Below, one piece after another: positions 1 to 64,000 of a stretch of 64,000 nucleotides of DNA. The notes beneath the pieces are model-generated. The model had not been told where the DNA came from and ran no database searches. It worked only from the letters and a program-made list of their open reading frames with translations. Within the stretch, counting starts at the first letter, position 1, and every line of letters starts with the position of its first letter. The position numbers were made by a program, and so were the translations under genes. Location: positions 106,233-170,232 of IMG/VR virus record IMGVR_UViG_2751185671_000004. One strand, written 5' to 3'. The stretch is from a virus (lineage: Duplodnaviria > Caudoviricetes).

Positions 1-1
1 T

Positions 2-208
2 GCACTTTTAGTAGCCGGTACAATAAATGAAGATGCGAGAGAGCTTTTAAAAGAAATCGACCTTTACATTTTCATTGCCGGGATGGTGATTGTAGCCGCT
101 TCATTAAAAGGTATTTATTCGGATATATTTTTATCCACTAAGGCAAATGGTTCTAAATTACCTAACAATGCAAGCAGTACGGACGCAAAAGGTCGCACCA
201 CCTATTAA
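2..208 (+). CDS. 3' end of a hypothetical membrane protein running in from the left edge
   Basis: Open frame 2-208 (ALLVAGTINEDARELLKEIDLYIFIAGMVIVAASLKG...TTY*) with a hydrophobic stretch; no start in the window. Confidence 0.5.
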   Translation, partial: ALLVAGTINEDARELLKEIDLYIFIAGMVIVAASLKGIYSDIFLSTKANGSKLPNNASSTDAKGRTTY

Positions 209-518
209 GCTATTATATCAAATGAAGCTAATAGGTCATAGTTTGGTTTCTTGTTTGCGAGCAAAGTAGAGTTTCTTGATATTAGCATTCAAAACTAGTC
301 TGATGTCTAATTAAGATTTAGTAGACTCACAGAGTGATAGTATGAAAGGCAATTAGCGGCTTACGTTTGCCAATCGAGGCTGTTTAGGTGTATTGTTGTG
401 TTGCAACTCCTTGAGCCTGTTAGAGTTTTATCTACAACATTGATCGGAAGGCCGTTGTGTATAACTGGAAATTCCCACTGGGGTAGTTTTACGCACCCTT
501 ATAATTCGGAGAGATAGG

Positions 519-800
519 ATGAATTCTGAGAAATACAATAGAAGTATTAGGTTACTATGCCCAACATGCGGGTGTTCTGATTTTTCGTATGATGAGGGCG
601 CGGATGAAACTATTCAGATTATGACCTGTGCCTTATGTGAAAGAGAATTAAACAAAGACGAGCTAATTCAAGAGAATAGCGAAAATATTGATGAGCACCT
701 CTCTGAAATTAAGAAAGAGGTTACGGAAGGTATTGCTGATGAACTTCGCAAATCCCTCAAAAAAGCATTTTCAGGTAGTAAAAATATTAGGATCAAATAA
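519..800 (+). CDS. Small zinc-ribbon protein (ECs_2282-family-like)
   Basis: CPTC...CALC pairs and an acidic helical tail; RBS-like GGAGAGATAGG; stop overlaps the next start (TAATG). Confidence 0.7.
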   Translation: MNSEKYNRSIRLLCPTCGCSDFSYDEGADETIQIMTCALCERELNKDELIQENSENIDEHLSEIKKEVTEGIADELRKSLKKAFSGSKNIRIK

Positions 801-1273
801 TGCCAGTAACTATTGATGCAGGTGATATTATCGCTGGTTTGGCATTTCTCCTATCAGGCTATGCAACTTGGCAAACTGTTAGTTTTAACAAGAAGCAAAA
901 ATCTCTTGTTGAAAGCCAAGAGAAGTTAAACAATCTTCTATTAGAGAAGGGAAATGAGGACTCATTAAATGAAAAAAGAGCCGATCTTGGAGCATCTTTC
1001 ATTAAACTGGGCAGCAATAAATATCGGCTTAAAATTTGGAATAAAGGGGCTTCAACTGCTAGAAACGTAAAAATAGATTTTCCAGAGGGGAACGATGTAA
1101 TAATTGATTCTGAAGTCACTGATAAATTTCCAATGGAAAGTTTAGAGAGACATCAGTCGGTCGAATTGATAGCTGCGGTTCACATGCTGACCAAATCTAA
1201 GCATGTAATTCGGCTTATTTGGGAAGATGACGCTCAATCTCACAATGAAAAGCTGTCCTATCCAACACTGTAA
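800..1273 (+). CDS. Hypothetical protein with N-terminal TM helix and coiled coil
   Basis: IIAGLAFLLSGYATW TM segment; translationally coupled to 519-800; followed by an attC-like site. Confidence 0.75.
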   Translation: MPVTIDAGDIIAGLAFLLSGYATWQTVSFNKKQKSLVESQEKLNNLLLEKGNEDSLNEKRADLGASFIKLGSNKYRLKIWNKGASTARNVKIDFPEGNDVIIDSEVTDKFPMESLERHQSVELIAAVHMLTKSKHVIRLIWEDDAQSHNEKLSYPTL

Positions 1274-1275
1274 AC

Positions 1276-1347
1276 ATGTAACAAGCTCATGCTAACGGAC
1301 TGGTTTTCCGCTGTTCTCCAAATCAGTCGTAAATACGAGCGCTATAT
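1276..1347 (+). other. Degenerate integron attC-like site
   Basis: ATGTAAC just after the stop codon; inner arms GCTC..GAGC and GACTGGTTT..AAATCAGTC; ends GCTATAT (decayed GTTRRRY). Confidence 0.55.
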
Positions 1348-1810
1348 AGAATGACCTCATTGTAAATACTATACGTCATAGCTTGTTTTTTGTGCGACAG
1401 TGATGTGGAAAATGTGCACATTCGTTATCTCTACTAAGCTTGCTTTTGTGACAAAAAACTCTAGACGTCAGTCACGCGTCCAATATTTATGTATTGGACA
1501 CTTACAACTATTCACAGAACCATTGCAAAAAAAGATGACAACTATCCGTGAGAGCAAACAGCTTAGGGAGCTTTTGATTGACACCAAAAGCATTACTTTG
1601 TCAGCATCACTTTATTTATATGATTGTTTTGCCTTTTATATATAGTCGGTATTCAAAACCAATCTGGCGCAGGATAGAATTTAAGTAAATGTAGGTATAG
1701 TCGTGCAGCTTCTTCGAGACGATCAGGGGCTAGGTGCTCTTATCTTATTGTTTGGTTGTTCGAGTATTCGTTTTAACTTTCAGTTTCCGCAGCAACGCTT
1801 TGTTAAGTAC

Positions 1811-2416
1811 CTACTTACCGTCGTCCCACGAATTCAAAAAATCAGCAAGAATATCGCCGTGGCAAGCTTCTGGTTTACAAAAACACCCCAGACGCTTTCC
1901 TGCTAATTTATACACTTCAGATTTTTCTTTGTTAGGAAATTTTTCATAGTCAAAATCGTATTTATATTTACGTATGACCTCGTTTCGATCATCTCCTTCA
2001 CTATACATTGAGTAAGGGTTTCCCCAGTAAGAACCTCTTCCAATGTACTCATAATTCGGCGTACTCTTCTCTTTTTGGTATTCTGGCTCAGTTTTTATAT
2101 TTACAACTCGTGTTATAGCAATACTAATAACTCTTAGCGGCTTACCGCTATCCTTTATTTTTTTTATTTCTTCTCCGAACTCTTCACCATCATCAAAAAT
2201 AATTGCATGAGTTATATCGTCAGTTGTCCAATTAATTAATTTTATGCTCTTCAATTTTCCTGGGTTTTCATCACACAATCTCTGTATAAAATCACACGGA
2301 TCGTTTGGATAAGTTAAAACAACATCTTTGAGACTTGAAGATATTTTCTCTACTTTTCTAGAAAACTTTGAGTAGCAATTAAATAGTTTTGGATAAAGAA
2401 TTAATACTGTCGCCAT
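1811..2416 (-). CDS. SLOG(YspA)-like N-terminal domain fused to DUF4326
   Basis: C-terminal YIGRGSYWGNPY...LAGKRLGCFCKPEACHGDIL is the DUF4326 signature; N-terminal THAIIFDDG...GKPLRVI resembles YspA-type SLOG. Confidence 0.8.
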   Translation of the reverse strand: MATVLILYPKLFNCYSKFSRKVEKISSSLKDVVLTYPNDPCDFIQRLCDENPGKLKSIKLINWTTDDITHAIIFDDGEEFGEEIKKIKDSGKPLRVISIAITRVVNIKTEPEYQKEKSTPNYEYIGRGSYWGNPYSMYSEGDDRNEVIRKYKYDFDYEKFPNKEKSEVYKLAGKRLGCFCKPEACHGDILADFLNSWDDGK

Positions 2417-2868
2417 TAATACAAATGCTTCACTTTTAGATCTAATTCAGAATTCTCATTAAGGTACTCAACAACAAGCCTCCTATGACATAAATGCGGT
2501 TCATGCTCACTACACAATAAGCAACCTTGATCTAGCAATGCAGGCTTTACTGACCTTTCTATATTTCTTTGCCCCATAAGATTTAGAAATTTATCTTCAT
2601 ACTCTTCCCAGGGTATTTCACCTTTTTTATAAGCATTCAAGATGTCTTTTGTTGGAGCAAGCTCTGGAACATGCACGTAATCCGTATTACAAAGCTCTTT
2701 TAAGAAAAATCTAAGGTCATCTCTCTTTGCAAAACCGGCAAGTTGAGAAATATTGTTTAATCGCACATCCAAAAGTGTACTTATTTCTGATGTGCGAATG
2801 AGGTTAAAGAATGTTTCTGCGTTCTTTTTAGTAAAACCAATCGTGTATATATCTATTTCATTAGCCAT
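2416..2868 (-). CDS. DUF488 family protein
   Basis: IYTIGF, LLDVRL, LAP, LLCSE...CHRRLV motifs. Confidence 0.88.
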   Translation of the reverse strand: MANEIDIYTIGFTKKNAETFFNLIRTSEISTLLDVRLNNISQLAGFAKRDDLRFFLKELCNTDYVHVPELAPTKDILNAYKKGEIPWEEYEDKFLNLMGQRNIERSVKPALLDQGCLLCSEHEPHLCHRRLVVEYLNENSELDLKVKHLY

Positions 2869-3568
2869 AGCTTCTTATCTCATCGTGAAACCTTGGAAAT
2901 GTATAGATTCCGTTAACCTGCAACCAGTATCCATTCCTCTCTCCAATAGCCCAGACTCTACTTAATCCCACTCTTAGATAGACTGAATCCTGTTTATTTA
3001 TTAAATCAGTGACCTCGTGTAGCCTATCATCATTTTGGTGCTTTTTCGCATAGTCATGAAATCCCCTATCAGTGATTGAAAGATAGTTGTACTTATGTCC
3101 ACTATCATCTGTGAAAGAAGCTTTAATTTTTCCTGGTTTAAACTGGTCTTCATGAATGCTTAACTGACGTGGCAAGACCTTAATCGTGATTATTGAACAA
3201 TTTGCCTCTTGACCGTAGGGAATATGTTTCTGATTAGAATCAAAATCAATACCAAAACCTTGTGACACAGAATCACTCGATGAGTTTTCTAGTATTTGAA
3301 GGAACTGCTCACCATTGCATGCACCATAAAATTTTAGGTCGGAATAACTAGCATCCTCAACATGAGGATTATCTCTATTTTGCTGCAAAGAAATATTCCC
3401 TTTCAAGATTGCACCAGGATGAATACCTAATTCCTCACATTTAGTGCTTTTTAAATAAGGCATTGGCCGGAAACATTCGCCTGTCTTCACATCAATTACG
3501 GCTGTACAGACATTATCACCGGTAGAAAACCTTGTTAAGTCTGTGATTATTACTTCTCTCATTCTCAC
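2861..3568 (-). CDS. Dual-OB-domain-like protein, first gene of the 3-gene operon
   Basis: N-terminal VCTAVID..RP, PHVED, SITD, C-terminal RVGLSR...WLQVNGIYT; overlaps the DUF488 gene. Confidence 0.65.
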   Translation of the reverse strand: MRMREVIITDLTRFSTGDNVCTAVIDVKTGECFRPMPYLKSTKCEELGIHPGAILKGNISLQQNRDNPHVEDASYSDLKFYGACNGEQFLQILENSSSDSVSQGFGIDFDSNQKHIPYGQEANCSIITIKVLPRQLSIHEDQFKPGKIKASFTDDSGHKYNYLSITDRGFHDYAKKHQNDDRLHEVTDLINKQDSVYLRVGLSRVWAIGERNGYWLQVNGIYTFPRFHDEIRSYG

Positions 3569-4004
3569 TCCTTAAGCTTAATTTTTTGTACTCTAGTTTT
3601 CAATTTTGATGCACAAGCTACCAGAGAAAAACCCAAAACAAATAATATAAACATTATTATTATTAGATTTCAAAGTCGCAACTTACTCATAGCAGATATT
3701 AGGTATTAGGCAAAATTTTGAGTATGTAGCATGTTTTATTGATTATTTCGGCCTGTCAATTAAAAATAACTCATCACAAAATCAAGGACTTTTATATGCA
3801 TAGAAATACTTTCCTAATCTGATAAGCGACTATAACAGGCAAGTTAAGCATATATAATTCTTCGTGAATGTCTAGGTTAACTGACGTCAAAAGGCTTAAT
3901 TCGATATAGAACTAAAAACTACAAGCAGATGCACCACATTGATGCATAACAACTTTACCAATTCTTACAAGGACTTACCACTAAGCCTAAATACATCACA
4001 GAAA

Positions 4005-4035
4005 GGGTTTGAACCGAGTTCCCTCCCCTCCACCA
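4005..4035 (+). other. tRNA/tmRNA 3'-end remnant (att-like scar)
   Basis: GGGTTTGAACCGAGTTCCCTCCCCTCCACCA resembles a T-arm plus acceptor stem ending CCA; no upstream half of a tRNA. Confidence 0.55.
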
Positions 4036-4041
4036 ATAGAT

Positions 4042-4072
4042 AAAAGCCAACCCCTATCAGGTTGGCTTTTTT
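4042..4072 (+). terminator. Intrinsic terminator-like hairpin
   Basis: AAAAGCCAACC-loop-GGTTGGCTTTT plus T run; homologous copy at 53802-53829. Confidence 0.7.
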
Positions 4073-4630
4073 ATGCCTGCCCCCCGCGCTACAGCCCAGT
4101 AACGGCAAGGGTTTGCGGACTTCGGCTATTTTTTAATCCCGGACTTCATAGCATCAAATTCTCTCTTCTCCCCTATATTCTCTCTCACTATGCCACGCAC
4201 CACTTTCGAAGTCCGTCGATGACGAAAAATTATTTCCTTATAAATCAATAACTTAGCGACGGAATTTTATGATGGTTTTTTGAGGGCAATGGCTACCCAA
4301 AAAGAAATACGCAAACCTTACTCAGAACGGAGAAAACCAGAGGGGTTTATAGTTAGCTAAACCAAAGAGGTAATTAACTGTACTAATAAAAACCAAATAC
4401 AGCCCATAGATATAAGGAATAAAATCAATATATTAAGAGTATTTTTCAATCTTATTTTGTACTAGAAGAGAGATATCAGGCATAGGTTTATCATTCATTC
4501 ATTTATTGCTAGGTATGGAAGTAGCAACAAACCTATATTAAGTATATTTCCACTCAAGAGAAAAGACTAAATATCAACCATAGGAATTGCTCAGTGGACA
4601 ACAATGTGGCCACTAATCAGCAACCCTATT

Positions 4631-4658
4631 ATTTTAAGCTGCCTATACGGCAGTAAAC
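4631..4658 (-). CRISPR. Solitary type I-F CRISPR repeat (25/28 match)
   Basis: + strand ATTTTAAGCTGCCTATACGGCAGTAAAC versus TTTCTAAGCTGCCTATACGGCAGTGAAC (reverse complement of GTTCACTGCCGTATAGGCAGCTTAGAAA); CTGCC/GGCAG stem intact. Confidence 0.8.
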
Positions 4659-4730
4659 ATACTGGAAGCGCTAGTCTGCCTACCTGAGCGTACATGGAAA
4701 ACCTATTATCAACACATCCAAAGGCCAGCC

Positions 4731-5216
4731 ATGTCGATAGCAGAAACGCCCCCTTCTACACTAACGCAGATCATGCAGCTTGAAAACATGGCAATGAAAG
4801 AACTGTTAGTCATATGGCAGGAATTCAACCAAACATCACCCCCAGTGCGAGCAAGAAGTTATATTGAGCGGCGTCTGCCTTACGCATTATAAGTTAACTC
4901 GTTAAGTGCTGATGATAAGAAAATTATTAAAAGAAATACACAACGTATTAAAGAGATTAGCCAAACATACGCAATCAATAAAAGTAAAAATAAACAAAAC
5001 ACTTATATTCCAGTACCGGGCACCATTTTGAAACGACTTTATAACGATGTGGAATACGAGGTGATTGTGCGATCAGATGAACAGTTTGAATTTCAAAAAC
5101 GCCCTTACAAAAGTTTATCCAAAATTGCGAAAGAGATTACCGGTACACATTGGTCTGGGCCTGCATTTTTTGGCTCTCGACAATCTAAGAAAATAGTGAA
5201 AAAATCATCAACATAA
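4731..5216 (+). pseudogene. DUF2924 protein with an internal stop (relic of a serine-recombinase-type element)
   Basis: ATG at 4731 is in frame with the 5028 ORF; TAA at 4890-4892; PVPGTILKR...YKSLSKIAKEITGTHWSGPAFFG is the DUF2924 signature. Confidence 0.85.
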
Positions 5217-5228
5217 AAATAATATTAA

Positions 5229-5366
5229 ATGCTAAAATATTTTGGTATCAAGGTTACACAAAAAGGTGTAGTCACAAAGACTTTACCTATAGTAGGAGGC
5301 CTTATTGGAGGTGGCTGGAACTATATTGAAGTTAGTGTAATAAAAAAGAACAATTTCATCTTTTGA
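5229..5366 (+). pseudogene. C-terminal fragment of an EcsC-like protein (truncated cassette)
   Basis: LKYFGIKVTQKGVVTKTLPIVGGLIGGGWN; followed by an attC-like site. Confidence 0.45.
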
Positions 5367-5376
5367 AGCAAACTAA

Positions 5377-5442
5377 GCATAACAAGTTGCTGATAGATAC
5401 AAGACTACTGTGCTTCAGTTTTTTCAAAACAAGGCGTTATAT
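5377..5442 (+). other. Degenerate attC-like site
   Basis: GCATAAC...GGCGTTATAT ends; shares about 150 bp of downstream sequence with the 1276-1347 site. Confidence 0.45.
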
Positions 5443-5722
5443 CGAATGATCGCACTGTAGATACTAATGTGTCATAGCTTCTTTTTTTGTGCGGCGGAAA
5501 ACTGAAAGAAGCACACGCTCGTTATCGTTGACTAAATATCTGCTTGTGATAAAAAGTTCTAAACGCCAATCATACTTCCAATACTGACCAGTACTTGACT
5601 TAATGAAGGATATTAATTCACAAAAATAAACTGCAGTGAATAGTTAAGTGTGTGTCCACAATAGTTTAGCACAGTGAAAATTATCCTTCATACCCAGACA
5701 CACGCTTAGACCAATTTTCGAC

Positions 5723-6496
5723 GGTTTTGTCGCATACCGGACTTTTGAAATTTTACCCTTTATACTGCCGGTTCATATTTAGCCACTAGTCTAAGTAGCC
5801 AATGATCATTTTGCAAAGTGTTCGCTGGTACTGCGCTTATGCACTCGGTTACCGAAATATTGATGAGATAATGGCTGATCGCGGAACTGACGTTGACCAC
5901 AGTACTTTGAATTGTTGGGTAATATTCTACGCGCCGAAATTAGAAAAGCTTTTCAAAAAAAGAAGCGTCTACCCGGGAATAAATGGCGGCTTGATGAGAC
6001 GTATCTCAGAGTTAAAGGCCAGTGGAAATATTATTGTGCCGTTGGTAAACATGGTAATGCCGTTGACTTTTTACTGACCGCCAAGCGTGATAAGAAGGCG
6101 GCTCAACACTTTTTCGCAAAAACGGTTAAACACAATGGAAAGCCCTGCTTATTAAATATTGATAAAAGCGGCGCCAATAAATCAAACATAAGACAATTCA
6201 GCCAAGGTAACAATGAGCGTGTTAAAATCTGTCAGTGTAAATATTTAAACGATGTCATTGAGCAGGATCATCGGCGAATTACAAGACTCTCCCGCTCAAT
6301 GCTTGGCTTTAAGAATTTTCATTGTACACAAAAAACATTGGCAGAAATTGAAGTTGCGGTAATGATCAAAAAAGGGCAAATGAAGAAAACTATTGCTAAC
6401 GGTCTGTAATGCACTAAACAATTCTATGCTTTGGCTGTGTAAGCCGCAAATCCCCTTTTAACTTTTGACGCCGAATTAATTAGTTGCGACGAAAAT
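5723..6496 (+). mobile_element. IS6-family element, frameshifted transposase
   Basis: Left end GGTTTTGTCGCA, imperfect right end TGCGACGAAAAT; ORFs 5802-6077 and 5912-6409 carry VRWY, VDHSTL, WRLDETY, NDVIEQDHR. Confidence 0.9.
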
Positions 6497-6567
6497 TTTT
6501 AAAAACACCCAATCAAATAATGTTTGGGATCAAACCAATAATTGCACTAGCGAGTTGAATCTACATT

Positions 6568-8016
6568 ATGAAAGACAATATATTTAGAAACAAAAATAAA
6601 TGGTTTTACCTTTTCTTAATGATGTGTATTACCTTCTTTAGCCTTCAGTCTCATGCGGGGAGTAAAAAGTTACGGTTTGGTTCACCTGAATCCGCAGGAA
6701 TGGATTCAGAAAAAATTAAGCAGGTTGCTCAGAACCTGCAAGTTCTTGTCGATGAAGAACGTTTGGCGGGTATGGTAACCATCGCTGCGCGTCATGGCAA
6801 AATAGTTCATTACGAAACCATGGGCTATCAGGATATTGCGACAAAAACACCTATGGAAAAGGACACCATCTTTAGAGTGTACTCTATGTCTAAACCGATA
6901 ACCGGTGTCGCGATGATGATGTTGTTTGAGGAAAAAAAGTTTCGTCTTTCAGATCCTGTCGAAAAATACATTCCTGAATTTGCTGATATGCAAGTTTATG
7001 TGGGTTTGGATGATGACGGTAATATGATCACTGAACCTGCTAATAGCAGCATAACCATTCGTCAGTTGATGAATCACACTGCTGGTTTTGGATATGGCAC
7101 AATGATGGGCAACCATCCTGTTCATGTTATGTTATCAGAGGCAAATAATTTTGATGCTGACTCCAGCTTACAAGACATGATCACTAAAATGTCTACCGTC
7201 CCTCTTTTATTTCAGCCCGGTACAAATTTCTCTTATAGCGCATCAGTAGATATTCAGGGTTATCTTGTAGAAAAATTGTCTGGTCAGCGTTTTGGTGAAT
7301 TTTTGCAAGAACGAATCTTCGAGCCACTGGAAATGAATGATACCGCTTTCTATGTTCCAGTAGAAAAACATGATCGCCTTGCAGAGGTTTATCATTATGA
7401 CATCAACAGTAAGCTGGTAGAACAAGAGTTATACGGCAATGTTATTCGTTTTAAAGAAGAGCAAATGCTGGAAGCCGGTGGTTGGGGCCTGGTTTCAACC
7501 GCGATGGATTATTTAAGATTTTCACAAATGTTACTCAACGGCGGTAAATTAGATGGCGTAAGACTTTTAAAACCAAAGACTGTAAGGATGATGCGTACAA
7601 ATCAGCTCCCGGAGCATCTGGTTAATAATTTGGATCCATTGCTTGGTGGGCAGCCTGGAGCAAGTTTTGGGCTTAATTTTGGCATTGTTGAAGATCCTGA
7701 AGGTAACCCGGTTGGTGGCTATTCTAAAGGGGAATACTATTGGGGTGGAGCTGCCGGAACCTGGTTCTGGATTGACCCAGTTGAAGACTTGGTTTTCGTT
7801 GGTATGGTTCAACAGTTTGCCGGTCAGCCCCAAATTCCTGATGTTAGAATGATATCGAAACACGCGTTCTATCAGGCAATTACAGACAGTGAGTCTGATG
7901 ACGACGATACAGACAGTGAGTCTGATGACGACGATACAGACAGCGAGTCTGATGACGACGATACAGACAGCGAGTCTGATGACGACGATACAGACAGCGA
8001 GTCTGATGACGACTAG
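6568..8016 (+). CDS. Secreted serine hydrolase of the beta-lactamase / class C-like family with an acidic repeat tail
   Basis: Signal peptide ending SHA; SMSK catalytic motif, LMNHTAG, QPGTNFSYS, WGGAAGT; C-terminal (TDSESDDDD)x5. Confidence 0.9.
   Translation: MKDNIFRNKNKWFYLFLMMCITFFSLQSHAGSKKLRFGSPESAGMDSEKIKQVAQNLQVLVDEERLAGMVTIAARHGKIVHYETMGYQDIATKTPMEKDTIFRVYSMSKPITGVAMMMLFEEKKFRLSDPVEKYIPEFADMQVYVGLDDDGNMITEPANSSITIRQLMNHTAGFGYGTMMGNHPVHVMLSEANNFDADSSLQDMITKMSTVPLLFQPGTNFSYSASVDIQGYLVEKLSGQRFGEFLQERIFEPLEMNDTAFYVPVEKHDRLAEVYHYDINSKLVEQELYGNVIRFKEEQMLEAGGWGLVSTAMDYLRFSQMLLNGGKLDGVRLLKPKTVRMMRTNQLPEHLVNNLDPLLGGQPGASFGLNFGIVEDPEGNPVGGYSKGEYYWGGAAGTWFWIDPVEDLVFVGMVQQFAGQPQIPDVRMISKHAFYQAITDSESDDDDTDSESDDDDTDSESDDDDTDSESDDDDTDSESDDD
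7882..8013 (+). repeat. 27-bp tandem repeat, about 5 copies
   Basis: ACAGACAG(T/C)GAGTCTGATGACGACGAT repeated in frame. Confidence 0.95.
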
Positions 8017-8038
8017 ATAGAGGACTACCGGGTTTTGT

Positions 8039-8460
8039 GGTTTTGTCACATACCGGACTTTTGAAATTCTACTCATTGTACTAGCGGCTCGTATTTAGCC
8101 GCTAGACTAAGTAACCAATGATCAGTTTTAAATCTCGCCACTATCCCCAAGAAATCATTCTGCAATGTTTTCGCTGGTACTTTGCCTATGCACTGAGCTA
8201 TAGAAATATTGAAGAAATGATGGCGGAGCGAGGCATTGATGTTGACCACAGCACCTTAAATCCTTGGGTTATATTCTACGCGACGAAAATTAGAAAAGTC
8301 CTTTCAACAAAAGAAGTGTTTACCCAGAAAGAGATGGCGGCTTGATGAGACTTATCTCAAACTTAAAGGCCAGTGGAAATATTATTATCGTGCCGTTAAT
8401 AAAAGCGGCGCCAATAAATCAGACATAAAACAATTCAACCAAGACAACAGTAATCGTGTT
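8039..8460 (+). mobile_element. Truncated second IS6 copy, same orientation as the first
   Basis: Left end GGTTTTGTCACATACCGGACTTTTGAAATT nearly identical to 5723; MISFKSRHYPQEIILQCFRWY; frameshift and internal deletion. Confidence 0.85.
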
Positions 8461-8769
8461 ATGAACTACCTTTAACTCACTAGACGTTTTTTAGGCGAGA
8501 ATAATACGTTTGTTCATACTGATTTGACGGCATGTTATCACAGTAACTGTGATGACGTGTGGCGTTGTAACACCATTTGCAGTAAGACAACCACAGTCCT
8601 ATATAGACTACCAATCAAAGCCACCTTCTATGAAAGTGGCTTTTTACTTTTTTCCTGTGCTTAACAACCGAGTAGTGTCGATAGCTTTTAACAAGATGGC
8701 CAGTTTAAGTGTACTACCATCATTGTTCTATATATCGTCCAGTATTTGCAAGTTAAAAAGTATTGACTT

Positions 8770-9078
8770 CTAGCGTTGAGGGCGTTGTATGATGTTAAGG
8801 ATCTCTCGATCACTAGGACGTAGTTGTTCTCTAGTTCTTCTTCGAACAGATGATCTTGTAGTTGGTGTATTTGCCTCAGGATGAGAATTTTGTATCAGAC
8901 TTTCGATGGCATTTTGACTAGGGCGCGACTGTGTTTCGTGAGTTCGTCTACGAACACTATAATTCAGCAATGGTTCCCTAGCGGTAGTTCTTCTATGACG
9001 ATTTGTATTTGTATTTGTATTTGTATTTGTTTGACTTACGGGTCGATGTGAACTACGTGATGATCTGTTTACTGGCAT
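8770..9078 (-). CDS. Orphan Ser/Arg-rich protein, effector-like
   Basis: AGGAG RBS; HrpL-like box at 9114-9141; (TN)x5 encoded by a 6-bp microsatellite at 9001-9030. Confidence 0.6.
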   Translation of the reverse strand: MPVNRSSRSSHRPVSQTNTNTNTNTNRHRRTTAREPLLNYSVRRRTHETQSRPSQNAIESLIQNSHPEANTPTTRSSVRRRTREQLRPSDREILNIIQRPQR

Positions 9079-9113
9079 TAAAACTCCTATTTTATAATAT
9101 TAATGTCGATCTG

Positions 9114-9141
9114 TAAGTATGCTATTAGCGGAAAAAGTTCT
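9114..9141 (-). promoter_or_regulatory. HrpL-box-like ECF promoter
   Basis: Minus strand AGAACT-N15-ATACTTA. Confidence 0.6.
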
Positions 9142-9519
9142 TAAAATCGACATCATATTATTTGGGATAAGGTAAATATACCAACCAACTTAATTTATAG
9201 CGGCAGAAAATAATGCACCCGCGCCTATAAAATCAGCTCTCGATAAAAGTTAATATTGTAGAAGTAATAGATTAACTCTAGTTAATGTGAGCTTTGTATC
9301 AATATCATCTACTATTTTTTTTGTTAAATCGTGCTATTTTCAGTGTGTTGTATTTGTCAAACATACGAAACTCCAAAATCAGTAAAAAAGTGTGAGTTAT
9401 AATCGAAAAACAAACCAAAATAGACTCTAGCTAATATATTTTTAGAAAAAATTTGGAGCATTGAAATAGGCTTATTACTATTAGCACGTCATTTACTGTA
9501 ATTTATATTGAAATATTCT

Positions 9520-9547
9520 CAAACTTTTAGCTGAGTATAATTACTCA
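9520..9547 (+). promoter_or_regulatory. HrpL-box-like ECF promoter (one deviation in -35)
   Basis: CAAACT-N15-TTACTCA, 34 bp before the ATG at 9582. Confidence 0.5.
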
Positions 9548-9654
9548 TCATATAATTTAAAAAAATAAGAGAAAAGTATTTATGCCCATCAGGTATTCCA
9601 GGTGCTTATTATTGTAATAAAGGTCATTGCGTCAACAGACTTATAGACAACAGA

Positions 9655-10356
9655 ATGAGGGAAAGACACAATGATTATCATCACAGTCATTCAACACAAT
9701 CAGTTTTTCCTTCAACTCATAATTCGTTAACTCAATCGCAACCTTCGTCTATAGCGTTGAGATTACGCTTGAAGCCAAGCCCAACAAAAGCTAGCGCTAG
9801 CTCGTCATCTAGAATGTCAAGGTCGACACAGATAGGAAAACAAATTTTTGATAAATATTCTCCCTCGCAATTTACTTCTCTTCGTAATGATCAAAAATCT
9901 TATTTACGATCTTACTATGATTATATGAAATGGCCTCATCATTCGAGCCTTGAAATAAAAAGATTAGTCAAAAGAGACTCGTCTGAAGTAGAAGATCTTC
10001 TTGGTCAGAAGAGACAACATCTCTCCAGAAAAGAAAGCGCAAAGTTATCTCGATTAGCCAGCGGTCGAGACAGCTATAATAGTTATCTATCGAAGACTAA
10101 AACAACATTCACTCTGAGAGAACGGCAATATGCACGTGAATACTTAATATCAAAAGGTAAAGATATACCATCTGTATTTGCGAAGGAAAGATATACAAGA
10201 GATGACGCAACTGCCAAGCCAGCGGCATATGATAGCGCAGACTCTCGACGACAAGCCTCATATCGATACGAAGCTCGGAAAGCAGCGGAAAGATCTACAG
10301 ATTCAGCAAAAAGAGCAAAATTAAACGATCCGAATTGGTGGGCATACTTACAGTGA
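9655..10356 (+). CDS. Orphan basic Ser-rich protein, effector-like; original start probably 9582 with a 1-bp insertion
   Basis: 233-aa ORF; upstream ATG at 9582 is one base out of frame, and PSGIPGAYYCNK continues in frame into the ORF. Confidence 0.6.
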   Translation: MRERHNDYHHSHSTQSVFPSTHNSLTQSQPSSIALRLRLKPSPTKASASSSSRMSRSTQIGKQIFDKYSPSQFTSLRNDQKSYLRSYYDYMKWPHHSSLEIKRLVKRDSSEVEDLLGQKRQHLSRKESAKLSRLASGRDSYNSYLSKTKTTFTLRERQYAREYLISKGKDIPSVFAKERYTRDDATAKPAAYDSADSRRQASYRYEARKAAERSTDSAKRAKLNDPNWWAYLQ

Positions 10357-10420
10357 TAGTAATGTTATCAAATTACTTATTTTTTGATAAATGAAAAAAT
10401 ATAAGTTTAACGTTAACATT

Positions 10421-10448
10421 TTTCTAAGCTGCCTATACGGAAGTGAAC
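10421..10448 (-). CRISPR. Solitary type I-F CRISPR repeat (27/28)
   Basis: TTTCTAAGCTGCCTATACGGAAGTGAAC. Confidence 0.88.
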
Positions 10449-10594
10449 AACAGTAAAAATCCCCAGTGGACTTTAATTTCTGTGACTTAATAAAGTCTAT
10501 AAAATAATATAGCAATTGGTGTAACTCTGCGTTTTTGAACTATAAGACAGAATTAGCTTTCTACTTACTCTTGAATTTATAAGATTAATTACAG

Positions 10595-10622
10595 GGAACC
10601 ATTTTTTTCTTTATTTCACATA
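10595..10622 (+). promoter_or_regulatory. HrpL-box-like promoter
   Basis: GGAACC-N15-TCACATA, one base from GGAACC-N15/16-CCACNNA. Confidence 0.7.
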
Positions 10623-10668
10623 TTTATTACTATTGTAAACACTGCAACTGATTTTAAAAGAGAAAACA

Positions 10669-11382
10669 ATGCCTAGACGTATAGATCGAAAAACAAGCCC
10701 TTTGATACCTCTGCACCATAAGCATTTGACACTTAATAAGAGGTTGAGGCACACAGAGCCAAGACCTCCAGTAATGCACCGGCGCCGCTCGTTTCACCAC
10801 ACGGCTCCAGAAACTAGAGCATTAAAAAGGCGGCATTCCCATAATCGTACAAGGCCACAACCTAGACCATTAATGCAAAATCAATTTTTTAAGTGGCCGG
10901 TGAAGAAAAGAAGCAGAGAATATGATAACGAGACTATAGGTCATGCTAGAGCACCTGCTATTAGAGGCCGCAAAATAGATCGTTTGAGTAACGAACAGCT
11001 CAAGCGTCGTGAGTTAACATTTCATAATGGTAGAGTTTTTGACTCTAAAGGAAATCGATTTGATACACGTGATTCGACAGAAAAAATGATAGGTAGGCCA
11101 CGAGTGAAAACTGACAAGGCAAACTTTATTATGACAGGGAATGGAAAAATCCGAGTAGATAAACATCCGACCGTTGGCAAAAGGCATCATACGTCTTTAG
11201 CAAGAAAAGGAGGTGCTGTCGCAGGTGCTGGTAAAATAGCTGTATATAATGGTCATTTAGTCGATGTTACAGATGAGAGTGGCCATTATAAAACTACTCG
11301 TAAAATGATGAAAAATGTGGAGAGGCAATTTAAAGAGAATGGTATAAATACTACAGGAAAATTTACCCGTTTTTTTAGTTAG
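10669..11382 (+). CDS. Effector-like protein with C-terminal HH..AG..SGHY toxin-type domain
   Basis: Disordered R/H/P-rich N-terminus; RHHTSLARKGGAVAGAGKIAVYNGHLVDVTDESGHYK. Confidence 0.7.
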   Translation: MPRRIDRKTSPLIPLHHKHLTLNKRLRHTEPRPPVMHRRRSFHHTAPETRALKRRHSHNRTRPQPRPLMQNQFFKWPVKKRSREYDNETIGHARAPAIRGRKIDRLSNEQLKRRELTFHNGRVFDSKGNRFDTRDSTEKMIGRPRVKTDKANFIMTGNGKIRVDKHPTVGKRHHTSLARKGGAVAGAGKIAVYNGHLVDVTDESGHYKTTRKMMKNVERQFKENGINTTGKFTRFFS

Positions 11383-11461
11383 ACAAGGTTTGATGATATA
11401 CCCACAACTAAGAATTAATACTAGTTAAAACGATTGTCACACGTAATTATTTTGAAGCAAT

Positions 11462-11493
11462 AAAACCCTTAGTAAATTTTTTATCAAGGGTTT
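11462..11493 (+). terminator. Terminator-like hairpin after 10669-11382
   Basis: AAAACCCTT...AAGGGTTTT. Confidence 0.5.
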
Positions 11494-11558
11494 TGTTCTT
11501 TAAAGATAATGAAATACTACAGAATTTTCTCACATAAAAATGGAGTTTTAAATAGATA

Positions 11559-11586
11559 TTTCTAAGCTGCCTATACGGCAGTGAAC
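11559..11586 (-). CRISPR. Perfect type I-F CRISPR repeat, leader-proximal, no array
   Basis: TTTCTAAGCTGCCTATACGGCAGTGAAC = reverse complement of GTTCACTGCCGTATAGGCAGCTTAGAAA. Confidence 0.92.
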
Positions 11587-11717
11587 AATACAAAAACCAC
11601 AATAAGCATCTGATTATTAAAGAACTTTTATGCTTTTTAGCATAAATACCCTTTTTTATTTTCTTACATCAAACCCACGTAAAATGCGGACTGTGGTGAT
11701 ACTCGAAAAAAAGGGTA
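11587..11717 (-). promoter_or_regulatory. Type I-F CRISPR leader
   Basis: Minus strand ACCCTTTTTTT...AAAAAAGGGT inverted motifs and IHF-like AATCAGATGCTTA just upstream of the repeat; homologous copy at ~54775-54996. Confidence 0.8.
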
Positions 11718-12245
11718 CAACCGAAGAATAGTGTAAATGAACAATTACTCATCTCACAAAGACTAAGGTGACAATATTTATACTAACAGCTTGGCACCTA
11801 TATTTTCATTCTGAGCGCGACAAACTCTCATTTACACCAGAGGCCTTTAAAAAAGTATCTTCTAGTTTCACTTAAGAGCCAATATGAATGCAGGATAATA
11901 ATAAGTTAAGTTTTTCACAAAACATGTCATATGATTGGTGCATACTCAAATATGTATGATAAAGACACTAGTAATTTGCTGGCTTTATATAAGACTCACT
12001 CTATATCAATTCAATTTAGCTGAAGTATTTTCAATCTATTGTGACTTACGTGAAAACTTAAGCAGCTTCACAGTCTCACATAAAAAATATAACAGAGAAT
12101 AATAATAAAGCTTATCGATGAGATGCATCATGGGATCGCACTATAGAATTACACATTACTTTAGAGCCCTAACGCCAGGAATTAAAAAGGTCTTACGTAT
12201 TTTTGGTAATTAAGCGACGAATGCCTCGGTGAGTGTTGTCGCACG

Positions 12246-12769
12246 ATGGGTAAAATCGGGGTATATCCCTTGCGATAAAGTATAGGAAGTGATGCTGTTG
12301 GATAGCGCCGATTTATTGGCAAAGTTAGGCCATTACAGTGTTTTTGGTATCGAGGTTAATGCGGTGCATTATACCCATCCCTATTAAGTTCCGTTTTCAT
12401 AATTCTCTTGAAGAAGGGCAACTGTTGCCTATTCCCGATCTTATCGTCGACTACGGGTGTATGCTGTTGAGTGAAAAGTCTTACCGTATTTTTTACGCAA
12501 TGCTGGCAGAGCATGGAGAATTCTTACCCATCTATTCCGGCAATACACGAGCTTATCTTTATAACCCGCTAAAAGTTGCCAAACAATTTAATGGGCTAGA
12601 TATAAAAAAATCTACAAAAAATGAATATGAATACGATAACTATCTCGGGATTTATTGCCGACACGATTTTAGCGACACGGTGATGCGTCATAACTTGCGC
12701 GGTATTGTTTTTGAAGAAAACATTGCTTTGTCATTTCCAGCAGACCCGGCAGTCTTGGCCGAAGACTAA
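12246..12769 (+). pseudogene. Decayed immunity-like protein (Imm11/DUF1629-like)
   Basis: IPDLIVDYG..LLSEKSY..GEFLPI motifs; the 5' part is broken by stops and frameshifts. Confidence 0.4.
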
Positions 12770-13268
12770 TAATCAATAATCTATGGGGGAGCAAGACCAA
12801 GGAAGACGAACACTCAGCAAGGACGCTTTTTTTATCTGTTACACATTACGACCAAAGTCGCATACGCGGCACGAATTATCACAACCTACATTTATAGTTA
12901 ACATCAACATTATTCACATGTTCATGAGTTATTCATGTTTCTACGTGTAAGGAGCTATGTTGTATGAAAAAAATTCATATAGCTAATATGTCACCTAAAA
13001 CACTGTATTTTAATACACCTTATGTTAAAATTTTCGACAAGTTAGTGTTTATTTTTCCATATTTTTCTCGAATAACGCGGTGTAATTTTTTAAAAAAATA
13101 TATTGATATACCGTGTTTTCGCAAAGGTTTAGGAAGCCGATATTTAACGTTTAAGGATACATCACATGTTTATCGTCCAGTAAAGTATTTAATCCCAACG
13201 ACACATACACATAACATACCTTATGGTGAGGTATTTCTGTGTGCTTTTCATTTATACAAGGAGGATGT

Positions 13269-14759
13269 ATGAATCCCTCTCGCCTTACTATTTCTTGTTG
13301 TTCTTTTATTTTTGTGAATATAGAAAAGAAAAGGACATATAACTTAATCAACAAAGCTCTTCTATTCGTCTGTTTTTTTTCGATGACTTACACTTTATCT
13401 CGTCCTGCTTATGCGGATATTGTCCCTTTAGATATTTCTCTAGGCGTTAATTACGATGGCTATATTTCCAATGCCGAGGCGAGTCATGCGGCATTATACG
13501 ATCCACCTTCAAGTTGGGGATTTGTCAGTCGAGATGTTGGTCGTGTCTTTGGCGAACATCAACTGGGCTTTTGGGGAACCTATAGTTGGGATAATCAGAG
13601 TGATTCTGGTTTACCTGTAAGTGGTGAGTTATCGACTAACTACGGTATTTTTCGCCTTAATACCTCACGTGACGCAGCACCTCAAGCGGGCTTTGTACTG
13701 CCACCGCAAGGATCAACACCACAACTTTCAACACACCCCAATGTTGTGCGAGCACATCGTCCTCATAGCCCATCGCTTGAGCATCCTGGTGCTGCTGTTG
13801 ACGTTACTTTACCCATAGAGCAACACGCCCGTTACGCCTCCATTAATTTTTTAATGTCAGGTAGTGGCAATAAAACAATGCTCTATGCCCTTTACGACAA
13901 TGGGCTAGGAGATGTGGATCGCGTATTGATTTATGACTCAATGGGCATCCCTGATCCGGAAGTACAAGAGATCGGGTTTCCTGAACCAAGAAGTGTCAGC
14001 ACGAATAATCCGGATCTTGTTTCTGCGTTGAGGATGGATAATCGCTGGGAGAATTATGAGGGGCGCTCTCATATTCGTCCAGGCATTACCCATATTTGGA
14101 CATTTGCTTCCCCGTTAGCGCTTGACTCTTCACGTACATTACGTGGATTTACCTTAGCCGTTTATAACGAAGATATTTGGAAAGCACGCTCCGCATTTAT
14201 TTATGCGGCGTCGGCGGATCGACTCAACGTGCCTGCCCTCAGTTCAGCGGCGAAAGCCACCACCATTGCTGAAGATGGCTCACGCTATGTCAGTACGCAT
14301 AATAATTTATTACGAAAAATTGATAACAATGGTGCTGAGCTTTGGTCACAGTCGTTAGGACTAATTAATAGCGAACCGCTCATCGGTGCTAGTAATACAT
14401 TATTTGTCGGTTCTACCAATGCTCATGTATACAGCATTAATGCCGACGCAGGTAATGTGTTGTGGTCAGCCGATACACAAGGCGCGGTTGCTGGTCTTGC
14501 CTTTAATAATGAAAAAAATACAGTATTCGCCATTACTCAAAATGGTTGGCTTTACGCCTTCGATTTAAATGGTACTGAACTGTGGCGTTTACGCCTTAAT
14601 GTATCGGCCAATGCCACCGTCAATGCTGCCCCCATCGTTTCCCCTGCAAGTGCACCCACGGATTATCTTTATATCAAAGATAGTGAAGGACGTTTGTATG
14701 CAGTGGAGCCTGCCAATCCATTACAGAACAGGGAGGCGAGTGTCGTATGGGTACGTTAA
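13269..14759 (+). CDS. Secreted protein with C-terminal PQQ/BamB-type propeller blades (about 4)
   Basis: GGAGG RBS before ATG 13269; signal-peptide-like segment ending AYA; repeated G..LW blades; overlaps the Rhs gene start. Confidence 0.8.
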   Translation: MNPSRLTISCCSFIFVNIEKKRTYNLINKALLFVCFFSMTYTLSRPAYADIVPLDISLGVNYDGYISNAEASHAALYDPPSSWGFVSRDVGRVFGEHQLGFWGTYSWDNQSDSGLPVSGELSTNYGIFRLNTSRDAAPQAGFVLPPQGSTPQLSTHPNVVRAHRPHSPSLEHPGAAVDVTLPIEQHARYASINFLMSGSGNKTMLYALYDNGLGDVDRVLIYDSMGIPDPEVQEIGFPEPRSVSTNNPDLVSALRMDNRWENYEGRSHIRPGITHIWTFASPLALDSSRTLRGFTLAVYNEDIWKARSAFIYAASADRLNVPALSSAAKATTIAEDGSRYVSTHNNLLRKIDNNGAELWSQSLGLINSEPLIGASNTLFVGSTNAHVYSINADAGNVLWSADTQGAVAGLAFNNEKNTVFAITQNGWLYAFDLNGTELWRLRLNVSANATVNAAPIVSPASAPTDYLYIKDSEGRLYAVEPANPLQNREASVVWVR

Positions 14760-17700
14760 ATTCTAAAAACGTTGTTCACCGTAGCATGAATAAAAATGAT
14801 CATATTTTTGCTGGGAGCTTTTTAGCAATGAACCTGCATAATCTTAAATTTTTTCACTATATTTTATTACCATTATTTTTTGTCTTTAGTCCATTCGTAA
14901 GCGCACAACAATCCTATTTTAATTTTCTTGATGTGGAGAATGTCAGCGGATCGGGTTCCACAGCCACTTATACCGATACTAATGGCACTTACAGAATTTC
15001 TTATTCCTTCCCATTTATCCCTAACATCGATGCAACACGCTTAACGGCAACGCGCACCTTTAATGGCCAACAAACACGCTTGGATTTTGGGTACGTGGAT
15101 GGTGAAACACGCACCATTACGCTCAACCATGATAACGGTGTGTATCGGTATTATGCTGAGTCGGAAATTAATGATCATGGTGATCCTGATGGTGGCGGAA
15201 CGGATATTGATCTCATCGGCACTATTACGGTCATTCGTCAACTAGGTTCCATGGGAACCATTTCGTTACCCAACTACTGTATTAATAGTTATACCGTTAG
15301 TTGGCCAGCGGTCTCAGCAGCGAATCGTTACGATATTGAAGAATCTTCTAATGGGGGGAGCACATGGACACGTTTAACCAATCCGGCTGGCGCAAGTGCC
15401 ACCTCAATTTCACGACCCGGCATTAACACCGGCGAAGAACGTCGGTATCGCGTGCGCGCCTATTATGATCAACAACCCAACACACGCACGCCATGGCAAA
15501 CTTCTGCCCGTTGCCAAGGGAATATTAGGCCGAGTGTTTCATTGTTCTCTCCTAGCAATGGCCACTACCAATTATTGAACCAAGTACTTCTACTGTCAGC
15601 CAGTGCGACCGATACCAACGGCTCCGTCTCCTACGTGGATTTTTACCACGGCACAACACGTATTGCCCGTGATACCAGCGCACCGTTTACCGCTCAATGG
15701 ACACCCACACAATCAGGTGCACAAACACTGGAGGCTCGCGCTACCGATAACCATGGCGCCACCACACGTTCAACCGCTATCACGGTCAATGTGCACACAC
15801 GCCCCACCGTATTTATTAATAGTCCCGCACCTAACACACAATTTGATGTGGGAGACAGTGTGTCCATCGGCGCAACCGCCAGTGATGATGGCACCATCAC
15901 CCAAGTACAGTTTTTTCGCAATGGCAGTATCATCAGCACCGATACCAGCGCACCTTATACCGCCACGTGGACAGTCTCCGCTTCGGGTTTACATTCCATT
16001 ACCGCACAAGCCACCGATAATCACGGCATCACCAGTGCTTCTTCGCCAGTCGTGGTGATTGAAGGGATTGAACAAACCGCACCTAATTCAGCACCGACAG
16101 GATTAGCGGCAGACACTGGAGTAAATAACAGCACCGGGATTTACACACTCAGCTGGAATGCAGTAACAGATGCGAATGAATACGAGCTACAAGAATGCCG
16201 TTTAGCGACCTGCAGCGATGGCGATTTTACCCGCGTGATTCGCTCCGCCAATCGTGCCGCCTCTTTTACCGGCTTAGGCAATGGCAGCTACACCTATCGC
16301 GTCAATGCCTGTAATGATGTGGGGTGTTCAGCCTTTAGTGCCCCTTATACGGTGACTATCACCTTACCGGTACCACAACGCCCCGGCCCCACCTATTTAA
16401 AAACTTCAGCAGTATGTGCCAACGGTGCTACCAGTGGCCAAAGCACTGGCGCTTTCGAGATCTGTTGGGATGCGGTTACAGAAAACCTGGATCACTACTT
16501 AGTGGAAGAACAAATAGGGACTGGCCCTTGGCAGCAAATCGCCAATCAAAGCGCAACATCACTTGTACTTAATAATAAAACCACCAATACCTATTCCTAT
16601 CGTGTGCTGGCCTGTAATGATCAAAACGCCTGCAGTACGCCTGGAGGGATTTTATCCGTTAGTGTGATTGATACTCCGGTGATTTACAGCGCATCACTCG
16701 CTTGCGATGGCACCTGTGTGTCGATTGCTGGGACGGGCTTTGATACGAATACGCAAGTGGCTGTGAGTTCTATTACAACCAGCCCGTTAAACCAAACGTT
16801 TAGTTCACCTGAATTAATCGTTAACAACGATTCCCTGCAATTGCCTATCGATGATGCCTTGGTGATTGATGCCTTAAATAACCTTGGCGGTTTGTCATTA
16901 GCGGTGGTCAACACCACCAATAATAATCGCGCGAGCACACAGGTCTATCCCAATAATGCATCACCGGAACCTGCCGTCAATAGTGGGCCACCTACCATCA
17001 GTGCTAACGGGATTATTTATATTGGCCGTGGTGATCAACTGTATGCCTATGACAGTGCCGGTACGCTTATTACGGGATGGCCAGTGGATATTCAAGAACC
17101 GATTACCACCCAGCCTGCCCTTTCTGTGAATGAAAATACCGTCTACGTGGGCGGCGGTGATCGCCACCTTGTGGCGGTGGGTGGCGCTGAAGATGTACTC
17201 AGTGGCCAAATCCATTGGCAATTCCCCGCAGCAGGCGCGGTGGCTTCACCTCTAGTAGATCAATATGACTTTGTTTACGCGGGTGCGATGGACAGCCGTT
17301 TCTATTCCCTTGGCACCGATGGCCAGGTTCGCTGGACATATAACGCCACTGCCGGTATTGCCGAAAAGCCAGTGATTTATGGGGATTACAGTCTGTCCTT
17401 TAGTTCTGTGGATGGGCAATTGCATCAGCTACGGGCTGGGGTGATCGGGCCGGAGCAACTCAACTGGCAAAGTATCGATCAATCCTTATTGCGTGATTAT
17501 TTAAGCACTGTTGGCGAAGACTTTGAGCAGTTTGTGGTGGACGGTTGGGATGCTACCGAACTCTTTCAAGTGGGGCGTTTATTTGAAGGCTTATTGCGTC
17601 GTCATCCTGATAAAGAAACACTCACATTCTGGACCTATGCCTTACTGCCAGATTATGGCGCGACCTTAGAAGAGGTGACGGAAGCCTTTTTAACCTCTGA

Positions 17701-20700
17701 TTCCGGTGTTGCCCTTTACGGCGGTTTAACCGACTTCCTCTATGTGGGTGCTCTGTATGAGAATGTGTTAAATATTACCGAGTGGGTGGATACACCCGAA
17801 TATCAAGCAGACCTCGCAGCACTCACCAGCGGTGCACTTACGCGCACGCAATTAGCCATGCAGCTAGTCGGCAGCGAAACCTTCTCTACCCGCGTTGACC
17901 AAGAATTACTGCGTATTTTCCAAATCTTTTATGGCTTTTGTTTAGAAGCCAATTGCGACTTTTTACTGGACAGCGATAACGATGGCCTGGGCGATCAGTG
18001 GGAACTCACACACTTTGGCGACCTCACCAGCCAAAGCGGTGATGGGGATGCCGATGGCGACGGCTTGACTAATTATCAAGAGTACTTAGCCAATAGCAGC
18101 CCTGCCTTGGGCGCACCGGATGCAGCGCCTTTGCCTGCCAGTAAACCGGAAGATCCTGATACCAGCATATCCGATGCCATCGGCTCTATTGAAGGCCAGT
18201 TTCGGGTCAATGAGCAGGGTTCTGCTACCTACACGATTCCCATTACCACGATGGCGGGCACCGCCGGTGTTGCCCCGAGTTTTTCTTTGCATTATACCAG
18301 TCAAAACAATCGTGGAATTGCGGGCAAAGGCTGGGGGCTAAGTGGTTTATCAAGCATTAGCCGCTGCCGTCAGACGCTAGGACGCGATGGTGTTGCATTG
18401 CCGATTACCTGGGGAGAAAGAGACCGCTTTTGTCTGAATGGCCAGCGCTTAGTACTAACCTCTGGCGCATCCTATGGCGCTGTAGGGGCGACCTATAAAA
18501 CTGAAATCGATAGCTTTATTACAGTCACATCTGTTGGCGGTAGTGCGGGTGCTCCAGAGTATTTCACCGCTGTGGCTAGAGACGGTTCCCTCACTACTTA
18601 CGGTTTTATTGAAGGTGACAACAATGCCCAACAAAGGACGTTCGATAACGCACATACGCTAATGTGGGTACAAAACCAATTTAAAGACAGTGTGGGCAAT
18701 CGTATTGAGTATGTGTATGCACAAACAGCAGGTAATGATCATCGAATTGCTTCTGTCCATTATGCTTACGGTAATGGCGATCAAGCCAATGCCGCCGTCT
18801 TCTTTGATTACGAAGACCGTCCTGATATTGAACGCTTTAATTTAGCCGGTTATGCCTTTGAGAGTACAAAGCGACTCGCGGCTATCCGCGTACAAAATAC
18901 AGTGAATAAAACACCTAGCGAAGTGCGACGGTATGATCTCAACTATGCGCCGTATCCCGCTGATGCCCATGTGCAAACCAGCCTCTTAGAAAACATAGAA
19001 GTGTGCGCCGGAGATGTATGTTTACTTCCAACAGTGTTTGCTTGGACACCGTCAGGGGAAGGACAAGAGCTTACGGATTTTGACACCACAGAATTTAGCG
19101 ATGCCGGTTTGCTAGTAGACTATAAGTTTGCCGATTTTAATGGTGATGGTGAGCAGGATATTGTCTTTTTACATACCTCGCCAATGGGCGATCAACAAAC
19201 GGTCAACTATGCCATGTCTGTGGCAGGCGAACTTGTCGCACAACCGTTTGCATCGGGAAGAACGAGTGAAATTTTACCTGATGTTGTTGGCGGTAGCTTT
19301 TTCTCTCGTGCCGCTGCTCAAATTCTAGTACTGGACTACAACGCTGATGGGCGTATGGATCTCGCCACCTATAGCGCCAGTGCTGGGGGTTGGCAGCTGT
19401 ATATATCGACGCCCACATCGAGCGGTTGGCGGTTAAAAAATCTTGGTGCAGACCATTTCCTAGATGCGAATTCCACATTGCTTTTTCTTGATATTGATAG
19501 CGATGGCTTATCCGATGCCGTATATCTTAACCGTCAACAACAGCGCTTAATAATAAGGCGATTAAAGCCTGGCAACGGTGCTATCGAGAGCGATACTTAT
19601 TTTGCGTTCGGTGCCGAGGAAAGCTTTTCGATTGATCCTCCTGCAGGTATTGAAGATGATATCGACGATGTTGATCAAATTGCCATCGCTACGGGGGATG
19701 TGACAGGTAATGGGCAAGCCGAACTGATGCTGCGCTACCGCTCCATTCACGAGGAACAAGGGACATTCCAGTTTTACTATCATATATACACCTTCGGTGA
19801 GAGTGCATTGCTTCCTTGGGGCAGCAGTATTTATTTAGAAGAATTGGAGCCAAGCACCACCGCACCGGAACAGTTTCCCCGTGTTAACCTTCAGGATCTA
19901 AATGGCGATGGCCTCGCCGACCTCACCTACTATTTTAAAGGACGGCTGAACTATTGGATAAATGACGGTTTACAATTTGGCACGAAGCAATCATTGTCTA
20001 TTCGCGGGCCGAGTATCGACGACTATGATCGGGCGCCCACGTTTGTCGACTATGATAATGATGGCGATCTCGACCTGATATACCATGCGTTTCCCACCGC
20101 CAATATTCGTATGTATCGTTGGGATATTCACACACACGCATTTTCCATCGATACAGAAAACATTCGACGCGGTGTGACGACAGATCCTGAAGAGACTAAC
20201 CGAGAAAACCATATCTTCTTTGATAGTAATGGCGATGGCCATCTGGATTATCATCGCTATCGCAGTGAGTCTGGTCGGTTGTTACGATTTTTAAGCACCC
20301 AGTCCAGCCCTCGCCATGTGATGACGCAAATAGAAAATGGCTTAGGAGGCATTACGGAGATTAGCCATGAAGCCCTTGCGAAAAGCTCTCATTACCACCG
20401 TATTGACGTGGGCGAGACACGGGCAACGCCACCCAATGCATTATGTGCCATTTGGGGAGAGTCCTTTTTAAATACCTGCCAAGACTATTACGCCTATGAT
20501 ACCGGGCAATTTTATAGTGAACTTAACAGCAACTGGAGTGAACATAACTCCCTAGGGAAGTATCAGCCGGTATTGGAATTCCACGGCTCTTTGCCCATCG
20601 TCACATCCATTTCAAGCTCCGCCCCTTCGGCAGGAGCAACGCCAGGTAATATCAATGCCGAAGCCATGAGTACCATTGCTTATTTCTATGGCGAAGCCAA

Positions 20701-23700
20701 AATACAAGCGGCAGGGATTGGCTTTTTAGGGTTTGAACGATTAGCCACCTTGGATCAGCAAACGGGAATTAAAACCGTCACGACCTATCGTCAAGATTTT
20801 CCTTTTGCCGGACGTCCCTTAAAAACCGAGGTGATTACACCCACAGGCCAACGTCTGAGTGAAACGACAAATCGATGGGCGATAAAAAACTGGCAGAACG
20901 ACTGGGCGGATATTGCTCGTGCCCAAGGAACCGCTGCCTTAGGGCCATTGAATACCTTTTTAGAACAGAGTGTAGAAACCACGTACCGATCATTTAGCTC
21001 GACCTTTGGCAGCAACAATCCGAATATCAGTGTCACTAGCGATGTCCAACAACGTGTGGAAACTACCTCTACCTACGATGACCACGGCAATGCCACCGAT
21101 ATTATTGTGGCCACTACGGGCGACGGCTTTACCCATACAGAAACCGTATCAAACTTCTATGAAGGGTCGCTTGATCTTCACGGTTCAACGTGGAGCTATG
21201 CGCAATTGGGACGGGTTACCCAGACCGATACCACCGTTACCCAAAACGATGAGGCTTCGGTAACGCGCACCGCTAAATTTACCTATTACAACACCGGTAC
21301 CAGCGATAGCCCACATAATGACAAGTTATTTGGATTGTTGGCTACCCAAACGGTGGAACCTGATCCAAGCAAAACCCTGGAGCAGTCCCTGGTGGTGTCG
21401 TATTTCTATGATGAATTTGGCAATCAGGAACGTATGGAATCAAAAGGGTGGGATGGCGAAAGTGCTGTGACTCGAACCTCGACAACCCTGTTTGACAACA
21501 TTGGACGTTACGCTGAGCATACAAGCAATCACTATGGTCAAATAGAACAAAGCATCACCGACGAAAACCGACATCCACTCGGCCTACCTAAACTGACGAC
21601 AGATTTAAATGGTGTGAAAACCACCATGAGCTACGGTGCCTTTGGCCGTGAATCTTTGCGACATGATGATACGGGGGCTTGGACACAGAGCCTTCTTATT
21701 CCGTGTGATAGCACTTGTCCCACCAGTGCTCGCTATATCTCACACACACAACAAGCGGGTGGCGGAGAATCACGCAGCTATATCGATGTTCTTGGCCGCT
21801 CCATACGAGAAGGTGTGAAGCATTTTGATGGCGGCTGGGTGTATACCGATATGGAATACGATGCCCTAGGGCGGGTGAAACGTACCTCCGAACCCTATCG
21901 TGATAATGATACGCCTCAATACTGGACGGAAATCACCTACGATATTTTAGGGCGGGCGATTGCTACATCTTTGCCAGGGATCGAACGCCCTGTGACGGTG
22001 TTTTACAACGGCTTAACTACCACCACCACCAATCCCCTCGAGCAAACCAATACTGAAAAACGTAACGCCATTGGCCAGCTAGCCGAAGTAACCGATGCCG
22101 ACGGCGCCCGCCTGAGTTATCACTACGATACCCGAGGCAATATTACCCATGTTCGGCAATACGGTAATACGGCCGACCCGCACGATATTAAGGTGACCAT
22201 GTGCTACGACCACCTAGGCCGTAAAACCGCCATGCTCGATCCCGATAAAGGTGGCCATCGTGCGCAGGTAACGGAATGCCCCACCGCATTTGATAGCCCC
22301 ATTGCCGGTTGGTGGCTCTATCGCTACAACGCCTTTGGCGAATTAATTGGCCAAATTGATGCGAAGGGTCAGCGCAGCACCATGGCCTATGATGCACTGG
22401 GGCGTATGACCTTCCGTCGCGATATCAAAACCGATGGCAGTACCGAAGGCAATACCACGTGGACCTACAACAATAGCACCACTGGCACTCACCTTGGTGT
22501 GTTGCAAAATGTTGAAGATGTGATCAGCGGTTATCGTAAAGTCTTTATGTACGATGCACTCACGCGTCCCAGTGAGACTGCCACGCATTTTGCTACTGAC
22601 GATGTGCACTATGAAAAAGTCACCTATGACCAATTCGGTCGTCAGCATCAGGTGTTTGATGCGGCTGGGGATAATACTTTCCAAAGTAACGCGATTGAAA
22701 ATATCTACAACTCCCAGGGCTATTTAAGCCAGGTGGTGGATGCCAACAGTGTGAATGGTGAAAAGCGTTCGTACTACAGTATTTTAGAAATGGATAAACG
22801 GGGTAATGTGTCCAGCGCGCAGTCAGGGAATGGTGTCACCAGCCAGTATGTTTATGAAGAGGATACCGGATGGCTCAGTGATATTCGCGCGTCCTCCATA
22901 CTCGGCACTCATGATATTCAAAACCATCATTACGAGTGGGACGATATTGGGAATTTACAATCACGCAATGATTACAGTGGCAGTAAAACATTGGACGAGA
23001 GTTTTACTTATGATGATTTAAATCGTTTGCTAACAAGCCAAGTCGCGGGTCGTGATGTTCAAGAAATACGCTACGATAGTTTAGGCAATATTGTGTTTAA
23101 AACCGGTATTGGCGATTACAGCTATGGCAGTGATTGTGTGTCTGCCACTCATCAAGATACCTATGGGCCTCACGCCCTTTGCCACACCAGTGAAGATAAT
23201 GCCCACTATGCCTACGATGCTAACGGCAATATGTTTGCTGATGGTACTGGGCGCACTATTCATTACACCACCTTTGATAAACCCGATGAAATTACCAAGG
23301 ACGATACGCGCATTACTTTCCGTTATGCCCCGGATCGCAGTCGCTATTTACGCACGGACGAGAATACTGAGGGTACCACCACAACCCGCTATATCGGCAA
23401 AGTGGAAAAACTCACCCACCCCGATGGCACTCAAAGTATTAAACGCTATCTTCCTGGTGGGGCTTTAGTCACCATTAAATTAGACAGTGCGGGTAGTCGT
23501 GTTAATCAAGAGACTCAATACCTCCATAAAGATCACTTGGGATCATTGGATGTAATTACCAATGCAATGGGCACTATTGCGCAAGACGAAAGTGGTAGAG
23601 ATCTCGTTTTCAGCTTTGATGCGTGGGGACAAAAACGTGCGGCGCTAGATTGGTCGACCTTAATGGATAACGCGTTAAGTGATTTTAATACGCTGGTGGT

Positions 23701-25012
23701 CACCTCCCCTATTACACGGGGTTTTACCATGCACGAGCATTTGGATGCAGTGGGCTTAATTCATATGAACGGCCGTATTTACGATCCAAGACTCGGCCGT
23801 TTTATGCAAGCCGATCCCTTTGTGCAAGCAGCGAGTAATACGCAAAGTTACAACCGGTATAGTTATGTGTTTAATAATCCGCTTAATGCCACCGACCCCA
23901 GTGGATATTTTAGAATCAGTGCGGGTGGCTTCTTAAATTTGTTAAAAGTGGCGTTAACGGCGATCGTGGCTGTGTCTTGTCAAGCCTGTTTGCCTGCGAT
24001 TGCAGGAATGTTCGGTGCCTTGGATGCCGCCATTGCCGATGGTAATTTAGGGGATATCGCTTTGTCGGCAGTCAGCAGTTATATATCGGCCAGTATCACC
24101 TCCTCATTTCTCGCTGAAGAATTTTCCTGGACGGGACTGCTTAAAGTCGCTGTTGTAGGGGGCATCACGAGCGTATTAAATCGTGGGAAATTTGGGCATG
24201 GTTTTATCAGTGCCGGTGTTGGCACTTTAGCTGGAGGGACTCTCGCGCCAATAGCAGGCGATACATTCAATAACGTGTTAAAAGGTCTTGGTGGTATTGT
24301 GTTAAGTGGTACAATTTCCACAGCAACCGGTGGGAAATTTGCCAATGGAGCGGGCAGTGCTGCTTTTGCTTGGGCAGTTAGGACTGGTACTCAGATTGAT
24401 GTAAGTGAAGATGTTGAGGGCTTAAGTTGTGAAGAAAATGGTTCAGCATGCGCGCCAGCAAACCCTGAATGGATATTTAAAAACAAAAATAAAGATCTTG
24501 GAATAACTATATCTGTTGATGAAAATGGTGTCACTGTTATTAAGGGAGAGATTACGGTGTCTGGATATAAATCTAAATATGCAGCAAGAAGAATTAATAA
24601 ATATTGGTCTGGTGTTTCTGGAGAGTATAATGGCCAGCTATTTCGATCTGAAATAACTGCTAGATCAGTTAAAAGTGGTGGTCAGGTCAATTTAGTTAAA
24701 ATAAGTAGGGAAGAAGTTCAATTAAGAAAACAGAACACTATTAATAAAATGAAAGCTCATGCTCTTGCCTGTGATCTAGAAGTAAAAAATATTACACCTG
24801 ATATGATCTCTTATGGTGGGTACGTTTCTAGAGCGGGTGACAGTACAATTCATTTGGGGGACGGTTGGCGAGGTAGTACTATTGCTCATGAATTTGGACA
24901 TGTGTTAGGGTTAGGACATGCACCTAAAGGAAGCGGGAGTATTCTTTCCTATGATGAAGGTAGAAGAGTTTTGGGGCGAGATCTTTATAATCTCGCAAAC
25001 GGTTACAAATAA
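14747..25012 (+). CDS. Giant Rhs/YD-repeat toxin: FN3, Ig-like, PQQ blades, DUF4214-like, SpvB/TcB-like, FG-GAP, YD repeats, Rhs core, TM pre-toxin region, metzincin-like tip
   Basis: Likely start 14828 with Sec signal; GQFRVNEQGSATYTIPI..GTAGVAP..GKGWGLSGLSSISRC; DFNGDG repeats; MNGRIYDPRLGRFMQADP; NNPLNATDPSG; HEFGHVLGLGH. Confidence 0.95.
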   Translation: MGTLNSKNVVHRSMNKNDHIFAGSFLAMNLHNLKFFHYILLPLFFVFSPFVSAQQSYFNFLDVENVSGSGSTATYTDTNGTYRISYSFPFIPNIDATRLTATRTFNGQQTRLDFGYVDGETRTITLNHDNGVYRYYAESEINDHGDPDGGGTDIDLIGTITVIRQLGSMGTISLPNYCINSYTVSWPAVSAANRYDIEESSNGGSTWTRLTNPAGASATSISRPGINTGEERRYRVRAYYDQQPNTRTPWQTSARCQGNIRPSVSLFSPSNGHYQLLNQVLLLSASATDTNGSVSYVDFYHGTTRIARDTSAPFTAQWTPTQSGAQTLEARATDNHGATTRSTAITVNVHTRPTVFINSPAPNTQFDVGDSVSIGATASDDGTITQVQFFRNGSIISTDTSAPYTATWTVSASGLHSITAQATDNHGITSASSPVVVIEGIEQTAPNSAPTGLAADTGVNNSTGIYTLSWNAVTDANEYELQECRLATCSDGDFTRVIRSANRAASFTGLGNGSYTYRVNACNDVGCSAFSAPYTVTITLPVPQRPGPTYLKTSAVCANGATSGQSTGAFEICWDAVTENLDHYLVEEQIGTGPWQQIANQSATSLVLNNKTTNTYSYRVLACNDQNACSTPGGILSVSVIDTPVIYSASLACDGTCVSIAGTGFDTNTQVAVSSITTSPLNQTFSSPELIVNNDSLQLPIDDALVIDALNNLGGLSLAVVNTTNNNRASTQVYPNNASPEPAVNSGPPTISANGIIYIGRGDQLYAYDSAGTLITGWPVDIQEPITTQPALSVNENTVYVGGGDRHLVAVGGAEDVLSGQIHWQFPAAGAVASPLVDQYDFVYAGAMDSRFYSLGTDGQVRWTYNATAGIAEKPVIYGDYSLSFSSVDGQLHQLRAGVIGPEQLNWQSIDQSLLRDYLSTVGEDFEQFVVDGWDATELFQVGRLFEGLLRRHPDKETLTFWTYALLPDYGATLEEVTEAFLTSDSGVALYGGLTDFLYVGALYENVLNITEWVDTPEYQADLAALTSGALTRTQLAMQLVGSETFSTRVDQELLRIFQIFYGFCLEANCDFLLDSDNDGLGDQWELTHFGDLTSQSGDGDADGDGLTNYQEYLANSSPALGAPDAAPLPASKPEDPDTSISDAIGSIEGQFRVNEQGSATYTIPITTMAGTAGVAPSFSLHYTSQNNRGIAGKGWGLSGLSSISRCRQTLGRDGVALPITWGERDRFCLNGQRLVLTSGASYGAVGATYKTEIDSFITVTSVGGSAGAPEYFTAVARDGSLTTYGFIEGDNNAQQRTFDNAHTLMWVQNQFKDSVGNRIEYVYAQTAGNDHRIASVHYAYGNGDQANAAVFFDYEDRPDIERFNLAGYAFESTKRLAAIRVQNTVNKTPSEVRRYDLNYAPYPADAHVQTSLLENIEVCAGDVCLLPTVFAWTPSGEGQELTDFDTTEFSDAGLLVDYKFADFNGDGEQDIVFLHTSPMGDQQTVNYAMSVAGELVAQPFASGRTSEILPDVVGGSFFSRAAAQILVLDYNADGRMDLATYSASAGGWQLYISTPTSSGWRLKNLGADHFLDANSTLLFLDIDSDGLSDAVYLNRQQQRLIIRRLKPGNGAIESDTYFAFGAEESFSIDPPAGIEDDIDDVDQIAIATGDVTGNGQAELMLRYRSIHEEQGTFQFYYHIYTFGESALLPWGSSIYLEELEPSTTAPEQFPRVNLQDLNGDGLADLTYYFKGRLNYWINDGLQFGTKQSLSIRGPSIDDYDRAPTFVDYDNDGDLDLIYHAFPTANIRMYRWDIHTHAFSIDTENIRRGVTTDPEETNRENHIFFDSNGDGHLDYHRYRSESGRLLRFLSTQSSPRHVMTQIENGLGGITEISHEALAKSSHYHRIDVGETRATPPNALCAIWGESFLNTCQDYYAYDTGQFYSELNSNWSEHNSLGKYQPVLEFHGSLPIVTSISSSAPSAGATPGNINAEAMSTIAYFYGEAKIQAAGIGFLGFERLATLDQQTGIKTVTTYRQDFPFAGRPLKTEVITPTGQRLSETTNRWAIKNWQNDWADIARAQGTAALGPLNTFLEQSVETTYRSFSSTFGSNNPNISVTSDVQQRVETTSTYDDHGNATDIIVATTGDGFTHTETVSNFYEGSLDLHGSTWSYAQLGRVTQTDTTVTQNDEASVTRTAKFTYYNTGTSDSPHNDKLFGLLATQTVEPDPSKTLEQSLVVSYFYDEFGNQERMESKGWDGESAVTRTSTTLFDNIGRYAEHTSNHYGQIEQSITDENRHPLGLPKLTTDLNGVKTTMSYGAFGRESLRHDDTGAWTQSLLIPCDSTCPTSARYISHTQQAGGGESRSYIDVLGRSIREGVKHFDGGWVYTDMEYDALGRVKRTSEPYRDNDTPQYWTEITYDILGRAIATSLPGIERPVTVFYNGLTTTTTNPLEQTNTEKRNAIGQLAEVTDADGARLSYHYDTRGNITHVRQYGNTADPHDIKVTMCYDHLGRKTAMLDPDKGGHRAQVTECPTAFDSPIAGWWLYRYNAFGELIGQIDAKGQRSTMAYDALGRMTFRRDIKTDGSTEGNTTWTYNNSTTGTHLGVLQNVEDVISGYRKVFMYDALTRPSETATHFATDDVHYEKVTYDQFGRQHQVFDAAGDNTFQSNAIENIYNSQGYLSQVVDANSVNGEKRSYYSILEMDKRGNVSSAQSGNGVTSQYVYEEDTGWLSDIRASSILGTHDIQNHHYEWDDIGNLQSRNDYSGSKTLDESFTYDDLNRLLTSQVAGRDVQEIRYDSLGNIVFKTGIGDYSYGSDCVSATHQDTYGPHALCHTSEDNAHYAYDANGNMFADGTGRTIHYTTFDKPDEITKDDTRITFRYAPDRSRYLRTDENTEGTTTTRYIGKVEKLTHPDGTQSIKRYLPGGALVTIKLDSAGSRVNQETQYLHKDHLGSLDVITNAMGTIAQDESGRDLVFSFDAWGQKRAALDWSTLMDNALSDFNTLVVTSPITRGFTMHEHLDAVGLIHMNGRIYDPRLGRFMQADPFVQAASNTQSYNRYSYVFNNPLNATDPSGYFRISAGGFLNLLKVALTAIVAVSCQACLPAIAGMFGALDAAIADGNLGDIALSAVSSYISASITSSFLAEEFSWTGLLKVAVVGGITSVLNRGKFGHGFISAGVGTLAGGTLAPIAGDTFNNVLKGLGGIVLSGTISTATGGKFANGAGSAAFAWAVRTGTQIDVSEDVEGLSCEENGSACAPANPEWIFKNKNKDLGITISVDENGVTVIKGEITVSGYKSKYAARRINKYWSGVSGEYNGQLFRSEITARSVKSGGQVNLVKISREEVQLRKQNTINKMKAHALACDLEVKNITPDMISYGGYVSRAGDSTIHLGDGWRGSTIAHEFGHVLGLGHAPKGSGSILSYDEGRRVLGRDLYNLANGYK

Positions 25013-25023
25013 AATTACTGCTT

Positions 25024-25500
25024 ATGTATAAATTTATGATTAATTTTGTATTCTCTATTTTATTGTTACTTTTAGCTACTTGCTTACGAGCTGAGTCGGT
25101 TTGCTTAGTTAATGAAAGCTCTAAAGTTGACGGTAATATTCATTATACTTTTCTTGGCGATGGATTTATAAGGATTGATGTCCGATTTAAAAAAAATCAG
25201 GAAAATGATAATTTTTTTAAGGAGGCTGAACTTTTTTATGGCGTCCCTTTGAAAATTGATAACTACGAACTGTTAGATGATAGTAAATTTATTCTTCAAA
25301 CAAAACTTATTCTTTTGGAGGAAGAAACAATGCTAAGTTCTACTTTTACTGTTAGTGAATTGTTCTCGCCTTTTTCAATATTGATGACTCTAGGGTCGCA
25401 AAGTTCGTCAGGAATATGCGATAAAAAATTTGTTAGAACTGTTTCTAATGATGATATAGATTCATCTAAAACGTTTGGAAAAATTAGTTTGCGTAAATAG
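25024..25500 (+). CDS. Putative cognate immunity protein, exported
   Basis: Directly downstream of the toxin tip; signal peptide; AT-rich. Confidence 0.7.
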   Translation: MYKFMINFVFSILLLLLATCLRAESVCLVNESSKVDGNIHYTFLGDGFIRIDVRFKKNQENDNFFKEAELFYGVPLKIDNYELLDDSKFILQTKLILLEEETMLSSTFTVSELFSPFSILMTLGSQSSSGICDKKFVRTVSNDDIDSSKTFGKISLRK

Positions 25501-25778
25501 TTTTAAGCACGAGGCATCATAGATAAAGCAAAGGTTTTCTTAAAAAATATTAACTAGATGGCAAGAATATTTAGTTAAATATTTTTAAATAGATATGATG
25601 AAAGTTAGGCTCTATTTAGATCTAAGGGCTGGCTTATGATATTGTTTAATTACATGGCGCTTTAAAGAGCCGTCAGTTATTGTTTTATAATAGCTGGCGG
25701 TTTTTTGTTATTGCTAGAATTAAAATGTATTTGTTCCTGAGTGTGTGGTTTACGAAAACTTGGCTGGAGAGAAGAAAT

Positions 25779-26219
25779 ATGGGGAAAATAGAGCATTTAA
25801 AACTTGTAGCAATGTTCTTGGGCTGGATGTTAGTGACTAGTAACGTCTATTCAAAGGAAGAGAATTTGGATGTCAGTTGGTATGGGACTAAGCGTTATAA
25901 AGAGCTTGTTAAAAACTCACCTATCAGTGCTGATGAAGGTAGAAAAATAATACAGAACATTGTCATTCAAAATAAATTGTCGCCATCCAAGTACGGAAAC
26001 GTTCCTGAGGGGCCTTCTTTCATCTATGATAATTTTATGTTTTTCTCTTTTGAATTAAAAGGTGAAGTGAGTCTGCAAGGATTTTATTTAAATACCGATA
26101 GCAGAGAGGTAGAATATCGTCGGACTTCAGATAAGGTCTATATAAAGAAATCATACTTTAAGCATAATAATAAAATCAAGAGGTGGAAATACCTTCAATT
26201 CCTCAGAGACAAAGGGTAA
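25779..26219 (+). CDS. Putative orphan immunity / exported protein
   Basis: GGAG RBS before ATG 25779; signal peptide ending VYS. Confidence 0.6.
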   Translation: MGKIEHLKLVAMFLGWMLVTSNVYSKEENLDVSWYGTKRYKELVKNSPISADEGRKIIQNIVIQNKLSPSKYGNVPEGPSFIYDNFMFFSFELKGEVSLQGFYLNTDSREVEYRRTSDKVYIKKSYFKHNNKIKRWKYLQFLRDKG

Positions 26220-26575
26220 TAGACCAACTTAGACAGGACGCAATAATTACACCAGGTCTTCCAGAGGACGTATTAGACGTACTATCAACTCATGAAATTA
26301 GGCACGAAGATACTTTTGAATTTTCTGGGGTGTGGGAGCCGGGTTATATCGGTATAGGTAATGGTAACCCAGGTGGACGTATGAATTGGGACGCAGCAGG
26401 TAATTTAAATAAGCCTGAATTAGTTGACAGCTTTTTTCATGAAGTTCAGCATGGCCGAGACCCGAGAAAAACAATAGTAGATCATCCATCTACTGGAGCA
26501 ACTCCAGAGTTTCAAAGCCAAGTTGATGAATTAAAAAATATATTTAACCAACACTGGGGTGTAAAATGGAAGTAG
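26183..26575 (+). pseudogene. Orphan toxin C-terminal fragment with HExxH
   Basis: FFHEVQH; no Rhs core or clear start; overlaps the following immunity-like gene. Confidence 0.55.
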
Positions 26576-27114
26576 AAGGTTTGAGTACTAAAGTTAAACA
26601 ATCTATTACAAATAAACTCGGAACAAGTTTTTTAATTAATTTTGTTGCCGTGCTTATCCTGATCCAATTAAATAATGAAGCAACCGCAGAGGTATATGAC
26701 TTTGACTCGGAAGTTCATAAAAATGTTAGGCTTTGCCAACCTAAAGACCCTTTTATGTTCACGAAGGATATTTATTTAGATCGAAAATATATTGAAAGTC
26801 GATATGAAAAAGAAAGTGTTGTTAATCAAATATTGACATTAGATCTAGATTACAGGAAAAAAGCTTTAGTCCGATTAAGTGGACATAAATCAAAGAATGG
26901 AGTTCATAGAGATATCAATGACCAATTGAAAACTTACGGATATATAAACTTTGTAAAGGTAGCAGAATGCTTAGTTCAGAATCTAAATGATGGAGATGAG
27001 CTATATTGGTTTGACAATAAGTCAATATCTCCTAGCGTTCAGCGGGGTTATGTCATTTTAAGAGATGGCATAATAATAGCTAGAGCCGTATTACGTGAGC
27101 GGTACGTTAATTAG
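26566..27114 (+). CDS. Putative immunity protein, exported
   Basis: Overlaps the stop of the HExxH fragment; hydrophobic N-terminal segment ending ATA. Confidence 0.6.
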   Translation: MEVEGLSTKVKQSITNKLGTSFLINFVAVLILIQLNNEATAEVYDFDSEVHKNVRLCQPKDPFMFTKDIYLDRKYIESRYEKESVVNQILTLDLDYRKKALVRLSGHKSKNGVHRDINDQLKTYGYINFVKVAECLVQNLNDGDELYWFDNKSISPSVQRGYVILRDGIIIARAVLRERYVN

Positions 27115-27245
27115 TGGTAAAATAACTATACATTATGATATAACAAAGTCGAAATAATTATTTAAAGTTAGTTTACTAAGAACAAAGTTATTCAACTCAG
27201 GACCGTTAAATAATTTATATGTACTAGGCATATATATCAAGGTCG

Positions 27246-27722
27246 CTAACATCTACTGTGAAATAGTTGGCGACCATTTTTTATACTACTCAACCAGTAT
27301 AGAGAAGCTTCTTCTGACCTCCTATTGGCCAACCCCTTTAGCTTTTTCCGGCCAGCCCACACCCATTTTTTTAGTTCATATGGAACACTATCATAGTCAC
27401 TACGGTTTAGTTTTCTTCGGAGTGTAGAGCGCTGTAAGGTGCCTGCGCCTAAATTAAAAGTAGAGGATACAAGGGCGTCAAATTGACCGGCTGTCAGCGG
27501 GACATTAATCAATCGGGTGACCGCTCTCTCTGTTGTTGTTAAATCCTTTTTTAGTAGTTGATCGGCTTCCTCTTCAGTAACACCCTTACTAAAATCATCA
27601 TGATCCCTAATGAGATGACCGTAGCCAATGGTCGGATAGTTAGCAGGACAAATATATACTGTGTTGCTAAATCCTTCATATTTTTTAATAAGGTCGATAC
27701 CGGCTTGATTGGTTTTTCTCAT
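27246..27722 (-). CDS. Phage-type lysozyme (GH24)
   Basis: LIKKYEG...Y.CPA..PTIGYGH, QFDALVS..FNLG, GLANRRSEE. Confidence 0.92.
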   Translation of the reverse strand: MRKTNQAGIDLIKKYEGFSNTVYICPANYPTIGYGHLIRDHDDFSKGVTEEEADQLLKKDLTTTERAVTRLINVPLTAGQFDALVSSTFNLGAGTLQRSTLRRKLNRSDYDSVPYELKKWVWAGRKKLKGLANRRSEEASLYWLSSIKNGRQLFHSRC

Positions 27723-27733
27723 AAGCTTTTTTC

Positions 27734-27975
27734 TTAATGTGTATGTCTAAATTTTGATAGCGCGCGCTGACCGAACCAAAAACTAATCACCTCCGCGAAT
27801 AGTGCTTGTGTGTCTGCGTCCTAGATTTGGGGGAGCGCTTGATATAAGTGAATATTGTGATCGGTAATGAGAATATAAAGTGTACACGCTTTGACAGGCG
27901 CGAACAGGGTGAAAAATAAATAAGTAATCACTGGCCGCACGGATGCACGTAGTTGCCCTACCCATCCCTCGTTAG
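27734..27975 (-). pseudogene. Truncated holin-like membrane protein upstream of the lysozyme
   Basis: WVGQLRASVRPVITYLFF...PQI*DADTQALFAEVISFWFGQRALSKF; internal TAG at 27821-27823; 5' end replaced by Rhs sequence. Confidence 0.6.
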
Positions 27976-28171
27976 ATAAACTGGCAGGCTCAGTGATATT
28001 CGCGCGTCCTCCATACTCGGCACCCATGATATTCAAAACCATCATTATGAGTGGGATGATATTGGGAATTTACAATCGCGCAATGATTACAGTGGCAGTA
28101 AAACATTAGATGAGAGTTTTACTTATGATGATTTAAATCGCTTACGTACCAGCCATGTCATAGGCCGTGAC

Positions 28172-30061
28172 GTGCAAGAAGTGCGCTACGATAGTTTAGG
28201 CAATATTGTGTTTAAAACCGGTGTTGGCGATTACAGTTACGGCAGTGATTGTGTGTCTACCACTCACCCAGATACTTATGGGCCTCATGCCCTTTGCCAC
28301 ACCAGTGAAGATAATGCCCACTATGCCTACGATGCTAATGGCAATATGTTTGCTGATGGTACTGGGCGTAATATTCATTACACCACCTTTGATAAGCCCG
28401 ATGAAATTACTAAGGATGATACGCGCATTACTTTCCGTTACGCCCCGGATCGCAGTCGCTATTTACGCACGGATGAAAATACTGAGGGTACTACTACGAC
28501 CCGTTATATCGGCAAAGTGGAAAAACTCACCCACCCCGATGGCACTCAAAGTATTAAACGCTATCTTCCTGGTGGGGCTTTAGTCACCATTAAATTAGAC
28601 AGTGCGGGTAGTCGTGTTAATCAAGAGACTCAATACCTCCATAAAGATCACTTGGGATCATTGGATGTAATTACCAATGCAATGGGCACTATTGCGCAAG
28701 ACGAAAGTGGTAGAGATCTCGTTTTCAGCTTTGATGCGTGGGGACAAAAACGTGCGGCGCTAGATTGGTCGACCTTAATGGATAACGCGTTAAGTGATTT
28801 TAATACGCTGGTGGTCACCTCCCCTATTACACGGGGTTTTACCATGCACGAGCATTTGGATGCAGTGGGCTTAATTCATATGAACGGCCGTATTTACGAT
28901 CCAAGACTCGGCCGTTTTATGCAAGCCGATCCCTTTGTGCAAGCAGCGAGTAATACCCAAAGTTATAATCGTTATAGCTATGTGTTTAATAATCCCCTTA
29001 ATGCCACCGACCCCAGTGGGTATTTTAGTGTGGGCGGATTTTTAGGCGCAGTACAAACAATCGTAACCGCCATCGCCGCCATCTATTGCCAAGCGTGCAT
29101 TCCTTATATTTCCGCCGCATTTGGGGCAGTACACGCCGCACGAGCCGGCGGTGATTTAGGGGATATTGCCCGTGCCGCCGTCAGTAGCTACGCCTCTGCC
29201 AGTATTACCTCTTCATATTTAGCCGATGGCTTTTCATGGGAAGGCTTACTTCAAGTAGCCGTGGCCGGCGGTATTACCAACGTGCTCAATAACGGCAAAT
29301 TTGGCCATGGATTTATCAGCGCCGGTGTCGGCACAGCGTTAGGAGGGAAACTCGCGCCAGTCGCCAACGAAACGACAAATAACATATTAAAAGGTCTTGG
29401 CAGTATCGTGTTAAGTGGTACAATTTCCAAAGCAACCGGAGGGAAATTTGCAAATGGCGCAGGGAGTGCTGCTTTTGCGTGGGCCGTGGGGGCTGGAGTG
29501 GAGAGGCTTAATAAGCCGGAGCCTGCGGCCTTTGCTGATAAAGCTGCAGGTGACTACACCGCTGAAGATGTTATCGACATAATTAGGTCTACTAAAACAG
29601 GGAAGGCTGCTTTTGATTCAGCAAAGCCTGAAGTTGTTTTGGATAGTAAGAGGGGGGCATATTTTAATTCAAAAACTAACACCCTTCACCTAAGAGCTAA
29701 CGCTAGCCTTGCTGTAAATGTTCGATCCATGGCCCATGAGCTTGGTCATGCGTATCAAACACATTTAGGAATTAATAAACCTTCTGCGAAAAAGATGTCG
29801 AGAGAAGATTATATCAATGGAATGATAACTAATGAGTCTATGGCAGATCATATGCGGCATCAAATTTATTCTGAGTTAGCAGATCCAAGCATGATGGCTA
29901 AGCCTACGGGACATGATGCTTGGGTTGGGGCTAAACCGGCAGAAAGGATGCAATTGATTAAGGATAGATTTAGGGGGCCGGCTGCGATATATAAAACTAG
30001 TACTACCGGTCAGACATATGGGGATTACTATGGAGCTTACTGGGATAGGGTGAATCAATAA
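28172..30061 (+). CDS. Orphan Rhs module 1 (partial core plus HExxH peptidase tip)
   Basis: ~27980-29020 closely matches ~22865-23910; DPSG; MAHELGHAYQ...NESMA. Confidence 0.85.
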   Translation: MQEVRYDSLGNIVFKTGVGDYSYGSDCVSTTHPDTYGPHALCHTSEDNAHYAYDANGNMFADGTGRNIHYTTFDKPDEITKDDTRITFRYAPDRSRYLRTDENTEGTTTTRYIGKVEKLTHPDGTQSIKRYLPGGALVTIKLDSAGSRVNQETQYLHKDHLGSLDVITNAMGTIAQDESGRDLVFSFDAWGQKRAALDWSTLMDNALSDFNTLVVTSPITRGFTMHEHLDAVGLIHMNGRIYDPRLGRFMQADPFVQAASNTQSYNRYSYVFNNPLNATDPSGYFSVGGFLGAVQTIVTAIAAIYCQACIPYISAAFGAVHAARAGGDLGDIARAAVSSYASASITSSYLADGFSWEGLLQVAVAGGITNVLNNGKFGHGFISAGVGTALGGKLAPVANETTNNILKGLGSIVLSGTISKATGGKFANGAGSAAFAWAVGAGVERLNKPEPAAFADKAAGDYTAEDVIDIIRSTKTGKAAFDSAKPEVVLDSKRGAYFNSKTNTLHLRANASLAVNVRSMAHELGHAYQTHLGINKPSAKKMSREDYINGMITNESMADHMRHQIYSELADPSMMAKPTGHDAWVGAKPAERMQLIKDRFRGPAAIYKTSTTGQTYGDYYGAYWDRVNQ

Positions 30062-30723
30062 TGTTTAAACTTACAATTCAGCTGACTATCGTTTTCGTAT
30101 TCATGGGGTCCATTTTTAACTCTTGTTATGCAGAGAAATCGACCGTGGAAAATGACGAAATCATAAAATTGTTAAAATCGCAAATTATGGATGCTGATTT
30201 TCAGAATGTTCTATCTAGCTCTGATGATGTTGATATACAGAGTTTGATAAATAGAAGCGATTTTACGATTTACAAAATTTCATTTCATGATTTGGGTTTG
30301 AATGAACATGATTTCACTTTTGCTCTAAATGAAAATTCTGATAAGGTAATTTTGTTAACTGGGTCTTTAAATAATTATAATGAATATATTCTTCCTTTAT
30401 ACTCCAGCCTTTCCCCGTCAAATGTTAAAACGATTGTTGCTGAGTCTTTTCTATTTACGAGGGTGTTTTATAAACAATTTGTTGTTCTTGATGATTTGAG
30501 TAAGGCCGAAGAATGGTTAAGTGAAGAGGCGCTTGGTGCTCTGAAGAAAAATCGTTACAAGATGGATTGCGTGACTGATAATGAGGGTTATATGTGTCAT
30601 GTGCCAATTGTTTTGGGTCGAGATTTGATATTGAGGAAGGTTGTTGTAAAGAAAAGTGATATAGCTTTTGAAGATAGATTAGTTGTCAAAAATGCGAGTA
30701 AGTTTTTTAATCCTCATGACTAA
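30061..30723 (+). CDS. Putative immunity protein for module 1
   Basis: TAATG coupling; signal peptide; paralog of 35084-35731 (LTR..Y, W L, NA.K..D/H at the C-terminus). Confidence 0.75.
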   Translation: MFKLTIQLTIVFVFMGSIFNSCYAEKSTVENDEIIKLLKSQIMDADFQNVLSSSDDVDIQSLINRSDFTIYKISFHDLGLNEHDFTFALNENSDKVILLTGSLNNYNEYILPLYSSLSPSNVKTIVAESFLFTRVFYKQFVVLDDLSKAEEWLSEEALGALKKNRYKMDCVTDNEGYMCHVPIVLGRDLILRKVVVKKSDIAFEDRLVVKNASKFFNPHD

Positions 30724-30746
30724 CATTTAAATAAGACACCCACCTT

Positions 30747-30776
30747 AAGCCCTAGATTTTTAACCTAGGGCTTTTT
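30747..30776 (+). terminator. Conserved module-end hairpin
   Basis: AAGCCCTAG-loop-CTAGGGCTTTTT. Confidence 0.75.
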
Positions 30777-30983
30777 ATTATTTACTGTCTTATCCTCTTA
30801 TATATTATTTTCCACCTCACTTATCACAGGTCACCACCAAACACCTATCCCTGACCCTCACCTTGACCGGCGCATTAATCTCAAACCCCGCTTGAATTAA
30901 CCAATGGCCTTATTCATTACACCACCTTTGATGAGCCGGATGAAAACACTGACGGCACCACCACGACGCGCTATATCGGCAAA

Positions 30984-32567
30984 GTGGAAAAACTCACCCA
31001 CCCCGATGGCACTCAAAGTATTAAACGCTATCTTCCTGGTGGGGCTTTAGTCACCATTAAATTAGACAGTGCGGGTAGTCGTGTTAATCAAGAGACTCAA
31101 TACCTCCATAAAGATCACTTGGGATCATTGGATGTAATTACCAATGCAATGGGCACTATTGCGCAAGACGAAAGTGGTAGAGATCTCGTTTTCAGCTTTG
31201 ATGCGTGGGGACAAAAACGTGCGGCGCTAGATTGGTCGACCTTAATGGATAACGCGTTAAGTGATTTTAATACGCTGGTGGTCACCTCCCCTATTACACG
31301 GGGTTTTACCATGCACGAGCATTTGGATGCAGTGGGCTTAATTCATATGAACGGCCGTATTTACGATCCAAGGCTTGGCCGTTTTATGCAAGCCGATCCC
31401 TTTGTGCAAGCAGCGAGTAATACGCAAAGTTACAACCGGTATAGTTATGTGTTTAATAATCCCCTTAATGCCACCGACCCTAGTGGGTATTTTAGTGTGG
31501 GTGGATTTTTAGGCGCAGTACAAACAATCGTAACCGCCATCGCCGCCATTTATTGCCAAGCGTGCATTCCCTATATTTCCGCCGCATTTGGGGCAGTACA
31601 CGCCGCACGAGCCGGCGGTGATTTAGGGGATATTGCCCGTGCCGCCGTCAGTAGCTACGCCTCGGCCAGTATTACTTCTTCATATTTAGCCGATGGCTTT
31701 TCATGGGAAGGCTTACTTCAAGTCGCGGTAGCCGGCGGTATTACCAACGTGCTCAATAACGGCAAATTTGGCCATGGATTTATCAGCGCCGGTGTCGGCA
31801 CAGCGCTAGGAGGGAAACTCGCGCCAGTCGCCAACGAAACGACGAATAACATATTAAAAGGCCTTGGCAGTATCGTGCTTAGTGGTACAATTTCCAAAGC
31901 AACCGGTGGGAAGTTTGCTAATGGGGCGGGCAGTGCCGCTTTTGCTTGGGCGGTTAGGGCTGGGATAAGTTCTCGGCAGTCTGTTCTACAAGATAGCGGT
32001 CATGGCAATACGCCTATAGGAGAATGCGCTTCAAAGGGCAAATGCCATTTTAATGATTTTACACCCGAAGAAAGAGCTGCGATTCAAAAGAAAATTGATA
32101 CTCTTTCTGTAGACTTACAAAACAAACCTTTTAATTCTACAGAAGACGCAGCCATTGCTTTACATGAGTCAGGTTTAGTTGAATATGGTAGTGAGCTAGG
32201 CATAGAACTTTGGGCAAAAATAGATGATCAAAATAATATATATGAAGTTTCAACAGGTTTTGATCATAGTGCAGCTATTGGTGCAACTGAAACTTTACCC
32301 TATAAGCATAGTGCTTGGCATACTCATCCAAGCGGTAACTGGGTTCATGCTGGAGATTTGGAAGCAATAATAAATAGAGGTGGAGCCGCTGTATTTGCTT
32401 CTGGAAGAGAGCTTAGTAGGATGAGAAATCCTAATTTTGATCCAGCTACGAGAATTGGTAGTGGGTCGCTTAAAGATTTTTCAAGATATAGAAGATCAGT
32501 AGGCAAATTTAAATTTGAAGTTTATAACGATGGACTATGGGATACTTATGAAACACGTGGCCACTAA
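30984..32567 (+). CDS. Orphan Rhs module 2 with JAB/MPN-like tip
   Basis: Core near-identical to the main gene; tip has IELW...WHTHPSG...GD. Confidence 0.8.
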   Translation: MEKLTHPDGTQSIKRYLPGGALVTIKLDSAGSRVNQETQYLHKDHLGSLDVITNAMGTIAQDESGRDLVFSFDAWGQKRAALDWSTLMDNALSDFNTLVVTSPITRGFTMHEHLDAVGLIHMNGRIYDPRLGRFMQADPFVQAASNTQSYNRYSYVFNNPLNATDPSGYFSVGGFLGAVQTIVTAIAAIYCQACIPYISAAFGAVHAARAGGDLGDIARAAVSSYASASITSSYLADGFSWEGLLQVAVAGGITNVLNNGKFGHGFISAGVGTALGGKLAPVANETTNNILKGLGSIVLSGTISKATGGKFANGAGSAAFAWAVRAGISSRQSVLQDSGHGNTPIGECASKGKCHFNDFTPEERAAIQKKIDTLSVDLQNKPFNSTEDAAIALHESGLVEYGSELGIELWAKIDDQNNIYEVSTGFDHSAAIGATETLPYKHSAWHTHPSGNWVHAGDLEAIINRGGAAVFASGRELSRMRNPNFDPATRIGSGSLKDFSRYRRSVGKFKFEVYNDGLWDTYETRGH

Positions 32568-33093
32568 ATTTTTCGTATTATTTTTATTTTTTAATTTTAG
32601 TAATTCACTTGCCTATGAAAAAAATATTGAAGATACCAGTTATTTTTCTGAAAAAGACTCAATTGCATTTGTACTAAAATTAAGTGGGAAAATTGGATGC
32701 GGATATTTTAATTCACTCCTGCATAAAAATCATATATCTACAACTCATAACTGTGATAAAAAGCTAATTCAGAATAGATTGGATAATTTAAGTAAGGATA
32801 TAAAATACGAATCTTTTCTCATTGTAAATAATATAAGAGGCAAGTTTCAGCCAGGACAAATAATCAAAGTGCCTTACGACAGAAACCCTGGCCCATCGAC
32901 CTTACAGACAGGTGAAGAGGGTGTTATATTTTTTAAAAAATTGACTCATGAGGGTAGAGACATTTATTTGTATAGCAGCTGTGATGTTTTTTACTCAGAA
33001 GATATGGTAGATTATTTCTCTTCACAGGAAAACTATAGTAAAGATACTTTGATTGATTACATTATTAACAAAAAACTTTCTAGTTGTAGCTGA
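32548..33093 (+). CDS. Putative immunity protein for module 2
   Basis: Overlaps the toxin stop; signal peptide ending SLA. Confidence 0.7.
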   Translation: MKHVATKFFVLFLFFNFSNSLAYEKNIEDTSYFSEKDSIAFVLKLSGKIGCGYFNSLLHKNHISTTHNCDKKLIQNRLDNLSKDIKYESFLIVNNIRGKFQPGQIIKVPYDRNPGPSTLQTGEEGVIFFKKLTHEGRDIYLYSSCDVFYSEDMVDYFSSQENYSKDTLIDYIINKKLSSCS

Positions 33094-33120
33094 CTAATTA
33101 ACAGACAATACAACTATCCA

Positions 33121-33145
33121 AAGCCCTAGTTAACTAGGGCTTTTT
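33121..33145 (+). terminator. Conserved module-end hairpin
   Basis: AAGCCCTAGTTAACTAGGGCTTTTT. Confidence 0.75.
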
Positions 33146-33613
33146 ATTTTTTGCATTTCAGGCTACATAATTTACAATCTAACTGTTGATGACCAAATTG
33201 GCATAGTAGTTTTGGCCAATTTGTTGGTCGTAGTATGTGTTAAAAATAAGTAAGCGGTGGACTAACTCCACAATTTTAGTTAGGTGTAGCGTCCCACTTT
33301 ACTCTCATACTTTGAACCAAATTATTCATCATACGATTGCCGTATAAATGCACAGTATTACCCCATTACTATCGTACACTAAAATAGCAGTACCACATTA
33401 TTATCATACTTCTTTCCACACTCGCATCATAACCTTTGTGGATAACTATTTTTGATAACGAGAAGTCGAAAAAAAAGGGGGTTCGCCCCTTCATGATGTT
33501 TGTTTTAATGCTAGCGCAGCGAGCATTAAAAAGACCGGGTGAAGTCGTCAATAGAAGAAGAATGATATTCCTCTTTGATGTCCACGCCCGTTTTGTTTTA
33601 AGCCACTTGCTGC

Positions 33614-35087
33614 TTGGGCACTCAAAGTATTAAACGCTATCTTCCTGGTGGGGCTTTAGTCACCATTAAATTGGATGCATCAGGTACACGTGTTAATCAA
33701 GACACTCAATACCTCCATAAAGATCACTTGGGATCGTTGGATGTAATTACCAATGCAATGGGCACTATTGCGCAAGATAATAGCGGACGCGATTTAGTCT
33801 TTAGCTTTGATGCGTGGGGACAAAAACGTGCGGCGTTGGATTGGTCGACCTTAATGGATAACGCGTTAAGTGATTTTAATACGCTGGTGGTCACCTCCCC
33901 TATTACGCGGGGTTTTACCATGCACGAGCATTTGGATGCGGTGGGCTTAATTCATATGAATGGCCGCATCTACGATCCAAGACTCGGCCGTTTTATGCAA
34001 GCTGATCCGTTTATTCAAGCAGCAAGTAATACGCAAAGTTATAACCGATATAGCTACATTAACGGCGATCGTGGCTGTGTCTTGTCAAGCCTGTTTGCCT
34101 GCGCTTGCAGGAATGTTTGGTGCGTTGGATGCCGCCATTGCCGATGGTAATTTAGGGGATATCGCTTTGTCGGCAGTCAGCAGTTATATATCAGCCAGTA
34201 TCACCTCCTCATTTCTCGCTGAAGAATTTTCCTGGACGGGACTGCTTAAAGTCGCTGTGGCCGGCGGTATTACCAGCCTGCTCAATAACGGCAAATTTGG
34301 GCATGGATTTATTAGCGCCGGTGTTGGCACAGCGCTAGGAGGGAAACTCGCGCCAGTCGCCAACGAAACGGCGAATAACATATTAAAAGGCCTTGGCAGT
34401 ATCATGCTTAGTGGTACAATTTCCAAAGCAACAGGAGGGAAGTTTGCAAATGGAGCGGGAAGTGCTGCGTTCGTTTGGGCTGTTAGGGCTGGGATTCGGG
34501 GAGAGACCACAGCCCCCCTAGCGCCACAAACTGGCGGTGTTTCGGATCTGTCTATGGATTGGACTGCCGATGATATTGTAAGAGTATCTTCGGAGTCTGA
34601 ATTTGCTCGTAAGTTAATGAGTAGTTTGAAAGTTAACGTCGAAATTGTCAACGACAAAACTACATCAAGTAAATATGATCTAAGTGAAAATACTATTATA
34701 GTTAATAGGCGAACTTCGAGGACTTTAGGTGCTGCCCTTAAAACATTCGCTCATGAGTTAGGGCATGTTTACCAACATGCAAATAATATTAATGTTACAA
34801 GAGGTGCTAGAAGAGAGCCTAACCGTCAAAGATACATTGATGTAAGGATAAGAAATGAAGCAGCAGCAACAGCGTATGCCGCAGAAATTTATAAACAGCT
34901 AGGTAAGTTTGAAAGCCTAAGTTTTCCTCCAGTGCCAGTTAATGTAGATGCTTTTCTTGGGATGAATATTCAACAAAGAACAGATTACTTAATCCCCAGT
35001 TACTATAATGGGAAAATAAATAATCGTTTTGGTTCCTATGTCGACTATTATGGAAATTCTTGGGATAGGGCTAATGGGGTAGATTGA
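33614..35087 (+). pseudogene. Orphan Rhs module 3, frameshifted by a deletion of the DPxG region; HExxH tip
   Basis: Net 86-bp deletion at ~34058 relative to 23867-23953; tip FAHELGHVYQ...RNEAAA, ending YGNSWDR like module 1. Confidence 0.85.
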
Positions 35088-35731
35088 GAGCTTATATGAT
35101 AAATATATTTAAACAAATGCTTTTTTTATTTGCATATTTCCAATGCACAGATTTATTCGCTGATGATTTAATAGGGTCTAAATTAAATGAACTAAAAAAT
35201 AGGTCAAGCTTCCTTGAGTTTGTAAGTTCTTATGATAATTATGAAATAAAGAAATTTAAGTTGGGGTGCCTTAAAATTGAAGGCTTTTATGAGGTTTTAG
35301 CATTTGGCGAAGACTACGAGAGAATTCCAGGGTTTGTTTTTTATTTTGATGCAGAGTATTTTGGGATCGTGACAGAAAGCATTTCTGTTCTTAATGATGT
35401 ACTCCTAAAGAAAAAAAGCCAATTTTTATATCAACCTGATGAATGCCTGACTGAAGATATTTTAAATCTTACAAGGCCTCAATATAGAATTTTCAAAATA
35501 ATAAAAACGCCTGCCAATGCAGACAAATGGTTGCTGGAAAAGTTTGTGCCAAAAGATCAGAGCTCCTACTTCAATAAGGTTGTGACGGATAAAGGTTTTA
35601 AACATGACTTAATTATACTTGATGGTACAAACCTTTATAGGCGAGAAGTCTTATTTGTAGATAAACGAGTAGAGTTCAATGACGTTTTAGTATCAAGAAA
35701 TGCCGCAAAGATATACGATACACATAATTAA
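35084..35731 (+). CDS. Putative immunity protein for module 3
   Basis: Overlaps the toxin stop; signal peptide; paralog of 30061-30723. Confidence 0.75.
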   Translation: MRAYMINIFKQMLFLFAYFQCTDLFADDLIGSKLNELKNRSSFLEFVSSYDNYEIKKFKLGCLKIEGFYEVLAFGEDYERIPGFVFYFDAEYFGIVTESISVLNDVLLKKKSQFLYQPDECLTEDILNLTRPQYRIFKIIKTPANADKWLLEKFVPKDQSSYFNKVVTDKGFKHDLIILDGTNLYRREVLFVDKRVEFNDVLVSRNAAKIYDTHN

Positions 35732-35753
35732 CGATAAACAAGCCAACCATATT

Positions 35754-35782
35754 AAGCCCTAGACTTTTATCTAGGGCTTTTT
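35754..35782 (+). terminator. Conserved module-end hairpin
   Basis: AAGCCCTAGA-loop-TCTAGGGCTTTTT. Confidence 0.75.
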
Positions 35783-35871
35783 ATTTTTACCTCTTACATT
35801 TTGTCTTACGTCTCACTTATCACATATTAACCCCCAAAAATTACCTCTCACCCTGATTTTCATTAGTGTAT

Positions 35872-36030
35872 TAATACCACTTGGATCTACAAAAATAGCA
35901 CCACTGGCACTCACCTTGGTGTGCTGCAAAATGTTGAAGATGTGATCAGCGGCTACCGCAAAGTATTTATATACCATGCACTCACGCGCCGTAGTGAAAC
36001 CGCCACCCATCTTACCGCTAAAGACCTGCA
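35872..36030 (+). pseudogene. Short decayed Rhs fragment
   Basis: Matches ~22451-22615 (AATAGCACCACTGGCACTCACCTTGGTGTG...GAAGATGTGATCAGCGG). Confidence 0.8.
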
Positions 36031-36630
36031 TTATGAATTTGAGAGAGTTGGGTATCGTCATGTGTGCGAGTGTTACGAGCATAGAAGATGAGCTTTTTTA
36101 GTGGCCAGGGCACCGCTAAGTCTATAGCGATGAGCGTCATATATATCTTAATATAATAACCAAAAACGGAAAAAACAAAGATATAGGAATACGAAACAAA
36201 AACAAATGAAAAAGTCATACAAAGAAAAATGTACGAACTTGAATATAATAGTGAAAATCTACTAACCGCGAACCACTCAATAATTTCTACTGCCAGCTAA
36301 ACCCAGCGGGCTTGACACCCACCTAAACCAAATGATTATTTTGTATTCTCAAAAAAGATCTCAGACGTTCGAAGAATGTTTTACTAATTTTATCATTGAT
36401 TTTGAAAATCGAAATACCATAGTGAATGAAATTATCAAAGGTAACATTTTTTAAGAGCCATACGATGTTCGAGTGAGAAAATAACAGCAAATATTAAACT
36501 ATAAAAATAAAACAAAAACAGTATTTAAGTTAACTATATAATATATACCTAATACTACTCCTAACAACACGCAAAATTACCATCAAATCTTTTAACTAGC
36601 CTTCCCCACCAAGATCTCGCGGCTAAAAAC

Positions 36631-36658
36631 CGAACTTTTTAATTCATTTAACTACCCA
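36631..36658 (+). promoter_or_regulatory. HrpL-box-like promoter
   Basis: CGAACT-N15-CTACCCA. Confidence 0.55.
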
Positions 36659-36765
36659 TGGAATAACTTATTAAAGATACTTAACTTTATAAATTGTCTA
36701 ATTTTTATAATGTTAATTGTATAACTTGATAATTAAATTAATCATAATTTTCAGGAGCTAATTAA

Positions 36766-37497
36766 TTGATTTTAAGAAACACAATAAGTAATTTTTCTAC
36801 ATGCCCACAGTCCGGAAAAAATATAACCAACGGAAGCCAACCATCCATATTAAACTTCAAGCCAAAAGTTGAAGTGGCTACAGCGTTATTTGGTATTGCA
36901 AAAAGCAACTTGATTGAGCAGGCAGGCTATGAAGTTGGATATGCAACTGGGCCACACAAGAAAAGGCGTGAGGATACACGACCAAATTTAGAAAGTTTCG
37001 CATCGTTACATGGTAAAGATAATCGTCATATGGTTTTTTCAAAAGATGATGGTGAAGACCCAGCAATGGATAGAACAAAAACACTACTCGATACTTACGG
37101 AGTAAGAAATAAGAGTAAAAGAAGGTCTGTTTTTGCTCACGGGAGACGATCCGATGAAGTTCAGCAAAAAAAAGAGGGCGTAGTAAAGATTAAAGATAAA
37201 GACAAAATAATTGAATATAGCCCCTTAGAGTTTTCAGTCGCTGTCAAAAATAAGCTTCCCTCCCCAGCATCTTCAAGAGGTAGCTCTATAGAAATAGGGG
37301 TATGTAATTCTACTATTAAGGGCGCTAATGGAGGCCCTTCAATAGCTCAAAGTTTGGCCAACATGACACGAAGAAACGTACATGCACCAAGCCATGGCCC
37401 ATCTGTGCTCAGAACGGATAAAAAGACAATGCAAGCAACCATAGTACCACAAGACCCAACTGCATATATGCAAGTATTTAAACCTGCTCGCAAATGA
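36766..37497 (+). CDS. Effector-like protein with caspase-fold (C80/DUF4347-like) cysteine protease motifs
   Basis: CAGGAG RBS and TTG start; SVFAHG ... IEIGVCNS ... IAQSLAN...VHAP. Confidence 0.65.
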   Translation: MILRNTISNFSTCPQSGKNITNGSQPSILNFKPKVEVATALFGIAKSNLIEQAGYEVGYATGPHKKRREDTRPNLESFASLHGKDNRHMVFSKDDGEDPAMDRTKTLLDTYGVRNKSKRRSVFAHGRRSDEVQQKKEGVVKIKDKDKIIEYSPLEFSVAVKNKLPSPASSRGSSIEIGVCNSTIKGANGGPSIAQSLANMTRRNVHAPSHGPSVLRTDKKTMQATIVPQDPTAYMQVFKPARK

Positions 37498-38282
37498 TGA
37501 TATTGGGCAACCAAAATTATTTTCTTCACTATAATCGAGTATAAATTCGATACTAAAAAATACAATAATTTATCCTTATGCCTACAAACAAAGATAGTTT
37601 TTACTCATATATAGGGTTTCCTCATATATAGGGTGTCCTCTTCGATATCCGATTTAACTCGGGTATCGAATTATGTTAGCAAGGCGCGGTGTCCAAAAAA
37701 ATTGTTCGCCTTTAACTTCATACCCTTACCTCCGATTAAAGAATATAATCACCAGCGTATAAAAGATTATTTTAATAATAGGAAAATTTCTTGTGTATTA
37801 TCTTTTTTGTACTTAGAAAATATTAGTACCGCTATCTCAAGCTTACCAACCTCAGAAAAAAACACCGCTCAAACTCCAAGGCTGCCACTGCAGAAGGTAT
37901 TTCCCCAAGTTAGCAGTATAAGTGTAAAGTAATAAAACAGAGAGAATAAAGAAGTCTTACACAGGTATCTTTATCTGACAGCCATAAAAATTTCTTAATA
38001 AATCGCACTGGCAGTGTAACAAAATGTTATTCTCTAGATACAGCCTGTTACACATTCTTATATTCTACTAATTGGTTAAGCATATAAAAACATACTTCAA
38101 TCTAAATATCTTTGCGCTCTGCGTTAATTTATTTTTTGAAAGCTAATTAGTTTATACTTCATTTTTATTACAAAATTTTAATCTAAAAAAGTTTATTGTT
38201 CATACTCGGTTCAGTTTAGTTTTATATCATCTTGCTGCTGTTAACCTGTTTTAACATCTATTTTTAATATTTCGAATTTTTT

Positions 38283-41180
38283 ATGAGAGCTTATTATATG
38301 CTTTTTAAAATATGTAAAAAGATTCTACCTGCAGCCGCCATATGCTGCACTGTATTGCAGACCCATGATGCACATGCTATTAACGATCAAGTTGAAAAGA
38401 AAAAATTCAATAGTGAAAGAAAAACGAATAAAACTGTACGAAGTACTAGAGAATATTTTGTACGTTTAAATGTACTTCCACTTATTCCATGGACGAAAAA
38501 CCATGAGAAAAACGCGGCAATCGTAACATCTCAAAGAAAAGTAGAATATGCTAACCAACTTAAGAAGCTAGTTGCAGACAAAATGGCAGAATTCGAATCT
38601 CAGGGTTTAGAGACGAGTGACGCTGTGGTATTAACAGATGTAGGTTTTAGTGTTTATGCTAAGGAAGATGAAATTTTATCATTAAGCAAAAACCCTGGCA
38701 TTAAATCTATCATTGCTAAACAGAAAGTAAAGTTCTATCGCGATCATAGCACTTCTTGGGTTGGTGGAGATCGTGCCCACGCAACTGGTATTACAGGGAA
38801 GGGTCAGGTAATTGCCATAATTGATTCAGGACTTGATTACACGCATAAAGATTTTTCTGGTGACGGTAGCTATTTAAATAATGATCCTAATATATTAGAA
38901 CCGGATTCTTTTCCCACTCAGAGAGTAATCGCTGGCTATGACTTTGTTGGTGATGTTAAAGGCGATGAGGGGCCAAAACCTGATCAAGACCCAATGGATT
39001 TTGATGGACACGGAACCCATGTTGCCGGGATTGCTGCGGGAAATGGTATCGAAGGAATAATCGCTCCAGGTATCGCTCCGGGAGCAAGTTTGATGGGCTA
39101 TAAAGTGGGTTCTGATAATGAGGACTCGGACACAGATGAAGGATTCTTCAATAAGGTCGCTAATGCTATAGAATTGGCAATAGATCCAAATCAGGATGGC
39201 GATATGAGTGATTCAGCTGACGTTATTAACTTGAGCTTGGGAGAACCATTCGGTGATTTATTTGGTCCTGCAACCGTAGCTATAAAAAATGCTGTGGACA
39301 GTGGTGTTTCTGTTGTCCTCGCCGCAGGTAATTCTGGTAATAATGTGCGTTACGACATCAGTAATATTGGTGTTGCAGTTGAAGACTCTATTGTAGTTGC
39401 TTCCAGCGTACCTGGTAACGTACCCAAGATGTTTGTACCGTTAATATCTGATTCTGGAAAGCGTTTTGAGTTTTTTGCAACCTATGCCGACAAAACACTG
39501 GCACCAGCGTTGGATAAGATTATTGTGGGTGATATCACAATGGCAATACCTTTTGATGGATGTTCCAAGTTAAAGAACTCCCTGACAAATAAAATAGCCA
39601 TGATTTCTGCAGATACAAAAAATTGCCAACTCAATGTTAAGTTGAGACATGCCTTACAAGCGAAGGCCGATGCCGTTGTGTTTGCAAGTACATTATCGAA
39701 TCTGCCACAGGAACTAGAAGGTGATAGTGTAGTAAAAATTCCTACATTAATGATCTCATCACAAGATGCCTCACTATTGATTAACGAGTTAGGTAGTAAT
39801 AAAGTTAGAGCTGAACTGGCAAAAACAAATGTCAAACTTTACGAAGCCGATGACAATATAATTTCAGATTTTAGTTCTAGAGGCCCAGGGGCTACTGGGC
39901 TTTTTAAACCAGATATTTCTGCACCAGGATTTAATATAAATTCTACGCGGGCTCGTTCTGGCGATAAAACCGAGGTGTTATCTGGTACTTCTATGGCTTC
40001 ACCGCAAGTGGCTGGTATGGTAGCTTTATTGAAAGAAAAATTCCCTAATTTAAAGCCCTCTGCAATTAAAGCTATCATTCAAAATACTAGTACACCGGCA
40101 AAAGTACTTAACGTCCCCGAAGCAAGTCCACCTTTAAGTTTGCAGGGAACGGGTGTTATCAATATAGAGAAAGCACTTCAAGCTTCAAGTTATGCTTATC
40201 CGGGTGGCATTGGTTTTGGTTTTGTTAATCCCGAATACAATGCTTCAGCTACTCGTTATCTCACCATCACTAATATGTCCGACACAGGGAAACGCTATAC
40301 CATTCACCATGAACCAAATCAAACTTTACCTGGGGATGTTGTCTCAATAAGTATCAATAATGAAGTATATGTCAGCGCAGGTAGTACTCAAAAAATTCCA
40401 GTGAACTTGCATATTAATGCGCATGGTATACAAAATATTATGAGAAATGAAGTGGATGGTTGGTTTGTCATAAATAGCGGTGACGAAGTTATGCGAGTGG
40501 GCTATATGGCAGTGATTAGAGCTGCATCACGCCTAAACTTCAGCCAACACGGCGATATAGTAACACTCCGTAACGATGCCTTTGGCGATGCTATAGCGTA
40601 TCCCTATACATTATCGCTAACACAAGACAAAAATGTAGAAGATGTTAACTCTATAAAAAGTATCGGTTTTCATAGTATTAGTGATCAAGCTATATTGATC
40701 GGTGTTAACGCTAGTAACGATTGGGCAAGCTTCGGGACAAAAGCCTTAGATATGTTAATCGATCATGATGAAGATGGTAACGACGACTTCTTAGTAAGCG
40801 TAGCTCACCTATCATATTTCGGAGAAGAAGGTAATGATTTTGCCGTGAAAGTTGAAGATTTGGTAACGGAAAATGAATTTTTCTTTAGCCCTGCATACCC
40901 CGCTTTTAATAACTCCATTATAAGGTTTGCAATTCCTCAGGACTTTATGAAAAAAGGGGATACGAGTTTCAATTATAGAATTCGTATTAGAGATCGCTCT
41001 GTTTTAAACGAAGAAGGCTTTGTTGGTGGAAAAATAGATTTAACAAAACAGGTGAAATTTGCAGAACCTTCAATTACCATAAAGCCACAACAAGCGGCTT
41101 CGATAAAAGTCAGTGGTTCTGGAGAAAGCCTTTGGCTAACACCCACTGAGAAAAAAGGGCGTCGCTCGTTAGTCAGATAA
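38283..41180 (+). CDS. Secreted S8 subtilase (Vpr-like) with PA domain
   Basis: IIDSG, HGTHVAG, AAGN, FSSRGP, KPDISAPG, GTSMASP; signal peptide. Confidence 0.95.
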   Translation: MRAYYMLFKICKKILPAAAICCTVLQTHDAHAINDQVEKKKFNSERKTNKTVRSTREYFVRLNVLPLIPWTKNHEKNAAIVTSQRKVEYANQLKKLVADKMAEFESQGLETSDAVVLTDVGFSVYAKEDEILSLSKNPGIKSIIAKQKVKFYRDHSTSWVGGDRAHATGITGKGQVIAIIDSGLDYTHKDFSGDGSYLNNDPNILEPDSFPTQRVIAGYDFVGDVKGDEGPKPDQDPMDFDGHGTHVAGIAAGNGIEGIIAPGIAPGASLMGYKVGSDNEDSDTDEGFFNKVANAIELAIDPNQDGDMSDSADVINLSLGEPFGDLFGPATVAIKNAVDSGVSVVLAAGNSGNNVRYDISNIGVAVEDSIVVASSVPGNVPKMFVPLISDSGKRFEFFATYADKTLAPALDKIIVGDITMAIPFDGCSKLKNSLTNKIAMISADTKNCQLNVKLRHALQAKADAVVFASTLSNLPQELEGDSVVKIPTLMISSQDASLLINELGSNKVRAELAKTNVKLYEADDNIISDFSSRGPGATGLFKPDISAPGFNINSTRARSGDKTEVLSGTSMASPQVAGMVALLKEKFPNLKPSAIKAIIQNTSTPAKVLNVPEASPPLSLQGTGVINIEKALQASSYAYPGGIGFGFVNPEYNASATRYLTITNMSDTGKRYTIHHEPNQTLPGDVVSISINNEVYVSAGSTQKIPVNLHINAHGIQNIMRNEVDGWFVINSGDEVMRVGYMAVIRAASRLNFSQHGDIVTLRNDAFGDAIAYPYTLSLTQDKNVEDVNSIKSIGFHSISDQAILIGVNASNDWASFGTKALDMLIDHDEDGNDDFLVSVAHLSYFGEEGNDFAVKVEDLVTENEFFFSPAYPAFNNSIIRFAIPQDFMKKGDTSFNYRIRIRDRSVLNEEGFVGGKIDLTKQVKFAEPSITIKPQQAASIKVSGSGESLWLTPTEKKGRRSLVR

Positions 41181-41189
41181 TTTAGTGCG

Positions 41190-64000: not shown

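Follow-up and report, generated by a model that had tools for sequence, protein, structure and literature searches.

CRISPR arrays that have been interrupted by mobile DNA are among the closest described counterparts of the locus considered here, the DR locus of Mycobacterium tuberculosis, in which the array is interrupted by the insertion sequence IS6110, being one example. CRISPR repeats are also found beside toxin-like genes in CreTA modules, CRISPR-repressed pairs of toxin and antitoxin RNAs in which CreA controls CreT, and a superficial likeness is offered by integrons (attI, attC cassettes, and IntI), where gene units, each with a palindromic repeat, lie beside a promoter-bearing platform. 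Repeats can themselves be the targets of mobile elements. Prophages integrate into the CRISPR repeats of Streptococcus pyogenes, according to the account of Varble et al. (2021, Nat Microbiol 6:1516) given in PMC11837452, and cyanobacterial Tn7-like transposons likewise target CRISPR repeats (PMC11837452). Phages carry solitary repeat units and RNA anti-CRISPRs (PMC10651486), and a review (PMC8616872) attributes to Faure et al. (2019) the proposal that solitary repeats integrate by recombining with the repeats of an array.

The locus analyzed here lies in a window (the whole stretch of DNA under study) of 64,000 nt, and its appearance is that of a scar, of a kind already known, and not that of a gene-capturing machine. 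We consider it probable, at roughly three chances in four, that it is an ordinary type I-F array, one of three paralogous copies that arose when a variable island underwent segmental duplication, and that its interior has been broken by non-CRISPR DNA. As in arrays interrupted by insertion sequences, kilobases of gene-bearing DNA with transposase relics inside separate otherwise normal repeats, leaving a live part of the array at the leader and orphaned repeats at the distal end. A clean case for comparison came from a repeat scan across 121 genomes of the family, in which the spacing anomaly was read in one, a relative from another genus (G013); the 2321-bp gap in its 78-repeat array consists of an IS66 element that has inverted ends of 26 bp and has duplicated 8 bp of its target, and the two parts of the split spacer sum to 32 nt. 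By contrast, the inserts at the present locus are old, composite, and partly deleted, a single junction shows their origin, and one of them, a 1.1-kb unit, is without the hallmarks of a transposon.

The leader-proximal end is that of a regular array. The core type I-F leader occupies 11587-11716 on the minus strand, a block common to all of the arrays compared, which bears out the leader placed at 11717-11587 by the original prediction, and its identity to the leaders of the genome's four true arrays is 81-92%: 92% over 221 nt for the array at C1:1994032, 89% over 450 nt for that at C1:1843906, and 84% and 81% over about 158 nt for those at C1:2626438 and C1:3199316, the last being adjacent to the cas genes. 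Upstream of the core, homology extends to 11778 for one paralogous array and to about 12093 for the other, and the DNA adjoining the leader encodes a propeller protein and small ORFs without known function. Immediately beside the leader is repeat A (11559-11586, minus strand), which has no mismatches and scores 49.1 bits against the Rfam model CRISPR-DR4. Leader and repeat A together are a normal site for spacer uptake and expression.

Two further repeats follow on the same strand. Repeat B (10421-10448; 37.7 bits) has no leader and carries one mismatch, a G-to-T change at position 8 that breaks the central base pair in the stem of the Cas6f hairpin, while repeat C (4631-4658; 39.1 bits) is a degenerate terminal repeat with three mismatches whose last letters, TTAAAAT, are also those of the terminal repeat in the paralogous array at C1:1994872. 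All three are co-oriented, exceed the CRISPR-DR4 gathering threshold, and are identical or near-identical to repeats in the regular arrays of the genome; shuffled sequence gave no matches. The perfect and near-perfect repeats had been anticipated correctly, and it was the terminal repeat and the trailer beyond it that had not been listed with them. The rise in mismatches with distance from the leader (0, 1, and 3) indicates repeat decay of the sort seen in any old array and thus counts for a disrupted one. Instead of a 60-nt period with spacers of about 32 nt, the repeats are separated by 1110 bp (A to B) and 5762 bp (B to C). No further degenerate repeats were detected within the inserts when up to 11 mismatches were allowed, and when leader remnants were sought upstream of B and C, local alignment scores fell below the shuffle mean, so that the likeness (7 of 10 positions) between the end of the leader and the 10 nt preceding repeat B is attributed to chance.

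Beyond repeat C is an array trailer (3955-4630, minus strand), which matches at 84-85% identity the sequences following the arrays at C1:1994032 and C1:1843906 as well as other copies of the island; repeat C and the roughly 640 nt that follow it (4021-4657) align at 84% over 643 nt with the terminal repeat and trailer of the former array. At the other end, the array at C1:1994032 is preceded by DNA that is 89% identical to more than 6 kb upstream of the locus. The locus is therefore a paralogue of two normal arrays, making three copies in all. Array flanks are shared by at least five copies of the island, on the chromosome and on plasmid C3; in the other copies that were annotated, the cargo genes are unrelated and repeats are absent. 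The window contains no cas genes, as had been stated, and the recommended check for cas1, cas2-3, and cas6f elsewhere led to a complete operon (cas1f, cas2-3f, csy1, csy2, csy3, and cas6f) at C1:3190499-3199185, 1.43 Mb from the locus, in which every gene is intact and scores above its NCBIfam cut-off. The only Cas1 and Cas6f matches of the genome are those at C1:3.19 Mb.

A sister strain, represented by contigs L043 and L046 of a Tara coral-reef metagenome and 95-99.5% identical, was the one strain available for close comparison. Relatives are found in the Tara sample ERZ28653520 and in run SRR24495964. It has the same three repeats, including the G-to-T change in repeat B, and the same inserts, and the junctions next to repeats B and C are identical, the contigs ending before the junction upstream of repeat B. 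Between its leader and the toxin-domain gene of the 1.1-kb unit, however, lie six perfect repeats and five spacers of 32-33 nt, one of which matches 31 of 32 positions in a P2-like prophage of the present genome, where a 5'-CC PAM is present. At the leader, ordinary spacers are the only differences between the strains. The proposal that 32-nt spacers are lacking is thus true of this genome, though not of its sister, and even here a 23-nt spacer remnant survives; since spacers are absent here and present in the sister, and since this remnant is retained, the locus is classed as a disrupted array. An alignment of related strains had been suggested as a means of revealing gene units gained or lost at repeat edges, and with the one sister strain it revealed none. 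The toxin-domain gene of the sister strain is truncated at residue 180 and has an IS in its promoter, while the array part is intact.

The origin of the larger insert can be read from its contents. Next to repeat B is P0001 (9655-10356, plus strand), a putative ORF of 233 aa rich in Ser, Arg, and Lys that is confined to this genome and the sister strain and for which no homologue was found outside this lineage. Every one of its four differences between the two strains is non-synonymous, and the start is displaced by a 1-nt indel; judged from sequence, P0001 is an uncertain gene. Further from the leader, two decayed IS6-family copies lie on the plus strand in direct orientation, at 8039-8461 and 5723-6409, the first being 75-86% identical to 5723-6224 of the second. 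The second copy retains a truncated transposase ORF (5912-6409) recognizable by PF13610 (E 3e-32) and by NCBIfam transpos_IS6 (132.5 bits). Between them is a gene for a serine hydrolase of beta-lactamase fold (6568-8016, plus strand; PF00144, E 1e-69), which scores below every NCBIfam beta-lactamase cut-off. Two direct IS6 copies around the PF00144 gene give the arrangement of an IS6-family pseudo-compound transposon, presumed to be inactive because both copies are decayed. The remaining recognizable component is a DUF2924 pseudogene fragment (4674-5173, minus strand), truncated at both ends and 85-89% identical to four full copies, one of them on plasmid C3. The source is a 4.9-kb element, present in these four full copies, that encodes a large serine recombinase; an intact copy has DUF2924, Resolvase, and Recombinase domains.

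The junction of this fragment with repeat C is the only readable junction of the locus. Adjoining the repeat are the last 23 nt of a true spacer (4659-4681, minus strand), which match C1:3912076-3912098, in a prophage-like region, exactly; the identity ends precisely at the edge of repeat C, and CC stands at the position expected for the PAM of a 33-nt spacer. The prophage match begins where homology to the mobile element stops, with 8 nt in common (AGGCAGAC). The DUF2924 fragment has thus been joined through an 8-nt microhomology to the final 23 nt of a spacer, placing the junction in mid-spacer, and the same junction is found in the sister strain. An ordinary array in relatives, with genes inserted mid-spacer by unrelated mechanisms, was the outcome that the original prediction had named as speaking against itself, and for the 5.8-kb insert this is largely what is seen. 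Its view that the leader-repeat site may be a landing pad at which cassettes accumulate is not borne out: the leader took up 32-33-nt spacers in the sister strain, one junction lies mid-spacer, and the insert there is mobile debris. Collapsed arrays later invaded by genes, which it had listed as an alternative, is the reading that the evidence favors.

The smaller insert was described correctly as 1110 bp of gene-bearing DNA. P0002 (10669-11382, plus strand) encodes 237 aa with an N-terminus rich in Arg, His, and Pro and a C-terminal toxin-type domain (HH...SGHY), and a bidirectional hairpin terminator, recognized as an inverted repeat and by RNA folding, lies at approximately 11462-11500 between the 3' end of the gene and repeat A. 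Both P0002 and P0001 are encoded on the plus strand and are therefore antisense to the array. Residues 95-230 of P0002 match 730 representative proteins, and the domain occurs at positions 3493-3638 of a 3947-aa protein that has a TPS secretion domain and haemagglutinin repeats. P0002 is accordingly described as having a C-terminal domain of polymorphic-toxin type and is a predicted toxin on the strength of its sequence; dN/dS against homologues is about 0.14. Neither P0002 nor P0001 was assigned to a family in Pfam or NCBIfam. The predicted model of P0002 has a pLDDT above 90 over residues 70-230, and a Foldseek search of the PDB with it returned nothing at E <= 0.001. A phosphohistidine phosphatase was considered and set aside, the best VIA-align match (2nmm; Z 4.5, rmsd 4.4 over 92 residues) being unconvincing.

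Two diverged homologues of the gene place the unit in context. In the second copy (L044), a contig of 1.6 kb, the order is gene, terminator, 59 nt, repeat, and about 20 nt of the end of the leader, where homology breaks off, the rest of the leader having been lost. Its non-coding 3' block, in which the terminator is kept, is 83-90% identical to that of the window, whereas synonymous sites in the gene are saturated (dS 1.3-1.85), so that a conserved block beside such a gene requires either that the block be a gene-conversion tract or that it be under selection, a point that weighs against the disrupted-array reading. The third homologue (L045) has no repeat within 126 nt of the gene and does not share the 3' flank. 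At a second site in the window, predicted to repeat the arrangement at 54033-54996, a leader and repeat are indeed present, in decayed form: 54747-54994 (minus strand) is 70% identical over 256 nt to 11559-11809 (E 2e-17), the degenerate repeat (54747-54774) matches at 20 of 28 positions, and a 109-aa ORF (54146-54475, plus strand) converges on it.

The 1110-bp unit itself has no inverted ends and no recognizable spacer remnant between its two full repeats, and for neither insert was a target-site duplication found that would rebuild a spacer of 32 or 33 nt. With full repeats on both sides and neither remnant, duplication, nor inverted ends, its mode of entry is something that we infer rather than observe. 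The sequence of events that we favor would begin with segmental duplication of a variable island to yield three paralogous arrays. In the present copy, repeat B is a mutated orphan and repeat C the old terminal repeat with its trailer, and the 5.8-kb filling is a mosaic of the hydrolase gene between two decayed IS6 copies and the fragment of the serine-recombinase element, the latter joined through the 8-nt microhomology to the middle of the last spacer. The 1.1-kb unit, with its own promoter and terminator, would have entered by a non-Cas event of the same kind, for which insertion, deletion, or recombination among the island copies are candidates, and it would have been in place before the sister lineage gained normal spacers at the leader. 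The genes would then be passengers, placed by neither Cas proteins nor repeats.

Among the alternatives, the one that fares best, although we regard it as unlikely, is that the 1.1-kb unit, and perhaps that of P0001, was captured when one of the 28-bp repeats of the array underwent homologous recombination with a repeat carried by other DNA; the donor might be another copy of the island, or else a mobile element or circular intermediate bearing a solitary repeat. An insert flanked by complete repeats, with no spacer remnant and no target-duplication solution, is the layout that such an exchange predicts, the five or more island copies on the chromosome and plasmid C3 could serve as partners, homology to L044 crosses the repeat and stops about 20 nt into the leader, and similarity is much higher in the 3' block beside the repeat than in the gene, which is what an exchange initiated at the repeat would produce. 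Integration of this type has also been put forward previously (PMC8616872, citing Faure et al. 2019). Against this, the L044 homology breaks within the leader and not at the repeat edge, L045 has neither a nearby repeat nor the 3' flank, and the sole readable junction is mid-spacer and based on microhomology. No donor, empty site, or alternative occupant was found for the unit in the present genome or in the one sister strain, which shares all inserts. A megablast search of plasmids with the region upstream of the leader gave no match. The viral contigs scanned contained no exact copy of the 23 nt adjoining repeats A and B (three patterns), and two metagenome scans, with the leader-repeat and repeat-59-nt junctions, were likewise negative.

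The systems in which repeats do act as sites of entry differ from the locus in further respects. The S. pyogenes prophages and Tn7-like transposons likewise leave mobile DNA between repeats; there, however, the repeats are targets and the elements bring a repeat-specific integrase or transposase, whereas neither such an enzyme nor the logic of an attachment site is evident here, and the partner to which the serine-recombinase fragment has been joined is a spacer rather than a repeat. Phage solitary repeats resemble the locus in being single I-F-type repeats outside a regular array, and their recombination would give repeat-insert-repeat, but repeats A, B, and C belong to a chromosomal array with leader and trailer, as its first, an internal, and its terminal repeat, and are not decoys carried by a phage. 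In contrast to integrons, the platform here has no integrase or recombinase, Cas1 being encoded 1.43 Mb away, its units carry promoters and terminators of their own and are oriented toward the platform, one boundary falls mid-spacer, and there is no cassette turnover between the two strains.

Since alleles with saturated synonymous sites share a terminator, 59 nt, a repeat, and the leader end (the 83-90% identical block), the leader-proximal repeat and the toxin-domain gene might be a maintained unit, with alleles swapped through the repeat or a Cas6f-processed RNA coupled to the gene, an idea that we hold to be distinctly improbable. In a specifically regulatory version, for which the odds appear slighter still, a transcript from the leader through repeat A would be cut by Cas6f, stopped by the terminator, and control the toxin-domain gene. 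Leader, repeat, and bidirectional terminator, the last 64-100 nt downstream, could indeed yield a short RNA with an 8-nt CUUAGAAA handle, the non-coding stretch that runs from the terminator to the repeat is better conserved between the two gene copies than are synonymous sites, and the neighboring gene has a toxin-type domain with no obvious immunity gene beside it. However, the best CC-flanked seed match of the pseudo-spacer (9 of 12) lies in the coding region and is equalled elsewhere in the window, no CC-flanked site in the promoter region exceeds background, and there is neither another repeat nor a hairpin that would retain Cas6f at the 3' end. L044 keeps the block without the rest of the leader and hence without the presumed promoter, and the array part of the sister strain is intact despite the damage to its gene. 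The antisense or regulatory role that the original prediction had offered as an alternative therefore goes unsupported, the pseudo-spacer having no PAM-plus-seed match to the promoter. CreTA shares with the locus a CRISPR repeat beside a toxin-like gene, but here that gene encodes a 237-aa protein and is accompanied by one repeat, again with no such promoter match.

Integron-like accretion, in which Cas1-Cas2/3 with IHF would insert gene-length DNA at the leader-repeat junction and duplicate the repeat, is scarcely credible, for although the order of leader, repeat, insert, and repeat would fit one integration at the first repeat and cas1 and cas2-3 are intact in the genome, the I-F Cas1-Cas2/3 complex measures its prespacer, the sister leader accepted only spacers of 32-33 nt, the length of all 94 spacers in the four arrays of the genome, the junction of the large insert is mid-spacer and its content transposon debris, and the identity of the inserts in both strains indicates that there has been no turnover.

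The disrupted-array reading has consequences for how similar layouts are interpreted. A repeat-gene-repeat arrangement can form without a CRISPR integrase, and wherever gene-sized spacers are claimed the locus may serve as a control; scar and capture system were told apart here by the combination of a spacer remnant, a sister strain, and a clean IS66 insertion in a relative. Were genes in fact exchanged behind the leader by way of the repeats, CRISPR repeats would be recombination sites for cargo genes, which would be new. As it stands, the locus provides a detailed case of CRISPR array decay in a genome rich in mobile elements, in which the leader end has remained usable while the distal part has become debris and stray genes.

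Three co-oriented type I-F repeats, each above the Rfam CRISPR-DR4 gathering score, lie on the minus strand of the window: the leader-adjacent repeat A (11559-11586, perfect), repeat B (10421-10448, one mismatch) and the terminal repeat C (4631-4658, three mismatches). Shuffled sequence yielded no I-F repeat matches. A gap of 1110 bp separates repeats A and B, and one of 5762 bp lies between B and C. Alignment to the regular arrays of the genome places a leader in the 130 nt upstream of repeat A (11587-11716, minus strand); it is 81-92% identical to the sequence 5' of the first repeat in all four arrays, among them the array of 50 repeats that immediately follows the cas operon, and by this comparison is a true leader. 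Leader, repeats and gene-sized gaps are as the original prediction had described them, and the elements that it listed are correct, although repeat C and the trailer were left out.

The genome holding the window (G000) comprises a 6.88-Mb chromosome (C1) and three plasmids, with 41% G+C. A genome-wide scan found 95 I-F repeats with at most three mismatches, on a single strand throughout; outside four regular arrays, at C1:1843906 (9 repeats), C1:1994032 (15), C1:2626438 (24) and C1:3199316 (50, behind the cas operon), the remainder are the three solitary copies of the window. All 94 spacers of these arrays are 32-33 nt long (33 nt in four). Cas genes sought elsewhere in the genome form a single complete operon (cas1f, cas2-3f, csy1, csy2, csy3, cas6f; C1:3190499-3199185), 1.43 Mb from the locus. 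One spacer of array C1:2626438 occurs in triplicate, consecutively (a4_18 to a4_20), and arrays C1:1843906 and C1:3199316 share an identical spacer (a2_2 and a5_4). Spacers a5_18, a5_31 and a3_8 have perfect self-targets, each with a 5'-CC PAM, on their own chromosome: C1:2847357-2847388, C1:2847936-2847967 and C1:3030460-3030491; two of the three lie in or beside a P2-like prophage also targeted by a spacer of the sister strain. Perfect self-matches alongside an apparently intact cas operon point to an anti-CRISPR or to silenced interference. Three degenerate I-F repeats, one of them with a compensated stem (CTACC...GGTAG), cluster like a mini-array on the minus strand at C1:3071894-3072022, with short spacers of 19-26 nt and a GC-rich hairpin after the cluster. 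They may be a decoy of the solitary-repeat or RNA anti-CRISPR type; the ORFs beside them have no phage matches in Pfam.

The junction at repeat C is decisive for how the locus is read. In the 40 nt preceding this repeat, positions 1-25 extend homology to a DUF2924 element, identically in all four of its full copies, while positions 18-40 (23 nt) match C1:3912076-3912098 exactly, the two overlapping by 8 nt (AGGCAGAC). The 23-nt match, for which the chance expectation is about 2e-7 in some 14 Mb of two-stranded sequence, ends precisely at the first base of repeat C, as a spacer would. Its chromosomal counterpart has phage-type surroundings (a Q-like antiterminator, an O-like replication protein and two other PHROG families) and a CC dinucleotide at the position expected for a 33-nt spacer's PAM. 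This clean decomposition implies that the old array's final spacer survives in part, and that mobile-element DNA was joined to it mid-spacer through microhomology, in an illegitimate deletion or joining event rather than by integration at a repeat.

The 5762-bp stretch is itself a mosaic of mobile elements. A serine hydrolase gene of beta-lactamase fold (6568-8016) lies between two directly oriented, decayed copies of an IS6-family element (5723-6409, whose transposase is truncated, and 8039-8461), as in a pseudo-compound transposon of the IS6/IS26 type. The DUF2924 gene piece (4674-5173) is pseudogenised; four full 4.9-kb copies of the element exist elsewhere in the genome, one of them on plasmid C3, and in these the DUF2924 gene precedes a large serine recombinase gene. 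The low-complexity 233-aa ORF P0001 (9655-10356), a putative gene, is known solely from the lineage of G000 and the sister strain, and cannot be affirmed as genuine because all four differences from the sister strain are non-synonymous.

Two contigs of this sister strain, L043 and L046, were reached by protein look-ups and come from one Tara metagenome. L046 matches window 3955-10638 at 96.7% and contains repeats B and C, the spacer remnant, the entire 5.8-kb mosaic and P0001; its repeat B shows the G8 to T change too. L043 matches 10630-11586 at 99.5%, and past 11586 carries six perfect repeats with five 32-33-nt spacers, followed by the leader and upstream DNA at 95%; the leader of the locus thus accepts ordinary spacers. 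Spacer 2 of L043 matches C1:2846319-2846350 (31/32, 5'-CC PAM), a site flanked by genes for a cI-type repressor and a P2 gpA-type replication protein and close to an integrase gene. An insertion sequence that the sister strain carries 30 nt upstream of the start of P0002, the toxin-domain gene of the 1110-bp stretch, explains why the two contigs share an end point; it has a 9-bp duplication (CTATTGTAA), and its ends, read from L043:1-53 with the end of L046, are GAGCTATG...TCTGGTGTA. P0002 of the sister strain is also truncated at residue 180, before the SGHY motif, and is therefore dispensable. The gene-sized inserts, for which gain or loss at repeat edges had been envisaged, are common to both strains and stable.

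The flanks identify the locus as paralogous to normal arrays. Across window 4021-4657, repeat C and the DNA downstream align at 84% with the terminal repeat and trailer of array C1:1994032, the two repeats sharing the derived ending TTAAAAT, and the trailer is 85% identical to DNA behind array C1:1843906. More than 6 kb upstream of the leader (12624-18811) is 89% identical to DNA upstream of array C1:1994032, with weaker similarity for about 5 kb more, and further flank and trailer copies lacking repeats occur at C1:1915124-1923381 and on plasmid C3. This sharing indicates that an array was duplicated with its flanks inside a larger, variable island. The segmental duplication 5' of the leader (12624-24387 against C1:1977442-1989047, 66-89% identical) spans a propeller gene and a giant Rhs-type gene, and internal tandem copies lie at 22872-34492. 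Immediately past the trailer, the conflict-system genes (mSLOG-DUF4326, DUF488 and DuOB; 1811-3568) differ from those of the sister strain (L046:1-4427), which are MazG_C, UDG and HEPN_AbiV; the array adjoins a defence-island hot spot.

An upstream region of its own and a hairpin terminator readable on both strands accompany P0002 (10669-11382; 237 aa), which is a real gene, given a dN/dS of about 0.14 against two homologues. Its C-terminal domain (HH...SGHY; residues 95-230; invariant G159, H174, G188, G195, H206 and Y207) is present in 730 representative proteins. Since one of them, a TPS/haemagglutinin-repeat protein of 3947 aa, carries it in its C-terminal region, the domain is of polymorphic-toxin type. 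Searches of Pfam and NCBIfam gave no family match and, despite a confident structure model, solved folds gave nothing convincing; an Atlas structure search links the domain to plant IQM proteins.

A diverged P0002 copy (63% protein identity) on contig L044, from the same metagenome, keeps the order gene, terminator, 59 nt, I-F repeat (24/28) and about 20 nt of leader end, after which follows DNA belonging in G000 to another island copy (C1:1920672-1920922). Synonymous sites are saturated between the genes (dS 1.3-1.85), and the non-coding block from stop codon to leader end is 83-90% identical. A third homologue, on L045, is closer in its coding region (dS 0.67) and has an unrelated 3' flank with no repeat within 126 nt of the gene. 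The L044 block is most simply explained by gene conversion between island paralogues over a short tract, with the conserved repeat as its seed; selection acting on the block, or a swap of gene alleles by way of the repeat, might also account for it. The gene copy of L044 has a 165-bp inverted-repeat element (846-1010; ends CTCGATTCCGAGG) in its 3' region.

The 1110-bp unit bears no trace of its mode of entry: it has no target duplication that rebuilds a spacer, no inverted ends, no leader remnant upstream of repeat B and no degenerate repeat inside. Its entry by recombination between repeats, an idea already proposed for solitary and array repeats (review PMC8616872), is rather unlikely. That the locus yields a regulatory RNA is improbable, as no PAM-flanked stretch of the P0002 promoter matches the seed of the pseudo-spacer behind repeat A. 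Insertion of the 1110-bp unit by Cas1, encoded in the distant operon, is scarcely credible.

The second leader-repeat site of the original prediction exists at 54747-54994 in decayed form (70% over 256 nt; repeat 20/28), beside a convergent 109-aa ORF of no recognised family; neither trailer nor further repeat was found nearby, and it is a relic of the same kind as the main locus. Weak minus-strand resemblances at 58380-58407 (8/28 mismatches; nearer to a variant repeat of the cas-adjacent array) and 40490-40517 (10/28) are possibly older relics, though within the range of chance matches.

CRISPR arrays split by insertion sequences are already described, and the locus belongs with them. In the relative G013, of another genus in the same family, an array of 78 repeats is interrupted once, by 2321 bp. 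The interruption is an IS66 element (DDE_Tnp_IS66, TnpB_IS66; L057, G013:C1:3955000-3970000, positions 8003-10323), bounded by 26-bp inverted ends and showing an 8-bp duplication (TGTATTCC), and the flanking spacer halves sum to exactly 32 nt; ordinary transposition thus strikes arrays of this repeat type. CRISPR repeats have been described as integration sites of a prophage (Varble et al., 2021, as cited in PMC11837452) and as homing targets of Tn7-like transposons (PMC11837452), but this locus has no element carrying its own repeat-targeting enzyme. Nor does it behave as the integron-like landing pad for effector cassettes originally proposed, since a recombinase is absent from the site, one boundary lies mid-spacer and the two strains show no turnover. 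One of the alternatives then offered, a collapsed array later invaded, is supported by the microhomology junction, the mobile-element mosaic and the ordinary spacers of the sister strain, making the locus a further example of an already familiar kind of event.
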